This document shows positions 1 through 64,000 of a stretch of 64,000 nucleotides of DNA, in pieces. Made by a program: the position numbers and the translations under genes. The notes under the pieces were generated by a model. It ran no database searches. It was not told the origin of the DNA and saw only the letters and a program-made list of their open reading frames with translations. Where the stretch lies: contig LIHN01000017.1 of the NCBI GenBank assembly GCA_001314545.1, forward strand, positions 15,904 to 79,903, read 5' to 3'. The stretch is from Bacteroidetes bacterium HLUCCA01 (GTDB lineage Bacteria; Bacteroidota; Rhodothermia; Balneolales; HLUCCA01). The number at the start of each line of letters is the position of its first letter. Within the stretch, counting starts at the first letter, position 1.

Positions 1-2810
1 TTGTAGGCCCCGCTTCGGGGATTGTCAAATCGAATCCCTGCCCGAACCCCTTCGAAATCGTCATTGAATTCCCACCGGCCATCCGGGGTCTGGATGAGGA
101 TAACGGTATCTTCCTCCGCCTCGCCAACCTTGATAATCAGGGGCAGCGAACCGGTACCGGCGGTATAATTCACCACATAATCCGGGGCAGTTGCAACATA
201 GCCTACATGACCATAGCCACTCAGGTCATTTGAGCCACCCGCCAGAATACTCTGGGTGTGCGGATCCGGGGTAAATCCGGCACGTAAATTGACCGACCCG
301 TACTGTGGTTCCCTGGAGGGGTCTGGTCCGCTTCCGTCACCCAGGGTTCCGCTGCCGCCACCATTGGAATCATCAGCGGACAGTTCGGTGATGTACACGT
401 TGGCGCTGGCTGTAGTCTGCGAGTAGGTCCCGATCCAGATATTGTACACACCACTCTGGGGCGACTCCATTTCAATGCGAGGATTACTTCCGTCGAAGTC
501 GTCATTATACGCCCAGCTTCCATCGGGTTTGTTTATCAGCATCACCAGATCGGTGCTTGATTCCGCGCCGATATACAGCGGGAAGGTGCCCGAGGTGTAG
601 TTCAGATTGAATGTAGGAGGCACGCTTACAAATCCAAATCCGTCGAAGTTGCTCAGATCCACATTATTGTTCGAGATGCTGTACGTGCGGGTCCACGGAT
701 CGGGAGTGAAACCGGCGGTCAGATCTACCGTCCCGTTTACGGGCGATGCGTTCAGGTCGGGCTCGATCACATCCGGAGCAGTAGGAACCAGGGCAACATC
801 CACCCGGGTGCGACCTTCAAGTGCGATGGTCTGACTCACATAACCCTCATTGGTGATCCGCAGCGTTGCATTCTGATTGGGCGCTGTGATGGTGTAACCA
901 CCCTGTGCGTTGGTGGCGGCGGAAGCGGATCCGCCCTCTACCGAAACGTTCACACCGGCCAAAGCGCTGCCGGAACGTGAGTCGGTGATGGTTCCGGTGA
1001 TGGTTCGCCGTGCGGCCTCCTGCTCGCGACGGATCCGATCCTGCTCGGCACGTTGCGCGTCGCGGTCACGGATGCGCTGGCGGACGGTACTGATTTCGGT
1101 CAGAGCGGTTTCATTGTCGCTGTCGCGGTCCAGTACCGACTGATAGGTAAGCAGGGCCGCGTCAAGATCGCCGGCAGAGGCTTGCGAGGCACCCTGCTCC
1201 AGCAGGGATGCAATGCGGGCTTCACGATCGGCCTCCGATTCCTGCCGCTGTCGTTGCACCTCAGCGATGCCGTCGAGTGCATCCTGATTCTGGCTGTCGC
1301 GGTCGATGACCATCTGGAAGGTGATCATGGCCGCTTCAAGGTCGCCCGACTCCAGGTGACCATCGGCCTGCTCCAGCAGGGACAGGATGCGTGCCTGCTG
1401 TTCCGCTACGTTGTTCATGTACCGGGTAAAGCCAAAATACCCACCCCCTGCCAGTACGAACAGCACGATGGCGGCGATGATCCATTTGCCGGCGCCGCCG
1501 GATTTTGGCGCTGGTCGGGGCGTCTGCAGGCCTCCGCCTCCGCCCCCACCAGCCGCCGTAGCCGCACCGCCCGCGTCCGCGGCAGCGGCGTCCGAAGCCT
1601 TGCCTACCATGGTTTTCTTGCCGCCCGGGTCGCCGGCGCTGCTGCCTGCCGCGGCCCCTGCCCCGCCGCCTGCCGCGCCGGACCCGGAGCCACTGTCCCC
1701 AAGCGCTGCGGCAGCCGCCTCGGCCGACATCGGCCGGGTTTCCCGGCCGCCCGCACCACCGCTTCCCGGCGCCGATGCAGATCGGTCACCAGCACCACGC
1801 TCCACCGCGCCGCCGGAAGCGGAGGTGCGCGGATCCTGCTCCTCGCCCCCATACTGCGCGCCGGCCGCCGCCGCACCGATTCCCGCCCCCGCACCGCCGG
1901 CAACGGCACCCAATCCGGCCGTGTCAATAATCTGGGTCTCCCTGCCGCGCGCCGGCCGGCCCGCGCCCGCGCCCGGAGCACCCCCGGCCGCAGGCCAGGA
2001 TCCGGTACGCATAAACTGCGATGTAGCCTCCACCAGCGACTCCGGCGTCGGCCGGTCTTCCGGTCGAACCGCCATCATGGAAGCCACCAGCCTGCGGAAA
2101 GGCTCCGAAAACGTCTCCGGAAGCTCCGGCACGGCCGCGCCGGTCTGCAAGCTCACGCCGCCATTGCCCATCCAGGGCACATCGCCGGTAATCATTTCGT
2201 AAACCAGTACACCAAGGGAGAAAATGTCACCCGCCGCTACCTGCTGCGGCTTGGCCGCAAACCGCTCGGGCGGCGCATACGCCACGGTCATGGCCTTCAC
2301 CATACCCGTCTGCTTGCGCAGCGTGCTGCGCATCCGCATACTGATCCCGAAATCCATGAGCAGGTATGTATCGCCTTTGCCGATGAGGATGTTGTCCGGC
2401 TTGATATCCTGATGCAGGATTTCATGGGAATGCAGATGGGCCAGTCCGTCGGCTACCTGGCGAATCAATTCAGCCGACTGCTTTTCGTTAAACTCACCCT
2501 CCCGCTCCAGCTTGTCGTACAACGACCCGCCGTCAATCAGGGGCATAACCAGAAACGGCCGACCTTCCCAGATATCGAAGTACCGCGCTGTAAGCAGGTT
2601 GGAATGGTTCAGATTGAGCACCACGGCATACTCCCGCCGAAACTGCTTGAGCCCCTGCTCGTCCATGCCCCGCTCAGGCGCATAAATTTTGATGGCAATT
2701 TCAGCATCATCGGCCATCTGGTCGATGGCACTCCAGACTTCGGAGAAGCCTCCCATCCCGATGCGCTTCTGCAGTTTGTAGCGGTTGGCAAAGATTGTAT
2801 TCGGTTCCAT
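1..2810 (-). CDS. Membrane-anchored Hanks-type Ser/Thr protein kinase with extracytoplasmic TPR-like, CarboxypepD_reg-like and tandem beta-rich domains. The C-terminus lies beyond base 1, and the ORF is absent from the supplied track because its stop is outside the window.
   Basis: Own translation of the minus strand from ATG 2810-2808: MEPNTIFANRYKLQKRIGMGGFSEVW (Gly loop), IAIKIY (VAIK Lys), HQDIKPDNIL (catalytic loop), DFGIS, AYAPPE. A ~200-aa G/A-rich linker follows, then TM helix WIIAAIVLFVLAGGGYFGF and two TPR-like units (GDLEAAMITFQMVIDRDSQNQDAL; GDLDAALLTYQSVLDRDSDNETAL). Next come ITGTITDSRSGSALAGVNVSVEG (CarboxypepD_reg-like) and two ~115-aa repeats. The codon phase counted from 2810 matches the reading at bases 3-59 (..DFEGVRAGIRFDNPRSGAY), and I saw no stop in this frame. 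Confidence 0.85.
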   Translation of the reverse strand, partial: MEPNTIFANRYKLQKRIGMGGFSEVWSAIDQMADDAEIAIKIYAPERGMDEQGLKQFRREYAVVLNLNHSNLLTARYFDIWEGRPFLVMPLIDGGSLYDKLEREGEFNEKQSAELIRQVADGLAHLHSHEILHQDIKPDNILIGKGDTYLLMDFGISMRMRSTLRKQTGMVKAMTVAYAPPERFAAKPQQVAAGDIFSLGVLVYEMITGDVPWMGNGGVSLQTGAAVPELPETFSEPFRRLVASMMAVRPEDRPTPESLVEATSQFMRTGSWPAAGGAPGAGAGRPARGRETQIIDTAGLGAVAGGAGAGIGAAAAGAQYGGEEQDPRTSASGGAVERGAGDRSASAPGSGGAGGRETRPMSAEAAAAALGDSGSGSGAAGGGAGAAAGSSAGDPGGKKTMVGKASDAAAADAGGAATAAGGGGGGGLQTPRPAPKSGGAGKWIIAAIVLFVLAGGGYFGFTRYMNNVAEQQARILSLLEQADGHLESGDLEAAMITFQMVIDRDSQNQDALDGIAEVQRQRQESEADREARIASLLEQGASQASAGDLDAALLTYQSVLDRDSDNETALTEISTVRQRIRDRDAQRAEQDRIRREQEAARRTITGTITDSRSGSALAGVNVSVEGGSASAATNAQGGYTITAPNQNATLRITNEGYVSQTIALEGRTRVDVALVPTAPDVIEPDLNASPVNGTVDLTAGFTPDPWTRTYSISNNNVDLSNFDGFGFVSVPPTFNLNYTSGTFPLYIGAESSTDLVMLINKPDGSWAYNDDFDGSNPRIEMESPQSGVYNIWIGTYSQTTASANVYITELSADDSNGGGSGTLGDGSGPDPSREPQYGSVNLRAGFTPDPHTQSILAGGSNDLSGYGHVGYVATAPDYVVNYTAGTGSLPLIIKVGEAEEDTVILIQTPDGRWEFNDDFEGVRAGIRFDNPRSGAY

Positions 2811-2863
2811 AAACGGTAGTGATTGAATGGTTCGGACCGGCAGAAGAACCGGCCGAAGAATGG

Positions 2864-4180
2864 TTAGTCCTGATTTTGAATTTCGACTTTCAAGGTGGTG
2901 TCACCAATGGTGATGATATCGCCGGGCTGCAATTCGGCGCCGTACTCATTCACGCGCCGACCCTGCACCAGCAGTCCGTTGGTGGACGGATACCAGCCCT
3001 TTACCCCCCCTTTGTCACGATACTGCCCGTCCCGGATGGTCCACCGGAAAGTGTTGGCATCGTACTCCAGGGTGCAGTGAAAACGGGAGATGTACTGGGT
3101 GAACAGCTCGGCGATGCCGATGTCATTGCTAAAGGGGTCCTCCTCGTTGAACCAGCCCACGGTGAGAAAACGCTTGTTCAGACTTCGGGAGAGGGCGGTC
3201 AGGTTGTATTTTCGACCAATTTCCTCGCCATTTTTGACCTCCAGATACCAGGTGGAGGCGGCCGTGACCGGCACCATCGCTTCATGGCTGTTCAGCTTGA
3301 TGGAAAGCGCATCCATGACTTCGGTGATGTTTTGGTAGCGGTCTTCGGCTTTGTAGCGCAGACAATTGGAGATAACCTTCACCCAGGTTGCGTCCGGACT
3401 CATCTGCTCCAGCAGCTCCCGGTTCCAGGCTTCGTTACGCTTGCGAAGCTCATAGCCGGCCATATCGTTCATGAACGACTCAAACGAGCCGAAGGGCAGG
3501 CCCCCGCGGGTGATGAGTTCGTACATGACGGCCCCGAAGGCATACACATCGTTGGTCGGACCCATGACTTTCATAGCCTGCTTCGGATCCATCTGCTCGG
3601 GGGGCGAGTAGGTGCCCGTGGCAAAGACTTCCTTGGCGTGCCCCATGAAATTGGCCACGGTATGCCGTTTTTTAACCGAGGCGGAGATGCCGAAATCGGC
3701 CAGTTTCGGGGTTTTATGCCGGTCGAAGAGGATGTTGTCCGGCTTGATGTCGCGGTGGATGATCCCCTCGGCGTGCAGGTCGTAGAGCCCTTGCAATATC
3801 CCGGCAGCCAGCTGGCGCAGTGTCGGGGGATCCATCGGCTTGCCGATCAGGTCGGTAAGACTGCCTCCATCGCACAGTTCCAGCACCATAAACGGGTTCC
3901 CCTCGTAGGTGTCATAATCCAGGCAGCGCACAATGAAGCGGCTGTTCAGCGACGACCCGTACTCGTATTCCTGACGGAACCGCTTGGCGTATTCCAGGCG
4001 TTCGTTGGGCATGAAGGTCCACATCTTGGTGACCTTGAGCGCATAATCGGTGTGATGATCGCGCACTTTGTACACGCTGCCAAAGCCGCCCTCGCCCAGT
4101 TCTTTTTCAACCAGGTATTCGGTTTTGCGCGAGGGGATGCGGGTTCCCTGCCGGATGTCTATGGAGGATGGGGCCGACAT
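2864..4180 (-). CDS. Cytoplasmic Ser/Thr protein kinase with C-terminal FHA domain
   Basis: 438-aa ORF with LGEGGFGSVYKV, YALKV, HRDIKPDNILF, DFGIS and YSPPE. The C-terminal ~100 aa look FHA-like (FLTVGW..ISRFHCTLEYD..STNGLLVQGRRV..LQPGDIITIGDTTLKVE). Its ATG abuts the stop of the upstream gene (TAAATG at 4178-4183). Confidence 0.9.
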   Translation of the reverse strand: MSAPSSIDIRQGTRIPSRKTEYLVEKELGEGGFGSVYKVRDHHTDYALKVTKMWTFMPNERLEYAKRFRQEYEYGSSLNSRFIVRCLDYDTYEGNPFMVLELCDGGSLTDLIGKPMDPPTLRQLAAGILQGLYDLHAEGIIHRDIKPDNILFDRHKTPKLADFGISASVKKRHTVANFMGHAKEVFATGTYSPPEQMDPKQAMKVMGPTNDVYAFGAVMYELITRGGLPFGSFESFMNDMAGYELRKRNEAWNRELLEQMSPDATWVKVISNCLRYKAEDRYQNITEVMDALSIKLNSHEAMVPVTAASTWYLEVKNGEEIGRKYNLTALSRSLNKRFLTVGWFNEEDPFSNDIGIAELFTQYISRFHCTLEYDANTFRWTIRDGQYRDKGGVKGWYPSTNGLLVQGRRVNEYGAELQPGDIITIGDTTLKVEIQNQD

Positions 4181-5005
4181 TTAGGGTTCGTTGATTTCGA
4201 TGGTGTAAACTTTGTTGCCGATGATGATTCTGCTGCCCGGTGCTACCTGGGTGCGTTCTTTGGCCTGTACGAAGGTGGCACCGTTGCTGCTTTTATCCTG
4301 CACGATGAGGTTGCCGTCGAACACGGAGATGGTCAGGTGTTCTTTGGAGGAGATGGTTTCGTTGGCGGGGTCGAGGTCGGACCGGTTGAGGCTGAGCTGC
4401 ACGCCGCTGAAGGCCACTTTCCGACCGGTTTTTTCGTCGGTGAGCACGATGATGGGTTCGTCGGAGGAGGTGTCGCCTACCTGAAAATCAGAGAGCCGGC
4501 GGGTTTTGGCGTCGCTGGGTTTGGATTTCGGGGTTGGGGGCGGGGTCGCTGAACCTACGTGGACCCCGGTGCCCTGATCTGCTGCCGATCCCATGCCCGG
4601 ATTTGCCGCGTTGCCGGCTCCTGCACCTGCGGCTGGACCGCTGGCACCCTGCACACCGGCCGGACTGCCCGTGAACCCGCAATTCGGGCACGGAGCGTTG
4701 ACGGAAACGGCTTGTCGGAGCGGATAGTAGCCGCATTTATCGCACCGCTGGACGCTGGCGGATGCTGCGCCGGGCGAGGGTGCTCCAGCCGGCGGCGGAG
4801 GCGGGGCGTTGCCGGTATCCCATGACGGGGCTTCGGAGACCCGGCCCACCATGGTTTTTTTGCCACCGTCGTGCTCCGGCGGAATGTGCATCCCGCCATT
4901 GGCTGGCGGTTGTGGGGCGGCACTGCCGGAGGAGAGTTTGGTTCCGCATTTGACGCAGATTTTGGCGTCAGGGCTGTTCTGGTATCCGCATTCGAAACAT
5001 CGCAT
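4181..5005 (-). CDS. Double zinc-ribbon / FHA-domain protein
   Basis: 274 aa. The N-terminus carries CxxC..CxxC (MRCFECGYQNSPDAKICVKCG), and a second ribbon reads CDKCGYY..CPNCGF. A P/A/G-rich linker leads to a C-terminal FHA-like fold (LSLNRSDLD..ISSKEHLTISVFDGNLIVQDKSSNGATFV..GSRIIIGNKVYTIE). Confidence 0.85.
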   Translation of the reverse strand: MRCFECGYQNSPDAKICVKCGTKLSSGSAAPQPPANGGMHIPPEHDGGKKTMVGRVSEAPSWDTGNAPPPPPAGAPSPGAASASVQRCDKCGYYPLRQAVSVNAPCPNCGFTGSPAGVQGASGPAAGAGAGNAANPGMGSAADQGTGVHVGSATPPPTPKSKPSDAKTRRLSDFQVGDTSSDEPIIVLTDEKTGRKVAFSGVQLSLNRSDLDPANETISSKEHLTISVFDGNLIVQDKSSNGATFVQAKERTQVAPGSRIIIGNKVYTIEINEP

Positions 5006-5020
5006 GGCTGTGGGTGTTGA

Positions 5021-6664
5021 TTAAATTTGGGGTTTGGGTACGGGGTTTTCTGCTGTTTGGCTGGTGGAATCCGGAGCCGGATTTTTTTCGGGTTCCGCTT
5101 CCCCGCTGTCCGGTTTGCTGCTACCCTCAGACTGATCGTCGGTGGGTATACGGAAGGAGGGTTCACTGGGTGTGGGTTCAACGGTTTCGGCTTCAGCCGG
5201 GGCACTTTCTTCAGCGTCGCTGCCGTTTTGTGAGGATTGCCCATCGCCGGTTGTCTCTTCAGGCGGAGCGACTTCGCCCTCCCGACCTGCACCGGAACCT
5301 GAATCGCTGCCCGACCAATCAGCCTCTCCGCCGGTTCCGGTTGGTGATTCGCTGTCGGTTCCCGGACCTATAGTGGCACCATCGTCAACAGCGGAGTCTA
5401 TCGGGGTTTCCGGGTTATCACCGACGGTTTCGCTGTTTTGTACTTCTTCCGTCGGGTCGGTGGTCACATCGTCTTCATTGGTTTGAAACAGCGTGAAGTA
5501 GGCAACGGTCCCGGCAACCAGAAGCAGTACGGCAATAATAAGCCATAGCCTGCTGCCCGACCCGCCCGAGGTGGTATTTTCAGCGGCGTATCCATCGTCA
5601 ATGCCGTAGCGGTCGGAAGCGCCGCCGCCGGGGTTGTCCACTCTGTCACCGGAACCTCTTCCGGATTGGCCGACCGAATCCGGCAGTCCCGGATTTTTAA
5701 CAGTGGTTGCACCAGCGCTGCGCACCGTACGTACCGTTTCACCGTTAGTACCGGCAGCACCGGTTGCGGCACCCGGTCGGTCATCGGCCTCAAGTACATC
5801 CAGCAGCAGGCAGGTGATGTTGTCTTCTCCGCCGGCCCGATTGGCATGCTCTACCAGCTCGGCACAGGTATCAGCGGTACCTTTGTTTTCGGATAACACC
5901 TGCTCGATTCGCTGATCGGGTAGCATGCCGTTGAGTCCGTCGCTGCACACCAGCACACGATCGCCGCTGTAGAGGGTAGTGCTTCGTGAGGAGGGCTTCG
6001 GAGGTTGTTCAGGCGAGCCGAGGCTTTGCAGAATCAGGTTGCTTTCCGGGTGGGTGCGGGCTTCCTCGGCCGACAGCTTTCCTTTTTTGACGAGGTCCCA
6101 GACCATGGAGTGGTCGTCAGTGAAGGGCAACAGCGGTTCTCCCGGGGTGTACACGTAGCAGCGACTGTCGCCGGACCAGGCGGTGTGCAGCTGATTACCG
6201 ATGACCCAGGCGATAACCAGCGTTGTACCCATCCCGGCCGTGTCCAGGTTGGCGTGCTGATGCGCTACAATGCGTTCATGGGCCTTTATTATGCAGTCCC
6301 GGAGAAAAGCTTCCCGTTTTGCGGCAGAGCCCGGTACATCGGTGAGCTGCTGAAATGCTTCCTGTACGTATTCCTGTGCCAGATGAGAGGCAACCTCGCC
6401 CGCATTGGTTCCGCCCATACCATCGGCTACTACCAGCAAGGCACCGGCCTCCCCGGCCGGCACGATGTCGCTTCTGCGGAAGCCCCAGGCGTTGGCGGCG
6501 ATATCACGGGCGACCACAAAGTTATCCTCATTGTGGGAGCGCTGCCGACCAACATCGGTGATGCCGAACAGGGTGAAGGTTTTTATCATAAGCTGCGTGG
6601 GATTCGAATACGTTAGGTTTACAGGTGGCCGGGCTGCAGTGCGTTTACCAGGGTGTTCAGACAC
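5021..6664 (-). CDS. PP2C-family Ser/Thr phosphatase with TM anchor and long acidic S/T/P/E-rich tail
   Basis: 547 aa with GITDVGRQRSHNEDNF, VVADGMGGTNAGEVAS, VCSDGL and GGEDNITCLLLDV (PP2C metal-binding motifs). TM helix LWLIIAVLLLVAGTVAYFTLF is followed by ~160 aa of acidic low complexity. An alternative start is ATG at 6589 (MIKTFTLFGITD). Confidence 0.88.
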   Translation of the reverse strand: MSEHPGKRTAARPPVNLTYSNPTQLMIKTFTLFGITDVGRQRSHNEDNFVVARDIAANAWGFRRSDIVPAGEAGALLVVADGMGGTNAGEVASHLAQEYVQEAFQQLTDVPGSAAKREAFLRDCIIKAHERIVAHQHANLDTAGMGTTLVIAWVIGNQLHTAWSGDSRCYVYTPGEPLLPFTDDHSMVWDLVKKGKLSAEEARTHPESNLILQSLGSPEQPPKPSSRSTTLYSGDRVLVCSDGLNGMLPDQRIEQVLSENKGTADTCAELVEHANRAGGEDNITCLLLDVLEADDRPGAATGAAGTNGETVRTVRSAGATTVKNPGLPDSVGQSGRGSGDRVDNPGGGASDRYGIDDGYAAENTTSGGSGSRLWLIIAVLLLVAGTVAYFTLFQTNEDDVTTDPTEEVQNSETVGDNPETPIDSAVDDGATIGPGTDSESPTGTGGEADWSGSDSGSGAGREGEVAPPEETTGDGQSSQNGSDAEESAPAEAETVEPTPSEPSFRIPTDDQSEGSSKPDSGEAEPEKNPAPDSTSQTAENPVPKPQI

Positions 6665-6738
6665 AGCGACCGGAAAGGGCGGCTGCGCGATGGTTCAATG
6701 CGCAGCCCTGCACCTGATATGCATCAACGCCACGGGAA

Positions 6739-8241
6739 TCAGAAGTTACCGATTGGGGTGATGTAGTCAATTTTGGCATAGGCTCCGGTAACAATGCCGA
6801 TGACGGTAGCCTCGCCGTTGTGAAGCGTGAACACAGGTCCGCCCGAGTTTCCGCCGTCACTTCCGGCTTCCGCGGCCTGAATTACACCGTCTTCAATGCC
6901 AGACAACGCCACCTTCGCGGTGGAGAAGTAGGGTTCGAGGTTGCCGGAGCTTCGAAGTCGTTCACCGTAGCTGTAACCAAGCACAAACAAATCGGTTCCG
7001 TTGCGCAGTTCGCGGGAGAGGGGCTTGTTGTAGGCCAGACCGCCACTGAGCGGGGTTTGCATGTAGGCCCAGTCGGCACCGGAGAAGAAGCGCGTTTCCC
7101 GTACTGCACCCTGATTGCCGCTGCCCAGGTCAATGCGGTGCATGGGATCCTGACTGAAATCGGCCTCCAGTTCCTTGTTGGTGAAGGAAAAGCGGATGGC
7201 CCCATCGTACGATTCTGCTGTGAAGTGGAAGGTGGCACTTCCGCCGCTATGCTCAATAATATTGGCCTCGGCGAAGGGGGAATCTTCTTCCAGATCGTAC
7301 AGGTCAATGCAGTGCCGGGCTGTTACAAAAATACCATCCTGCATTAAAAAGCCGGTACACATGAGCTGTCCGCCCAGGTCGTACGACTCCTCGCTGCCGC
7401 CGAAGCTCATGTCAAGCCGATGCAGGCGGAGGGCCAGAACGTACCCTTTCAGCGGGTCAATGATATCGGCAAAGTTGACGTTGCCGCCGGACGCCAGCAA
7501 TCGTTCGCTTTGTTCGCGCAGTTCATCGATGGTTGATTCCATCTGCGCCCGTTCCTGCTCGCGGCGTGCGCGTTCCCGTTCGAAGGCCTGTTGCGTGGTG
7601 GCGAAGCGGGAGGAAAGGTCTACATTTCGGGCATTGAGTGCGGCCAGGGAGTCGGCCTGCGACTGGGTGATTTCGGCTTGCAGGGCAATCAGGTTTTCCT
7701 GCTCCACGAGGGTTTGCTGCATGTTGTAAATCAGAAATCCGGCGACGCCGATGGAGAGGAGCAGTACCATGCTTATGGCGATGACGGCCGTGCGGTAGGG
7801 TCGGATCGACTGCTGCATAACCAGGTTCATCCGGCTGGTGAACCCCATTTTGGCTGTACCCTGTTTGGTGGTATTGTACCGGAGTCGGGGACCTTCCAGC
7901 GAGAGCTGGATTTCATCGCCGTTGTTCAGGAAATAGCGCTCGTTAACCGGTCGGCCGTTGACCAGGGTCGGGTTCGACGTTGATAGGTTCAGGATGTAGG
8001 TTTCGTTGCCTTTTCGTTCAATAGCCGCGTGCTTGCGGCTTACGGTAGGGGTATCATCGCCGAACCGGATTCCGCAGCTGCGGTCGCGACCCAGCTCCAC
8101 GTAGGGAACGACGATGGTCTCAAAGGCTCCTTGCTGCTTGCCGTTGGCCGGCGAGAGGTATTCAAGGGTAAAGGTGGGTGTGTTGACGCCGCCCAGTACT
8201 TTCATGCCGGCGGTCAGGGATCGAGTAGCTTTATTTGCCAT
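6739..8241 (-). CDS. FHA domain - TM - coiled coil - trypsin-like (S1/Trypsin_2-type) serine protease fusion
   Basis: 500 aa. The N-terminal FHA reads ELGRDRSCGIRFGDDTPTVSRKHAAIERKGNETYILNLSTSNPTLVNGRPV..GDEIQL. TM helix TAVIAISMVLLLSIGVAGFLIY is followed by a ~90-aa heptad-like segment. Protease motifs are FVTARHCI (His), GADWAYM (Asp candidate) and GGNSGGPVF (Ser). Confidence 0.8.
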   Translation of the reverse strand: MANKATRSLTAGMKVLGGVNTPTFTLEYLSPANGKQQGAFETIVVPYVELGRDRSCGIRFGDDTPTVSRKHAAIERKGNETYILNLSTSNPTLVNGRPVNERYFLNNGDEIQLSLEGPRLRYNTTKQGTAKMGFTSRMNLVMQQSIRPYRTAVIAISMVLLLSIGVAGFLIYNMQQTLVEQENLIALQAEITQSQADSLAALNARNVDLSSRFATTQQAFERERARREQERAQMESTIDELREQSERLLASGGNVNFADIIDPLKGYVLALRLHRLDMSFGGSEESYDLGGQLMCTGFLMQDGIFVTARHCIDLYDLEEDSPFAEANIIEHSGGSATFHFTAESYDGAIRFSFTNKELEADFSQDPMHRIDLGSGNQGAVRETRFFSGADWAYMQTPLSGGLAYNKPLSRELRNGTDLFVLGYSYGERLRSSGNLEPYFSTAKVALSGIEDGVIQAAEAGSDGGNSGGPVFTLHNGEATVIGIVTGAYAKIDYITPIGNF

Positions 8242-8274
8242 AATTTTCGTGTTCGTGTTACGGGAGATTGGAAG

Positions 8275-9141
8275 TTATTGAAACGTCACGTCGCCTTCAT
8301 CATTGACATTAAATTGCAGGAGGACGGTTTTTTCGCCAACGCGGCGCATGGTAGTGGGTTCTATGGGCACGCTGCCATCACGGAAGAAAATGCGCCCTTT
8401 GGCGGTCGATGAACTGGTGCCGGAGGGCATGCTGTACAGGTTGGCTTCCACCAGATAGTTGCCGGGCTCGGCCTCGCGGATTTCCCAGACTTCGGCGCCG
8501 GGACCGTTAACCACGTCCTCGCTGAGTTCGCCGGGTCGACCGGGATGGGTGGCTTCGGCGTAGAAAAACTCCGCCCCGGCGGGATCGGTCACATGAAGGT
8601 CTACATCCACCCCCTGCTCGGGCCACTGAATGTAGATAACCAGGAAGGTCTTGGCCAGCTGCTCGCGGGCGGCCTGAAGTTCTTCCTCAAGTTGGGCCAT
8701 TCCGGCGTTCTCCTCGTTGAGCTGCTGCTGGGCATCTTCCAGCTCACGCGAAGCCTGCTGCAGTTCTTCCCTGAGCGCATCGGCTTCATCCTGTGCGGCC
8801 TGCACCTGTTCCTGGAGCTGTTCGTTTTCCTCGCGGGTTTCCCGCAATTCGGTAGTCACTTCCTGTACCTGCTGCTGCAGATCGTTGATGCGGTCCTCCA
8901 TCGCCTGAAACTGCGCCATCAGCTCTTCATACATGGCTTCCGGAACCGATTGCCGGTATTCATCCAGGATGGTACTGATTTCCGTGAGATCTTCATTCAG
9001 CTGGTCTACCTGCTCCAGGATGTCCGACTGCTCGGCCGTGAGTTTGGGCACAATCACATACAAAATGATGACCGCACCGAGCGCGCCGGACAGCAAATCC
9101 AGGAAACTTGCCCCAAATACATTTATTTCTTTGCGGGCCAT
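8275..9141 (-). CDS. ExbD/TolR-like TM protein whose periplasmic part is a long E/Q-rich coiled coil plus a DUF2135-like beta-sandwich
   Basis: 288 aa. The N-terminus KEINVFGASFLDLLSGALGAVIILYVIV resembles the TolR/ExbD segment (SEINIVPLLDVLLVLLLIF), including the membrane Asp (D15). About 130 aa of coiled coil follow (..QQQVQEVTTELRETREENEQLQEQVQAAQDEADALREELQQASRELEDAQQQL..). The C-terminus reads VDVDLHVTDPAGAEFFY..GELSEDVVNGPGAEVWEI..PGNYLVEANLYS, which recalls YfaP/DUF2135. Its start overlaps the stop of the MotA-like gene (TGATG, 9139-9143). Confidence 0.6.
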   Translation of the reverse strand: MARKEINVFGASFLDLLSGALGAVIILYVIVPKLTAEQSDILEQVDQLNEDLTEISTILDEYRQSVPEAMYEELMAQFQAMEDRINDLQQQVQEVTTELRETREENEQLQEQVQAAQDEADALREELQQASRELEDAQQQLNEENAGMAQLEEELQAAREQLAKTFLVIYIQWPEQGVDVDLHVTDPAGAEFFYAEATHPGRPGELSEDVVNGPGAEVWEIREAEPGNYLVEANLYSMPSGTSSSTAKGRIFFRDGSVPIEPTTMRRVGEKTVLLQFNVNDEGDVTFQ

Positions 9142-9908
9142 CAGGTGACGTCTATTTTGTTGATAAGGTTTTCAACCACAAACTCTTCGATATCCTGATG
9201 CAGAACCTCGGTTTTTTCCTGCAGGGCATGGAAGACATACATCAGGATAAGACTCAGGACCAGGGCCAGCAGTGTGGTGTCAAAAGCGACGCCCAGGGCG
9301 GCGGTTATTTCTTCGATGGGGGCGGTGGCTGCAATACTCAGCGACTGAGATATCCCCAGGATGGTGCCTACAAATCCGATGGAAGGGATGGCCCAGAGCA
9401 TATAGCGTATTCCGGATTGCACCGATTCGGCTTTTTCCCGGTTAATTCGACTTTGGGACTGGACGATGGCGAAGGCCGACTCCGCTGAGTGGTTGGAACG
9501 GAAGCGGGTACAGGCCTTTTTTATAATTGCAAGCAGATAATAGGCCCCTTGACGGTCTTCCTGACGCTTTTTGCGGAGGTAGTCGGCCACTTGAATACGG
9601 ATTTTGTTGACTTCATCGGCGCCCAGAACGGCATGTTCCTCGCCGGGAAGCAATTCAACCGACAGGTATTTTCGCTCGAAGTCGGCCCAGAACAGTGCGT
9701 GCCGTACCTCGATCAGTCCCCAGAAAAAAGCGAAGAAGGTCAGAAACTGGATGTATCCGCCACCGGCAATATTGCCACCCAGCAGTATGGCGATGCGCTG
9801 CAAGGCATCGGCTTCTGCATAATGATACAGTGCAGATACCAGAAGCTGCACGATAACAGCAGCACCTATGGCAATCAGTGCACGCGTGGGTTTACCCATC
9901 GAATTCAT
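9141..9908 (-). CDS. MotA/TolQ/ExbB proton-channel family protein
   Basis: 255 aa. The C-terminal signature is IRYMLWAIPSIGFVGTILGISQSLS..ITAALGVAFDTTLLALVLSLILMYVFHALQ, typical of PF01618-type channels. There is an N-terminal TM helix plus a cytoplasmic loop. Confidence 0.8.
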   Translation of the reverse strand: MNSMGKPTRALIAIGAAVIVQLLVSALYHYAEADALQRIAILLGGNIAGGGYIQFLTFFAFFWGLIEVRHALFWADFERKYLSVELLPGEEHAVLGADEVNKIRIQVADYLRKKRQEDRQGAYYLLAIIKKACTRFRSNHSAESAFAIVQSQSRINREKAESVQSGIRYMLWAIPSIGFVGTILGISQSLSIAATAPIEEITAALGVAFDTTLLALVLSLILMYVFHALQEKTEVLHQDIEEFVVENLINKIDVT

Positions 9909-10207
9909 ATACGACCCTGTCTGACTGTGAAGGTTAATACTAGCATTGCTCCCTGTGCTTCTGTCCCGGTAGCTTCTCGGCCAGGCAGGACTGAATCCCC
10001 TGTATGCCTGTGTCAGGTATGTATGCCTGCGTCACGTAGGTAAAATGACGGGTTCACATAGTGACATCAATCCGCGTAGCTCTGATAGAACAAAACAGAA
10101 GATTGGATAAGGTAAAAACTTATACATCATGCACAAATTCGTGATCCCAATGCGCTTATAAATACTCATAAGTAAGTATAGTAATCGGTGTTAATATAGT
10201 CAGTATT

Positions 10208-10399
10208 TCATTGGGCGGGGATTCGGCGGGTGGATTCTGGGTTTGGATGGTGGGTATCGGTCCGGTATATCGACTGAAGTTCCTGTACGGATTTATGCAG
10301 ATCGTTCGGTGTGAGCTCTTCCAGGATTAATTTGGCCAGAAGGGTGCGTTCGGAGGTTTTCAGGGATAGCAGCGCCTGCTGCAGTTCGTAACGGTTCAT
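10208..10399 (-). CDS. Small hypothetical helical protein (63 aa), coding status uncertain
   Basis: ORF only, with no recognisable motif. It lies ~300 nt upstream of the seven-gene operon and is co-directional with it. Confidence 0.25.
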   Translation of the reverse strand: MNRYELQQALLSLKTSERTLLAKLILEELTPNDLHKSVQELQSIYRTDTHHPNPESTRRIPAQ

Positions 10400-10444
10400 G
10401 ACATTTCAGCTAGTGTTTAGTGTTCTACGCTTCCCCCGAAGTGT

Positions 10445-10630
10445 GGCCTGTGAGCTGATGCGGTGTTGCGGCGTTCGGCCTGACCGCCGTTTAGGCGGTG
10501 CGGTTTCTGGCCTGTCAGCTGGTGTGATGTTGTGGCGTTCAGCCTGTCATCTGGTGTGCCGGTACGGTATGTGGTCCGCCCGCTGTTGCGATGTTGCGGC
10601 GTTCGGCCCGCCCGCTGGTGAGGCAGTGCC
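10445..10630. repeat. Degenerate ~32-nt tandem repeat, about six units
   Basis: Contiguous units: ggcctgtgagctgatgcggtgttgcggcgttc / ggcctgaccgccgtttaggcggtgcggtttct / ggcctgtcagctggtgtgatgttgtggcgttca / gcctgtcatctggtgtgcc.. / gcccgctgttgcgatgttgcggcgttc / ggcccgcccgctggtgaggcagtgcc. The core gttgcggcgttcggcc recurs. Confidence 0.7.
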
Positions 10631-10749
10631 TTATAACTATAGAGTGCGAGAAAGGCTGATTATTTCATGATTTGCACAAATTTCACAACGATTTGGTCGC
10701 CATGCCGACGGAAAACCGTACCTTTTACTAAGAAACTTGTGCAAAACTT

Positions 10750-11994
10750 ATGACCTATTTCGCTGCAATTTACGGAGCCGGTCTGGCCGGTTGTGCGATT
10801 GCCAATCAGTTGCTGGATGCCGGCAAAACCGTACTTTTAATCGATCCGCATGCCGGGCCCGACCATACCCCCGGTGCACCGGCTGCCCTGGTTAACCCGG
10901 CCATGGGAAGGTATGCCAAACTCAGCTGGGAGGCAGAAGCCTGTTACAATTCCGTACGCGCCCGGGCTGAAGAACTGATGCAGTTCTCCGGCGACCGCTC
11001 CATCATCGCGGAGACAGGCGTCTTGAGACCCGCCATCAATGCCGATCTTGCCCATAATTTCCGCGGTGCTCTTGACGCGCACGACTGGCCTGAAGGATGG
11101 ATTTCCTGGGTTGCGGCGGATGAAGCCGCTGAAAAGGTGCCCTTTTTGGGCGAACAATACGGTGGCTTGCTGGTGCATAAGGGATTTACCGTCTATGTAG
11201 AACGCTACCTTAATGTTTACCGCAGACTGCTGCTCCAAAAGGGGGCTAAATTAATCACCGAAACGCTGCCGTTTGAGCGAACGACCAGTAAAAGTTCACA
11301 GAACGTGAACACCCACAGAACAGCAGAAGCGTCACAAATTGTGACTAATACACGCACTGCATATGAGAATACCGATGGGAACACTGCCGGGAGCTACCCG
11401 GGTTCACAGAACGTGAACGCCGATAAGGTCCCGGATTATTCACAAAACGTGAATATTGGTAAAGGCAGGTTTCTTCTGGGTGAGTTCCTCGCCGAAAACA
11501 TAATTATATCCGCCGGATCCGGAACGCTCGATTTCCCTGAGTTTGCTCATGTCCCGCTGCACCGGGTGAAGGGACAGATTGCAATGTTTGAAGCCGACCA
11601 TGACCTCGACTGGGATATTGCGGTCTCTGCTATGGGTTACATTTTGCGTGATGGCAAGCGCGGCATTATCGCCGGGTCGACCTATGAGCATAATCAGAAC
11701 AACATTCAACTCACCGAACAGGCATATCGGCAAATCCTACATAAGCTGTTCACCATCCTGCCCGGGCTCTCCGGTCGTATCGTCAAAACCGGTCAGCACG
11801 CCGGTATCCGTGTTACCACCCCCAACAAACTGCCGGCCATCGGATCGCCTTCAGCCCACCCCGGCGTGCATATCTATACCGCATTGGGGTCCAAGGGGTT
11901 GTTGTTTTCAGAGTATGTAGCCGGTGTCCTGTCAGGCCATTTGCTTCAGGGCGATGCACTACCACCCGATCTGGACGTCAGGCGCTTCGAGTAA
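10750..11994 (+). CDS. FAD-dependent oxidoreductase (DAO/MnmC-C-terminal-like) carrying a ~55-aa low-complexity insertion
   Basis: 414 aa. N-terminal dinucleotide-binding motif AAIYGAGLAGCAIANQLLDAGKTVLLID. C-terminal GSKGLLFSEYVAG is typical of the DAO family. The insert covers 11281-11462. Confidence 0.7.
   Translation: MTYFAAIYGAGLAGCAIANQLLDAGKTVLLIDPHAGPDHTPGAPAALVNPAMGRYAKLSWEAEACYNSVRARAEELMQFSGDRSIIAETGVLRPAINADLAHNFRGALDAHDWPEGWISWVAADEAAEKVPFLGEQYGGLLVHKGFTVYVERYLNVYRRLLLQKGAKLITETLPFERTTSKSSQNVNTHRTAEASQIVTNTRTAYENTDGNTAGSYPGSQNVNADKVPDYSQNVNIGKGRFLLGEFLAENIIISAGSGTLDFPEFAHVPLHRVKGQIAMFEADHDLDWDIAVSAMGYILRDGKRGIIAGSTYEHNQNNIQLTEQAYRQILHKLFTILPGLSGRIVKTGQHAGIRVTTPNKLPAIGSPSAHPGVHIYTALGSKGLLFSEYVAGVLSGHLLQGDALPPDLDVRRFE
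11295..11453. repeat. Cluster of four 15-nt palindromes NTCAC-N5-GTGAN inside a CDS
   Basis: ttcacagaacgtgaa 11295-11309; gtcacaaattgtgac 11331-11345; ttcacagaacgtgaa 11403-11417; ttcacaaaacgtgaa 11439-11453. The peptide SQNVN is encoded three times. Confidence 0.8.
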
Positions 11995-12049
11995 TGAACC
12001 CGGAATCGTCCCGCGAACCGTTGCTTACCCTCTCATCATGGCTGCCGTT

Positions 12050-12109
12050 GAATGCTACCGGCCGCTACCGAATGCTACCTGCTGTTACCGGACGCCACTG
12101 AATGCTACC
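12050..12109. repeat. Short direct repeats (gaatgctacc x3) in a convergent intergenic region
   Basis: gaatgctacc occurs at 12050, 12070 and 12100, embedded in similar ..ctaccggccgc(t/c)acc.. contexts. Confidence 0.5.
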
Positions 12110-12157
12110 GGCCGCCACCTGCTCGCCCGTGAGCCGGATTCCGGACGCTGGGTCTGT

Positions 12158-12991
12158 TCAGTTCCCATCTCGCATGGGTGTCTTGAACATCCCCTTCACC
12201 GACTGACTATCTTCATCGTCCATATTATCCAGTCCCAGCTGAATCGATTCCGGCTTTTCGTTGAGCCGGAAAGTTCGTGCCAGGCGGTCCCAGACAGAAA
12301 GCAGGGAGCTGTAATTGGAGTCGGTTTCCGGCTGCCAGCGGGAATGGTGAACCCGATGCATATTCGGCGTGACAATAACCACCCGCAGCAATCGGTCGAT
12401 GCGCTCGGACAAGCCGATGTTGGCGTGATGAAACTGAACTACGGCAAACATGAGCACCTCGTAGAGAACCAGCTCCCAGAAATACACACCGAACAGCATA
12501 ATCAAGGGGATGCGGAACAGGGAAGAGAAGAGGATTTCGCCCACATGAAACCGGCTGGCCGTGGTCACATCCATCGTATGATCGGAATGATGGACCTTGT
12601 GAAACCGCCAGAAAAACGGGATTTCGTGATTCATGCGGTGCCACAGGTAGGTCCAGGCATCAAGCAGTACAATGGCTCCCGCGGCGTGGGCCCACACGGG
12701 CAGATTCAAACCGTCTTCCAGCCAGTGCATTACACCGAAACGCTGGGATTCAGCAAAAACTGCGGCGGTCAGCCACAGTCCGGCAAAAACTCCGGAAACG
12801 AGCAGGGCGTTGACCGCACCCACGAACAGATTACGTAGTCCGTGCCTGCCGCGGGATTTCAGGTCGCCCCGGAAGAAGGCAAAGAACGGATGTACAGACT
12901 CCCATGCCAGCATCAGCAGTAAAACCGAAAGCATGGTCAATATCTGATAATCCTGCAGGAGGTCGGTCAAAGGTGGCATAGGAGGAAGCAT
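12158..12991 (-). CDS. Fatty acid hydroxylase / sterol desaturase family membrane enzyme
   Basis: Histidine boxes HRMNHE, HKVHHSDH, HHANIG and HRVHHS lie in a polytopic membrane protein. The track ORF extends to 13153 but would then collide with the divergent gene starting at 13153. ATG at 12991 (MLPPMPPLTDLL..) is the more plausible start. Confidence 0.75.
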   Translation of the reverse strand: MLPPMPPLTDLLQDYQILTMLSVLLLMLAWESVHPFFAFFRGDLKSRGRHGLRNLFVGAVNALLVSGVFAGLWLTAAVFAESQRFGVMHWLEDGLNLPVWAHAAGAIVLLDAWTYLWHRMNHEIPFFWRFHKVHHSDHTMDVTTASRFHVGEILFSSLFRIPLIMLFGVYFWELVLYEVLMFAVVQFHHANIGLSERIDRLLRVVIVTPNMHRVHHSRWQPETDSNYSSLLSVWDRLARTFRLNEKPESIQLGLDNMDDEDSQSVKGMFKTPMRDGN

Positions 12992-13152
12992 TGGGATGTG
13001 TATATTGAATCGCCCGATATGGGAAAAATAATGTAAGGATTCCGGACCGGTAACGACTATCTGCCTGTAACGAACGGTACATCGCACAGCGTTCACATGC
13101 CTCCGGGCTGTCTCGTAATCACTCACCCTCACGAAAAGTATCAGCCGCACCA

Positions 13153-13503
13153 ATGGAACAGATATGGAGCAATTTTATTACCTGGTTCATGGCCCTGGGA
13201 GAGCCCTACAATGTTAATCCAGTCATTTTTGGCAGCATTTACCTGGGTGCAGCTCCGTTTTTCTGGTTGAGCCTGGCCTGGGTCATCCGTAATGTAAAAC
13301 AGAAAAAGTCGTTGGTGGCACCGGTGCTGACGCTGGCGTTCTTTACGAGTTCCTCCTATCTGTATGTGATTATAGCAGGGGAAAATGTGCCAATGTGGGT
13401 TTATGGAATAATCGCCGCCCTGCTGGGTTACTCCGGCTGGTCGGTTCATCGTACCGTTCGAAAAAAGATGAGAAATAACACCCGAATGATGGATTCCCAA
13501 TGA
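13153..13503 (+). CDS. Small hypothetical membrane protein (about 3 TM)
   Basis: 116 aa with hydrophobic segments. Its stop overlaps the start of the next gene (ATGA at 13500-13503), which suggests translational coupling. Confidence 0.5.
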
Positions 13504-14945
13504 GCTATGACTTTGACATGATTGTACTTGGCGGTGGTGCCGCCGGGCTTACGGCCTCCGGGGTTTCGGCCGGCTTCGGGGCCAAAACCATGATGATTGA
13601 AAAGGAGCGCCTCGGGGGCGACTGCACCTGGTACGGCTGTGTTCCGAGCAAGGTCCTGCTTAACGAGGCCGCCAAACGATGGGTCAGCGGAAAAGCCACG
13701 GATTTCGAAACTGTAAAACGAAGGCTGGATTCGGTGCGGAATGCGGTTTACAACGATGCGGACCATCCGGATATTTATACCGATATGGGGATTCAGCTGG
13801 AACAAGGAGCCGCGCGATTTACCGGTCCGCACACAATCGAAGTGACTGACACGAGCGGGGCAGCATCGACCTTCACATCCCGGTATTTTATCATTGCTGC
13901 AGGAAGCAGTGCGATGGTCCCCCCGATTCCCCGCCTGGCAGACACACCCTACCTGACCAATCACACGCTTTTTGAACTCCAATCACAGCCCGAAAGCATG
14001 GTAATCATTGGTGCGGGTCCGATCGGCATTGAAATGGCCCAGGCCTTTAATCGCCTCGGGACCCGCGTTACCGTGGTTGATATGGCTCCCGGTATCATGG
14101 GCAAAGATGATCCGGAGCTGGCGGAGGAACTCATGGATATCCTTGCAGAAGAGGGCGTCCGGTTTGTGCTGGGCGCCGGTGTGCAGGAAGTCCATGGAAA
14201 TGACCATTCAGTCACCATACAGGTAGAACAGGGTGGTGAAACACACACCATCGCCGCAGAAAAGATGCTCGTTGCCACTGGCAGAAGGCCGAATGTTGAG
14301 AACCTAGGGCTCGATCAGGCGGGGGTGGCGTTTACCCGAAGTGGCATTTCGGTAAATGCCCGGTGCCGCACCAATGTTCGACACATCTACGCGGTGGGCG
14401 ATGTTACCGGCAGCTTTCAGTTTACCCACATGGCTGAGCATACCGCGAAAATTGCCGCTACCAATGCCCTTATGAAGATTCCGATGAAAACCGACGTAAA
14501 GCATATTCCCTGGTCTACCTACACCGATCCGGAGCTGGCCCACGTCGGGGCTTCGCGCCGGGAGCTGGATGCTGCGGGCACATCGTACGAGGTCTATAAA
14601 TTCCCCTATCATAAAATTGACCGTGCAGTCACCGATGGCAAAACCCGGGGGTGGATTCTCGTGTATGCCCGCAAGTTTGACGGCAAAATATTCGGGGCTG
14701 ATATTCTGGGAGCACACGGCGGCGACCTCATCGGCCAGTTTGCTCTGGCCATGCGCAACGGGATTACCCTGCGGAAATTTGCCGACACCATTTTTCCGTA
14801 CCCCAGCTACGCTTTGGGCGCACGCAGGGCGGCCGACCAGTGGTACATTCGCAACCAGAGCGTTGGTCTTGTGCGGTGGATACAACGGATCTTCGGTTAT
14901 AGCGGTAAGCTGCCGGACCTCAGTGACCCCGACCGCATTGTGTAA
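13500..14945 (+). CDS. Class I pyridine nucleotide-disulfide oxidoreductase (dihydrolipoamide dehydrogenase / mercuric-reductase-like)
   Basis: 481 aa with [16 protein letters not shown] (FAD), redox-active [13 protein letters not shown], second Rossmann [15 protein letters not shown] and a C-terminal dimerisation region with HVG..E. Confidence 0.85.
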
Positions 14946-15133
14946 TTCACGGCGCGAACGGGTACTACACAAGCCCGGCCTGGTTTATAACACCCTGACT
15001 TCGGGTGGATGATGGCAAGGGCCAGGCCAAATCCGCTGATACCATTTTCATACAATAACCTGCCCTGACTACCCCACGGCGGACTTTTCCGCCGGGACGG
15101 GACTCAGGCAGTTCACAAAAAACAAATCCAACC

Positions 15134-15469
15134 ATGAGCAACAGTTATTACGACAAGTCCCACCTTGCCAAATTTGGCAGCATAACCGACCTTCAGGAAA
15201 AACTGGGCACGAAATTCTTCGACTATTACAACGCGGTCTTTGAAGGCGGCGAGCTATCGGCCCGGGAGAAAGCCCTCATCGCCCTGGCTGTAGCGCACAC
15301 CGTTCAATGTCCGTACTGCATTGATGCCTACACCGAATCGTCCGTTAAGCACGGCATTTCCGAACCGGAAATGATGGAAGCCGTGCACGTAGCCTGTGCC
15401 ATTCGGGGCGGTGCCTCCCTGGTGCATGGCGTGCAGATGATGGAGCAGGCCAAGAAACTAAACATGTAA
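15134..15469 (+). CDS. Carboxymuconolactone decarboxylase/AhpD-like protein of the arsenosugar-biosynthesis-associated peroxidase-like type
   Basis: 111 aa with AhpD-type CxxC (HTVQCPYCIDAY), placed immediately upstream of an ArsS-type radical SAM gene. Confidence 0.75.
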   Translation: MSNSYYDKSHLAKFGSITDLQEKLGTKFFDYYNAVFEGGELSAREKALIALAVAHTVQCPYCIDAYTESSVKHGISEPEMMEAVHVACAIRGGASLVHGVQMMEQAKKLNM

Positions 15470-15535
15470 TCGATCCGCATCCACCGCCCCGGCAGGTACT
15501 CCATCGTAGTTACCCTGTCCCGCAGGGCCCATCCA

Positions 15536-15620
15536 GGCCCTGTACGGGCGCGTAAACCGGGCTGTATATGAAATGTCGGGCGGTGGCATACAGCCCGGCC
15601 CTGTACGGGCGCGTAAACCG
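15536..15620. repeat. 24-nt perfect direct repeat flanking an 8-bp-stem hairpin
   Basis: ggccctgtacgggcgcgtaaaccg occurs at 15536-15559 and 15597-15620. Between the copies, ggctgtat(15560-15567)..atacagcc(15589-15596) form inverted arms. Confidence 0.8.
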
Positions 15621-15646
15621 AATAGTACCCGAAAGACCTAATTTCT

Positions 15647-16696
15647 ATGAATAACAAACGTGTTGAACTGGATTTTCACCCTGAACTGGAGCTCCTCCGC
15701 AACAGGACGGAGACCCTTCGCGGCTTGCCCGGTTTTGAAGAAAAGCTGGATGATTCCGGGCTGTACCCGCTCACGCCTACCGGACTCGACATTCTTCAGG
15801 TTAACGTAGGGTATATGTGTAACATGACCTGCAAGCACTGCCATGTGGATGCCGGTCCGCACCGCAAGGAAATTATGCCCCGGGAAACCCTGCAGCACTG
15901 TCTGAATGCCTACGATGCCGGTGGATTCAAAACCGTTGATATCACAGGCGGTGCCCCCGAGATGAATCCGGACTTCCGATGGTTTGTGGACGAACTCCAT
16001 CAGCGCGGAGCCCATATCATCGTCAGGTCCAATTTAACCATACTCGTCACAACCCCGCGTTATCGTGAGTTGCCTGCTTTTTTTGCAGAACGAGGTGTTG
16101 AGGTAACCTGTTCCCTGCCATTTTACAACAAAATCACCACTGATCGACAACGTGGCGAGGGTACTTACGACCGTTCCGTGGAGGCTTTGAAAGCACTCAA
16201 TGCACTGGGGTACGGGAAAGGCAACGCCAGACTGGAACTGAATCTGGTCTACAATCCGGCTGGAGCCTTCCTGCCCCTGCCTCAACAGGAACTGGAAGCC
16301 GATTTCAAGCGCCAGCTCCTTGAAAAACATGACATCGTGTTCAACAACCTCTTCACCATCACCAACTTGCCTATCAGCCGGTACCTGGACTACCTGCTTC
16401 GATCGGACAACCTTGATGACTACATGGTCACATTGGTCAATGCATACAATCCGATGGCCGCCGACCGGGTTATGTGCAGGAACACCATTTCCGTGGGTTG
16501 GGATGGTCGGGTGTACGACTGCGATTTCAACCAGATGCTGCTCATGCCGGTTGATGTGACGGAATCATCCTCTGATTACACCCACATCAAAGACTTCGAC
16601 GCAGAAATCCTGCTGAAACGTCGTATCCGCACCGGGCAGCATTGCTATGGTTGCACAGCCGGTGCCGGCAGCAGCTGTGGCGGAAGTCTGGCCTGA
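15647..16696 (+). CDS. arsS: Radical SAM / Cys-rich C-terminal domain protein, ArsS family
   Basis: 349 aa with the CxxxCxxC cluster (GYMCNMTCKHCHV) and the C-terminal Cys-rich tail CYGCTAGAGSSCGGSL, characteristic of the TIGR04167/ArsS family. This is the Cys form, not the selenocysteine form. Confidence 0.8.
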   Translation: MNNKRVELDFHPELELLRNRTETLRGLPGFEEKLDDSGLYPLTPTGLDILQVNVGYMCNMTCKHCHVDAGPHRKEIMPRETLQHCLNAYDAGGFKTVDITGGAPEMNPDFRWFVDELHQRGAHIIVRSNLTILVTTPRYRELPAFFAERGVEVTCSLPFYNKITTDRQRGEGTYDRSVEALKALNALGYGKGNARLELNLVYNPAGAFLPLPQQELEADFKRQLLEKHDIVFNNLFTITNLPISRYLDYLLRSDNLDDYMVTLVNAYNPMAADRVMCRNTISVGWDGRVYDCDFNQMLLMPVDVTESSSDYTHIKDFDAEILLKRRIRTGQHCYGCTAGAGSSCGGSLA

Positions 16697-16714
16697 ATCT
16701 CGTATGTTTTTGTC

Positions 16715-17344
16715 ATGGCCCCACCCGAAAAAACCTCAAGAGGACTCATTGTTTTCCTGCGAAATCCGGTCCCGGGACAGGTAAAAACTCGTCTCGCTGC
16801 CGGAATAGGTCCTGTTGCTGCGCTGCATATTTACCAAAAGCTAGTTGACCACACCCTCCAGGCAGCGGCAGATAGCGGCGCTCAGATGTATCTGTTCTAT
16901 GATCAGAGACTACCCGAAACATCCCGGCGTATCCCCGATGCGCAATACCATCTCCAGGAAGGAATGGATCTCGGAGCACGCATGTATAACGCATTCAACG
17001 TTGCACTGAACGATGGCTGTGATCAATTGGTCATTATTGGTAGTGATTGCCCGGGCCTCACCGTCGACCTGATTCAAAGGGCATTTGTATGCCTCAGGGA
17101 GTATGATTCGGTACTTGGTCCGGCCGCCGACGGAGGCTACTATCTGCTGGGGGTTACCTCCCCGCATCCATCCCTGTTTACCGGAAAAAACTGGAGTACG
17201 GAAACCGTGCTGGAAGACACGCTGGTCGCTATCCGATCGCTTAACTGGTCGGTCACCACCTTGCCAACCCTTACCGATATTGATACCGTTGACGACCTTC
17301 GGCAAATCCGCCCCGACTGGCTTATTGAGACCGGAGGTGCCTGA
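16715..17344 (+). CDS. DUF2064 (TIGR04282-type) glycosyltransferase-like protein
   Basis: 209 aa with LIVFLRNPVPGQVKTRLA, DLGARMYNAF, IIGSDCPGL and GPAADGGYYLLG. Confidence 0.75.
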   Translation: MAPPEKTSRGLIVFLRNPVPGQVKTRLAAGIGPVAALHIYQKLVDHTLQAAADSGAQMYLFYDQRLPETSRRIPDAQYHLQEGMDLGARMYNAFNVALNDGCDQLVIIGSDCPGLTVDLIQRAFVCLREYDSVLGPAADGGYYLLGVTSPHPSLFTGKNWSTETVLEDTLVAIRSLNWSVTTLPTLTDIDTVDDLRQIRPDWLIETGGA

Positions 17345-17347
17345 CCG

Positions 17348-18067
17348 ATGCATACATCGCCCTGCTTTTCCATCGTTATGCCGGTTCTGAACGAAGCCGC
17401 GGGCATCGCGCTTCAACTGGGCCACCTGCTTTCCTTGCCCGGCCTGGCAGAAAACGCCGAAATCATTGTAGTGGACGGAGGGAGTACCGATTCAACCTGC
17501 AGTATTGCAGCAACATTTCCCGTCAGGCTCATACATTCGCAGCCCGGTCGCGCCCGACAGATGAATGCCGGAGCCCGTCAGGCACGAAGTCGACACCTGT
17601 TTTTCATCCATGCCGACTCCATTCCGCCCCGGACTTTTGTTCAGGATGTACGGGAGCTGATTCGCCGGGATGCGGTAGGTGGTTGTTATCGCCTCGCCTT
17701 TGATGATCCGCATCCGTTGCTGCGACTCTACGCCTGGTTTACACGCTTCGATGTACAAGCCTTCCGGTACGGCGACCAGGGGTTGTATGTACCCGCCGCC
17801 ATATTTCATAGGTTGGGCGGTTTCAATGAGGACTATCTGGTCATGGAAGACAATGACATGGTGCTCCGACTGCGCCGGCACAGCCGGTCGAGGTTTCAAA
17901 TACTACCCGCACCCATGATCACCTCGGCCCGTCGCTACCATGATAACGGCATCCTGCGGCTGCAGCTCATCTTTGCGGCCATTTACCTCCTCCACAACGC
18001 CGGCATTCCCCATGCGGAGCTTAAACGATTCTACAAGGACTGGATCACCGGAAGACCGGTAGTTTAA
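17348..18067 (+). CDS. GT2-family glycosyltransferase (TIGR04283-type partner of DUF2064)
   Basis: 239 aa. FSIVMPVLNEA at the N-terminus, DGGSTD and FIHADS (DxD-like) fit GT-A. It starts 4 nt after the DUF2064 gene. Confidence 0.75.
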   Translation: MHTSPCFSIVMPVLNEAAGIALQLGHLLSLPGLAENAEIIVVDGGSTDSTCSIAATFPVRLIHSQPGRARQMNAGARQARSRHLFFIHADSIPPRTFVQDVRELIRRDAVGGCYRLAFDDPHPLLRLYAWFTRFDVQAFRYGDQGLYVPAAIFHRLGGFNEDYLVMEDNDMVLRLRRHSRSRFQILPAPMITSARRYHDNGILRLQLIFAAIYLLHNAGIPHAELKRFYKDWITGRPVV

Positions 18068-18287
18068 TCGGGTTACCCGGTGTGATCCGCATCCATGCTA
18101 TTGATGGATAATGGGGTTGAACCAACGTCCGGGCGTGTCTTGTCGTGCCATGTTCGTGGCTCACGCGAATGACCCACACCCGGGGCGCAATCAACCCCCA
18201 TTTACATCATTTTATTTCGATGCTTAGCGGATAAGGTGTACTTTCGGGCATTGTGTCGAAATCCAAGGGTCAATTCAATCGTATCGT

Positions 18288-21275
18288 ATGAAATCTAATC
18301 ACGCTCACCGGAGCACGGGCAGTAGTCCTGTGTATACCGGCATCCTGTTGTTTTTACTGGCGATGTTGCCGCTGGTACTGCCCGGCGGACTTGCCGCGCA
18401 ATCCCAAACCTCGCCGGTTGACGGGATGCACAGCAACACCCCGGCCGTCCATGCATTCACCAACGCCACCATCGTGACGGCTCCGGGCACCACCCTGACC
18501 AACGCCACCCTCGTTATACGCAACGGTATGATCGAGGCGGTTGGTCGCAACGCCCGCATTCCGGCCGATGCCCGGGTCTGGGATATGCAGGGCCAAACCC
18601 TGTATCCGGGTTTCATCGACGCCCACTCCCACCTGGGGCAACGCGAACCCCGTGTGGAGCTGGACCGTGGCAACGCCTCCTGGAATCCCCAGCTGCGGGC
18701 CCACCTGAACGCATCCGCGGAGTTCAACAGCGAAGATGACGGTCGGGAGACCCTCCGCAAGGCCGGGTTCACCGCCGCTGCATCCGTGCCCACACTCGGG
18801 CTATTCCGCGGACAGACTGCAGTTTTCAGCCTGAACGATGGTGCCCCCGCCGACCGCCTCATCGCCGATGGCATCGCGCAATCGATTTCACTGGCGCAGA
18901 GCCGGGAGTTTGGCTTCACGTATCCCACCTCGCCCATCGGTGTCATCGCGCTCATCCGTCAAACCCTGTACGATGCAGCCTGGCACCGTGATGCCCATCA
19001 GGCCTACCGCCGTACGCCCGCCGGCCTGACCCGACCTGAGCATAACGCCGTACTGGCCGCCATGGAAGATGCGGTTTCCGGTCGACAACCCGTTGTTTTT
19101 GACGTACGCAGCGATGAGGAGCTGCTCCGGGCCCTTCGTATAGCCGAAGAGTTTGGGTTGCCGAATCCCTGGATCAAAGGCAGCGGCTACGAGTACCGCA
19201 TTGCCGACTACCTGAAATCGCAGTCGGTTTCCCTGATTCTGCCCCTCACCCTGCCGGCAAAACCCGATATCGAAACCCCGGAAGATGCGCTGAATGTGAG
19301 TCTGGCAGAGCTTCGACATTGGTACCTCGCCCCGGAAAACGCCTTTCGGCTGTCGGCTGAGGGGGTACAGTTTGCCTTCACCGCCGAAGGATTGGACAAC
19401 CCGGCCGATATCCTGCACAACCTGCGTCATATGGTCCATGCCGGCCTCGACGCCCGAACGGCCCTGGCTGCGCTGACCACCCAACCGGCTTCCATGCTGG
19501 GTATTGCCGCTACCCATGGCACCCTCGAAACCGGGAAATCGGCCAGCTTTTTTGTAGCCGACGGGGATATTTTCGTGCCGGGCACCCGCATCATGGATGT
19601 ATGGACGGAAGGAACACGGCATGTTGTCAATCGCAATCCGGTGCATAATCCGGCAGGCGTGTGGGCGGTGAGCGCCAGCGATGACCGGATCAACGGCGAG
19701 CTGCAGCTTACCGAATCCCGCAGCGGTCGGTTTTCGGGGAAACTGGTGCGCGATGGAGAAGAAATTGAGCTCATGAACGTAGCCTACGACGATGACACCC
19801 GCAGGCTCCGGGCCGACTTCCTGCACGAAGAGGGCGGATCCAGCACGATGATACGGCTGACCGCTTCCCTGACCGATAACCAGCTGCGGGGCTGGGGCGA
19901 GCGCAGTGGTGAAGCCCGCATGCAGTTTCAGGCGCGGCGAACCGGAGCCGGTGCGCAGCCTGAAGCCCGTACCACCGAAATGATGGCCCGAACGCTGACC
20001 CTCCCGAATATCCGTCCGGCCATGGAATACGGCAGGGAGCGACTCCCCGAGCAGCCCCGCCATGTGCTGGTCCGCAATGCCACCGTCTGGACCATGGGTC
20101 CGCAGGGTATCCTGGAAAACGCCGATCTGCTGGTGCGCGAAGGTCGCGTGGTGGAGGTGGGGCAGAGCCTGCGTGCACCCCGCAACGCTACGGTCATTGA
20201 TGCAGAAGGCAAGCACGTAACACCGGGACTCATCGACGCCCACCTGCATTCCGGTGTAACCGGGGTGAATGAGGTAGGGAATGCCATTACCGCCGAAGTA
20301 CGCATGCGGGATGTGCTGAACATCCACAATATCTGGATGTACCGGCAGCTGGCCGGCGGACTCACCACGGCCCATGTCATGCACGGATCAGCCAATGCCA
20401 TTGGCGGACAAAATGTAACCCTGAAAATGCGCTGGGGCGGCTTGTCGCACGACCTCCCCCTGGATGGGGCCCGCCGAACCATAAAGTTTGCCCTGGGCGA
20501 GAACCCCAAACGGGTGGGAACCGACCGGTACCCCAATACCCGCATGGGCGTGGAGCAGATCATTGCCGACCGCTTCCGGATGGCCGAGGATTATCGGTCG
20601 GCCCGCGAGGCCTGGGAGCGTGATCAGGCCGGCATCCCGCCCCGCCGCGACCTCCGGCTGGACGCCCTGGTCGATATTCTGGAGGGCAACCTCGATGTAC
20701 ACAGTCACAGCTACCGCCAGGATGAAATCCTGATGCTGATGCGACTGGCCGACGATATGGGCTTCCGGGTAGCCTCCTTCCACCACTCCCTGGAAGCGTT
20801 CAAAGTTGCACCGGAACTGGCCGAGCGGGGCATCGGTGCGGTAGTCTGGTCAGACTGGGGCGGATTTAAGATTGAGGCCTATGACAACACCAATTACAAC
20901 GCCCGGTTGCTGCATGAGGCGGGTGTGGTGACCTCCCTGCACTCAGACGATTCTCAGATTGCCACCCGAATGAACTGGGAAGCCGCCAAACTGGTGCGTA
21001 CAGGAGTTGACCGCGAAGTGGCCCTGTCAATGGTTACCAGTCGTACCGCCGAACTGCTGGGCATTCAGGACCGGGTAGGGTCGCTGGAGCCGGGCAAGGA
21101 CGCCGATTTTGTGATCTGGAACGGGGATCCCCTTTCAACGATGACCATCCCTGAGCAGACCTGGGTGGACGGACGGCGGTACTTTGATATCCGCGAAGAT
21201 GCGGAGCTTCGCCGCGCAGTTGAGCGGGAACGCGCTGACTTAATCCGTCTGATCATGGAGGCCGGTAATGACTAA
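18288..21275 (+). CDS. Secreted two-domain amidohydrolase-family protein
   Basis: 995 aa with a signal-like N-terminus. There are two metal-binding HxH motifs (YPGFIDAHSHLG; TPGLIDAHLHSG) and a C-terminal GSLEPGKDADFVIW. Confidence 0.8.
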   Translation: MKSNHAHRSTGSSPVYTGILLFLLAMLPLVLPGGLAAQSQTSPVDGMHSNTPAVHAFTNATIVTAPGTTLTNATLVIRNGMIEAVGRNARIPADARVWDMQGQTLYPGFIDAHSHLGQREPRVELDRGNASWNPQLRAHLNASAEFNSEDDGRETLRKAGFTAAASVPTLGLFRGQTAVFSLNDGAPADRLIADGIAQSISLAQSREFGFTYPTSPIGVIALIRQTLYDAAWHRDAHQAYRRTPAGLTRPEHNAVLAAMEDAVSGRQPVVFDVRSDEELLRALRIAEEFGLPNPWIKGSGYEYRIADYLKSQSVSLILPLTLPAKPDIETPEDALNVSLAELRHWYLAPENAFRLSAEGVQFAFTAEGLDNPADILHNLRHMVHAGLDARTALAALTTQPASMLGIAATHGTLETGKSASFFVADGDIFVPGTRIMDVWTEGTRHVVNRNPVHNPAGVWAVSASDDRINGELQLTESRSGRFSGKLVRDGEEIELMNVAYDDDTRRLRADFLHEEGGSSTMIRLTASLTDNQLRGWGERSGEARMQFQARRTGAGAQPEARTTEMMARTLTLPNIRPAMEYGRERLPEQPRHVLVRNATVWTMGPQGILENADLLVREGRVVEVGQSLRAPRNATVIDAEGKHVTPGLIDAHLHSGVTGVNEVGNAITAEVRMRDVLNIHNIWMYRQLAGGLTTAHVMHGSANAIGGQNVTLKMRWGGLSHDLPLDGARRTIKFALGENPKRVGTDRYPNTRMGVEQIIADRFRMAEDYRSAREAWERDQAGIPPRRDLRLDALVDILEGNLDVHSHSYRQDEILMLMRLADDMGFRVASFHHSLEAFKVAPELAERGIGAVVWSDWGGFKIEAYDNTNYNARLLHEAGVVTSLHSDDSQIATRMNWEAAKLVRTGVDREVALSMVTSRTAELLGIQDRVGSLEPGKDADFVIWNGDPLSTMTIPEQTWVDGRRYFDIREDAELRRAVERERADLIRLIMEAGND

Positions 21276-22584
21276 TTCTCACCTTGTACACGTAATGCAA
21301 TCGGTTATGAAAACAGTACTTTTAGCGCTGCTGCTTACGGGTTTCAGTGCGATGACCGCGCTGGCCCAGACCACCCCGGCACCCCGTCAATCCCAGCCGG
21401 TAGCCCTGGTGGGCGGAACCATTCATACGCTGGCCGGAGAGGCGATTGAAAACGGAACCATCTTGTTTGAAGACGGCATTATCACGGCCATCGGCGTTGA
21501 TATCGCGCTGCCTGAAGGCACGCTGACCGAGGATGTTACCGGCCGGCATATTTATCCGGGCCTCATCGACGGCTGGAGTCAGCTCGGTTTATTCGAGATC
21601 GGTGCGGTGGATATGACGGTGGATGTGAACGAGCAGGGACCGGTGAATCCGAATGTGATGGCCGAGCGGGCGTTTCATCCGGAGAGCCGGCATATTGCCG
21701 TGGCACGGTCGGCCGGGATCCTGACGGCGGTATCCTCGCCCGGTGGCGGACTGGTTTCCGGGCAGTCGGCCGCGATGGCGCTGGACGGCTGGGCCTGGGA
21801 TGAGATGACGGTACGGGCGAGGGTGGCCATGATGGTGAACTGGCCGAACCCGAACAACGCGCGGGCCTATTCCGGACAGGTAGACGAGCTGCGTGCGGCG
21901 TTTGCCGATGCCCGGGCCTATAAGCAGGCGTTTGACGCGGCCGTGGCCGGAAATGCGGTACGACCCGGATTCGATTCGCGCTGGCATGCCATGATGGAGG
22001 TGTTTGACCGGGATCAGCCGGTGGTGGTCAGCGCCAATGAAGTACGCGCCATGCAGGATGCCATAACGTGGGCCTCGGAAGAGAACATCCGGATCATCCT
22101 GCTGGGCGGTCGCGACGCCCATCTCATCACCGATCACCTTCGCGAAACCGATACACCGGTGCTGATAACCAGTGTACAGGCATCGCCCAGCCGGTGGTGG
22201 GAGTCGTACCATGCCTGGTATGAGCTGCCCCGTCAGCTGCATGAAGCCGGCGTGACCTTCGCTATTGTGGGAACGTCGAGTGCGGCCAATGCGAACCGGC
22301 TTCCGTTTGAGGCGGGTACGGCCGCGGCGTTTGGATTACCCCTGGATGAGGCCCTGAAATCGCTCACGGTGTATCCGGCGCAGATTTTGGGACTCGACGA
22401 TGTGATTGGTTCACTGGAGCCGGGCAAGCACGCCAGTTTGATGATCACTGACGGAAATCCGGTGGAGTATGCTACCCAGGTGCTTCAGGTCTATGTGCGC
22501 GGTCGCAAGAGTGATATGAACGATGCACACAAGGAGCTGTATCAGCGCTATCTGCAGAAAGTACAGGAGTATCAGGGCGAGTAA
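21268..22584 (+). CDS. Secreted amidohydrolase-family protein with a degenerate HxH motif
   Basis: 438 aa with signal peptide MKTVLLALLLTGFSAMTALAQ, YPGLIDGWSQLG in place of HxH, and C-terminal GSLEPGKHASLMI. The true start may be an internal Met. Confidence 0.75.
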   Translation: MTNSHLVHVMQSVMKTVLLALLLTGFSAMTALAQTTPAPRQSQPVALVGGTIHTLAGEAIENGTILFEDGIITAIGVDIALPEGTLTEDVTGRHIYPGLIDGWSQLGLFEIGAVDMTVDVNEQGPVNPNVMAERAFHPESRHIAVARSAGILTAVSSPGGGLVSGQSAAMALDGWAWDEMTVRARVAMMVNWPNPNNARAYSGQVDELRAAFADARAYKQAFDAAVAGNAVRPGFDSRWHAMMEVFDRDQPVVVSANEVRAMQDAITWASEENIRIILLGGRDAHLITDHLRETDTPVLITSVQASPSRWWESYHAWYELPRQLHEAGVTFAIVGTSSAANANRLPFEAGTAAAFGLPLDEALKSLTVYPAQILGLDDVIGSLEPGKHASLMITDGNPVEYATQVLQVYVRGRKSDMNDAHKELYQRYLQKVQEYQGE

Positions 22585-22627
22585 ATGGGGTGTGGGCCGG
22601 TGACCACGGCCGGTACCCTTTTCCGAA

Positions 22628-22672
22628 TCCGTTGTCAGGCAAGCCGCGTTTGCCCGGCAACGGATTTTTTTT
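22628..22672 (+). terminator. Rho-independent terminator
   Basis: tccgttgtcaggcaa..ttgcccggcaacgga forms a stem (2 mismatches), followed by tttttttt (22665-22672). It sits 44 nt after the stop of the upstream gene. Confidence 0.7.
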
Positions 22673-22769
22673 ATGCTGACCGAGAGTGTACAGGGAGCCT
22701 GGCACTTTCGCCTATGCACTGCTTAACCGGCCGCTGAGTGCGACCGGTACTATTTCGGCAATGCTTTGC

Positions 22770-24959
22770 TTACCGGCCGCCGGGCTCGGCATGCCGTTCT
22801 ACCCATTCCCGGACCGTATGATACCAGTGAATCGAGTTGTTAGGCTTGAGAATCCAGTGGTTTTCATCGGGATAATACACCAGCTTCGACTCCACTCCGC
22901 GGTGTTGCAGGGTGCGGAATAACTCGAACGCCTGGCCTACCGGAACGCGTAAATCGGTCTGCCCGTGAATGATCAGGGCCGGGGTGTTGAAACTGCCGGC
23001 ATAATAATGCGGAGAAATCTCTTTGTAGATGTCCGGATTGTCCCAGTAGTCGCCGAACCGCACGGAATGCACCGAGAAGTCGGCGGCCATCTGCGAGTAC
23101 ATGTTGTACACCGGAGCGTGTATCAGCAGGGCGTTGAAGGGATGGTCAACACCAAGCAGAATGGAAGACAGATATCCACCGTAGGAACCTCCCCCGGCTA
23201 CCATCCTGTCGGCATCAATCCAAGGTTTTTCTGCGAACCACTGCGCCGCCCGACGGGTATCTTCCAGCGGTTTGGTCAGCCAGTCAGGATTGATGGCATC
23301 GGCAAAGTCCTGCCCGAAACCGGAACTACCATGGAAGTTGTGCCAGGCTGTTACATACCCCCAGGAGGCAAATGTCTGGGCATTCCAGCGAAAATGAAAT
23401 CCATCTGTGATGCCGTTATGCGGACCGCCGTGGATGAGCAAAAACAGCGGGTATTGCTTGGTTTCATCGAATCCGGGCGGATAATGCACCCACATCTGGA
23501 TGTCCTGACCATTGGCTCCGGTGTAGGTTACGCTTTCGTAGGTGCCGAGATCTACCTCCGCCAGAATATCGTCGTTAATGGTGTCGATGCGGGTGGTGGC
23601 GCCGTTGCGTGTGTTGACCATGACGAGCCGTGGCGGGTACAGAAAGCTGTGATTCTGGGCTACCATGGTGCCGTTTCCGGCGATGTCGATGGCGGGAAAG
23701 TCAGTTTCCGCGGTAATGCGTCGTGGCGTTTGATTGCGTCCTGCCACCGGGATGTACCAGATGTTGCGCATGCCGGCATCATCAATGGATCCGTACAACC
23801 CATTCCCGTCCGGTGCCCAGACAAGTCCGTCGGCGGAGCGGTCCCACTCAGTGGTGACCTCGCGGATAGCCCCGCTGTTTACATCGTACAGGTTGAGGCG
23901 GCGGGTATCCGAGTAAAACCCGTTGATTCGCTGGCGGGTGAACGCAAGAAGGCGACCGTTTGGACTGAAAAGGGGGCTGGCGTCAACGCCGGGGTTATCG
24001 GTGGTGATGTTGCGGGCCTCGCTGCTGCCGGGCGCTACCAGGTAGATGTCCACGTTGGAGTCGGTGTCGTCACGGTTGGTATCGGTAACGAAGGCTACCA
24101 GCGACTCATCCGGGGAGACATCGTACGAACTCGCGGACCATCCTGTGGGACGGGTGATGGCTTCAACATCGCCGCCGTTAGCCGGTATACGGTAAACGTG
24201 TGTTTCGCGGGATGCATCCAGGTATCGGTCCCATGAGCTGAAGGGGAGTTCGGTCCACTCGAAGGCGCTGATGTGCGATGCCCGGTCGGCATCCAGTTGT
24301 TCCTGCATTTCTTCCCACGTTTCCAGTTCTTTGAAAATGCTGGAGGTGAAGTAGATGTGGTTGCCTACCCATTTCGGATTGCCGACACCGGTGGGGACTT
24401 CGGTAAGTCGGGTGGCTTCACCGGGCTCGTTGAGGGGCAGGATGTAGAGCTGCGAGGCACTGTCGCCGTCGCGTCGACTGATGAAAGCCAGGTGGTGGCC
24501 GTCGGGACTAAATACCGGCGAGCCATCGGCTGCGCCGTGGCGTGTGAGCGGCCGTTCAACGGATCTATCCGGGGTGAACAACCAAATATCGGTGTGCGCT
24601 TTGTCATCGTCAACGGTATATCGTGTGACCGGAGCGACAATCCACCGCCCGTTCGGTGAAATTGTGGGTGCACCAACGCGTTGCATTTCCCAGAGGCGTT
24701 CCACGCTGAGGGTTCGGTCGGGGGCATCTGTGGCAGCGTGATGGTCGGCGGAAGATGAGTTTGTAGTTTGTTGTTCGGAGGCGGAGCGTAGGTCGGGAGA
24801 TGGGTATTCTGCAGAGCGTTCATCGACCTGGTGAGAGCCAGCTATAGTAGGAGTTGTTGCGTGGATGCCGGCGGCGTTGGATGGAACGGGTTGCAGGGCT
24901 ATGAGTGCGACAACCAGCAGGAGCGTCGGCAATGTTGCGAAATAGTAGTTCTTAGACAT
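22770..24959 (-). CDS. S9-family serine peptidase (prolyl oligopeptidase / acylaminoacyl-peptidase type) with N-terminal beta-propeller
   Basis: 729 aa with a signal peptide and TolB/WD40-like repeats (SPNGRW, SPDGHHLAF, SPNGRLLAF). The nucleophile elbow is GGSYGGYL. The C-terminal part has GQTDLRVP and DENHW (Asp/His of the triad). Confidence 0.85.
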   Translation of the reverse strand: MSKNYYFATLPTLLLVVALIALQPVPSNAAGIHATTPTIAGSHQVDERSAEYPSPDLRSASEQQTTNSSSADHHAATDAPDRTLSVERLWEMQRVGAPTISPNGRWIVAPVTRYTVDDDKAHTDIWLFTPDRSVERPLTRHGAADGSPVFSPDGHHLAFISRRDGDSASQLYILPLNEPGEATRLTEVPTGVGNPKWVGNHIYFTSSIFKELETWEEMQEQLDADRASHISAFEWTELPFSSWDRYLDASRETHVYRIPANGGDVEAITRPTGWSASSYDVSPDESLVAFVTDTNRDDTDSNVDIYLVAPGSSEARNITTDNPGVDASPLFSPNGRLLAFTRQRINGFYSDTRRLNLYDVNSGAIREVTTEWDRSADGLVWAPDGNGLYGSIDDAGMRNIWYIPVAGRNQTPRRITAETDFPAIDIAGNGTMVAQNHSFLYPPRLVMVNTRNGATTRIDTINDDILAEVDLGTYESVTYTGANGQDIQMWVHYPPGFDETKQYPLFLLIHGGPHNGITDGFHFRWNAQTFASWGYVTAWHNFHGSSGFGQDFADAINPDWLTKPLEDTRRAAQWFAEKPWIDADRMVAGGGSYGGYLSSILLGVDHPFNALLIHAPVYNMYSQMAADFSVHSVRFGDYWDNPDIYKEISPHYYAGSFNTPALIIHGQTDLRVPVGQAFELFRTLQHRGVESKLVYYPDENHWILKPNNSIHWYHTVREWVERHAEPGGR

Positions 24960-25399
24960 AGTTTGACGATTGGTAAACAGTTGATTTGAAAAGACACTAA
25001 ACGACTAATGTGGTGAAAATATTGGTGATTTGCAGGGGGTTCATCCATTTTCACACTTGATATAGTGGAAGCATTGGTAACAATCAAAGAATGATCATTT
25101 TATTGGCTACAAAATAATTTATTAAAGATTAAATGCAGCCTCCATTAATCGTCTCTGAGCTGATGGGATGCCGATTTTTAGAGCTAAATCATCCCATTTT
25201 GATTGGGTCGGGCATCCCTTTCCAATGGGAGTAAACCTTAATATCGGTTTTATCAGAAGCCATACTTATAGATTCATATCTTGCAGTTTCCGACCAAATT
25301 CATCATCTGCTGCTAACTTCAGAAAATCCTCGTGTAAGTTCAGGACTCGTAATACATTAAAGTAAGCACCAATAGCCACTGACTCAGCAGTCCTACAGG

Positions 25400-26407
25400 G
25401 TGTTGAATGACTTCTGGCTACAACCCGATCAACGTGCTGTTTTTGCCAATGACTGGGACGGGTTATACACCGAACACTATCGCTATGGCTATGATTTCGA
25501 CCTCAACGACAATACCGGACAGGGCCAAAATGCCCAAGGACAAAACATCCTGCGTATTCGCCTGGCCGATAATGGCGACGATGCCATCGCCCTGCGTCGC
25601 CCCGACGGCTCCATCGAAGACTACATGAGCTGGCGTGGAACGTCCTACGGTGGCTATACGTGGAACCTCACGCAAAATGGGGACAAAACCATGTCGCTAC
25701 ATCGTCAGCACGTAAACTGTATTACCGGCTGTTCCAAGCCCGGGGACTGGACGGTAGGCCCGCGTGCACCCTATGCCGCCGATTATTACTACGATGCCAA
25801 CGGAAACCGCATCATTGACAAAGACAGCGGAATGGCCATGATGAATGGCGACGCCCGAGGCATGCATTTTACCTACGACGAGCGTAACCTGCGCATTCGC
25901 ATCGGCGATGCGCGTTATCGCTACAACGCCGAGGGGCATCGCTACTACAGCGAAGTGGGAGGAGTTGCCACGGTGACCATCATGGATGGAGACCGAAATG
26001 TGGGCACCTTTCGAGGGGTGAACGGGACCAACTGGCAACTGAGTTACTGGAACATCCATGGCAACGGACTCGAAGGGCGTTATGATAATCCCAATGTGGT
26101 GTTTCATAAGCGTTACTACCACAAAGACCATCTGGGCTCCACCCGCGTGGTGGTGAATCAAGACGGTACGGTAATCGGCTCGTACGACTACTACCCGTTC
26201 GGCCTTGAAATGCCGGGGAGAAGCACGACCACTGGCTCGGCTACCCGCGAGAAGTTCACCGGCCACCAACGCGATGAGGAAGTCGGCCTGGACTACATGG
26301 TCTGGCGCCGCTACAACCCGGCCTTCCCGGTGTTCTTGAGTGTGGATCCGTTGTATGTCTTATTGAAGTGGTCCGAGATCTTAGGACAGCGATTAAGTGT
26401 TTCTTAG
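25400..26407 (+). pseudogene. Truncated RHS/YD-repeat protein fragment: LTD-like segment, a few YD repeats and the RHS core, with no toxin tip
   Basis: YD-type repeats (YRYNAEGHRYY, YYYDANGNRI) and the RHS-associated core (YYHKDHLGSTRVVVNQDGTVIGSYDYYPFGLEMPG..KFTGHQRDEEVGLDYMVWRRYNPAFPVFLSVDP). Only ~20 AT-rich-encoded residues follow the DP motif. There is no ATG or signal peptide, and an in-frame stop lies at 25373-25375 just upstream of the GTG. Confidence 0.7.
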
Positions 26408-26488
26408 TTTGATTGATAAAGGTTAAGCTGCCCAACGGAACGGGAGTGGATAACGTATTGTGGTGTTGCTTTTATGAGCGCACGAAAT

Positions 26489-26516
26489 GTCCAGTAATTT
26501 ATATAAAAAACTGGAC
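26489..26516 (+). promoter_or_regulatory. Candidate operator/promoter inverted repeat upstream of the AbiEi gene
   Basis: gtccagt(26489-26495) and actggac(26510-26516) flank the AT-rich spacer aatttatataaaaa, 32 nt upstream of ATG 26548. Confidence 0.3.
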
Positions 26517-26547
26517 AATAGTGTTTCCATTTTGTAAATTAAAGCCC

Positions 26548-27273
26548 ATGAAAACCACTGAATATGTATCATTTAAGATAGATCGACTACCTAGGGGTTA
26601 TGTATTCACCCATGAAGACTTTAATGGTGGGGTGAATAAGAGAGAAGCCATCATAAAAGCATTGAATAGAATGGCATCATCCGGTAAGATTGTCAAGCTG
26701 AGCAAGGGTAAGTACTACAAGCCTGAAGTTACTCCGTTTGGTGAGCTACAACCACCTCAAAAGCAAATAGTCAAGGACTTGTTGGAGGATAATGGTAAAG
26801 TTACGGGCTATTTAACTGGGTACAGCGTTTTTAATGAACTTGGATTAACTACACAGGTAAGCAATACGATTCAAATTGGCCGGAACTGGGTGGGTCCTGA
26901 GATAACTCGGGGGAAATATACCATTCGGTTTGTTCGCCAAAAGAATACCATAACCGTAGAAAGCGTACCCCTTCTGCAACTACTCGATGTGTTGCGCTTT
27001 ATTAAAAAAGTTCCGGATACAACCCCCGCCCAGAGTGTTAAACGCCTCCAAAAGCTAATAAGTAATCTTTCTAAAGATGACTTGAGAACTATGGTACGTT
27101 TGGCTCAAAAGTATCCCCCATCAACACGCGCTCTATTGGGAGCTATACTTGACGACTCTGGGATTACCGAATACGCTCAGTCTCTTCGTGCTTCGCTAAA
27201 TCCGATAACCACATATAAGATTCCTGATGTATCGAAGGTACTTCCATCAGCAAACTCATGGAATATTTTATGA
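26548..27273 (+). CDS. AbiEi-like (DUF6088-type) antitoxin / transcriptional regulator of a type IV TA system
   Basis: MKTTEYVSFKIDRLPRGYVFTHEDF..IIKALNRMASSGKIVKLSKGKYYKPEVTPFGELQP..GYLTGYSVFNELGLTTQV matches my recollection of DUF6088/AbiEi proteins. The N-terminal extension from 26413 in the track is rejected. The stop overlaps the toxin start. Confidence 0.7.
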   Translation: MKTTEYVSFKIDRLPRGYVFTHEDFNGGVNKREAIIKALNRMASSGKIVKLSKGKYYKPEVTPFGELQPPQKQIVKDLLEDNGKVTGYLTGYSVFNELGLTTQVSNTIQIGRNWVGPEITRGKYTIRFVRQKNTITVESVPLLQLLDVLRFIKKVPDTTPAQSVKRLQKLISNLSKDDLRTMVRLAQKYPPSTRALLGAILDDSGITEYAQSLRASLNPITTYKIPDVSKVLPSANSWNIL

Positions 27274-28241
27274 AGTTACACGAAGATCCCAAGCTTTTTC
27301 GTGAAGCTTTACGAGCGACATCAGACTATATGAATCTCAGAGAGGTTTATTTAGAGAAAGACTACTGGGTAACATATGTGTTAAAATTGATTTACGCAGA
27401 AAAAATAGGGCAGGATGTTGTATTCAAAGGAGGAACGGCACTTTCAAAATGCTATGGTATTATCCCTCGATTTTCTGAAGATATAGATCTGGTTGTGTAC
27501 CGACGCGATGGTGAATCAGATACTGCATTAAAAAATAAATTGAAAAGGATCAGTTCACTGATTGATTCAGTACTCCCTGAGATGTCGATCGATGGGATTA
27601 CTAGAAAATTCGGCATGAATCGAAAAACAGCGCATGGTTACTCGAAAGCAGTTACAGGTAAATATGGACAAGTTCGTGATTTTATCGTTGTTGAATCAAG
27701 CTGGATGGGCTTTCCAGAGCCCAATGTAAAGCATGAAGTGTCTTCATACATACACGACATGATGATTGCACAAAATCTGATTAAAATGATTGAAATGTAT
27801 GACCTGAAACCTTTCGCAGTGCAAGTTTTGTCTTTAGAAAGAACATTTTGTGAGAAAATCATGAGCCTGGTTCGTTTTTCGTACAGTAATTACCCATTGC
27901 TAAATCTAGCGAATAAAATAAGACATACTTATGATCTTCATTTGATGCTGAAAAAAGACAGTATCAACGATTTTCTTAGGTCAGAAAAATTTGATGCGTT
28001 ACTTATAAGCGTTGCACAAGATGATAAAGCTAGTTTCAAGAGCGGAACGGAATGGCTATCTAATCATCCTGCAGAAGCATTACTATTCCGTGATTTAGAA
28101 ACTGCGTGGAAAGAGCTTATTCCTGCCTATAGCATTGATTTTCGAGCAATAGTGTATGGAGAGTTTCCGGATCAACAAGAGGTTTATAACTCGCTGAGGG
28201 ATATACAAGCTAGACTCAAAAGAATTCACTGGGAACTGTAG
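27270..28241 (+). CDS. AbiEii/AbiGii-family nucleotidyltransferase toxin (DUF1814)
   Basis: MKLHEDPKLFREALRATSDYMNLREVYLEKDYWVTYVLKLIY..VVFKGGTALSKCYGIIPRFSEDIDLVV is the hallmark N-terminus of DUF1814 toxins. An ATGA overlap at 27270-27273 joins it to the antitoxin gene. Confidence 0.85.
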   Translation: MKLHEDPKLFREALRATSDYMNLREVYLEKDYWVTYVLKLIYAEKIGQDVVFKGGTALSKCYGIIPRFSEDIDLVVYRRDGESDTALKNKLKRISSLIDSVLPEMSIDGITRKFGMNRKTAHGYSKAVTGKYGQVRDFIVVESSWMGFPEPNVKHEVSSYIHDMMIAQNLIKMIEMYDLKPFAVQVLSLERTFCEKIMSLVRFSYSNYPLLNLANKIRHTYDLHLMLKKDSINDFLRSEKFDALLISVAQDDKASFKSGTEWLSNHPAEALLFRDLETAWKELIPAYSIDFRAIVYGEFPDQQEVYNSLRDIQARLKRIHWEL

Positions 28242-28550
28242 CTACTACGGACTCAATGTAACGTAACATTGATAGAACGGATTTCATTTGTGAGGGGTGG
28301 TCAAGAGGGCGCAAGCTCCTCTAATATTCTAACAGTGATAAAGTTGAGAATTCGTTTTTTTCACCTCCTCCCACAAAATAGAATCCGCTAAAGCTGGGAT
28401 GAGCTGCCTGTCCAGCTCCCAACATTTGACACAAGCATACACCACCCGAATTCTGTAACTTAATGTCGTTCAACACAGGTCACGGTCTCAATTGCATGAG
28501 CAAAAGGTGGCTCCAAAGCATGCTCACCGCCCAAACACCTCCGGCACACT

Positions 28551-29774
28551 ATGAAACCAACAGAACGACAACAATTCACGCAGATTCGCGAGCAGTTTTT
28601 CACGGGAAGAGCCATTTTCCTGCTCGGACCGCGCGACGGGGGCAAACAGGCATTTCTGAATGCCCTGCTGCAGGAGGTGTCGCAGCGTGCGGAGTTATCT
28701 GCCGATAACGTGTTGATGCTCAACGGCGAGGACCCCGACCAGCGATCCCGCGCCCGGTCGTTGTCGGCAAAAAAACTTCTCGAACAACGTCCGTTGTTAA
28801 AGGTTCTTTGCTTTCTGGAGGTGCAGCGCTTCCCGGAAATCGACACGTTGACACGGGAAATACTCGCCGCACATCCCGACCTCCAGCTGCTATTTTTGTC
28901 CTCATCGCGAAACGACACCGTAGTGCGACTGCAGGAGGCGTGCGCTGGTCGAAGGGCAACGTTTCATGTGCTGCCTCCGGCCATGGCCGAGCATCCATCC
29001 GACCTGAATCAAAGCATGGTGCACGGTCGATATCCCTCGGCGCTTGAAGATCCGGCATCCGCCAGCCTGCACCTGCAGCAAATCCTGCGACAAACCATTC
29101 AAAAAGAGGTGCTGCATTCCGGCGAGATTCGCAAGCCGGATGTCCTCGATGACCTGCTCGTGCTATTGGCGCGAAATCTGGGCAATGAACTCATCATACG
29201 GGACCTTTTCCTGGCACTCGACCTCGATCCGAAAACCATCCTTCGGTATATCGGACTGCTTGAGAAGGCATTTCTGGTGTTTCGTGTTCCCTCCTACTTT
29301 GGATTTCTGGAGAATGAAGTCACGGCTTCGCGGAAGCTCTATTTTTATGACAATGGCATCCGAAACGCCATTTTGGGTGCGTATCAGCCGGTGACGGTGC
29401 GACCTGACGCCCCGGCGTTATGGGAGAATTTCCTGGTGAGCGAGCGGCTCAAACAGCTGAATGCGCGGCGCGAGCGTGTGGGCGTGCATTACTGGCGAAG
29501 CACACAGCGACAGGAAGTCAGTTATCTGGAGAAGCGCGAGGAAGGGATTTCAGCATGGCAATTTAACTGGCAGGGCAAAAAACCGGTGCGTTTCCCGAAA
29601 ACGTTCACGAAAAACTACGGACCGGTAGCGCAAGAGGAGGTCCGCCCCGATAATTTCCACGACTTTTTAGGGATTGTGCCGATGGAGCGTGTGGCTGTGC
29701 CCGCCGGCGAAGCCATGACAACCAGCATGTTCCGCAACGTACTGGCCGACCTCCGCAAGAAGCCCGGCAAATGA
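28551..29774 (+). CDS. AAA_14/DUF4143-family ATPase homologue with degenerate Walker A and B
   Basis: 407 aa with the DUF4143-type C-terminal region (KLYFYDNGIRNAILG). The Walker A position reads LLGPRDGGKQAF (Q where T/S is expected). The Walker B position reads VLCFLEVQRFPE (LE where DE is expected). Confidence 0.7.
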   Translation: MKPTERQQFTQIREQFFTGRAIFLLGPRDGGKQAFLNALLQEVSQRAELSADNVLMLNGEDPDQRSRARSLSAKKLLEQRPLLKVLCFLEVQRFPEIDTLTREILAAHPDLQLLFLSSSRNDTVVRLQEACAGRRATFHVLPPAMAEHPSDLNQSMVHGRYPSALEDPASASLHLQQILRQTIQKEVLHSGEIRKPDVLDDLLVLLARNLGNELIIRDLFLALDLDPKTILRYIGLLEKAFLVFRVPSYFGFLENEVTASRKLYFYDNGIRNAILGAYQPVTVRPDAPALWENFLVSERLKQLNARRERVGVHYWRSTQRQEVSYLEKREEGISAWQFNWQGKKPVRFPKTFTKNYGPVAQEEVRPDNFHDFLGIVPMERVAVPAGEAMTTSMFRNVLADLRKKPGK

Positions 29775-29780
29775 GAAAAC

Positions 29781-30860
29781 ATGTCCAAACCCAACATATT
29801 AATTATTGGCGCAGGCCTGTCGGGTCTGGTTACCGCCTTTGAACTTGCAAAAAAAGGCGTGAAGGCCGTCATCCTCGAAGCGCGACCTGAACCGGGCGGA
29901 CGAATCAGGACCCTGCGACCAGCGCCGAATGCCTCCATCGAAATGGGGGCTACCTGGCTGGGTAACCAACATCGAAACCTCATCCAGCTGCTTCGCGAGC
30001 TGCATATCAACATCACCGAGCAGCACATGGGTCGGAAGGCGTTTTACGAACCGATGTCGGTGTCGCCGCCGCAGCTGGTCGACCTCCCTCCGAACCCGGA
30101 CCCCAGTTACCGCATTTCCGGGGGCACTGACCAGGTTATCAACGCGCTTGTAAACCGGTTGAGCCCCGAACAGCTGCACGTGAATCAGGTTGTAACGGCC
30201 ATTTCGCAGTCCCATGACGGATTTCAGGTTGAAACAACCTCCGCCACGTTTGAGGCCGACGTTGTGATCAGCACCCTTCCGCCAAAACTGCTGGTCGATT
30301 CCATTGCGTTTAGTCCAGCCCTGCCCGACGAATTCCTTTCCATTGCATCCCAAACCCACACCTGGATGGGAGAGTCGATCAAAGTGGCGGTGCGTTTCGA
30401 TGAACCCTTCTGGCGGCAACCCGACTCCAGCGGGACGATTTTCAGTAATGTGGGCCCGGTCACCGAGATGTACGACCATTCCAGTGATGCAGGGTATGCG
30501 CTGATGGGTTTCATGAACAGCGCTTATCACGCGGTTTCACAAGAAGAACGCAAGGGGCTCGTACTACAACAGCTTCGCCGAATATACGGTCCCAAAGTTG
30601 ATGAATATCGTGCGTATCACGATGTTGCCTGGAGTAAGGAGTCGTTCACGTACCGGACGTATCGTCAGCCGGTAATTCCGCATCAACATAACGGTCACCC
30701 GATTTTTCAACAGCCCCTGTTTGGCGGGAAGTTCATCTTGTCGGGCTCTGAAACCGCACGAATGCATCCCGGTTATATGGATGGTGCCGTTGACAGCGCC
30801 CGTAGGGCGGCGGATGGGGCGTTGGCCGTTCTTCGCGGAAAAAACGGGGAATATGAGTAG
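29781..30860 (+). CDS. Flavin-containing amine oxidase family NAD(P)/FAD-dependent oxidoreductase
   Basis: 359 aa with ILIIGAGLSGLVTAFELAKKGVKAVILEARPEPGGRI (GxGxxG + EAR..GGR) and C-terminal GSETA..GYMDGAVDSARRAA. Confidence 0.75.
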   Translation: MSKPNILIIGAGLSGLVTAFELAKKGVKAVILEARPEPGGRIRTLRPAPNASIEMGATWLGNQHRNLIQLLRELHINITEQHMGRKAFYEPMSVSPPQLVDLPPNPDPSYRISGGTDQVINALVNRLSPEQLHVNQVVTAISQSHDGFQVETTSATFEADVVISTLPPKLLVDSIAFSPALPDEFLSIASQTHTWMGESIKVAVRFDEPFWRQPDSSGTIFSNVGPVTEMYDHSSDAGYALMGFMNSAYHAVSQEERKGLVLQQLRRIYGPKVDEYRAYHDVAWSKESFTYRTYRQPVIPHQHNGHPIFQQPLFGGKFILSGSETARMHPGYMDGAVDSARRAADGALAVLRGKNGEYE

Positions 30861-30963
30861 AAACGGGGAGTATAAGTAGAAACGAGAAGCATGAGTATAA
30901 ACGAGGAATATGAGTAGAAATTGGGAATAAGAGTAGCCCGCGGGAAACCTGAGTAAAAACGGG
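30845..30963. repeat. 19-20-nt tandem repeat, six units (core GAGTAgAAAC)
   Basis: (G/A)AGTA cores sit at 30855, 30874, 30893, 30912, 30931 and 30951, giving periods of 19,19,19,19,20. The first unit contains the TAG stop (30858-30860) of the amine-oxidase gene. Confidence 0.8.
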
Positions 30964-31046
30964 CTCATCAAAGCATGAAGGGCTTTAAGGCCTGTCGCCC
31001 CTATCTCTTCTGTTATCCATAGCCGATAAACCTTTGAAACGACCAC

Positions 31047-31065
31047 CCTGAAAATAAATTTCAGG
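31047..31065. promoter_or_regulatory. Perfect 7-5-7 palindrome upstream of the sugar-porter gene (candidate operator)
   Basis: cctgaaa-ataaa-tttcagg lies 69 nt upstream of ATG 31134. Confidence 0.25.
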
Positions 31066-31133
31066 ATTTTTCATTTCTACTTTGTGGTGATTACATTGCC
31101 GTGACCTTCCCAATCCGATGAGAAACCACCGCT

Positions 31134-32702
31134 ATGAAAGCCACCAATACGCAGTCCGTCAGAATCGCCTCCATCATAGCCCTTGGGGGCTTTCTCATGG
31201 GGTTCGATGCATCGGTAATCTCGGGTGTAGTCCGGTTTATTGAACCGGAATTCGGCCTGACCAAACTGCAGCTGGGCTGGGCGGTAGGCTCGCTCACCCT
31301 TACCTCAACGCTGGCCATGCTCTTTGCCGGTCGGCTTAGCGACCATTTCGGCCGCAGAAACGTCCTGAAGGTCGCGGCCGCACTCTACGCTGTCTCTGCG
31401 TTGCTCTCGGCCATCGCCCCTACGTTTACCACGCTGGTCCTCGCCCGCATGATCGGCGGACTGGGTGTGGGCGCCTCGCTCATCATCGCTCCCATGTACA
31501 TCGCTGAAATCGCCCCGCCCCGACTGCGCGGTCGACTGGTGAGCATCAATCAGCTGAACATCGTCATCGGCATATCAGTCGCGTTTTTCAGTAATTATTT
31601 CTTGCTGCAATGGGCCCGGCTTGACACCCCCCTCGTGCAGCTGCTCCTGATAGATACGCATACCTGGCGGTGGATGCTGGGTGTAGAAGCCCTGCCGGCC
31701 ATCCTTTACTTTGTAGGCTTGTATTTCGTGCCGATGAGCCCGCGCTGGCAGATCATGAAAGGGCAGCGCGAGGAAGCCCTGCAGACGCTGGGTGCATTGG
31801 TTGGCCCGGAGGAGGCACAAAAACAGCTTGCTGCTGTAGTGCAGTCGCTCCAGAAGAACCAAAACCGGGAAAAAGTCCGCCCGCGCGACTTGCTGCATCC
31901 CTATCTGCGTTATGTGCTGGTGGTAGGTGTTGTACTGGCTATTTTACAGCAGATCACCGGTATTAACGCGGTGTTTTTCTATGCGCCTATCATCTTTGAA
32001 CAGTCCGGCATCGGTACGGATGCGGCGTTCATGCAGGCGGTGCTTGTTGGACTTATCAACCTGGTATTCACCGTTGCAGCCATGCTGCTTATTGATCGTG
32101 TAGGTCGCAAACCCTTGCTGCTCATTGGAATGACGGGTATTGCCATTACCATGTCGCTGCTGTCGTGGGGATTTGGTGCGGCTACGTATCAGCTGGATGC
32201 CCAGGGAATCGACGCGCTGGAGTTGTCGGTTGATGTCGCGCCGCTTTATGCACTCACCGATGTTGCCTATGCCTCAGACATTGAGTTCAAGCGGGCGATG
32301 GCCGGTGCGCTGGGCGCCGAAGCTGCTGCCGCCAACGAGTCGGCACTCATCCAGGCCGCCATCGATATTAATCCCCGGTTGATACTGTTTGCCATTCTCG
32401 GTTTCGTGGCTTCGTTTGCCATCTCCATCGGACCGGTCATGTGGGTCATGTTCTCGGAGCTGTTTCCGCTGCGAACCCGCGGTCTGGCTATATCCTTTGC
32501 CGGATTTGTGAACTCGCTGGTCAGTTTTCTGGTCCAGCTGGTTTTTCCCTGGGAGCTGGCCGCCATCGGCACCAGTCTCACCTTTTTGTTGTACGGCCTT
32601 TTTGCGGCTGTAGGACTCATTTTCGTGTGGAAGATGGTCCCCGAAACCAAGAATAAATCGCTCGAAGAACTGGAAGCTCAACTTATAAAAAAATCATCAT
32701 GA
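31134..32702 (+). CDS. MFS sugar porter (sugar:H+ symporter family)
   Basis: 522 aa with GRLSDHFGRRNVL, IAEIAPPRLRGRL, PMSPRW (PESPRW-like) and PETKNKSLEELE. There is an extended central/extracellular insert. Confidence 0.85.
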   Translation: MKATNTQSVRIASIIALGGFLMGFDASVISGVVRFIEPEFGLTKLQLGWAVGSLTLTSTLAMLFAGRLSDHFGRRNVLKVAAALYAVSALLSAIAPTFTTLVLARMIGGLGVGASLIIAPMYIAEIAPPRLRGRLVSINQLNIVIGISVAFFSNYFLLQWARLDTPLVQLLLIDTHTWRWMLGVEALPAILYFVGLYFVPMSPRWQIMKGQREEALQTLGALVGPEEAQKQLAAVVQSLQKNQNREKVRPRDLLHPYLRYVLVVGVVLAILQQITGINAVFFYAPIIFEQSGIGTDAAFMQAVLVGLINLVFTVAAMLLIDRVGRKPLLLIGMTGIAITMSLLSWGFGAATYQLDAQGIDALELSVDVAPLYALTDVAYASDIEFKRAMAGALGAEAAAANESALIQAAIDINPRLILFAILGFVASFAISIGPVMWVMFSELFPLRTRGLAISFAGFVNSLVSFLVQLVFPWELAAIGTSLTFLLYGLFAAVGLIFVWKMVPETKNKSLEELEAQLIKKSS

Positions 32703-35083
32703 AGAACGTTGCTGCACGAATTTTAGGGATTGTTGTACTCACCGTAGGGTTTTCGGGTCCGTTGCCTGCACAGGATGCTTCGGACTCCCCGCTTGTCCCT
32801 GCCTCAACGCTATCCCAGACACCTGGATTGCAGGGGGAAACCGGCCGTACGGATACGCAGAGGCCGCTCCACGCACAGGAAACACCCCGCTATCTGGATC
32901 CATCCGCTCCGGTGGATGAGCGCATTGAAGACCTCCTCGGCCGCATGACCATCGAAGAGAAAATCGGCCAGATGAATCAACTGGATTTTTCCCTGGTCAA
33001 TGCCGACGGGCAGCCCATCATCAATCTGGATGAGGACAAGGTGCGGAATCTGGTGCAAAACTACCATGTGGGGTCGTTCATCAACGGCGGTGCGGTGCCG
33101 CCGGCTCAATGGTTTGCCTTCATGGACCGGCTGACCCGTGTTGCGATGGAGGAGAGTCGACTCGGCATTCCCATCATTTTTGGCATCGATCATGTGCACG
33201 GAGCCAGTTACATGGCCGAGTCTACCATTTTCCCGCACGCCATCAACCTGGGCGCAACCTTTGACACCCTGCACACCTACCACACCGGCTGGGTTACGGC
33301 CCTGGAAATGGCCGATGTGGGCCACCACTGGAACTTTGCACCCACGCTGGACCTCGGCGTGAACCCCATCTGGCCCCGACTCTATGAAACTTTCGGCGAA
33401 GACCCGCACCTGGCTTCGCGCATGGGGAGCTCCTACCTGTATGGCTTTAAAAATAATGAGGAGATCTACCCGTACCAGCTGGCCTCCAACGCGAAGCATT
33501 TCATCGGGTACTCCAATACCGTTTCGGGGTGGGACAAAACCCGCGTGCAGATGGGCATGCAGGATTTGTATGAGCTGCATGTGCCGGCATTTCAGGCGGC
33601 CTTCGACGCGGGACTAAAAACGATTATGATCAGCAGTTCGGAGTTCAACGGGATACCAACGCACGCATCGTACCCTATCCTCACCGAGTTGCTGCGTGAG
33701 CAGCTGGGTTTTGAGGGAGTCATCCTGACTGACTGGGACGAGGTGGGTAAGCTGGTCGATTTCCATAAGACGGCGGTGGATTACACCGAGGCGACCTACA
33801 TGGCTGTTGCGGCCGGCATTGACATCAGCATGACGCCGCTGACCCTTAATTTTTATGATTCCCTGCTGGAGCTGTATGAGTCGGGTCGGGTGAGCGAGGA
33901 ACGCATTGACGACTCGGTGCGGCGGATTTTGCGGCTCAAGTTTGAAATGGGCCTGTTTGAGCATCCGTTCCCGCGAAACGACCGCCTGCACCGGATTGGC
34001 AGTGAGGAGAGTCGGCTGCGCGCGTTGGAGGCGGCCCGGGCGTCGATGGTACTGCTGAAAAATGAAGACGGGGTCTTGCCGTTGCAGAACCCATCGCGCA
34101 TTGTTTTGGCCGGTCCCTCGGCCACCAGCAAGCGGAATCTGGCCGGTGGCTGGACCCTGGCCTGGCAGGGTGGCACCGAGGATCAGTATCCGGAACGTAT
34201 GCACACCATCTATACCGCCCTGCAGCGGGAGTTCCCTGATGCCCGCATCGATCTGATTGAACAGGTGGACGGCGCTTCTTCCGGGCAGGTGCGTTTGCTG
34301 GAGTCGGCCGATGTGATTATTTACGCCGGTGGCGAGGAACCCTACTCCGAGTTTCTGGGCAACATCACGGATTTGAACCTGCCGGCCGCGCAGAAAGACG
34401 AGCTGCGGGCGCTGGCTGCGTATGAGGCACCGCTGGTGGCGGTCATGGTGCAGGGTCGACCTCGTGTAATTACCGATGTGCTGGACGGGATGGATGCGTT
34501 GATTCACGCCGGTCTGCCCGGGTTCGAGGGCGCCGAAGCCATTGCGAATGTGCTCAGCGGGACGGTTAATCCCGGCGGTCGGCTGCCGTTTTCCTGGCCG
34601 GCCTTTACCGGACACCATCTCAATTACAATTATCGTCCCAGTGATCTGTACTTCTACCATCCCGACAGTCAGAATCACCTGGAGGAGCCGAATCCCAATA
34701 CCATGCTGTTCTGGTTCGGCGAGGGGCTCAGTTACACCACCTTCACCTACAGCGACCTGACGGTGGATGCAGACTCCATAGGCATGGATGGTCGGATCCG
34801 CGCTTCGGTTACCGTGACCAACAGCGGCGAGCGTGCCGGTCAGGAGGCTGTGCTCTGGTTTCTGACCGATGAGACGGGCACCATCGCCCGACCGGTTCGC
34901 GAGTTGAAGCATTTTCAGAAGGTGTTTCTGGAGCCGGGCGCCTCGCAAAGGGTTCATTTTGACATTCTGCCGGAGGCGTCGCTCTGGTACCCGGATGTGG
35001 ACGGGAATCGGGTGTATGAGTCGGGCTATTTTCGGGTGCGCATCGGTGGCGACTACCGGCGGTTCTGGTTTGCCGGGCAGTAG
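32699..35083 (+). CDS. Glycoside hydrolase family 3 beta-glucosidase (BglX-like) with C-terminal Fn3-like domain
   Basis: 794 aa with a signal peptide, EEKIGQMNQL, KHFIGYS and GVILTDWDEV (nucleophile Asp region). The C-terminal part has VKELKHFQKVFLEPG. An ATGA overlap joins it to the transporter gene. Confidence 0.85.
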   Translation: MKNVAARILGIVVLTVGFSGPLPAQDASDSPLVPASTLSQTPGLQGETGRTDTQRPLHAQETPRYLDPSAPVDERIEDLLGRMTIEEKIGQMNQLDFSLVNADGQPIINLDEDKVRNLVQNYHVGSFINGGAVPPAQWFAFMDRLTRVAMEESRLGIPIIFGIDHVHGASYMAESTIFPHAINLGATFDTLHTYHTGWVTALEMADVGHHWNFAPTLDLGVNPIWPRLYETFGEDPHLASRMGSSYLYGFKNNEEIYPYQLASNAKHFIGYSNTVSGWDKTRVQMGMQDLYELHVPAFQAAFDAGLKTIMISSSEFNGIPTHASYPILTELLREQLGFEGVILTDWDEVGKLVDFHKTAVDYTEATYMAVAAGIDISMTPLTLNFYDSLLELYESGRVSEERIDDSVRRILRLKFEMGLFEHPFPRNDRLHRIGSEESRLRALEAARASMVLLKNEDGVLPLQNPSRIVLAGPSATSKRNLAGGWTLAWQGGTEDQYPERMHTIYTALQREFPDARIDLIEQVDGASSGQVRLLESADVIIYAGGEEPYSEFLGNITDLNLPAAQKDELRALAAYEAPLVAVMVQGRPRVITDVLDGMDALIHAGLPGFEGAEAIANVLSGTVNPGGRLPFSWPAFTGHHLNYNYRPSDLYFYHPDSQNHLEEPNPNTMLFWFGEGLSYTTFTYSDLTVDADSIGMDGRIRASVTVTNSGERAGQEAVLWFLTDETGTIARPVRELKHFQKVFLEPGASQRVHFDILPEASLWYPDVDGNRVYESGYFRVRIGGDYRRFWFAGQ

Positions 35084-35092
35084 GGAAACCCC

Positions 35093-35149
35093 ATGTAAGC
35101 GCATACACCGCAATGTAAGCGGCTTACGCTTCACTTTCATGGCTTACAT
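35093..35149. promoter_or_regulatory. Nested ATGTAAGC / GCTTACAT inverted repeats (candidate operator or RNA hairpin)
   Basis: atgtaagcg 35093-35101; 13-nt palindrome gtaagcGgcttac 35115-35127; gcttacat 35142-35149. Confidence 0.25.
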
Positions 35150-35312
35150 AACCGGTTTTTATAGAGCATCTCCCCGAACCTTGGTATATTGGGTGCTGGT
35201 ATAAATGCACAAAAAACAGCCATTCAAGGCAGCTTGAGCGCCTGAAATCAACAGCGGTCTACCGAAAGCCAGCTGCGTTCGGATTCCGCCACACCCCCCC
35301 CCAATTTCGAGG

Positions 35313-38312
35313 ATGACTATGGGAAATGCTTCTAAAAAACCTTTTTTCGCCCCCTGCGGACCTTCCTGCTCCACCGGCGACAGCTTCTGCTCCCGCCGGG
35401 GAATTCCCGCCGTGTTCTGCACCCCCTGCATCTGGGCCTGGATGCTCGTTCTGGCCCTCATGGCCTTCGGGTGCACCGGGTCCCGTGATGCGGCACCAGC
35501 CACCGATCTGCCCGAGGCCCCGGTTGTGACGGCCATAGAGGGAGCGGCGGCGCACTGGATCCGCGGATCCAGCCTGATCTGGGACGCCCCGGCCTCCGCC
35601 CATCGATTCGAACTTCGGTACAGTCCGGACGCCGATATAACCGTTGACGAAAACGGGGTCGCCGGCGGACAAACCATCGCCCTGCAGTCCGGTGCAGGTC
35701 TGGATTTCCGCATCGCCGATCAATACCGGCACATCGCTGCCCGACCCGTATTCAGCCTCGATGCCCCACGTGAGGTGATGGTCGAGGCCCTTCGCTCCCA
35801 GCTCATCGCGGTGGCCTACAACCGTGCCGGTCAGCCCGTAGCAGCCACCCGTGTGCAGGCCGCCGGCGTCATCGACCAGCTCTTCTATTTTGACGGTACC
35901 CTCGGTCCGGAGTACCAGCAAGACACCATCACCCTCCGCGTCTGGGCGCCCACCGCGCAAAGCCTGAGTCTGGTGCTTTACGATGCCGACAAAAACCGCC
36001 TCCGGGTGGTTGAACCTGAACAGCAGCAACCCGCCAACGGCGTATACACCTTCCGCGGCAGCGCCTCCGAGTGGGACCGCCTCTTCTACCGGTTCACCAT
36101 CACGGTCTATCACTACCAGGCCGATGCGGTGCTCACCTATGAAGTCACCGATCCGTACTCCGTGAGCCTTTCCACCGACAGTCAATATTCACAATTTGTG
36201 AACTTGTTCGGCGATGCATCCCTGAAACCCGACGGGTGGTCGGATCTGCGCAAGAGCCTGCCGCATCCGGCCGATATCACCTTGTACGAGGGCCATGTGC
36301 GGGATTTCAGTGCCTGGGACGACTCCGTTGCTCCGGAACACCGCGCCACGTACACCGCGTTCACCTACAACGGCCGGCGCCGGGCCCTGTCCAACGGCAT
36401 GCGCCACCTCGCCCGACTGGCGGAATCCGGGATGTCGCACATCCACCTGCTCCCCATCAATGACATCACCACTGTTATTGAAGATCGCAGCCAGCGCATC
36501 AACCTGGATGATCCCTTCTCCCGCGTCTGCGAGGTCCTTCACCCCGATGTGGTTGCGGCCCATAATATAACTCCCGACTGCGAAACCTATCAGGATGTTC
36601 CCGTGCGCGAGGTTTTCACGCAATGGGCAACCGATGACCCGGCCACCGAGCGCATCCAGCAGCTCTACAACGCTGTTGATGGTCAACCGGGCCTGCAAGC
36701 CTACGACGGCTTTAACTGGGGCTATGATCCCTGGCATTTTAACGTGCCGGAAGGCAGTTACAGCACCGATCCGGATGGTCCCCGGCGTATCTATGAACTT
36801 CGCGAAGCCGTGATGGCGCTCTATGAAATCGGACTGCTTGTGGTGGTCGATGTGGTCTACAACCATACCTCCGCCTACGGATTGCATGAAAAATCCGTGC
36901 TGGATCGCGTGGTTCCCGGCTACTATCAGCGCTTTGACGCCACCAGCGGCGCCATCGAAACCTCAACCTGCTGTCCCAACACGGCCTCTGAGCATCGCAT
37001 GATGGAAAAACTCATGATTGACTCCATCCTTCTGTGGGCCGAAGCCTATAAAATTGACAGCTTCCGGTTCGACCTGATGGGGCACCACTCGCTCACCAAC
37101 ATGACCCGCATCCAGAATGCCCTGAAAACCCTGACCCTGGATGAAAACGGGGTCGACGGCGCCAATGTTTATCTGTACGGCGAGGGATGGAATTTCGGCG
37201 AGGTGGCCAACAACCGCATCTTCGACCAGGCCACCCAGTTCATGACCGCCGGCAGCGGCATCGGTAACTTCAACGACCGCCTCCGCGACGGTATCCGGGG
37301 TCGTAATTTCACCGATGTGGGTCGTGCCCAGGGCTTTGTCAGCGGTCAGCTGCTTTTCCCCAACGAAGCCGACACCAGCAGCGAAGAAGAGCGTCGGTCA
37401 GGGCTACTCTACCAGGCCGACCAGATTCGCGTGGGGCTGGCCGGTAACCTGCGCACCTACAACTACCGCGACCGTACGGGTGTGATTGGCGACGGGGGTC
37501 GTGACGGGATTGGTTACACCCTCAATCCGCGCGAGAATGTCAACTACATCGATAAGCACGACAACGAGACCCTTTTTGACAACACCCAGACCAAGCTGCC
37601 GCTGGACATGACCACCGATGACCGCGTGCGAATCCACACCCTCAGCAACGCCTTCATCCATTTCGGACAGGGCGTGCCCTTCTACCACATGGGTACGGAC
37701 ATCCTGCGCTCGAAGTCGCTGGACCGCAACAGTTATACCTCCGGCGACTGGTTCAACCGGATTGATTTCACGATGCAGACCCACAACTGGGCCACCGGTA
37801 TTCCGCCCCGCTGGGATAACGAGCGCCGTTGGGACGAAATCCGCGAGCTCTTTGAAAAAGCCAATGTTCAGGTCACTCCGGACCACATCCGTCTGGCCCA
37901 CGAACTGTTTCTGGAGCAGCTTCAGATTCGCTACAGCACCCCCCTGCTTCGCCTGCGTTCGTCGGCCGATGTCATTGAGCGGGTTCGTTTTCATAATGTG
38001 GGCAGTCAGCAGGAAGCCGGCCTCATCGTCATGAGTGTATCCGACGGTAACTGTGCCGGAACGATACTCGATGAGCACTATGACGGCATTCTGGTGGTCT
38101 TCAACGCCGATTTGCAGGAACGAAGCTTTACGGTGGACCTGCCTGGTCTGGAAGGTATGGAGCTGCATCCGGTGCAGGCGTCCAGCGTGGACCCCGTAGT
38201 GCGGACGGCACGGGTGGAGGGGACCACGTTCACGGTTCCTGCGCATACAGCCGCTGTTTTCGTCAAGCCGACCGACCTGCCCCTGCAGGAGTTTCCGTGT
38301 AACGGGTACTGA
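35313..38312 (+). CDS. pulA: Type I pullulanase (GH13, alpha-1,6-glucosidase pullulanase type)
   Basis: 999 aa with FNWGYDPWHFNVPEGSY, DVVYNHT (region I), SFRFDLMGH (II), YGEGWNFGE (III) and NYIDKHDNETLFD (IV). The likely lipoprotein start is ATG 35442 (MLVLALMAFGC). Confidence 0.85.
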   Translation: MTMGNASKKPFFAPCGPSCSTGDSFCSRRGIPAVFCTPCIWAWMLVLALMAFGCTGSRDAAPATDLPEAPVVTAIEGAAAHWIRGSSLIWDAPASAHRFELRYSPDADITVDENGVAGGQTIALQSGAGLDFRIADQYRHIAARPVFSLDAPREVMVEALRSQLIAVAYNRAGQPVAATRVQAAGVIDQLFYFDGTLGPEYQQDTITLRVWAPTAQSLSLVLYDADKNRLRVVEPEQQQPANGVYTFRGSASEWDRLFYRFTITVYHYQADAVLTYEVTDPYSVSLSTDSQYSQFVNLFGDASLKPDGWSDLRKSLPHPADITLYEGHVRDFSAWDDSVAPEHRATYTAFTYNGRRRALSNGMRHLARLAESGMSHIHLLPINDITTVIEDRSQRINLDDPFSRVCEVLHPDVVAAHNITPDCETYQDVPVREVFTQWATDDPATERIQQLYNAVDGQPGLQAYDGFNWGYDPWHFNVPEGSYSTDPDGPRRIYELREAVMALYEIGLLVVVDVVYNHTSAYGLHEKSVLDRVVPGYYQRFDATSGAIETSTCCPNTASEHRMMEKLMIDSILLWAEAYKIDSFRFDLMGHHSLTNMTRIQNALKTLTLDENGVDGANVYLYGEGWNFGEVANNRIFDQATQFMTAGSGIGNFNDRLRDGIRGRNFTDVGRAQGFVSGQLLFPNEADTSSEEERRSGLLYQADQIRVGLAGNLRTYNYRDRTGVIGDGGRDGIGYTLNPRENVNYIDKHDNETLFDNTQTKLPLDMTTDDRVRIHTLSNAFIHFGQGVPFYHMGTDILRSKSLDRNSYTSGDWFNRIDFTMQTHNWATGIPPRWDNERRWDEIRELFEKANVQVTPDHIRLAHELFLEQLQIRYSTPLLRLRSSADVIERVRFHNVGSQQEAGLIVMSVSDGNCAGTILDEHYDGILVVFNADLQERSFTVDLPGLEGMELHPVQASSVDPVVRTARVEGTTFTVPAHTAAVFVKPTDLPLQEFPCNGY

Positions 38313-38408
38313 GATGAGTCGGGTTGACAAATTTTGATACGGGCGGGGTCGTGGCCGGCCCCGTCATGTATTGTTTTTGCAGGAAACATGAAGAATCCTG
38401 CTATTGTG

Positions 38409-39809
38409 CTACTTCACCAGGGTCATGGTGCGACTAAGGGTTACTCCATTGGCGGTCAGCCGGTATACATAGATACCGCTTGCCAGTCCGGATGCGTTGA
38501 ACACCCGCTGATGCACCCCGGCTTGAAGCTGCTCGTCAGCCAGTTCAGCTACCTGCTGACCCATCGTATTGTAAACCGATAACTGAACCGGTCCGGCCTC
38601 GGGCATCTCCCAGCGAATGGTGGTGGTGGGATTGAACGGGTTCGGGAAGTTCTGTGCCAGGGCCACAGTTACCGGTACGGTCTGGCCGCCATCGATGGAG
38701 GTCGGGATGCGGCGATTTTTCAGGTCCATGATGCGTGCGTACGATGCATCGATGCGGGCAGCGGGAATCTCACCGGAGTCAACCCGGGAGGCAATCAAAT
38801 CAATGGCGTACCGAACCAGGGATATCGGGTCGTCGGAGCCGCAGTGCGAGGTACACAGGTTTCGGTTAAACAGCAGGATGTCGGTACCGGAATTCACGGC
38901 CAGCACAAGGGCCTCATCGAAGGAATAGTTATCGGTGATGGCCTGCATGAACAGCTCATCGCTGATGACCACCCCGGTATAGCCCATCTCATCGCGGAGC
39001 ATCTCGGTTACCGCTTTGTGGGAGAGCGAGGCGGGATAATCCGCATCGATGTTACGGTGAAACAGGTGTCCGGTCATGATCATGTCCGGCATGAATTCAT
39101 CGAAGATGAGCTCGTACGGGGTGAGTTCGCGCTCCTGCCAGGTGCTGGTGATGTCTGTGAACCCGAAATGGGAGTCGGACATGGCGCTGCCGTGACCGGG
39201 GAAGTGCTTGGTTGCGGTGATGATGTCACGGGCGGCATGCTCCTGCATGAAAGCGATGGCGTGGTCGGCTACGACGGTTTCGTTGGGGGAGTAGGAGCGT
39301 TCCAGTCGACCAATGGCCGGACTGTCGCTGTTGATGTTCACATCGACCACCGGGGCCAGGTTTACGTTCAGGCCGGCCTCGTCAATCCAGCGGGCCATGA
39401 TTTCGGCCTGGCCACGGGTAGCCTCCACGTCTTTGAGTACATCGCCGGTGAAATTGGCCGGAAGGGTGCTGGAATAGCCGTTGTTGGCGTTGAGCCGGGC
39501 CACACGACCCCCCTCCTGGTCGACCGACAAAAACAATGGTGTATCGGCAAAATCCTGGAGTTCCGCGGTGAGGGCGGTTATTTGCTCCGGGCTGGTGATG
39601 TTGTTCTGGAAAAAAAGCACGCCACCCAGGTTGCGGTCGGCAATGTCTATGAGCAGGGTATCTTTGGGTTGACCGAAGTTGGTCACGGCCACCATCAGCA
39701 TCTGGCCGATCTTTTCTTCCAGGGTTTGGGCGTGGGTGTCAGCAGCGGGGTAGAGGCTTGCGCATAATATGCCGGCGGTCAGAAGACCGATTTTCATGAT
39801 GTTCATCAC
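38409..39809 (-). CDS. GH3 N-terminal-domain glycosidase (NagZ/beta-hexosaminidase-like) with T9SS C-terminal sorting domain
   Basis: 466 aa with a signal peptide, EEKIGQMLMV, KHFPGHGS and VISDELFM. The last ~80 aa (LAQNFPNPFNPTTTIRWEM..SGIYVYRLTANGVTLSRTMTLVK) match the Por_Secre_tail pattern. Confidence 0.8.
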   Translation of the reverse strand: MMNIMKIGLLTAGILCASLYPAADTHAQTLEEKIGQMLMVAVTNFGQPKDTLLIDIADRNLGGVLFFQNNITSPEQITALTAELQDFADTPLFLSVDQEGGRVARLNANNGYSSTLPANFTGDVLKDVEATRGQAEIMARWIDEAGLNVNLAPVVDVNINSDSPAIGRLERSYSPNETVVADHAIAFMQEHAARDIITATKHFPGHGSAMSDSHFGFTDITSTWQERELTPYELIFDEFMPDMIMTGHLFHRNIDADYPASLSHKAVTEMLRDEMGYTGVVISDELFMQAITDNYSFDEALVLAVNSGTDILLFNRNLCTSHCGSDDPISLVRYAIDLIASRVDSGEIPAARIDASYARIMDLKNRRIPTSIDGGQTVPVTVALAQNFPNPFNPTTTIRWEMPEAGPVQLSVYNTMGQQVAELADEQLQAGVHQRVFNASGLASGIYVYRLTANGVTLSRTMTLVK

Positions 39810-39986
39810 AACGGGGTAGGTTTAGTAGTTGATAACGGCAACAAAATAAGGATAAACCCGCGGGTTGCCACAAGATTAGGAAAATAGTAATGAGTGGGGA
39901 GAAGACACCTTTCCGGTAGCCAGGAATGGCAGGCTGTAGGTTTAGCGGAATGGTTGAGCATCGTTGAAAGGCTTTGATCTTTCCGG

Positions 39987-40634
39987 TCAGCCCTGCTTTT
40001 CAGCGATGCCGATATAAAAATAACCCACGGTTTTCGGGGCATGCTCCACGTAGTGGGCGTCCTCCTGAACGTGAACCAATCCGGCCTGCTCAATCAGGCT
40101 GTGTATATCGCGATTCAGATTGCACCCGTCGGCTATTACATTCTGGAGGGGGTTGAGTCGATGTTGCCATCGCCGAACGTTTTCGTCGGGCGCCAATCCG
40201 TGCTCCACGTACGTAAACCTCCCGCCGGGTCGGAGCACCCGGTGTACCTCGGCCAGTGCCCGTTGTACATCGGGAATGCTGCAGAGCGTCCAGGTTGAAA
40301 CCACGGCATCAAACCGGGCATCGGTAAAGGGCAGGGTTTCGGCTGATAATACGTGTTGATGCAGTCGGATTCCGGCCTTTTCGGCTCGTTTTTCAGCCCT
40401 CGACCCCATCCCCGGATTGGGTTCAATCGTGTGTATTTCCTGCACCTGCGATGGATAATGCGGGAAGTTGAGCCCGGTTCCGGCCCCGATTTCCAGCACA
40501 TCCCCCTGAAGTCCGCGCAGCACCGTGCGCCGGTACCGACTGAATAGCCGACCCCGCATGCCGAGGTCCATAAAAAAGGGGAAAATGTGTGTTTTGTACA
40601 TATATCGGGCTGCTTTAACCGCATTTCCTGCCAA
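39987..40634 (-). CDS. Class I SAM-dependent methyltransferase (Methyltransf_11-like)
   Basis: 215 aa with VLEIGAGTGLNFPHY (motif I), FDAVVSTWTLCSI and LRPGGRFTYVEH. Confidence 0.8.
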   Translation of the reverse strand: MAGNAVKAARYMYKTHIFPFFMDLGMRGRLFSRYRRTVLRGLQGDVLEIGAGTGLNFPHYPSQVQEIHTIEPNPGMGSRAEKRAEKAGIRLHQHVLSAETLPFTDARFDAVVSTWTLCSIPDVQRALAEVHRVLRPGGRFTYVEHGLAPDENVRRWQHRLNPLQNVIADGCNLNRDIHSLIEQAGLVHVQEDAHYVEHAPKTVGYFYIGIAEKQG

Positions 40635-40835
40635 TATACAGTATTACAAGGGGTAAGACCTTGTGTTATTCTGTGTGGATTCATGCGTTGATAACCTCAA
40701 GAGCTGGCCTGCAGGCCTTCCGGATGCACCGGAATCAGGGCCGGAAATATGGCAGGTGTTGTGATTGGATCTCTGGGTCGTCGCACCTAAATACCAATCT
40801 TTTGTAAGGACTCTTTTCCGGCAACGACTATCTGC

Positions 40836-41705
40836 TTGAATTTACCTTCACCTTCTGATATGAATACCTATCACCATCCTGCCACGCAGGCAATATTCGG
40901 GGTTAGCCGAGGTTCTTCGAGTACAATACCCGAAAATCGTTTCATGAAATTTATCTGGAATGATGGTGACGATGATATGTCAATCCTCATCGACGCGCAG
41001 CCTTTCGTCCTTAGACCGGCTCAAATCTTGTGTGTAACCTATCTGAATGTAATCGAGTTACCATTGCACGAATCGGCCCTCAAAACGCTCTGGTTCAATC
41101 GGGAATTCTATTGTGTACATACCTATGACAGTGAGGTGTCATGCAACGGGTTATTGTTCTTCGGTTCCAGCAGCACACCAGTGGTGCAACTTGATACGGC
41201 CGAGACCATACGACTCCGAACATTGTTCGGTGTGCTGGAGGAGGAGTTTGGGATTGTGGATGTGAATCAGGAAGAAATGCTTCGGATCCTGCTTAAGCGT
41301 TTTATCATTCGTTGCACCCGACTTGCCCGTAAGCAGCTGATTAATGAACATGCAACCACCTCGGATATCGACCTCATCCGGCAATTCAGCTACCTGGTTG
41401 AAGAGTATTTCCGCAGTAAAAAAACGGTAGCAGAATATGCTGCTCTTATGCACCGCTCTCCTAAAACCGTGACCAACATATTCAGCAAATTTGCTCCGGA
41501 AAGTGCGTTGCAGGTCATTCATAACCGGGTTGTGATGGAGGCGAGGCGAATGCTGGTCTATACCGATGCCTCCGCGAAGGAAATCGCCTGGAAGCTGGGC
41601 TATGAAGACCCGGCTCAATTCAGCAAACTCTTCAAGAGACATGTCGGATTGTCGCCGTCTGACTATCGCAGTAGTGTTTCGAATGGAGGTTTCGGGCAAT
41701 ATTGA
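40836..41705 (+). CDS. AraC/XylS-family transcriptional regulator
   Basis: The C-terminal double HTH reads KTVAEYAALMHRSPKTVTNIFSK..AKEIAWKLGYEDPAQFSKLFKRHVGLSPSDYR. The start codon is uncertain. Confidence 0.8.
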   Translation: MNLPSPSDMNTYHHPATQAIFGVSRGSSSTIPENRFMKFIWNDGDDDMSILIDAQPFVLRPAQILCVTYLNVIELPLHESALKTLWFNREFYCVHTYDSEVSCNGLLFFGSSSTPVVQLDTAETIRLRTLFGVLEEEFGIVDVNQEEMLRILLKRFIIRCTRLARKQLINEHATTSDIDLIRQFSYLVEEYFRSKKTVAEYAALMHRSPKTVTNIFSKFAPESALQVIHNRVVMEARRMLVYTDASAKEIAWKLGYEDPAQFSKLFKRHVGLSPSDYRSSVSNGGFGQY

Positions 41706-41799
41706 CAAGGGGTGAGGCAGTCCTGTCATGGTATATCACCTTGAACGTGCTGAACTTGTAAGCGTCAACAACAACGCAAACTCAAAACCATAAAAAATT

Positions 41800-42351
41800 A
41801 TGCGACCATTTGACGTTCCCCAATACGATCAGGTAACTCCTGAGAATCAACAAATCTTTGATAATTTGAAATCCAAGGTGGGATTTGTGCCCAATATTTA
41901 TGCCACCTATGCCTATTCAGGTACTGCCCTCGGCCGCTATCTGACGTTTGCCAATGGCAAGACCAGTCTTTCCAACAAGGAGAAGGAAGTGGTCAACCTG
42001 GTTACCAGTCAGGTTAATGGCTGTAGCTATTGCCTGGCGGCCCACACGGCTATCGGTAAAATGAATGGGTTCACCGACGAGCAGGTACTTGAGCTTCGGT
42101 CAGGATCGGCTTCATTTGATACCAAGCTGGATGCGTTGGTTAAATTGGCAGGTGCCATCGCCAGCCATCGCGGTAAAATTGAAGATAGGGTCCTGCAAGC
42201 GTTTTTTGACGCAGGATATACCCGTGAAAACCTGATTGATGTCATTGTGAATGTAGGTGAAAAAGCAATCACCAATTTTTTACACAACGTGACCGATATT
42301 CCGGTGGATTTTCCTGCCGCTCCGGTTCTTGAAACCGCTGAAACCCTTTAA
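41800..42351 (+). CDS. Carboxymuconolactone decarboxylase / AhpD-like alkylhydroperoxidase family protein
   Basis: 183 aa with the SQVNGCSYCLAAH CxxC motif. Confidence 0.8.
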   Translation: MRPFDVPQYDQVTPENQQIFDNLKSKVGFVPNIYATYAYSGTALGRYLTFANGKTSLSNKEKEVVNLVTSQVNGCSYCLAAHTAIGKMNGFTDEQVLELRSGSASFDTKLDALVKLAGAIASHRGKIEDRVLQAFFDAGYTRENLIDVIVNVGEKAITNFLHNVTDIPVDFPAAPVLETAETL

Positions 42352-42362
42352 CCGGAGATCTT

Positions 42363-42809
42363 ATGCACACAATTAACTGGAAAAATGCGATTCTAGCCGG
42401 GTTGGCTGGAACAATCCTGTTTGACCTTTTCGGTCTAATTATGGGTATGGGATGGTGGGATATCGCCGGAATACTGGGTGAAAAAACCGGTCTTGGTCTT
42501 GCCTATGGAGTTTTTGGACACTTCAGTAACGGAGTACTTCTTGCTATTCTGTATGCTGCAATTGCTCCCTCTTTAGTGGGTCCATACTGGTTACGTCCTT
42601 TCATTTTTATTACCGCACAAACGGTAGCCCTGGTGTGGTTCTTCATGCTCCCACTGTTGGGTGCCGGAGTTGCAGGGCTAAACGTAGGCGCTGATATGGC
42701 TATCGGCTCATTGGTGCGCCACTGGATTTACGTCATCCCATTCATTTTTTTAATAAACAAGGAACAAATAAAAAAAATCGATCAATCTGTGGCTTCTCAG
42801 GTAAGCTAA
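42363..42809 (+). CDS. Hypothetical 4-TM membrane protein
   Basis: 148 aa and hydrophobic throughout. It starts 11 nt after the AhpD-like gene. Confidence 0.5.
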   Translation: MHTINWKNAILAGLAGTILFDLFGLIMGMGWWDIAGILGEKTGLGLAYGVFGHFSNGVLLAILYAAIAPSLVGPYWLRPFIFITAQTVALVWFFMLPLLGAGVAGLNVGADMAIGSLVRHWIYVIPFIFLINKEQIKKIDQSVASQVS

Positions 42810-42822
42810 GTGCAGCGAAAAG

Positions 42823-42854
42823 CAACGGTAGTCTTTTATTAAAGACTACCGTTG
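42823..42854 (+). terminator. Strong hairpin, probable terminator
   Basis: caacggtagtcttt / aaagactaccgttg form 14-bp near-perfect arms around a short AT loop. The hairpin starts 14 nt after the stop codon, and the downstream T tract is weak. Confidence 0.55.
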
Positions 42855-42944
42855 TTATATCCCGAAAGAACCGCCCCTGTCTTTACAGTTGAGAAGTTCG
42901 GGTACCAATTCAAATACTCTTAACCATCCATAAACAACACCCTT

Positions 42945-43472
42945 ATGAATAAATCCCTGAAAATAAAACTGGCCCTGGGAATTTCTGCTATCGTAACACT
43001 CTCGGCGCTTTTGATACCATCAATGTTAGTTTGTAATACCAGTTCACTGGTACCGTCGGGCCTGTCAGACAATGCATCGGTCATCCAGGCATCAGCAAGT
43101 GGACCGACGCTCTCTGATAACCATGTCACCGATGAGATACGCCTAATTGCTGTTAAAATGGACGCCGTCTGGTGTGGTCGGTGTCAGGTTATGAATCCGA
43201 AACTGGACAATGTCCGCCCCACTTTTGCCGGTCAGCCTGTACTTTTTGTCAAGTTTGATATGACCGACGATTTCACCACCTATCAGAGCAGTTTGCTTGC
43301 AGACCGGTTGAATCTCACAGAACTATATAATAACCATGCCGGTAAAACAGGGTATCTGGTGTTGATTGATCCACGTGATGGTAGTGAGCTGGCTGTTGTT
43401 ACCAGCGATCTTAGTGAAGAAGCCATCCGGCTGGCAGTTGAAGGTCAGCTCAATAACATGTTAATTGAATGA
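42945..43472 (+). CDS. Secreted thioredoxin-fold protein
   Basis: 175 aa with a signal/TM N-terminus and a WCGRC active-site-like motif (VKMDAVWCGRCQVMNP). Confidence 0.55.
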   Translation: MNKSLKIKLALGISAIVTLSALLIPSMLVCNTSSLVPSGLSDNASVIQASASGPTLSDNHVTDEIRLIAVKMDAVWCGRCQVMNPKLDNVRPTFAGQPVLFVKFDMTDDFTTYQSSLLADRLNLTELYNNHAGKTGYLVLIDPRDGSELAVVTSDLSEEAIRLAVEGQLNNMLIE

Positions 43473-44290
43473 CGTCTGCCAACTACATTGCGGCTTTTTT
43501 GGGAAGCCTGTCAGTCGCTGCAGGTACGGTCTGTTCGTTAAATAATGATTCAGCCACGTCCTGTATTTTACATCCTGCTGTAGTCATGGTAACGGAGAGA
43601 CTTCAAGACGATACTGCTGCCGCTGTAGCTGATACCCTCGCAATCGGGCCATTTTCTGCGGCCGATACCCTTGAAGGAAGCTTCCCAAAAGGATGGAGAC
43701 CGATGACTTTCCGCGGGATTCGAAATACAAAATACAGACTAACCAGCAGTGAGGGTACTATGGTGATCAGGGCCGATGCCGAACGCTCATCATCGGGTCT
43801 GATTTATCAGCAGGATATTGATCTGACCGAATACCCGGTGATTGAATGGTCGTGGCGTATCGAAAATGCCCTCGAAAATGGCGATGTTACCCAAAAGTCG
43901 GGCGACGACTACGCTGCCCGTATCTACGTAATATTTGACTACGAACTGTCAAACTTACCCTGGGGACAGCGCAACATGATACGGGCATTGCGCACATTCT
44001 ACGGTCAGGTACCGGCACGTGCCATTAACTACATCCATGCAACTAACGCTGAACCCGGATTAATAACACCCAATCCATATTCCGATCTGGTAACGATGGT
44101 TGTAGTAGACTCAGGTATCAATAACCTTGGGCAGTGGCGCAGTTTCCGTCGTAACATCTATGAAGATTATCTCATGATTTATGAAGAACCACCGCCCACG
44201 GTCAGGGGTGTCGCCATTATGACCGACAGTGATGACACCGGTGAAACCGTTACGGCATTTTTCGGTGATATACGTTTCCTGGCCGAATGA
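43469..44290 (+). CDS. DUF3047-like protein
   Basis: 273 aa. EWSWRIENALENGDVTQKSGDDYAARIYVIFDY matches my recollection of the DUF3047 core. An ATGA overlap joins it to the Trx-like gene. Confidence 0.55.
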   Translation: MTSANYIAAFLGSLSVAAGTVCSLNNDSATSCILHPAVVMVTERLQDDTAAAVADTLAIGPFSAADTLEGSFPKGWRPMTFRGIRNTKYRLTSSEGTMVIRADAERSSSGLIYQQDIDLTEYPVIEWSWRIENALENGDVTQKSGDDYAARIYVIFDYELSNLPWGQRNMIRALRTFYGQVPARAINYIHATNAEPGLITPNPYSDLVTMVVVDSGINNLGQWRSFRRNIYEDYLMIYEEPPPTVRGVAIMTDSDDTGETVTAFFGDIRFLAE

Positions 44291-44385
44291 TACAGGGTGA
44301 AAACTATGCCGCGGTGTTAAGGGTAGTCTGTGTTGCTGGTATGCTGACCACGTGGATGGGGTTTGCATCGGTTGCACCCGGTATT

Positions 44386-44679
44386 TCAATCTCTATTTTC
44401 ATGCTCGCGGATGCGTTCAATAAGGTCTTTCTTTTCTTCAACAGACAATCCACCCTTTTTGCCGGATAAGCCACGGGTCAGCACCGCATCAAGAAACTCG
44501 GATTCCTTCTGGTAGTGTCTGCAGGCCGAACACATCCGCGTGTGTATGCCCAGGCGGAGGTTGTCTAGCCGTGAAAGAGGCTCCAGTTGCCGTTGATCAA
44601 TCAATTCCGTTGCCCGTTTGCATGAAAACAGGGCTTTTTTCATGATTTTTCCCATCATAGCCAGTTGACCTCCAGGCAT
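44386..44679 (-). CDS. Putative small anti-sigma factor (Cys/His zinc motif)
   Basis: 97 aa with SCKRATELI..HTRMCSACRHY. It overlaps the 3' end of the ECF sigma gene by 25 nt. Confidence 0.5.
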   Translation of the reverse strand: MPGGQLAMMGKIMKKALFSCKRATELIDQRQLEPLSRLDNLRLGIHTRMCSACRHYQKESEFLDAVLTRGLSGKKGGLSVEEKKDLIERIREHENRD

Positions 44680-45218
44680 TTTTTCAGCAGCAGCTTGGAG
44701 CGGTGTATAATCTGCCAGTAATTAGACGAGGTGATGTTCATCTCCTTACAAATGGCTCCGGCCGACTTTTCCTGCTGATATCTGGACGTAACTGCAAGTT
44801 TCCAGGTATCAGGTAAGTCGTCAATACATTGATAAAATACCTGTATGAACACCGGGTTATCCATGAGCCGGGGCTCATCGGCCCAATCTGCTGAGGTTGC
44901 TTCGGCCCAGTTTCCGGCATCATCAAAAAAACTGCGGGTAACCTGTTCCGCCTGCTCTTCATCCATGGATTCGGTCGTCCTCCCAACACGTTTCCGGGAT
45001 CTGTAATAATCCACAATTTTGTTATTTAGGATTTGAAACAGCCATGTTTTTACCGAGCTCGACGCACTGTAACTATCGTAACCAATTGTGGCAGCGAGAA
45101 ACGTATCCTGAACCAGATCACGTGCAACCGACTCATCTGATACCTTAAATCGGGCCCAGTCGTACATCGGATCGGCATACAGCCGGACCCACTCTGTAAT
45201 GACCTCATTCTTTTCCAT
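44655..45218 (-). CDS. ECF (group IV) sigma-70 family RNA polymerase sigma factor
   Basis: 187 aa with region 2 (ARDLVQDTFLAA..WLFQILNNKIVDYYR) and region 4 (SAGAICKEMNITSSNYWQIIHRSKLLLKKCL). Confidence 0.85.
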   Translation of the reverse strand: MEKNEVITEWVRLYADPMYDWARFKVSDESVARDLVQDTFLAATIGYDSYSASSSVKTWLFQILNNKIVDYYRSRKRVGRTTESMDEEQAEQVTRSFFDDAGNWAEATSADWADEPRLMDNPVFIQVFYQCIDDLPDTWKLAVTSRYQQEKSAGAICKEMNITSSNYWQIIHRSKLLLKKCLEVNWL

Positions 45219-45400
45219 AGCAACAGTTAGAACGTATTTAAAAACCTTGCAAATACAACCAAGTCGAAAACAAGATGTGCAATTATTTCGAATTTTGACG
45301 TGTCAATTTAGCCCGGACACCTGTTACGCTATGGTAAAAAAACGAAACCATGAGAGGCTTGCAGAACTGGTTATATTGGACACGGCCTCATTTTTATAGC

Positions 45401-46069
45401 CTACTCCGCATAAAACCGGGCGATTTCATCCAGCGACTTACGGGTAAGGTCCGGAACCGTGGTACCCTCGGCCGGATACCCCACGGGCATGAGTAAAATG
45501 GCCGACTCATAATGCGGTCGCTCCAGGATGTCATTCATGAATTTCATGGGACTGGGGGTGTGGGTTACCGTAACCAACCCGGCCTGATGGATGGCCGCCA
45601 GCAGTAATCCCGATGCAATGCCCACACTCTCATTCACGTAATAATTCTTGCGCCGATAACCCTCCTCGTCAACACGATAGCTCTGCTTGAACACCACAAT
45701 CAACGCCGGAGCCTCCTCCAGATACGGTTTGGATGCATCCACCGGCAACCCACCAATATCCGCCAGCATCTCCGCGCTGTAGCGGCTGCTGTAGTTCAAC
45801 GCTTCCTCATGTTCGGCGGCAACCCGGATGCGACGTTTTATTTCGGGCGAGGTGACCACGGTGAAAAACCACGGCTGCTTATTAGCCCCGGAGGGCGCCG
45901 TTCCGGCCGTTTGAACGATGTTTTCCAGCACGCCGTCTGGCAGGGGCTCGGAGGAAAACGTGCGAACGGTGCGCCGCCGCTGCATGAGCTGCAGAAATTC
46001 GGAACTGTTTTTAAGAACGCTGTCGGGTGCAGGTCGCTCGTAGTCAAGGGGCTGGTCGGGTTTGCTCAT
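45401..46069 (-). CDS. Iodotyrosine deiodinase (IYD)-like flavin nitroreductase-superfamily enzyme
   Basis: 222 aa that aligns by eye along its length with human IYD. Shared motifs are RRRTVR, AGTAPSGA..PWFFTVV, EEALNY, YLEEAPALIVVFKQ, YYVNESVGIASGLLLAAIHQAGLVTVTHTP and LMPVGYP..TVPDLTRKSLDEI. Confidence 0.75.
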   Translation of the reverse strand: MSKPDQPLDYERPAPDSVLKNSSEFLQLMQRRRTVRTFSSEPLPDGVLENIVQTAGTAPSGANKQPWFFTVVTSPEIKRRIRVAAEHEEALNYSSRYSAEMLADIGGLPVDASKPYLEEAPALIVVFKQSYRVDEEGYRRKNYYVNESVGIASGLLLAAIHQAGLVTVTHTPSPMKFMNDILERPHYESAILLMPVGYPAEGTTVPDLTRKSLDEIARFYAE

Positions 46070-46300
46070 AGCGAAAGACTGAAATTATTTGGCGTAGTAT
46101 ATACAACGGCACACGGTCGCCCTGAATGGGTTAATCAAAAGGGATAAGCATACAGAAAAACTGATATGCATGGTATCAAGTTAAACCGGTAATAGCAACT
46201 CCGCACCGGTACGTAACGGGGCAGAATATCACCCATATGCCGGGGTTAACTTCATCATCCATCTTTACCGGCAAAACCGTATTTTGACACCGATGCACCG

Positions 46301-46912
46301 GTGAAAGGTAAAACCTCGCCGGGCAATCACCCGTCAAAGGCCCAAAATACAGCATACGTGAACCAAGCCCTGCTCTTATCCGCCGACGACATGAACCGCA
46401 CCCTGCGACGGTTCGCCCATCAGTTTATTGAACCCTACGAAAATCACACCAACCTCGCCATCATCGGCATGCAAACCCGCGGCGTCTACATCGCCCGGCG
46501 TATTCGCGATATCCTGGCATCAGAACTCAGTGCAGAGGTTCCGCTGGGCGTGCTGGACGTAACCTTCTATCGCGATGACTTTCGCACCAAGATGAAAATG
46601 CCCGAGGTGAAAGTGACCGAAATTCCCTTCGACCTCGACCAAAAAGACATCGTGCTGGTGGATGACGTGCTGTATACCGGTCGGACCGTGCGCGCCGCCA
46701 TGGAAGCCCTGATGAGTTTCGGCCGGCCCCGAAGCATCAAATTCTGCTGCATGGTAGATCGCGGTCACCGCGAACTGCCCGTTTCCGCCGATTACGTGGG
46801 ACTGCAGGTCCCTACCCACAAGTCCGAAGAAATTCGCGTGCACCTGCATGAACTCGATGGTAATGACGGTATCTATGTAGTACAACCGGATGATTCCCCG
46901 GCAAACACCTAA
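46301..46912 (+). CDS. pyrR: Bifunctional pyrimidine operon regulator / uracil phosphoribosyltransferase PyrR
   Basis: The PRPP-binding motif is VLVDDVLYTGRTVRAAMEAL, and the protein is PyrR-like across its length (IIGMQTRGVYIARRI). It lies directly upstream of pyrB. The GTG start is uncertain. Confidence 0.85.
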   Translation: MKGKTSPGNHPSKAQNTAYVNQALLLSADDMNRTLRRFAHQFIEPYENHTNLAIIGMQTRGVYIARRIRDILASELSAEVPLGVLDVTFYRDDFRTKMKMPEVKVTEIPFDLDQKDIVLVDDVLYTGRTVRAAMEALMSFGRPRSIKFCCMVDRGHRELPVSADYVGLQVPTHKSEEIRVHLHELDGNDGIYVVQPDDSPANT

Positions 46913-46924
46913 TCCCCGACTGTT

Positions 46925-47863
46925 TTGTCTACCTCCGAATACTCCTTCAATCAGCGTCATCTTCTCGGACTTGCCGATTACTCCGCCGATGACATTACCT
47001 ATATTCTGGAGCAAACCGACACGTTTCGTGAAATTCTGGACCGGCCCGTTCCCAAAATTCCCACCCTGCGCGATAAAACCATCGTCAATCTCTTTTACGA
47101 AAACTCCACCCGCACCCGTATTTCCTTTGAATTGGCCCAGAAGCGTATGGGGGCCGATGTAGTCAACTTCTCGGCTTCCTCGTCCAGCACCAAGAAGGGA
47201 GAATCGCTCAAAGACACCATCCAGAACATCGAATCCATGAAAATCGATATGGTGGTGGTACGGCACGAAAGTCCGGGCGCGGCCCATTTTCTGGCGAGGG
47301 TGGTGGATGCCAACATTATCAACGCCGGCGACGGTGCCCACGAGCATCCGACCCAGGCCCTGCTGGATATGTACACCATGCGACAGCGCTTCGGCCACAT
47401 CCGGGGACTCAAAGTGGCCATCATCGGGGATATTCTGCACAGCAGGGTGGTCCGCTCCAATATCATCGGCCTGACCCGACTGGGGGCGGAGGTCGTTCTG
47501 TGCGGTCCGAAGACCTTCATGCCGGCCTTCATCGAAGATATGAACGTGCGCGTTACACATCGTCTGGATGAGGCCCTGGAATGGTGTGATGTGGCGATGT
47601 CGCTGCGCATCCAGCTGGAACGCCAGGAACAAGGCCTCTTCCCCAGCCTGCGGGAGTACCACGAGCGATTCGGGATCAAACGAACCCACCTTCAACGCTA
47701 TCCGGATTTTGTGGTTATGCACCCGGGACCGATCAACCGGGGCGTGGAACTGGAAAGCGAAGTGGCCGACAGCAACCGGGCTATCATCCTGAATCAGGTG
47801 ACCAACGGACTGGCCGTACGGATGGCGGTTTTATACCTGCTCAGCGGCGGAAGTCGCGTTTGA
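46925..47863 (+). CDS. pyrB: Aspartate carbamoyltransferase catalytic subunit
   Basis: 312 aa with FYENSTRTRISFELA, HEHPTQALLD and HPGPINRG. Confidence 0.9.
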   Translation: MSTSEYSFNQRHLLGLADYSADDITYILEQTDTFREILDRPVPKIPTLRDKTIVNLFYENSTRTRISFELAQKRMGADVVNFSASSSSTKKGESLKDTIQNIESMKIDMVVVRHESPGAAHFLARVVDANIINAGDGAHEHPTQALLDMYTMRQRFGHIRGLKVAIIGDILHSRVVRSNIIGLTRLGAEVVLCGPKTFMPAFIEDMNVRVTHRLDEALEWCDVAMSLRIQLERQEQGLFPSLREYHERFGIKRTHLQRYPDFVVMHPGPINRGVELESEVADSNRAIILNQVTNGLAVRMAVLYLLSGGSRV

Positions 47864-47902
47864 CCCGGTCCCACGTACGAACGTATCCAAACCCATAGCT
47901 GA

Positions 47903-50740
47903 ATGCGAATAAAAAAACTACTCGTTATTACTCTACATTTTGGTGTATTAATTGGCACAACCAGCAATGCATTATCGGCGCAGTCCCACCCCGGCACAGC
48001 GGATTCGTATTCACAAAACGTGAATATTTCCGGTCTTTTAACACCCGCCATAACCGGAGGCGCCCTTTTGTCGGGTGAGATGAGCTATCCTGCTGCGAAC
48101 AATCCGATGAGCGCGGCAGACAGCCCGGGTGCGCAATTCTCCTATCCCATGGGGATGTGGCACGCCACCGACCGCGACCCCTTCACCGATTCCCTCCATA
48201 CCGTCACAGCCCGTGAACTGCAGGCTATGTCGGGCGGGGATGGGTCTATTATCAATTTCATCTGGGGCAGTAATTTCATCTTCGGAGGCGCCTCCAATTA
48301 TCGTGTGCAGTGGCATAAAGATCTGCTTATGCATCTGAATGATGCCAACGTCTACCTCGTCCCGAATGTCCGGTTTACCAGTGCCGATTACACCTCCGAG
48401 GGCGACTGCATCCTGCGGGATGGTCGCATATCAGACGAGGAGTTCACCAAGGTTGCACGCGCCATTGACGATATCCTGGACTTCGAGCAAAACCTCATCG
48501 ATACCCCCGGCAACGGATACACCCATTCCCGCATCATCGGCTGGGCCATCATGGATGAACCCTTCGCCATCAATAACCGCATCCGATCCCAAAACCTGGA
48601 CACCGAAGGCTGCGGAACGCCCGCACTGGTGGAGCCCGGTCCCATGAAATCCTACCGCGACCGGCTGTATAACCATCTGGAACGTCGCAACTTCCCGAAC
48701 CGGAAATTCTACCTTTCCGAAGGGGCGTCTATGGGTCGGACCGTGCGCGACGGACTGTTCCGCCGGCATAAACCCATCGTGCAAAATTATGCCGAATTCG
48801 CCGATTCGTACGATGTGCTGGCCATTTTCTACTACGATTACATCATTAATTCCGAGAATTCTCACCTCACCGACGGGGGGGAGTGGTACAACCACGGAAA
48901 CCAGCCGGAAGGCTCGCTGCGGGGCTGGAACTACATCTGGGAGAAGGTGCAGCAGGATCTGGGGCCGGATACCGACAAAGAAATTCATGCCATCCTGGTC
49001 CTGGGTGAAGAGGTGCCGGTTCGCGGAGCCAACGGCGGACTGAATTACGATACCTTTCAGCCCGACTATCTGCAAACCCACGCCATGACCCATGTCAGCA
49101 TCCGTAAAATGTACGAGATGGGCTTTGACGGTATCAGTTTCTACGACTGGAAGCACATCCCCGACGAGTACCGGGAGGATGCCATCTGCTGGTGGGAGCA
49201 GGAGGTAGCCGACCTCCCTCAGTGCGCCGATGCCGGGGTGGAAACAAGTCCGTATTACCGGGAAGCCGTGGCCACGGAGATTCATGATCGCGCCAGCCTG
49301 GTGCTCAGTTTCTCGGCTCCGGGCGCGGATGGTGCCGGAACTGTACACGGATTTCACACGATGCATCCGGGTGGATGGGCATCCAATGATGGGGCGGATG
49401 TGCTTACAGACGCCGCGTTTGTGTTTGGCGACAACGGTTCAACGGCTGCATCGGCGGAGCCTTCACCGTCCGGGACCGTTACGGATGGCATCGAGTCCAC
49501 CAGTGCAGCAGGCATGCCTGCAGATTCCGCAACCCACGCCGGTCGATCCGTTCTGACGGAAGCCCCCGTTCAGTTTATCGCCACCGGCGACCTTTGGGAG
49601 GCCTCCCCAGCAACGCCGGACGCCACCTTTCTGCTTGCATCCACAGAACGTCGTTCCACCAATGCCGATGGCGATGATGAGCTGGTGAGCTTCGCTGCCG
49701 GGCCGTTCCAACGTTCAGCCACCGGATCGGTTTCCGGGGCGCCTGCCGATGTTCAGCCCGGTTCAGACCCCGGCACACACCTCCATTTCCATGAGTCGCC
49801 CGAAAGCCCGTTGGAAAACACGCACGCTCCACTTTCCCTGGTCGGGGAGCGCTACGTCACCGATCACCTCCGGCTACACTACAGCTGCACTGACCTTCCG
49901 TGCGAGGCCGCCGCTGAAACCCACATCGTCACGGCCCTCACCACCGGCGACTTCGATGGGGATGGGGATGCGGAACTGGTTATGGCCCTGTATGACACAT
50001 TGCACCGCACCGGTTCGGTACACATCAGTCCGAACGGCCTGTCGCCCGCGTCACTGAGTTTCTCCCTGCCCGACTCCGTAACGGCGCTCGCGGCCGGCGA
50101 TTTCAACCGGAACGGTCGGGCAAGCCTGGTAGCGGCAACCCGAAACGGAATGCAGACCCGCATTTTTCATGCCGATATCGCCTCCGGTGAGCCGCTTTTC
50201 AGCGAAGAATCAGTCATCTCCCACCATACCGATATCCCGATAGTGGTCCGCCACATGGCAGCCGGTAATTTCGACGGCAGTTTCCGTGATCAGCTGCTCA
50301 TAGCACTGGAGCACACCCGCATCACCTGGTCGAGGCTGACATTGAGTCAACCCGGGGCATCATCCCTGTTCCGCGACCCCCTCTGGAGCGGCAGCACCAT
50401 ATGGACGTCGATGTCGTACCGGGTCACAGCGCTGGTCGCCGGCCATTTCTACGGGGGGTCGTCCGCCGCTCAAGGTATCCAAACTACCGGTACGCTCCCC
50501 ACTCCGGAACATGCACGTCATCACGGCCGAACCGATCAGCTGGTATCGGCCTTCACGCATGTCGGAAACGGAGAAACCCTTGTGTTTTCGGCTGCCCTAA
50601 CCGATGGCGATAACCCATGGCAGCAGATGCTCATGCGCCTGGATGCGGTCCGGGTGAACAGCCTGGGAGCCGGTCAGTTCCGTGAATCCCTGCAGCATGT
50701 GGTCAACGCTGAGGCGCCAGCCACCGAACCGGATTCCTGA
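47903..50740 (+). CDS. Large secreted protein: N-terminal glycoside-hydrolase-like (TIM-barrel?) region plus C-terminal FG-GAP/VCBS-like repeats
   Basis: 945 aa with signal peptide MRIKKLLVITLHFGVLIGTTSNALSAQ. The N-terminal part contains IGWAIMDEPF. C-terminal repeats are TTGDFDGDGDAELVMAL, AAGDFNRNGRASLVAA, AAGNFDGSFRDQLLIAL and VAGHFYGG. Confidence 0.6.
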   Translation: MRIKKLLVITLHFGVLIGTTSNALSAQSHPGTADSYSQNVNISGLLTPAITGGALLSGEMSYPAANNPMSAADSPGAQFSYPMGMWHATDRDPFTDSLHTVTARELQAMSGGDGSIINFIWGSNFIFGGASNYRVQWHKDLLMHLNDANVYLVPNVRFTSADYTSEGDCILRDGRISDEEFTKVARAIDDILDFEQNLIDTPGNGYTHSRIIGWAIMDEPFAINNRIRSQNLDTEGCGTPALVEPGPMKSYRDRLYNHLERRNFPNRKFYLSEGASMGRTVRDGLFRRHKPIVQNYAEFADSYDVLAIFYYDYIINSENSHLTDGGEWYNHGNQPEGSLRGWNYIWEKVQQDLGPDTDKEIHAILVLGEEVPVRGANGGLNYDTFQPDYLQTHAMTHVSIRKMYEMGFDGISFYDWKHIPDEYREDAICWWEQEVADLPQCADAGVETSPYYREAVATEIHDRASLVLSFSAPGADGAGTVHGFHTMHPGGWASNDGADVLTDAAFVFGDNGSTAASAEPSPSGTVTDGIESTSAAGMPADSATHAGRSVLTEAPVQFIATGDLWEASPATPDATFLLASTERRSTNADGDDELVSFAAGPFQRSATGSVSGAPADVQPGSDPGTHLHFHESPESPLENTHAPLSLVGERYVTDHLRLHYSCTDLPCEAAAETHIVTALTTGDFDGDGDAELVMALYDTLHRTGSVHISPNGLSPASLSFSLPDSVTALAAGDFNRNGRASLVAATRNGMQTRIFHADIASGEPLFSEESVISHHTDIPIVVRHMAAGNFDGSFRDQLLIALEHTRITWSRLTLSQPGASSLFRDPLWSGSTIWTSMSYRVTALVAGHFYGGSSAAQGIQTTGTLPTPEHARHHGRTDQLVSAFTHVGNGETLVFSAALTDGDNPWQQMLMRLDAVRVNSLGAGQFRESLQHVVNAEAPATEPDS

Positions 50741-50802
50741 TCCCGGCACCGCCATGGCCCGTCGCTCACCGCACCATTACCATCCTGATCCATCCACATC
50801 CC

Positions 50803-51945
50803 ATGCAAACAGCCCTCTATCTGATTCCCTATCCGCGATTCTTCTCCCAGCACAACAATGTGGGCGGACACGTAGCCCACGCATATGGAATAACCGCAGA
50901 GCTGGCCGCATCCGGCGTTGAGGTTCACATCGTGATGGATGAAGACATCGACCTGATGCACGGTCGTAACCGGACTGTGCACCTGGCACCGCTGGCAGAT
51001 AACTCGGCTTTCAAACGCATACTTTGGGGAAAATCGCTGGTGCAAAAGGTAGCCGGACTGGTTCGTGAGACCGGTGCGGAGGTCTGCTATATGCGCTATT
51101 CAGTAGGATTTCAGAACTGGTTGCCGGCGTTGAAACGGTCGCTGGGCACGGTACCGCTGGTGGTGGAAGTCAACAGCTTCGGAAGCCAGCGCCGGGGCTG
51201 GATGGCCCCGTTGGAAGGCCGGTTTTTGGCGGCCGCCGATCTGATTGTGGCTATTTCAAAGCCCGTTGCCGATAAAATGGAAAGCCTCTGGGGGCCGCGC
51301 ATTGCCAATAAGACCATCATTGTGAACAACGGCGTTGATCCGGGTCGCTTCCCTGACTGGGATCAGGCTGCAGCCCGACCATTCGGTACGGTAGTCCGCG
51401 CCGGATACACCGGTCTGATGGAAACCTGGTACGGACTGGACGATGTAGCCCGGGGCTTTCTGCAGGCTAAAGCGGAGTTCACCGGTGAAGCAGCGCTGGA
51501 ACTGCACTTTGTGGGCGATGGACCCCATCTGAAAACCATGCGTGAACGCTATGCCGATCAGCCATCCATCGTCTTTCATGGCGCCCGACCCTTCAGCGAA
51601 ATGCCGGAAATTATCAGCGGTCTGGATATTCTGATCAATTCCGACTCCCCCCGAAAAGCGTACACCTCGCCCATTAAAATTTATGAGTATATGTCCAGCG
51701 GCCGTCCCATACTCTCCGCCTCCACCGCTCAGTCGCGCATGCAGCTGGAAGACGGTCGTTTTGGCTGGTATTACGAACTCGATCAGCCCGAAAGCGTGGC
51801 CAAAGCCCTGCAGCATCTCCTGGAAACCCCGCAGGATCGAATCGAAGAAAAGACCCGGGCCGCCAGAAAGTTTGTGGAAGAAAATCACACCTGGAAACAG
51901 CGGCTTGCCTACATTCTCAGCAACATTCCCAAAGGTCAGCCATAA
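50803..51945 (+). CDS. Glycosyltransferase family 4 (GT-B)
   Basis: 380 aa with N-terminal NVGGHVAHAYGITAELA and the C-terminal E..(7)E-like region SPIKIYEYMSSGRPIL. Confidence 0.75.
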   Translation: MQTALYLIPYPRFFSQHNNVGGHVAHAYGITAELAASGVEVHIVMDEDIDLMHGRNRTVHLAPLADNSAFKRILWGKSLVQKVAGLVRETGAEVCYMRYSVGFQNWLPALKRSLGTVPLVVEVNSFGSQRRGWMAPLEGRFLAAADLIVAISKPVADKMESLWGPRIANKTIIVNNGVDPGRFPDWDQAAARPFGTVVRAGYTGLMETWYGLDDVARGFLQAKAEFTGEAALELHFVGDGPHLKTMRERYADQPSIVFHGARPFSEMPEIISGLDILINSDSPRKAYTSPIKIYEYMSSGRPILSASTAQSRMQLEDGRFGWYYELDQPESVAKALQHLLETPQDRIEEKTRAARKFVEENHTWKQRLAYILSNIPKGQP

Positions 51946-52033
51946 ATCGGCACCCGGAACGAATCGCTTCCGAAGGTGGTGCATACGTCGGCACCCGGAA
52001 CCGATTCTCCAAAACCTGAAATTTTTTTTCTGT

Positions 52034-53290
52034 ATGAATCCGCTGGAACGACTCATCTACAACACCCTGAAAGGCAATCCGGCCCTGAAAATGGCGGTTC
52101 GTGACATCTATCAGGCCGCCTTCGACCTCCTTCCGGCCAAGCCTACCCAAAGCATCCATCCGGTCAACGTGCGCGAGGGGTACTTTTTTGGCTTTCACGA
52201 CCATACGCCGTTCTCCCCCGACAATACCATGCTGCTGGCCCATCGCTACGACATTCCGCTGCGCATGCCTGCAGCCGGTGAGCAGGCCGGGATCGGAATT
52301 TTTACCGGTGACAACTGGTCGGACTATCGCGAACTGGCGGTAACCCGGGCCTGGAACTGGCATCAGGGGGCTAAATTGCAGTGGGTGGGCAGCCAGCCGG
52401 TCTGCGTGTATAACGACCACGAGGGGGGGCGGAACCTGGCCCGCATGCTGCATGTGGAAACGGGTGAAAGCACCGATCTTCCCGAGCCGGTGGGCACCGT
52501 CAGCGCCGATGGTCGCTACGCGGCAGGCTACAGTTTCACCCGCACCGAGCGCTACATGCCCGGGTACGGCTATCCGTATCCGGTTGCTGAACCCGGACTG
52601 GAAAGCCCGGTAACCAGCGCATCCGGTGTGTACATGATGGACTTGTCGAAACAGCAGGTCCGCCAGCTTCTCACCGTTGAAGACCTCGCAGCTCTCCATC
52701 CCGACCCGTCCATGGACGGGGCCAGCCATTTCGTAAGCCATGCCCTGTTTTCACCCTCATCGCGCCGCTTCGTCTTTCTGCACCGCTGGGTAAAAGGCGA
52801 TCTGCGAAACCGGTTCTCGCGTATGATCAGTCTGGATGTGGAGGGACAAAACCTGCATATTTTCCCTACATCAGGCATGGTTTCCCACATCGGATGGAAA
52901 AACGACACCCAGGTACTGGCCTACAGTTCGGTGGATGGCGTGGATGGGTACTACCTGTTCACCGATCAGTCCGAGGATACCGCTCGTGTGGGCGATGGAT
53001 TCTTCCGCGCCGACGGGCACCCTTCGTACAGTCCGGTGGCACCTGCCCGCATCATCACCGATACCTATCCCGACCGCTCCCGACGATCGGCATTGTTGCT
53101 GTTCGATGAAGCCACGGGCGAGGGGAAAACACTGGGTCGGTTTCGTCACCCGAAAGCGTTCACCCGCGCCAACCCCCATGAAAACTGGCGGTGCGACCTC
53201 CATCCCCGGTGGGACCGTACCGGCAGGGTGGTATGCTTTGACTCGGTACATACCGGCCGGCGGGCGTTGTGTACGATGAAGATCGAATGA
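52034..53290 (+). CDS. Hypothetical protein, possibly beta-propeller (TolB-like), in the EPS locus
   Basis: The start is reassigned to ATG 52034 (MNPLERLIY..), because the 51683 start overlaps the preceding GT4 gene. Motifs SADGRYAAGYSF and CDLHPRWDRTGRVVCFDS recur in propeller-type proteins. The call is weak. Confidence 0.45.
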   Translation: MNPLERLIYNTLKGNPALKMAVRDIYQAAFDLLPAKPTQSIHPVNVREGYFFGFHDHTPFSPDNTMLLAHRYDIPLRMPAAGEQAGIGIFTGDNWSDYRELAVTRAWNWHQGAKLQWVGSQPVCVYNDHEGGRNLARMLHVETGESTDLPEPVGTVSADGRYAAGYSFTRTERYMPGYGYPYPVAEPGLESPVTSASGVYMMDLSKQQVRQLLTVEDLAALHPDPSMDGASHFVSHALFSPSSRRFVFLHRWVKGDLRNRFSRMISLDVEGQNLHIFPTSGMVSHIGWKNDTQVLAYSSVDGVDGYYLFTDQSEDTARVGDGFFRADGHPSYSPVAPARIITDTYPDRSRRSALLLFDEATGEGKTLGRFRHPKAFTRANPHENWRCDLHPRWDRTGRVVCFDSVHTGRRALCTMKIE

Positions 53291-53306
53291 GAAAGTGACC
53301 TCCAGC

Positions 53307-54551
53307 CTACCGCTGAACCCCCATCAACTCGAGGGCAAACTTCCGGTAATTCTCATCACGGTCGTATTGTGATGCCCACATCGAGCGGGCCTCGATTCCC
53401 ATCGAGGGTAATTTGCCCTCCGTCCATAATCCGGATATCAGGGTGGCCACTTTTTCCGGGCTGTCGTCCGGATGAAACAACAGGCCGGTTTGCGGTTCAA
53501 TGAGCTCGCTGATACCGCCAACATCCGGCGCAACGGCCGGGATACCGCAGCTGAAGGCTTCCATGATGCTGACCGGTACGCCCTCGGTAGTGCTGTAGTT
53601 GATGAACAGATCGGCCTGTTCCTGCTGGTAGTACTGAATGATGGCATCGTTGGGTGCCCTGCCCGCCAGATTAATATGAACGTTCCGGGGCGCGAGGGTT
53701 GCCTGTGCACGGTCGGTTTCAATGGCTGCAAACCCCGGACCATCACCAAAGTGTGTCCATCGTATGGTACGCTCCGGATGCCGTCGGGCCAGCTCCGTCA
53801 CCGTCTGATAAATCAGATCTACCCGTTTGAGCGGTAGCACCGTAGAACAGGACACCAGATGCAGTGCATCCCCGCTACCCGGAGTGTGGGGCGTAACTCC
53901 ACGATCGGCCACGCCCAGCCGGCTGACCGAAAACCGATTGCCGATATCCGGATAACGGTCTGTCAGATAGCGCGCACCATCCTCCGAAACAGTGAATATG
54001 CGCGATGTTCCCCGGATTTTCGTTTCCTGCCAGGGCAGGTAATTGCCGGGGTAACGCTCGGTGTACAGATCGCCTCCGTGGGCCCTCGAAACCAGCGGCC
54101 AGCCCAGCTTATCGGCAGCATGCACCCCGCCCAGACACGACTGACTCATCCAGTAGGCGTACACAATCCCGTCACGGAGGCCATATTCAGCAACGGTCTG
54201 CAGGATGCGTTGTTCAATGCGCCGGGCAATGCCCAGGGTACGGGCAACCAGATAGAGTTGAGCGAAACTTAGCGGAAAACCGGGCGACTTCCTCCATTCA
54301 CTGATAAAGCCCCGGCTGGTTAACCCGCGTAAAAAATCGGCCGACTTGCTGCAGGACGGGGGCGAGGGGTTCAACAGCGTGACTCGCTCATCCAGGGGGC
54401 GTTGTTCTCCGTAGGGCAGCATCGGCAGGAGGTAAACCTGGCTGAAATGGTCGGCCAGAACCGAAAGTTCATTTTCCAGAAACACCTCGCCCGACCCGTA
54501 CGGAAAGTACGTGCTCAGCAGAATCAGCGGTCGGGTGGATTGTTCAGGCAT
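53307..54551 (-). CDS. Glycosyltransferase family 4 (GT-B)
   Basis: 414 aa with C-terminal EGVPVSIMEAFSCGIPAVAPDVGGISELI (EX7E region). Confidence 0.75.
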   Translation of the reverse strand: MPEQSTRPLILLSTYFPYGSGEVFLENELSVLADHFSQVYLLPMLPYGEQRPLDERVTLLNPSPPSCSKSADFLRGLTSRGFISEWRKSPGFPLSFAQLYLVARTLGIARRIEQRILQTVAEYGLRDGIVYAYWMSQSCLGGVHAADKLGWPLVSRAHGGDLYTERYPGNYLPWQETKIRGTSRIFTVSEDGARYLTDRYPDIGNRFSVSRLGVADRGVTPHTPGSGDALHLVSCSTVLPLKRVDLIYQTVTELARRHPERTIRWTHFGDGPGFAAIETDRAQATLAPRNVHINLAGRAPNDAIIQYYQQEQADLFINYSTTEGVPVSIMEAFSCGIPAVAPDVGGISELIEPQTGLLFHPDDSPEKVATLISGLWTEGKLPSMGIEARSMWASQYDRDENYRKFALELMGVQR

Positions 54552-54606
54552 GGCGGGCTTCGTTTTATGGCGCTAAGTTAGTCAGTTTATACCTAACTTT
54601 TCAGCC

Positions 54607-55890
54607 ATGCTGGACAAACTCAAAAACCGGTTACGCGCGTTATCGTCGTCTTCATTCCTGCGGAATATCGGAAAGATGATGACCGGGACGGGGTTTGCCC
54701 ACCTGCTGGGGGTGCTGATTATTCCGGTGCTTACCCGACTCTACACCCCGGATGAAATCGGTCTGTATGCCAGCTACCTGTCTATGTTCACCATTCTGTA
54801 CTCGGTAGCATCCCTGCGTTTCGAATATGCCACGCTGATTCCCCGCACCCAGCGCGAGGCCAATAATGTTACGGCCCTGGCAACGGTTCTGGTGACGGTA
54901 TTCAGCGTGCTGCTGCTGGCGGTGCTCCTGGCCTTCGGACCGGCCATCCTTGCCCTGCTGGGTCAGGAGTCTTTGGGCAGGCTCATTTACCTGCTTCCCG
55001 TTTCGGTTTTTGCCTACGCGATGTTCATGGTACTGGTGTTCAGCCATAACCGGGTACGTACCTATGGCGACATCGCACGCGGGAAAATTCTGGGCTCGGT
55101 CAGTGTGGCCGGACTCCAAACCGGATTCGGATGGCAGGCGTTCAATCAAACCGGCCTGGTTTTGGGTAAGACACTGGGCGATGTTGCCGGGATGGCCTTT
55201 CTGGCATGGAAGCGATGGAAACTCGGTACCTCGGTCCGTGCGGGCGTTACGCCCCGTCGTATGATGGCCATGGCTAAACGATACCGGAAGTTCCCGGTCT
55301 GGAACGCGCCACATGCACTGACAACGTCTGCATCGAATAATATTCCGGTACTGTTGTTCAGCAGCTATTTCTCGGAAGCCATTGCCGGATTTTACGCTAT
55401 GGCGGTCAAGGCGCTGTATTCGCCGGTTCAGGTAGTAGCGCAGGCCGCATATCAGGTGTTCAGTCAACGGATTGCAGCCAAATACGCCGCCCGTGAGGAA
55501 CTGCTCCCCTTTATGCGAAGCACATTGCTGCTGCTTGGCGGGGTGGGTGTGGTGCCGTTTGTGATCCTCTTTTTTGTGAGCCCTGCACTGTTTTCCTGGT
55601 TTCTGGGACCGGACTACCGCGTAACAGGTGAGTTTGTGCAAATTCTCACGCCGTTTATTTTCCTCGTGTTTGTGATGACGCCGCTGAATTTCATCCCGTT
55701 GATGCTGGGCGAGCAGAAGAAGGCGTTTTTCCTGGATGTCCTGTATCTCCTGCTTCGTCTCGGGGCCCTGGTCACCGGCATTGTGCAGGAAAGCATCACC
55801 CTCGCACTTATGTTGTATTCCGGTGTAGGGGTAGTATACAGCCTGTTTATGGTATGGTGGTTTTTCAGCCTGGTGCGCCGTGCCGGTTAG
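54607..55890 (+). CDS. wzx: Oligosaccharide flippase (Wzx / polysaccharide biosynthesis protein family)
   Basis: 427 aa with about 12 TM and an N-terminal FLRNIGKMMTGTGFAHLLGVLIIPVLTRLYTPDEIG pattern typical of MOP flippases. Confidence 0.7.
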   Translation: MLDKLKNRLRALSSSSFLRNIGKMMTGTGFAHLLGVLIIPVLTRLYTPDEIGLYASYLSMFTILYSVASLRFEYATLIPRTQREANNVTALATVLVTVFSVLLLAVLLAFGPAILALLGQESLGRLIYLLPVSVFAYAMFMVLVFSHNRVRTYGDIARGKILGSVSVAGLQTGFGWQAFNQTGLVLGKTLGDVAGMAFLAWKRWKLGTSVRAGVTPRRMMAMAKRYRKFPVWNAPHALTTSASNNIPVLLFSSYFSEAIAGFYAMAVKALYSPVQVVAQAAYQVFSQRIAAKYAAREELLPFMRSTLLLLGGVGVVPFVILFFVSPALFSWFLGPDYRVTGEFVQILTPFIFLVFVMTPLNFIPLMLGEQKKAFFLDVLYLLLRLGALVTGIVQESITLALMLYSGVGVVYSLFMVWWFFSLVRRAG

Positions 55891-57139
55891 CTGTCCGTTC
55901 CGGCATTCTCAGATAGATGTGCATCGCCAGAATAATACCGGTGGTAATCCAGAGCTGATTGTCCAGAAATCCGGATCCAAGGAACTGATAGAAAATGCTG
56001 TAGGCCAGAAAGGTGACCCCCGTGGCGCTGGTTACAATTTTCAGTTCAACCGTGTCGGCCATGCGGAAATTTTGCCAGGCTATGTAGGCAATTTTATACA
56101 CAATGAAGCCAAAAAGCAGCAACCCGATCAGTCCGAGTTCAGCATACACCAGATAGGTGACATTGTGCGGCTCGAAAACACCATGGGTTTGCTGGAGGTT
56201 GTAGTAACTGAGCAGGGCATCCGGGAAACCACGCCATCCAACGCCCAGCAGCCAGCTGTCGAAAAACATACTTACCGACGCGTCGGCCAGCATCACCCGG
56301 ATGGTATTGGACGTGTCCAGTCCGTCGGTGAACAGACTGATAAACCGGTTCAGAATGTTCATGAATATGAACCGGAACTCCGGGATGGCAGCGATAAGCA
56401 GGATGGCGGCAATGATACCCCCGGTGAAGAGGCGGTACTGACGGTACAGCAGCGCCAGCACTACCAGCATGGCAATGGCGGAAACCCAGGAGCTTCGCGA
56501 AAACGTCACCAGTACGGCCACAAACATGACGACCAGCGCCACGGCCCCCGCTCCCCGTAGTACGAGGTTGACTTTGGAGAAGACCACCGCTGCCGTGAAG
56601 GCCATAGGCAGGAAAAACATGGAGGCAAACACATTGGGATCGTGCTGGCCGATGCGCGCCCGACTGGCATTCCGGGTTCCGTCGGTAAGGACATCCTGAA
56701 TGATGGCCTGGGGATTGTTAATGGTGCTGTAGATGGCCAGCGCTCCGAGGAAAACACTGATAACGGCAAGGGTGCCCAGAATCCACACCGCCTCACGCGG
56801 TTGGCGAAGCCAGTTGACAAACAGATACAATATCCCCGACAAAACCAGCACCCGTAAGGCATGCATGAAGCCGCGTTCGGCATCGGGCGTCCATAGCAGC
56901 GACAAAAATATCAGCCCGAAAAATAGCGCGTACTCCAGTTCAAATCCGGTCTTCCTGAAATCACCCAATCCTCCGGCAAACCACCGCATGATGAACACAC
57001 CAATGGCCCCCAGATAGGTAATCTGAAAAAGTGAAAACGGGATGAGACCGTCTTCCACAATGTTTACAATGTCGCCGAGCATCGATGCAATGGTAATCAC
57101 ACCGAGCAGCAACACGGGTGTGGTTATACCACGCATCAT
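55865..57139 (-). CDS. O-antigen polymerase/ligase-family (Wzy-like) membrane protein
   Basis: 424 aa, polytopic, with a central loop region FSRSSWVSAIAML typical of Wzy_C. It overlaps the flippase gene convergently by 26 nt. Confidence 0.65.
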   Translation of the reverse strand: MMRGITTPVLLLGVITIASMLGDIVNIVEDGLIPFSLFQITYLGAIGVFIMRWFAGGLGDFRKTGFELEYALFFGLIFLSLLWTPDAERGFMHALRVLVLSGILYLFVNWLRQPREAVWILGTLAVISVFLGALAIYSTINNPQAIIQDVLTDGTRNASRARIGQHDPNVFASMFFLPMAFTAAVVFSKVNLVLRGAGAVALVVMFVAVLVTFSRSSWVSAIAMLVVLALLYRQYRLFTGGIIAAILLIAAIPEFRFIFMNILNRFISLFTDGLDTSNTIRVMLADASVSMFFDSWLLGVGWRGFPDALLSYYNLQQTHGVFEPHNVTYLVYAELGLIGLLLFGFIVYKIAYIAWQNFRMADTVELKIVTSATGVTFLAYSIFYQFLGSGFLDNQLWITTGIILAMHIYLRMPERTANRHGAPG

Positions 57140-58359
57140 TAACTGGATTTACGTCCGAAACCAAGCTGCTCCTGCAATTCCCGGATCTGCTGGTAACGTC
57201 TGGAGTTGGTTCTGGCACCGTTGGCCATCATGTTTCGGTAAAACACAATCAGAAACGAAAGGAAAATACTGAACACCATGCCGCCCAATACGATGAAGGC
57301 CCTTCGCGGAGCATCTTTATAGGTGGGCAGATGGGCTGCATCCAGTACCTGAATTCCCCGTCGCGCACTTTCCAGATTCAGCTTTTGAAAATCATACTGA
57401 GGGAACAGGGTTTCGTAAATACGACCCTGTACCGTCACTTCGCGGAACAACCGGTAATATTCCAGGGCCAGTCCCGGTACGTCCTGCATGGCGGGTAATA
57501 CCTGCATACTGCCTGCCTGCTGTTCGCTGCGCTGCAGCAGAGACTGATACTGTCCCTCCAGGGCAGACAAGGTTCGCTCGAACCGAAGCAGTTCCGGATT
57601 GGTGGCGTTTACCGTTTCACGGAGCACCGCAACAGCTACTTCGGTTTCAACGATTTCCGCGCGCAGTGTGGCGATGGTGTTGATCAGGGCCTTACCCTGC
57701 TCCTCGATTTCAATGATGCCGTGGGTTTCCTGAAAGCTGCGAAGCGCATTTTCAGCCTGTTCCAGTTCGGCAAGATTTCGCTCAAAGCGACTCTCCAGCA
57801 TTTGAAACTGCTCAGTGGCGTTGTCGCGGTTGATTTTATTGACCGTCTCGTCAACCCGGCTGACGATAAATTCCGCTACCTGCTGGGCCTTTACCGGATC
57901 TTCATCGGTCACGGATATCCGCAGGGCTATAATCGGGTTGAATCCAAAACCGCCCTCCCGACTCTCCTCCACTGTGATGGCTTCATTCAGCCTCATCAGA
58001 ATCTCTTCCATGATGTCGGTTCCATACGCCTCGGCCAGATCAAACTCCTCTACAATCTCAACACGCAACGACCGGCTGTTCAGGATGGTCAGGATCACCT
58101 CCGGACTAATCTGGGGGGATCCGCCCAGGCTGATGGGCAGGGCGCCACCCAGCATGCCGGCAAGCCCGCTGAGGCTTTGCTGCTGCACAGGCGGCAGTAT
58201 CACGGCGGTGGACCTGAACGATTGGGGCCAGATCAGACTCACGCCCAATGATACCAGCGTGATTGAGAACACAATGGTGAAAACCATGGTTTTATACCGG
58301 GCCAGCACAATCAGGGCGTCCAGTAGATTTATATCGTGTTTTGATTCGTTGTTTTCCAT
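57139..58359 (-). CDS. Polysaccharide chain-length determinant (Wzz/GumC-like), with no kinase domain
   Basis: 406 aa with N-terminal INLLDALIVLARYKTMVFTIVFSITLV plus a TM, a long coiled periplasmic region and a C-terminal TM (AFIVLGGMVFSIFLSFLIVFY). No Walker motifs are present. Confidence 0.7.
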   Translation of the reverse strand: MENNESKHDINLLDALIVLARYKTMVFTIVFSITLVSLGVSLIWPQSFRSTAVILPPVQQQSLSGLAGMLGGALPISLGGSPQISPEVILTILNSRSLRVEIVEEFDLAEAYGTDIMEEILMRLNEAITVEESREGGFGFNPIIALRISVTDEDPVKAQQVAEFIVSRVDETVNKINRDNATEQFQMLESRFERNLAELEQAENALRSFQETHGIIEIEEQGKALINTIATLRAEIVETEVAVAVLRETVNATNPELLRFERTLSALEGQYQSLLQRSEQQAGSMQVLPAMQDVPGLALEYYRLFREVTVQGRIYETLFPQYDFQKLNLESARRGIQVLDAAHLPTYKDAPRRAFIVLGGMVFSIFLSFLIVFYRNMMANGARTNSRRYQQIRELQEQLGFGRKSS

Positions 58360-58366
58360 AATTCGG

Positions 58367-59659
58367 TTACCATTTATACATCGTGTTCGTCGGAGAGGGT
58401 GTAGTCCGGGACTCCGAATCCGGATTCAGGTCCGAAGCCGTTTGATTTTCCTCCAGAGCCTCGGCCAGTCGCCGGGCCCACATTTTCCGGTCGAAGTGTT
58501 CCTCAACAAAGGGTCGGGCATTGGCTGACAGGCGCGCGCGCAGGGCTGGATCATGCTTTAACTGCCGGATGGCCGCCGCCAGGGCTTCCGGATTGCCGGG
58601 CTCTACGGTCAGGGCCGCCCGGCTGGCATCCCCAACCTCGCGGATAATACCCCTCGCACAGTTGATTACAGGTACGCCGCAGGCCAGGTATTCAAAAAAC
58701 TTCACGGTTAAAATGCTCTCAAACACCGGGGTGTCATTAACGGGGTTCAGTCCTACATCCAGCTGGCTCAGATAGGCCGGGATGCAGTCGTGGGGCCGGT
58801 TGCCAAGCCAGTACACGTTATTCGGGCTCAAATCCTGAATAATCCGGCGCAACTGGTTGGACTGACTGCCCTCGCCCACCAGCACGATGCCGATGTCCGG
58901 ATCGTCTTCCAGGAGTTTGGCAGCCCGGATTACCGTATCCATGTCATGGATAACACCGATCGTGCCGACATAACCCACCCGGAATTTGCGTTCCTGCCAG
59001 GGTTCCGATGCCGGGATCTCTCCGGCCCCGGTGCGATTGAAAACCGCGGTGTCCACCCCGTTGTAGGCCACAAAGGTGCGTACTTCAGGACAGGTTTTGC
59101 GGATGAGGGCTTCGGAGCGGTGCGTTACCGGTATGACCAGGTCGGCCTTGCGGTACATCCATCGTTCAATGCGCTTGCTGATGCGATAGCTCAGATTTTT
59201 GTGCTCGAGCTGACCGGTGGCTATGGCCGCATCCGGCCATAAATCGCGTACTTCAAAATAAAAAGGAACCCCGTACAACCGGGCCAGAAGCAGTCCTGAC
59301 AGGGCACTGAAAATGGGTGGAGAGGTGGCATAGACCGCATCGTACCTGCCGGGATGCATCATGCCGTAAATCAGGCTGCTGAACATGTAGGAGGTAAACA
59401 TCGCAACCTGCTGAAGTATGTTTTCACGGCGTGTGGGTATAACCCAGGTCCGTACCACCTTGCCGCCCTTGTCGGTGGTTTCGTGCGACCAACGCCCGCG
59501 GAATTCTTCTTCAATGATACTGGATGGATAATTGGGCAGCTCGCATAATACATCAACCGTCCATCCGCGCTCTACAAAATACTTCCGCAGTGTACTGGCT
59601 CGCGTGGCGCCTGCACCGGTTTCAGGGGGATAGTATTGCGAAAGAAATAGAAGTTTCAT
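58367..59659 (-). CDS. Glycosyltransferase family 4 (WcaI/WbuB-like)
   Basis: MKLLFLSQYYPPETGAGATRASTL is the hallmark N-terminus. The C-terminal part has FFEYLACGVPVI. Confidence 0.8.
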   Translation of the reverse strand: MKLLFLSQYYPPETGAGATRASTLRKYFVERGWTVDVLCELPNYPSSIIEEEFRGRWSHETTDKGGKVVRTWVIPTRRENILQQVAMFTSYMFSSLIYGMMHPGRYDAVYATSPPIFSALSGLLLARLYGVPFYFEVRDLWPDAAIATGQLEHKNLSYRISKRIERWMYRKADLVIPVTHRSEALIRKTCPEVRTFVAYNGVDTAVFNRTGAGEIPASEPWQERKFRVGYVGTIGVIHDMDTVIRAAKLLEDDPDIGIVLVGEGSQSNQLRRIIQDLSPNNVYWLGNRPHDCIPAYLSQLDVGLNPVNDTPVFESILTVKFFEYLACGVPVINCARGIIREVGDASRAALTVEPGNPEALAAAIRQLKHDPALRARLSANARPFVEEHFDRKMWARRLAEALEENQTASDLNPDSESRTTPSPTNTMYKW

Positions 59660-59748
59660 GCATCATTCGGCCCGTTTTGCTATCTCAGTTCAGAAAAAGC
59701 TGCCGGGGTGACGAGAGTCGGGTGAGCAGGTTATGCGTTGTTCGGGTG

Positions 59749-61026
59749 TTAGTTGCGTAAAATAGCGTAGGCCGACAGTACGATAGATGCTGTGGACGTG
59801 ACGATGGCAAGCACGCTGGTATCGCCCACAAGAAAGCCCCGCAACGACTGACGCACTTCAATGACATCGCCTCGTTCTATGCGAACCGATTCCCCGTAAA
59901 GCACCGTGCCATCTTCCCGGGTTACTTTCAGGTTGCGTAGGGTTCCCACCGGCAGCAATCCACCGGCCAGGGTGATGTATTCTCCGGCTGTGTAACCGGG
60001 GATGTAGCTGAAACTGCCCGGAGCTCCCACATAGCCGTGCACCGCAACCTGCTTCTCGGCAAGAAACTGAATCTGGTCGCGCGGCTGCAGTACAAACTGA
60101 TCAAACTCGGTGATATTGATGTTGATCAGCCGCTGGGTTCCGTCAGGTTGCAACCGTGTGATGAATACATTTTCGAGATCGGCCTGACCGCGGATTTCAA
60201 TGGTTCGGTTGAACAGCTCTCCGAGGGTTTCGTTTTCGCGGATAATCCGGTAACCGAAGGTGTTGATAGCCCCGGAAAGGAGTACCGCATTTTCATCGAA
60301 GGTGCCGAAGGGTACGTAGACGCGGTCGCCCATCTGCATGACCGGATTGTTTTTCGTGCTTCCTCCAAAGCGGTACGACATCAGGTCTGCGTTGATAACC
60401 TCACCGTTTTCACGGGTAATCTGTATGTCAAAACTCAGGGCCAGCTGCCGTAACTGTGCTTCTTCGATGACATCCTGAAGCCGGTCGATGGCAAAGACGT
60501 CATAATAGCCGGGCTGCACCACAGCTCCATACACAAATACCTTGAATCGACGCAGACCGATCAGACTCACATGAACCACTCCGTCTCGCACTTGCTGCCG
60601 TACTACGGCTTCGGCCTGCTCCTGAACTTCGCTGAGCATCAGGCCGTTGGTGTCAACGGAGCCGAATCCCGGGATCAGAAGATCGCCGGCCGGACCTACC
60701 TTCAGGGTCAGTGCCATCGGACGGGTGGCTATGATGTTGATCAGAAACTCATCCCCGGGCCCGACGGCATAGCTTTCCGGATTCACACGCTCTACCAACG
60801 CAGGCTGATTGAGCGGAAACATAGGCTGCATAAGGGGATCAAACTCGCCCTGCTGTCCGGGCTGGGTGCGTTGCTGGCCCTGTTGTGATGTATTCGTGCC
60901 GGGACGATTGATCTGAGCCTGAACACTCTGCGTAAATATAAGTCCGAGGACGGCCAGAATAATCAGGAAGGAAGGTTTGTGTACATTCATCGAAAGAACG
61001 GATATGGTTGTATCGTTAACGGCCAA
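59749..61026 (-). CDS. Polysaccharide export protein (Wza-like; Poly_export + SLBB domains)
   Basis: 425 aa with a signal sequence, YAVGPGDEFLINI (PES motif region) and repeated SLBB-like segments (V.V.G.V..PG.Y). Confidence 0.75.
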   Translation of the reverse strand: MAVNDTTISVLSMNVHKPSFLIILAVLGLIFTQSVQAQINRPGTNTSQQGQQRTQPGQQGEFDPLMQPMFPLNQPALVERVNPESYAVGPGDEFLINIIATRPMALTLKVGPAGDLLIPGFGSVDTNGLMLSEVQEQAEAVVRQQVRDGVVHVSLIGLRRFKVFVYGAVVQPGYYDVFAIDRLQDVIEEAQLRQLALSFDIQITRENGEVINADLMSYRFGGSTKNNPVMQMGDRVYVPFGTFDENAVLLSGAINTFGYRIIRENETLGELFNRTIEIRGQADLENVFITRLQPDGTQRLININITEFDQFVLQPRDQIQFLAEKQVAVHGYVGAPGSFSYIPGYTAGEYITLAGGLLPVGTLRNLKVTREDGTVLYGESVRIERGDVIEVRQSLRGFLVGDTSVLAIVTSTASIVLSAYAILRN

Positions 61027-61073
61027 TAGTACGCAATATTTGGCTACTTTTCATTAATCTTACCCTGTTTTGA

Positions 61074-61955
61074 CTATTTATGCCGCGCTATGACGATGCC
61101 TGCAATAACTACAGCTGAGCCGGCATATTGCACCAGGGTAAGTTGCTCGCCCAGAATTAAAAACCCCAGAATAAGTCCGAGGACCGGAACCAGGTTCTGG
61201 TAGGTCGCCGTGCGAACGGCTCCTACCTGCCGCAGGCCGTAGTTCCAGATTATGTAGGACACGCCTACGGAAAGCAGCCCGTTGTACAGCACACCACCCA
61301 ATGCCAGCGCACTGATCTGCGTGAAGTCCAGTTCAAGTACCCAGGGTAAACCCACCAGCACCAGGGATGTTCCGCCTACCGTCATAGACATGGTGGTGAG
61401 CTGTATGGGCGGATAGTAATTCAGGAACCCTTTTGACATTACGGTGTAGGAGCCGAACACGAAGGCTGCGGCCAGCGTAAGTAAATCGCCGGTGAAGGTC
61501 TCGCTGCTCAGACTGATCCGCTCCGGCTTGCCCAGCAGGATCAGCAACACACCGGTAAAGGCCAGTGCCACCCCCACCGCCTTGAACCGGCTCATTTTCT
61601 CTGCACCGCTCAGGTGCGATAAGACCGCCACCCAGATGGGGATGGTTCCCAGCATTACCGCCGAGTTCGCTGAAAATGTGCGATTCAGCCCGAAAATAAA
61701 AAGCAGCTGATACACCAGGTTACCCAGCAGTCCCAGAACAATCAACCTCGACCAGTCGCCCGGTCGCAGGGGAACCCATCGGCCGCTGCGCAAGGTAAAT
61801 CCCCACATCAGCAGGGTGGCCAGGAAAAATCGCATGGCGTTGAAGCTCATGGGGTCGATCTCCTGAAGACTCATCTTGGAGACCGAGAAGTTCAGCGCCC
61901 ACACAAAGGCCACGCCCAGCAGCAGAAATTCAATAACTTTATTCGATGCAGGCAC
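61074..61955 (-). CDS. EamA/DMT-family transporter
   Basis: 293 aa with 10 TM and two EamA halves. Confidence 0.8.
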   Translation of the reverse strand: MPASNKVIEFLLLGVAFVWALNFSVSKMSLQEIDPMSFNAMRFFLATLLMWGFTLRSGRWVPLRPGDWSRLIVLGLLGNLVYQLLFIFGLNRTFSANSAVMLGTIPIWVAVLSHLSGAEKMSRFKAVGVALAFTGVLLILLGKPERISLSSETFTGDLLTLAAAFVFGSYTVMSKGFLNYYPPIQLTTMSMTVGGTSLVLVGLPWVLELDFTQISALALGGVLYNGLLSVGVSYIIWNYGLRQVGAVRTATYQNLVPVLGLILGFLILGEQLTLVQYAGSAVVIAGIVIARHK

Positions 61956-62164
61956 TATTTAACTGGAGGATTAAGAATGCATAAAGGGACTTCCGGGCAG
62001 TCGCTCTGCAGGGGAGTTGCAACATACACGCCATCTTCGGCAACCGGACCCCTTCAGTTTCTTTCAGACAATCTGCTAAGTTACCGCTTTTTCGTATCTT
62101 TGACGCTCCGGAATTCACCCTGCCAACCATCCCGGCCAACGCATTAACGACATCCAATTTAACT

Positions 62165-62572
62165 GTGATACAACGAATTCAATCGCTTTACCTGCTTCTG
62201 GCTGCCCTGTTAACGGCCGCCACATTTCTGACCCCGCTGCGCGACCGGCTCCTGGAAGATCCGGCCGCCTGGATTTTGAGCGCGTATGTTGCTGCAACCG
62301 TTTTTTCAGCGGCCCTCACCGTGTTCAGTATCCTGAAATTTGCCGACCGTCCCGACCAGGCACGATGGATAAACAAAGCCATGATTTTTCAGGTAATATC
62401 CGTTGGTGTCGGCGTGGCCGTATTCTTCACCCTCGGCGATATCGGTTCGGCTCAACTGGGCGAGGCACTGGCTGTCGGGCTCCTGGGTATCGCACTGGTG
62501 CTGCAGTTCCTGGCCAGACGTGCGGTACTGGCCGATGAAAAGCTGGTCAAATCCATCGACCGAATCCGGTAA
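62165..62572 (+). CDS. DUF4293-family membrane protein
   Basis: The N-terminus MIQRIQSLYLLLAALL is characteristic of Bacteroidota DUF4293. The protein is 135 aa with 4 TM. Confidence 0.65.
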   Translation: MIQRIQSLYLLLAALLTAATFLTPLRDRLLEDPAAWILSAYVAATVFSAALTVFSILKFADRPDQARWINKAMIFQVISVGVGVAVFFTLGDIGSAQLGEALAVGLLGIALVLQFLARRAVLADEKLVKSIDRIR

Positions 62573-62593
62573 TCCTCAGCACCGGACACTATT

Positions 62594-63526
62594 TTGTCAC
62601 ACAATCAGATACCCGTTCGTACCTACGTCATCCTGGCTGCAGGCCTGGCGATGTTCGCCTTTGCGCCCCTCATGGTTCGCGGTGCCGGTGCGGAAGCCAA
62701 CCCGGTTGCCATTACTACCATCCGCACGGTCAGCGCCTTCCTCCTGCTGCTTCCCTTCTGGTTGTGGGTCCGGATTAAAGCGGCCTGGAACCGTGAGCCC
62801 GTTGCCCGCAGGGTACTGACCCGTGCCGAAGTGGGATGGAGCGCTCTGGCAGGTTTTTTTCTGTCCGCCCATCTCATGCTGTGGATAGGATCTTTATTCT
62901 TCACCTCCGTAGCCTCGGCGTCCGTTCTGGTAACCATCCATCCGATTATGCTGATTATCGTAGAGTCGGTCTGGCTGAAAAAGAAATTCCCGATAGCCAG
63001 CTGGGTGGGGGTTGTGGTTGCTTTTTCCGGGTCTATTGTGCTTGGAATCACCGATTCCGGTCCGAATGAGACCTTTGCCAACCCATTGCTGGGGAATGTG
63101 ATGGCCCTGGCCGCCGCTTTCCTGTTTGTGTTCTACATCCTTATCAGCCAGAAAATCCGCAAAAACTCCGGCTGGCTGGACTATGTTTTTTCAGTTTATG
63201 GATTCACAGCGCTGGGCAGTGTGCTTATTGCCGCCGCCCTGGGGGTGAGCTGGTGGGTGCAGCCGCTGCCTACCGTACTCTCCGGACTGGGCCTGGCTAT
63301 CGGGGCGTCCATTATGGGACACGGATCGATGAATTATGCCGTGAAATTCATATCCGCAACGCTGCTTTCTACGTTGATTCTGGCTGAACCCGTTTTTGCA
63401 ACTATTCTGGCGTATTTCATATTTGATGAAATCCCGGTGGTGGGTTCCATGATAGCCATGGTAATCATCATGGCCGGGGTATTTACCACCTGGTGGGCAC
63501 GGCGGAGGAAACTGGAGGCTGAATAA
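62594..63526 (+). CDS. EamA/DMT-family transporter
   Basis: 310 aa with 10 TM and two EamA halves. Confidence 0.8.
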   Translation: MSHNQIPVRTYVILAAGLAMFAFAPLMVRGAGAEANPVAITTIRTVSAFLLLLPFWLWVRIKAAWNREPVARRVLTRAEVGWSALAGFFLSAHLMLWIGSLFFTSVASASVLVTIHPIMLIIVESVWLKKKFPIASWVGVVVAFSGSIVLGITDSGPNETFANPLLGNVMALAAAFLFVFYILISQKIRKNSGWLDYVFSVYGFTALGSVLIAAALGVSWWVQPLPTVLSGLGLAIGASIMGHGSMNYAVKFISATLLSTLILAEPVFATILAYFIFDEIPVVGSMIAMVIIMAGVFTTWWARRRKLEAE

Positions 63527-63646
63527 TCCCCCGAAGGCTGAGTTCACGTTCAGGTTCCATCCACGACCCGGTCAGCGCCGGGCTAAGGCAGTGGCTTAAT
63601 ACCGTTTTCAACAGTTCGTTCCGGCGCAGACCTGTGTGCTCTTCCC

Positions 63647-64000
63647 TCAGAATGTGTAGGAATAACGCAGGGTAAGATTCCTGCCCGGACCATCCAGGCT
63701 GCTGGCGTGCTCCCGGTAAGTCGTGTCCAGCAAATTGTCCGCGAAAAGACGTACCTCGCTCTGTTCGCTCAGTTTCCAGCTGCTGATCAGCTGCAGAACT
63801 CCAAATCCATCGGTTCCTGCCTGTGAAACCCTGAAATCCTGTTTTTCCGCCTCAGACAAACGGGTGTGTAGCAGCGCATAGCGCGACTGAAAAAGAATCT
63901 GAAACGTTTCACCGGGATGATAACCCAGGTATACTTTACCGTTAATCGGTGGAATACGGTCTACCGGGGTGCTGCTTCCCATACCATCGTGTAGTTCCCC
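63647..64000 (-). CDS. TonB-dependent receptor, C-terminal part (N-terminus beyond base 64000)
   Basis: It ends in ..GRNLTLRYSYTF, the terminal aromatic of the TBDR beta-barrel. The frame stays open upstream of the track Met (63982) to the window edge (..GELHDGMGSS..). Confidence 0.7.
   Translation of the reverse strand, partial: GELHDGMGSSTPVDRIPPINGKVYLGYHPGETFQILFQSRYALLHTRLSEAEKQDFRVSQAGTDGFGVLQLISSWKLSEQSEVRLFADNLLDTTYREHASSLDGPGRNLTLRYSYTF

Follow-up and report, generated by a model that had tools for sequence, protein, structure and literature searches.

A conserved operon predicted to couple an ExbB/TolQ-type motor and a membrane-tethered serine protease with its own threonine-phosphorylation switch

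Gene content and layout

The window, a stretch of 64,000 nucleotides from Bacteroidetes bacterium HLUCCA01, opens with seven ORFs, all on the minus strand and together spanning positions 1–9908. The first two genes in the direction of transcription share a 1-nt stop/start overlap at 9139–9143, and the remaining gaps between successive ORFs are 33, 74, 15, 0, and 53 nt, with the start codon of the kinase-FHA gene directly following the stop of the zinc-ribbon-FHA gene. These positions and junctions are identical to those of the initial annotation, which had described the spacing as operon-like. The 74-nt gap holds only with GTG at 6664 as the start of the PP2C gene; ATG at 6589 (MIKTF) appears more likely because the PP2C domain begins at around residue 35, and the gap upstream of the gene would then be 149 nt. 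Co-directional, tightly spaced, and with start and stop codons that overlap or abut, the seven genes have every appearance of a real operon. The domains first assigned to the kinases, PP2C, FHA, protease, and MotA_ExbB proteins were recovered with Pfam and NCBIfam profiles, whereas the ExbD and DUF2135 labels were not.

The A subunit (255 aa; 9141–9908) is a proton-channel protein of the MotA/ExbB/TolQ family that matches MotA_ExbB (PF01618) at 6.4e-11 and 42.5 bits (cutoff 22.9) and contains several transmembrane (TM) segments. Its AF2 model (pLDDT 88) is predicted to have an ExbB/TolQ/MotA-like fold: the top 50 Foldseek matches in the PDB are all ExbB, TolQ, MotA, PomA, or ZorA chains, each the A subunit of a 5:2 motor, the best being Acinetobacter baumannii TolQ (8vlw_B; TM-score 0.62/0.71). 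The family is highly conserved, with a mean column identity of 58% and the motifs IPSIGFVGT and LGVAFDTTL. As the protein scores far too low to pass the TolQ, ExbB, and PomA cutoffs of NCBIfam, its ion use and stoichiometry are extrapolated.

The adjacent gene (8275–9141) encodes a 288-aa protein, B, with an 8-residue cytoplasmic N terminus, a single TM helix containing Asp15, a helical stalk of ∼130 residues, and a C-terminal β-sandwich. In the AF2 model (pLDDT 81), helices comprise residues 9–30, 36–62, and 68–162, with the β-sandwich at 167–287. Asp15 is invariant in all 19 aligned homologues. Profile scores do not support the ExbD and DUF2135 labels for this protein: it has no match to Pfam ExbD at E ≤ 0.1, and its DUF2135 score of 12.1 bits is below the cutoff of 22. 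Foldseek returned no PDB match below E = 1e-3, and no relationship to ExbD, TolR, or MotB was detectable in sequence or fold. The TM helix with its invariant Asp, together with adjacency to the A gene, makes the protein a candidate B subunit. Some homologues carry the name "YfaP family" in their source records, and vWA domains occur next to a PP2C in relatives of B.

The third gene (6739–8241) encodes a 500-aa protein in which an FHA domain (Pfam, 1.5e-14) is followed by one strong TM segment (residues 153–171), a helical stalk of ∼125 aa, and a trypsin-like serine protease (Trypsin, 1.6e-9; Trypsin_2, 1.9e-7). Across 46 sequences of the FHA-protease, the catalytic triad His310/Asp390/Ser466 and the phosphothreonine-binding residues Arg52, His71, and Asn95 of the FHA domain are invariant, with Ser68 and Arg69 kept in 45. 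The juxtamembrane motif LxxQQALRPYK is also conserved; the TM helix itself shows little conservation and lacks a polar motif like that of TonB. The stalks of B and the protease fall in the same length range (100–138 residues), with no co-variation between them (n = 13, rho = −0.16).

The other four genes encode phosphorylation functions. The PP2C Ser/Thr phosphatase (5021–6664; 547 aa from the GTG) scores 8e-63 and 212 bits with NCBIfam Stp1_PP2C_phos, under the cutoff of 230, and 53.4 bits with Pfam PP2C_2 (cutoff 24); a TM segment (375–393) separates the domain from an acidic tail rich in Ser, Pro, Glu, and Gly. It is followed by a 274-aa adaptor (4181–5005), in which no TM segment was found, consisting of a double zinc ribbon (Zn_Ribbon_1, 7.5e-7; DZR, 3.3e-6), a low-complexity linker, and an FHA domain scoring 18.1 bits against a cutoff of 20.7. 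The next product (2864–4180; 438 aa) is a cytosolic Hanks-type Ser/Thr kinase (Pkinase, 1.1e-44) with motifs ALKV, HRDIKPDN, and DFG and a C-terminal FHA domain (4.5e-10).

The last gene (1–2810) encodes a receptor-type Hanks kinase, with 936 aa in the window; ∼24 codons are cut off by its edge, and the gene ends ∼72 nt beyond base 1. The kinase domain (Pkinase, 2.4e-46; motifs AIKIY, the non-RD HQDIKPDN, and DFG) is followed by a Gly/Ala-rich linker, a TM segment (444–462), TPR-like helices with weak TPR scores, a CarboxypepD_reg domain (CarbopepD_reg_2, 1.2e-12), and two repeated β-domains. B, the PP2C protein, and this kinase each contain one strong TM segment. The core of the receptor kinase is constant, whereas its extracytoplasmic domains vary by lineage and include an FGE-sulfatase domain among the variants, as expected of an input domain.

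The DNA beyond base 1 contains only a TPR fragment and a γ-glutamyltranspeptidase gene, and within the window the operon is neighboured by ordinary genes of metabolism. Neither there nor just beyond base 1 is it accompanied by T6SS, TonB-receptor, flagellar, gliding, Zorya ZorCD, or RodA/PbpA genes. The initial annotation had allowed that a known machine might begin just past that edge, and neither a T6SS nor a cell-division machine lies there.

Conservation of the gene set across genomes

With the B protein as query, 80 independent genome loci were recovered. The MotA-like A gene adjoins B in 59 of them, the FHA-protease is also present in 45, and a PP2C and a kinase are added in 39; every gene class is carried by 34, and most related loci include the zinc-ribbon-FHA gene. 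The lineages with the gene set comprise Balneolales, Bacteroidales, Chitinophagales, Saprospiraceae, Flavobacteriales, and Cytophagales, so the co-localization expected among relatives at the outset is seen in many Bacteroidota and Balneolales genomes. The gene order is not fixed: two different orders occur. In 32 of the 80 loci the protease and PP2C genes are separated by an eighth gene, absent here, for a secreted protein of ∼280 aa. The genes flanking the set are not conserved. Judged from these comparisons, the gene set is under selection to stay together.

The motor pair also recurs with other proteases and other signalling genes. Its context in Polaribacter is kinase, B, A, and Trypsin_2. 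In Saprospiraceae the pair is accompanied by CHAT and Peptidase_C1 as well as an ECF sigma factor, and in Spirochaetales by a C1 peptidase together with a protein resembling trypsin. The protease is simply missing in three Saprospiraceae loci, and in Desulfamplus its position is taken by a protein that has vWA and FHA domains. Among 185,579 species genomes, only ∼160 stretches match the B motif. Most occurrences of the system are in Bacteroidota, and protein identity drops with taxonomic distance. No homologue was found on phages, and plasmids gave a single distant match (30% identity).

Relationship to known systems

Like ExbB-ExbD-TonB and TolQ-TolR-TolA, the operon encodes an A protein with the ExbB/TolQ fold and the Pfam MotA_ExbB domain, a neighbouring single-pass protein with a membrane Asp, and, as TonB and TolA are encoded alongside their motors, another single-pass protein whose long stalk in the periplasm ends in a globular head. 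The differences are that A falls well short of the equivalog cutoffs for TolQ and ExbB, B has a long helical stalk and β-sandwich rather than an ExbD Pfam domain, and the third protein adds a cytoplasmic FHA domain and ends in a serine protease, not a TonB_C or TolA domain. In addition, the operon has no linked genes for a TonB-dependent receptor or Pal/TolB, and it includes kinases and a phosphatase of its own.

In Myxococcus xanthus GltG, an FHA domain at the N terminus is followed by a TM segment and a periplasmic region with a C-terminal head, a layout shared by the FHA-protease; GltG binds the TolQ-like AglR directly (PMC3169522). GltG provides a precedent for the FHA-protease as an output partner. 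Unlike in AglRQS-Glt, the head is a trypsin-like protease instead of TonB_C, the other Glt genes are absent, and the system is also found in lineages not known to glide, gut Bacteroidales among them.

The PpkA/PppA/Fha1 pathway of the Pseudomonas aeruginosa H1-T6SS and the actinobacterial FhaA-FhaB-PstP-RodA-PbpA-PknA-PknB operon each encode a Hanks-type receptor kinase together with a PP2C and FHA readers, which control a membrane machine post-translationally. The same components are co-encoded here, but the genes under control would be the MotA/ExbB-type pair and the protease, and T6SS or RodA/PbpA genes are neither adjacent nor recurrent in the related loci.

Zorya ZorAB likewise employs a MotA/ExbB-family motor outside motility or import. 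The A protein has a weak PADLOC match to ZorA (2.5e-5), and ZorA (8vvn_D) is among its Foldseek matches; however, A is only 255 aa and has no long ZorA tail, B has no peptidoglycan-binding domain, and no ZorC/ZorD-type effector genes are present. Lastly, the TerY-P triad combines vWA, PP2C, and STK-Zn-ribbon proteins (PMC11090510), and Sulfolobus has ArnA (Zn-finger-FHA) and ArnB (vWA) with the ArnC/D kinases. These systems resemble the operon in the recurrence of a Ser/Thr kinase, PP2C-type phosphatase, Zn-ribbon, and FHA and vWA proteins, and differ in that neither is known to include a MotA/ExbB motor or membrane-tethered protease. The vWA domains in relatives of B and the vWA-FHA protein of Desulfamplus add to the likeness; the window itself has no vWA domain.

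A literature search found no description of the system, in agreement with the initial annotation, which named no characterized system of this composition. The conserved operon, whose predicted products couple a motor of the ExbB/TolQ type and a serine protease tethered to the membrane with a threonine-phosphorylation switch of their own, therefore appears to be undescribed.

Proposed mechanism and alternatives

The preferred reading, given a probability of about one-half, is that the gene products form one envelope machine, in which a Ton/Tol/Agl-like motor powered by the proton motive force has the FHA-protease as its output and the kinases, PP2C, and FHA proteins as its control. A and B would constitute an inner-membrane motor of the Ton/Tol/Mot/Agl type, driven by protons, with five A subunits around two B subunits and the Asp in the single TM helix of B as proton acceptor. 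B, which has no peptidoglycan anchor, would reach into the periplasm with its stalk, tipped by the β-sandwich. The FHA-protease, similar to B in topology and stalk length, may be the motor's output partner, in the role that TonB, TolA, or the FHA-bearing GltG has for its own motor, with the protease as the head that is moved, positioned, or activated in the periplasm.

Engagement would be governed from the cytoplasmic side via threonine phosphorylation. The receptor kinase may use its lineage-specific sensor domains to respond to a cue in the periplasm and, with the kinase-FHA protein, make phosphothreonine sites; the three FHA domains, in the protease, the second kinase, and the zinc-ribbon adaptor, would read these sites so that the complex is assembled or switched on, and the membrane PP2C would reset it. 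The binding partners and the direction of signalling may be as in this scheme, and in the simplest case the role would be signal-gated proteolysis in the periplasm, serving to maintain the envelope or to respond to stress. Such an energized, phosphorylation-gated envelope module is consistent with all of the findings from the sequences. The recurrence of the A-B pair with proteases in other settings and the variable sensor over a constant kinase core speak for it. Counting against it are the undetectable kinship of B with ExbD, TolR, or MotB, the poorly conserved TM helix of the FHA-protease, the stalk lengths that vary independently, the loci in which the protease is missing or replaced, and the low TolQ, ExbB, and PomA scores of A.

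It is unlikely, on balance, that the operon is a conflict system of the Zorya or TerY-P type, in which the motor senses envelope perturbation, the kinases, PP2C, and FHA proteins act as a switch, and the protease (or vWA protein) is an effector causing growth arrest or cell death. In its favour are the weak ZorA match of A and the matches of the kinases to the PADLOC PD-T4-6 and mad6 models, although these are generic kinase matches. The vWA domains beside PP2C in B relatives recall the TerY-P triad, and TerY-P-like modules are reported to act in defence (PMC11090510). The swapping of kinase sensor domains between lineages, FGE-sulfatase included, the recombination of the motor pair with a variety of proteases (CHAT and C1, for example), and the patchy distribution suggested by the ∼160 B-motif stretches point the same way. 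Against this, the window has no nuclease, NTPase, or ZorC/ZorD-like genes, nor do the gene families that recur across the 80 loci include any, and the metabolic neighbours, the lack of phage homologues, and the lone distant plasmid match also argue otherwise. The core is strongly conserved and its identity tracks taxonomic distance, unlike fast-evolving defence genes, and the predicted periplasmic location of the protease head would be unusual for an abortive-infection effector.

Equally doubtful is that the operon regulates or energizes a machine encoded elsewhere, such as type IX secretion or gliding, outer-membrane or cell-wall biogenesis, or cell division. Its writers, eraser, and readers match the composition of the T6SS and RodA/PbpA-linked sets, and TolQ-like motors can serve unlinked envelope machines, as Tol-Pal and Agl-Glt illustrate (PMC3169522). 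The concentration of the system in Bacteroidota is also in keeping with an unlinked machine. No partner genes, however, are linked to it within the window or past base 1, nor do any recur among the 80 loci, and the genes behave as a cassette complete in itself, with its own protease retained. Gut Bacteroidales are not known for gliding motility, whereas some other host lineages are, and the system is present in both.

That the MotA/ExbB pair merely lies beside an ordinary kinase/phosphatase operon is highly improbable and contradicted by the synteny, given the overlapping or abutting start and stop codons and the presence of the same gene classes together in 34 of the 80 loci, across several taxonomic orders, in two gene orders, and with changing flanks.

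Organisation of the cluster and its surroundings

The initial annotation had placed in 1–9908 an operon joining a phosphorylation relay to a proton motor and a protease, and its seven open reading frames, all on the minus strand, were confirmed together with their coordinates. The first gene encodes a 255-residue MotA/ExbB-like protein (A, 9141–9908) and is followed by those for its candidate partner (B, 288 residues, 8275–9141), an FHA-protease (500 residues), a PP2C phosphatase (547 residues), a Zn-ribbon-FHA adaptor (ZnFHA, 274 residues), a kinase-FHA protein (KinFHA, 438 residues), and a receptor kinase (Kin), which is cut by base 1. The stop codon of A and the start codon of B overlap by 1 base and the later gaps are 33, 74, 15, 0, and 53 nt, where the value of 74 nt holds if the GTG at 6664 is the PP2C start; the ATG at 6589 is the likelier one, as the PP2C domain of this ORF does not start until about residue 35. 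The Kin gene ends ∼72 nt past base 1, at ...KIWVGSYGSDFVQTTLHITEYSSQ, as read from L001, a metagenomic contig with identical proteins that extends the region.

Upstream of the A gene lies an 841-nt non-coding stretch and then ordinary metabolic genes, encoding a DAO-type oxidoreductase, a fatty-acid hydroxylase, a pyridine-nucleotide-disulphide oxidoreductase, a CMD protein, a radical-SAM/DUF3641 protein, a glycosyltransferase, and an amidohydrolase. Beyond base 1, L001 carries only a TPR fragment and a gamma-glutamyltranspeptidase gene; as this contig is of low coverage and low quality, with frameshifts, the downstream gene content is only roughly known. Within the window flank and beyond base 1 on L001 there were no T6SS, TonB-receptor, flagellar, gliding, Zorya, or RodA/PbpA genes, in agreement with the earlier view that the operon is linked to no known machine. 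Rfam and tRNA scans of the operon region and the downstream DNA gave no RNA genes.

Several elements were observed in the intergenic DNA. A tandem pair of 19-nt units (TGTATGCCTGYGTCASGTA) at 10001–10038 precedes the start codon of A by ∼95–130 nt and is a possible operator or promoter of the operon. An intergenic ORF of 63 codons (MNRYELQQALLSLKTSERTLLAKLILEEL...) at 10210–10398, on the same (minus) strand as the operon, has no Pfam match; its N terminus may resemble antitoxin-type "addiction module" peptides. Three to four imperfect direct repeats are found in non-coding DNA at 10442–10629, upstream of the operon (60-nt reference copy, 60–78% identity, 64/32-nt spacing), with no Rfam family match, and a 14-nt inverted repeat (TTTGCACAAATTTC / GAAACTTGTGCAAA; 93% complementary, 47 nt apart) at 10671–10745 sits just upstream of the divergent oxidoreductase gene starting at 10750. 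Further along, on the plus strand at 15647–18067, radical-SAM/DUF3641, DUF2064, and family-2 glycosyltransferase genes stand in a row, unrelated to the operon.

Properties of the encoded proteins

A hydropathy scan bore out the proposal of five membrane proteins, with one strong transmembrane (TM) helix each in B, the FHA-protease, PP2C, and Kin and several TM segments in A. Residues 128–241 of A match the Pfam family MotA_ExbB (PF01618) with 42.5 bits (cutoff 22.9, E = 6.4e-11), placing the protein in this family. When the AlphaFold2 (AF2) model of A (pLDDT 88) was compared with the PDB by Foldseek, the best 50 matches were all ExbB, TolQ, MotA, PomA, or ZorA, i.e. A subunits of 5:2 motors, at probabilities of 0.96–1.00 with every E-value above 1e-3; the best TM-score was 0.62/0.71, to TolQ of A. 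baumannii. The model thus gives A an ExbB/TolQ/MotA-like helical fold. A profile search of the PDB reached PomA at just E = 0.003. The identification of A as an orthologue of PomA, TolQ, or ExbB was rejected, with scores against the NCBIfam equivalogs of 20 (cutoff 341), 16.7 (221), and 15.5 bits (135), respectively, all far under cutoff. The family has a mean column identity of 58% in 22 sequences, reaching as far as Bacteriovoracaceae, and carries the motifs IPSIGFVGT and LGVAFDTTL within the last two helices.

ExbD, TolR, and MotB are characterised by a membrane aspartate in a single TM helix, close to its cytoplasmic end, and by a gene that immediately follows one for an ExbB-like protein. 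B has the layout of such a subunit: eight cytoplasmic residues precede a single N-terminal TM helix (13–31 by hydropathy scan), in which Asp15 is invariant in all 19 sequences, and the gene adjoins that of A in 59 of 80 related loci. The AF2 model of B (pLDDT 81) continues with helices 36–62 and 68–162 and a nine-strand β-sandwich (167–287). The label "ExbD-like" given to B in the initial annotation was not borne out by Pfam, with no ExbD (PF02472) or OmpA-like match at E ≤ 0.1. A PDB profile search with the whole B family returned only coiled-coil noise, and a search with the first 40 residues nothing relevant, with no ExbD, TolR, or MotB chain in either; B is therefore a candidate homologue of these proteins. 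In a Foldseek comparison of the B model with the PDB no match passed E = 1e-3; those returned were generic β-sandwiches of Ig-like or MmpS-like type. The DUF2135 label for the C-terminal domain also fell away, at 12.1 bits versus a cutoff of 22 (PF09906); the best-scoring relative reached 17.7 bits, where the aligned part is a motif of only ∼15 residues, and "YfaP family" is a source-given name for some homologues. The B family is sizeable, its profile recovering 264 clusters (50% identity) at E ≤ 1e-30 among 1.84 billion representatives.

For the remaining five products, profile searches agreed with the earlier assignments of FHA and Trypsin/Trypsin_2 in the 500-residue protein, PP2C in the 547-residue protein, and Pkinase and FHA in KinFHA. 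The zinc ribbons of the 274-residue protein were likewise recovered, with its FHA domain only weakly matched, as were the Pkinase and CarboxypepD_reg domains of Kin, with only a weak TPR match. The FHA-protease scores 38.4 bits against Trypsin (cutoff 20.6) and 32.3 bits against Trypsin_2 (cutoff 27.6) and is predicted from its sequence to be a chymotrypsin-fold (S1-type) serine protease. Its triad of His310, Asp390, and Ser466 is invariant in 46 sequences (the window protein and 45 from related loci), as are the FHA residues Arg52, His71, and Asn95, with Ser68 and Arg69 present in 45 of the 46. A cytoplasmic juxtamembrane motif, LxxQQALRPYK, is almost invariant, whereas the TM helix is not. 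The stalks of B and the FHA-protease are both 100–138 residues in length, which fits with heads working at the same periplasmic height; the two lengths are, however, uncorrelated (n = 13), a result that speaks neither for nor against a pairing of the two proteins.

PP2C is a member of the Pfam family PP2C_2 (53.4 bits, cutoff 24), contains the usual RxxNED, DGMGG, and GGEDN motifs, and scores 212 bits against the NCBIfam Stp1 equivalog, just under the cutoff of 230. Both kinases belong to the Hanks-type Ser/Thr kinases (Pkinase, 153 and 159 bits). KinFHA has the Lys, HRD, and DFG motifs and Kin is a non-RD kinase, as its catalytic loop reads HQD. None of the system-specific proteins has a dedicated NCBIfam model.

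Recurrence and variation of the gene set

The B-family motif, scanned against a collection with a single genome for each species, yielded 160 confirmed loci, of which 80 were taken for analysis; the seven window proteins were mapped onto every ORF of these loci by phmmer, and the classes were counted per locus. Besides the 59 loci in which A adjoins B, A, B, and the FHA-protease occur together in 45, these three with PP2C and a kinase in 39, and every class, including KinFHA and the FHA-only adaptor, in 34; many of the incomplete loci lie on short contigs that break off within the cluster. Co-localisation in related genomes, on which the original proposal had been staked beforehand, is thus found: the gene set recurs and the flanking genes differ between loci. 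Carriers are found in Balneolales and across many Bacteroidota, and genomes assembled from gut samples are among them.

Two gene orders were observed. That of the window (A-B-protease-PP2C-ZnFHA-KinFHA-Kin) is found in Balneolaceae, Rhodohalobacter, Algoriphagus, and several Chitinophagales and Sphingobacteriales, and the other (ZnFHA-KinFHA-B-A-protease-x-PP2C-Kin) in Bacteroidales, Saprospiraceae (Phaeodactylibacter), and others. In 32 of the 80 loci (13166–13968 in L010, 11610–12434 in L056, 13227–14111 in L017, and 29 others) the eighth gene, x (family u0), separates the FHA-protease gene from the PP2C gene; its product is a secreted protein of ∼280 residues that has a signal peptide and matches no Pfam family. 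Neither the window nor its closest relatives carry this gene. The extracytoplasmic part of Kin varies by lineage, with TPR, CarboxypepD_reg, and two β domains in the window, an FGE-sulfatase domain in Desulfamplus, and WG, MORN, or ankyrin repeats in other lineages. In Desulfamplus, moreover, a vWA- and FHA-bearing protein takes the place of the FHA-protease.

The A–B pair also occurs in other settings. In the Saprospiraceae loci L052, L061, L078, and L079 a B-A pair was observed in a different conserved cluster, with a TPR-CHAT protease, a pentapeptide-repeat protein, a papain-like peptidase, an ECF sigma factor, a putative anti-sigma protein, an outer-membrane β-barrel, and a double Zn-ribbon protein. 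The Polaribacter context reads kinase, B, A, Trypsin_2, and that in a spirochaete includes a C1 peptidase and a trypsin-like protein. Across these varied contexts, the recurrent companions of the pair are a protease and a transmembrane signalling layer.

Halobacteriovorax and other Bacteriovoracaceae have a sister A family (248–252 residues, ∼45% identity) whose partner is a vWA-domain protein in place of B; the A gene is always followed by that of the vWA protein (∼290–300 residues), with no kinases nearby (L084, 8001–9622; L086, 8001–9667). Separately, Chitinophagales and Sphingobacteriales (L037–L066; e.g. L038, 8306–11203, and L044, 8227–11407) encode proteins with a B-like N-terminal TM(Asp) motif, a long coiled coil, and a vWA domain, whose genes are divergent from a PP2C gene and have no MotA-like gene within 10 kb.

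Relation to known systems and proposed function

The known roles of ExbB/TolQ/MotA-type motors are few, namely flagellar rotation, import through TonB, envelope maintenance by Tol-Pal, gliding or secretion (Agl-Glt and GldLM), and Zorya defence. TonB_C was found in none of the seven products and the neighbours are metabolic, unlike a Ton system. Nor is the cluster a Zorya system, in which ZorA has a long C-terminal tail, ZorB a peptidoglycan-binding domain, and ZorC/D or ZorE serve as effectors: A has just 255 residues, and the window and the recurrent families of the loci hold no effector-type genes. PADLOC returned only generic kinase and coiled-coil matches and weak, partial ZorA matches (21.5 bits), and identification as a listed defence system was rejected. 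The parts of the phospho-module are the same as those of PpkA/PppA/Fha1 (T6SS) and the actinobacterial FhaAB-PstP-PknAB. Kinase, PP2C, and FHA genes are shared with the T6SS threonine-phosphorylation pathway, but T6SS genes were found neither in the flank or beyond base 1 nor as recurrent families in the 80 loci, and no rodA/pbpA lies between phosphatase and kinases as in the actinobacterial FhaAB-PstP-RodA-PbpA-PknAB arrangement. The Zn-ribbon/FHA/vWA theme recalls ArnA/ArnB of Sulfolobus and the TerY-P triad (PMC11090510). The latter combines a TerY-like vWA protein, a PP2C, and a Ser/Thr kinase with a fused Zn-ribbon, and the cluster is not such a triad: relatives of B bearing a vWA domain exist elsewhere, but the window has no vWA domain and its Zn-ribbon belongs to an FHA protein distinct from the kinases.

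The closest precedent for the proposed output protein, by analogy, is GltG of M. xanthus, which has an N-terminal FHA domain, a TM helix, and a C-terminal TonB domain and binds the TolQ-like AglR (PMC3169522). The FHA-protease, whose gene is linked to A in 45 of the 80 loci, has an FHA domain, a TM helix, and a stalk, with a protease in place of TonB_C, and may be a GltG-like output protein. Full-text literature searches turned up no account of this combination of genes. On non-flagellar MotAB homologues, a 2025 survey goes no further than "generic ion transporters", in part of unknown function, and is silent on FHA or vWA partners (PMC12505986); a 2020 paper on conflict systems mentions neither ExbB nor DUF2135 (PMC7159879). 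We classify the cluster as a new ExbB/TolQ-type motor system with an unprecedented partner set, which is not categorically new, since each of its modules is related to known ones.

The reading with the best support is a phospho-gated motor of the Ton/Tol/Agl kind with the FHA-protease as output, in which gene content, domains, fold, and linkage are the starting point from which we infer every further step. A and B would form an A5B2 proton motor (the stoichiometry being that suggested by its relatives), the FHA-TM-stalk-protease would be its output partner, and threonine phosphorylation would gate the motor. A more far-reaching form of this reading, to which we assign a probability of roughly one in four, is that the cluster represents a fourth functional class of ExbB/TolQ-type motor, in which a serine protease tethered to the membrane would be moved, positioned, or mechanically activated by proton flow in the periplasm, where there is no ATP. 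Two kinases, one PP2C, and three FHA readers would make up a built-in phosphothreonine switch that licenses the whole device. On this view, different lineages would have coupled the motor pair, as a portable cassette, to different proteases (trypsin-like, papain-like, or CHAT) and to different signalling layers, either Hanks kinases or a pair of ECF sigma and anti-sigma factors.

A less likely alternative is that the cluster serves in defence or conflict: the sensor domains of Kin are swapped between lineages, some relatives bear vWA domains, the motor cassette is recombined with other partners, and the distribution appears patchy. The core, however, is strongly conserved, the neighbouring genes are ordinary, nuclease or NTPase effectors are absent, and the searched phage and plasmid collections gave no homologue apart from one distant match on a Rhizobium plasmid. 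The cluster may also, though again less probably, regulate an unlinked machine. Chance adjacency of the motor pair and the kinase operon is excluded by the synteny.

With the phospho-gated motor–protease as the preferred reading, the cluster would add a widely conserved motor system with a built-in periplasmic protease and a complete Ser/Thr phosphorylation switch. If the motor does drive or gate proteolysis, it would show regulated delivery of energy to a protease in a compartment lacking ATP and give Hanks-kinase signalling in Bacteroidota a concrete target. Candidate experimental hosts are the cultured species with FHA-protease homologues, namely Rhodohalobacter barkolensis, Catalinimonas alkaloidigena, Pontibacter aydingkolensis, Odoribacter laneus, Phaeodactylibacter xiamenensis, and Thermaurantimonas aggregans. 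Some genomes carry two or three paralogous FHA-proteases, in tandem in at least one case; the homologues P0435, P0474, and P0476 lie on the same 538-kb contig and P0468 and P0477 have adjacent locus tags.
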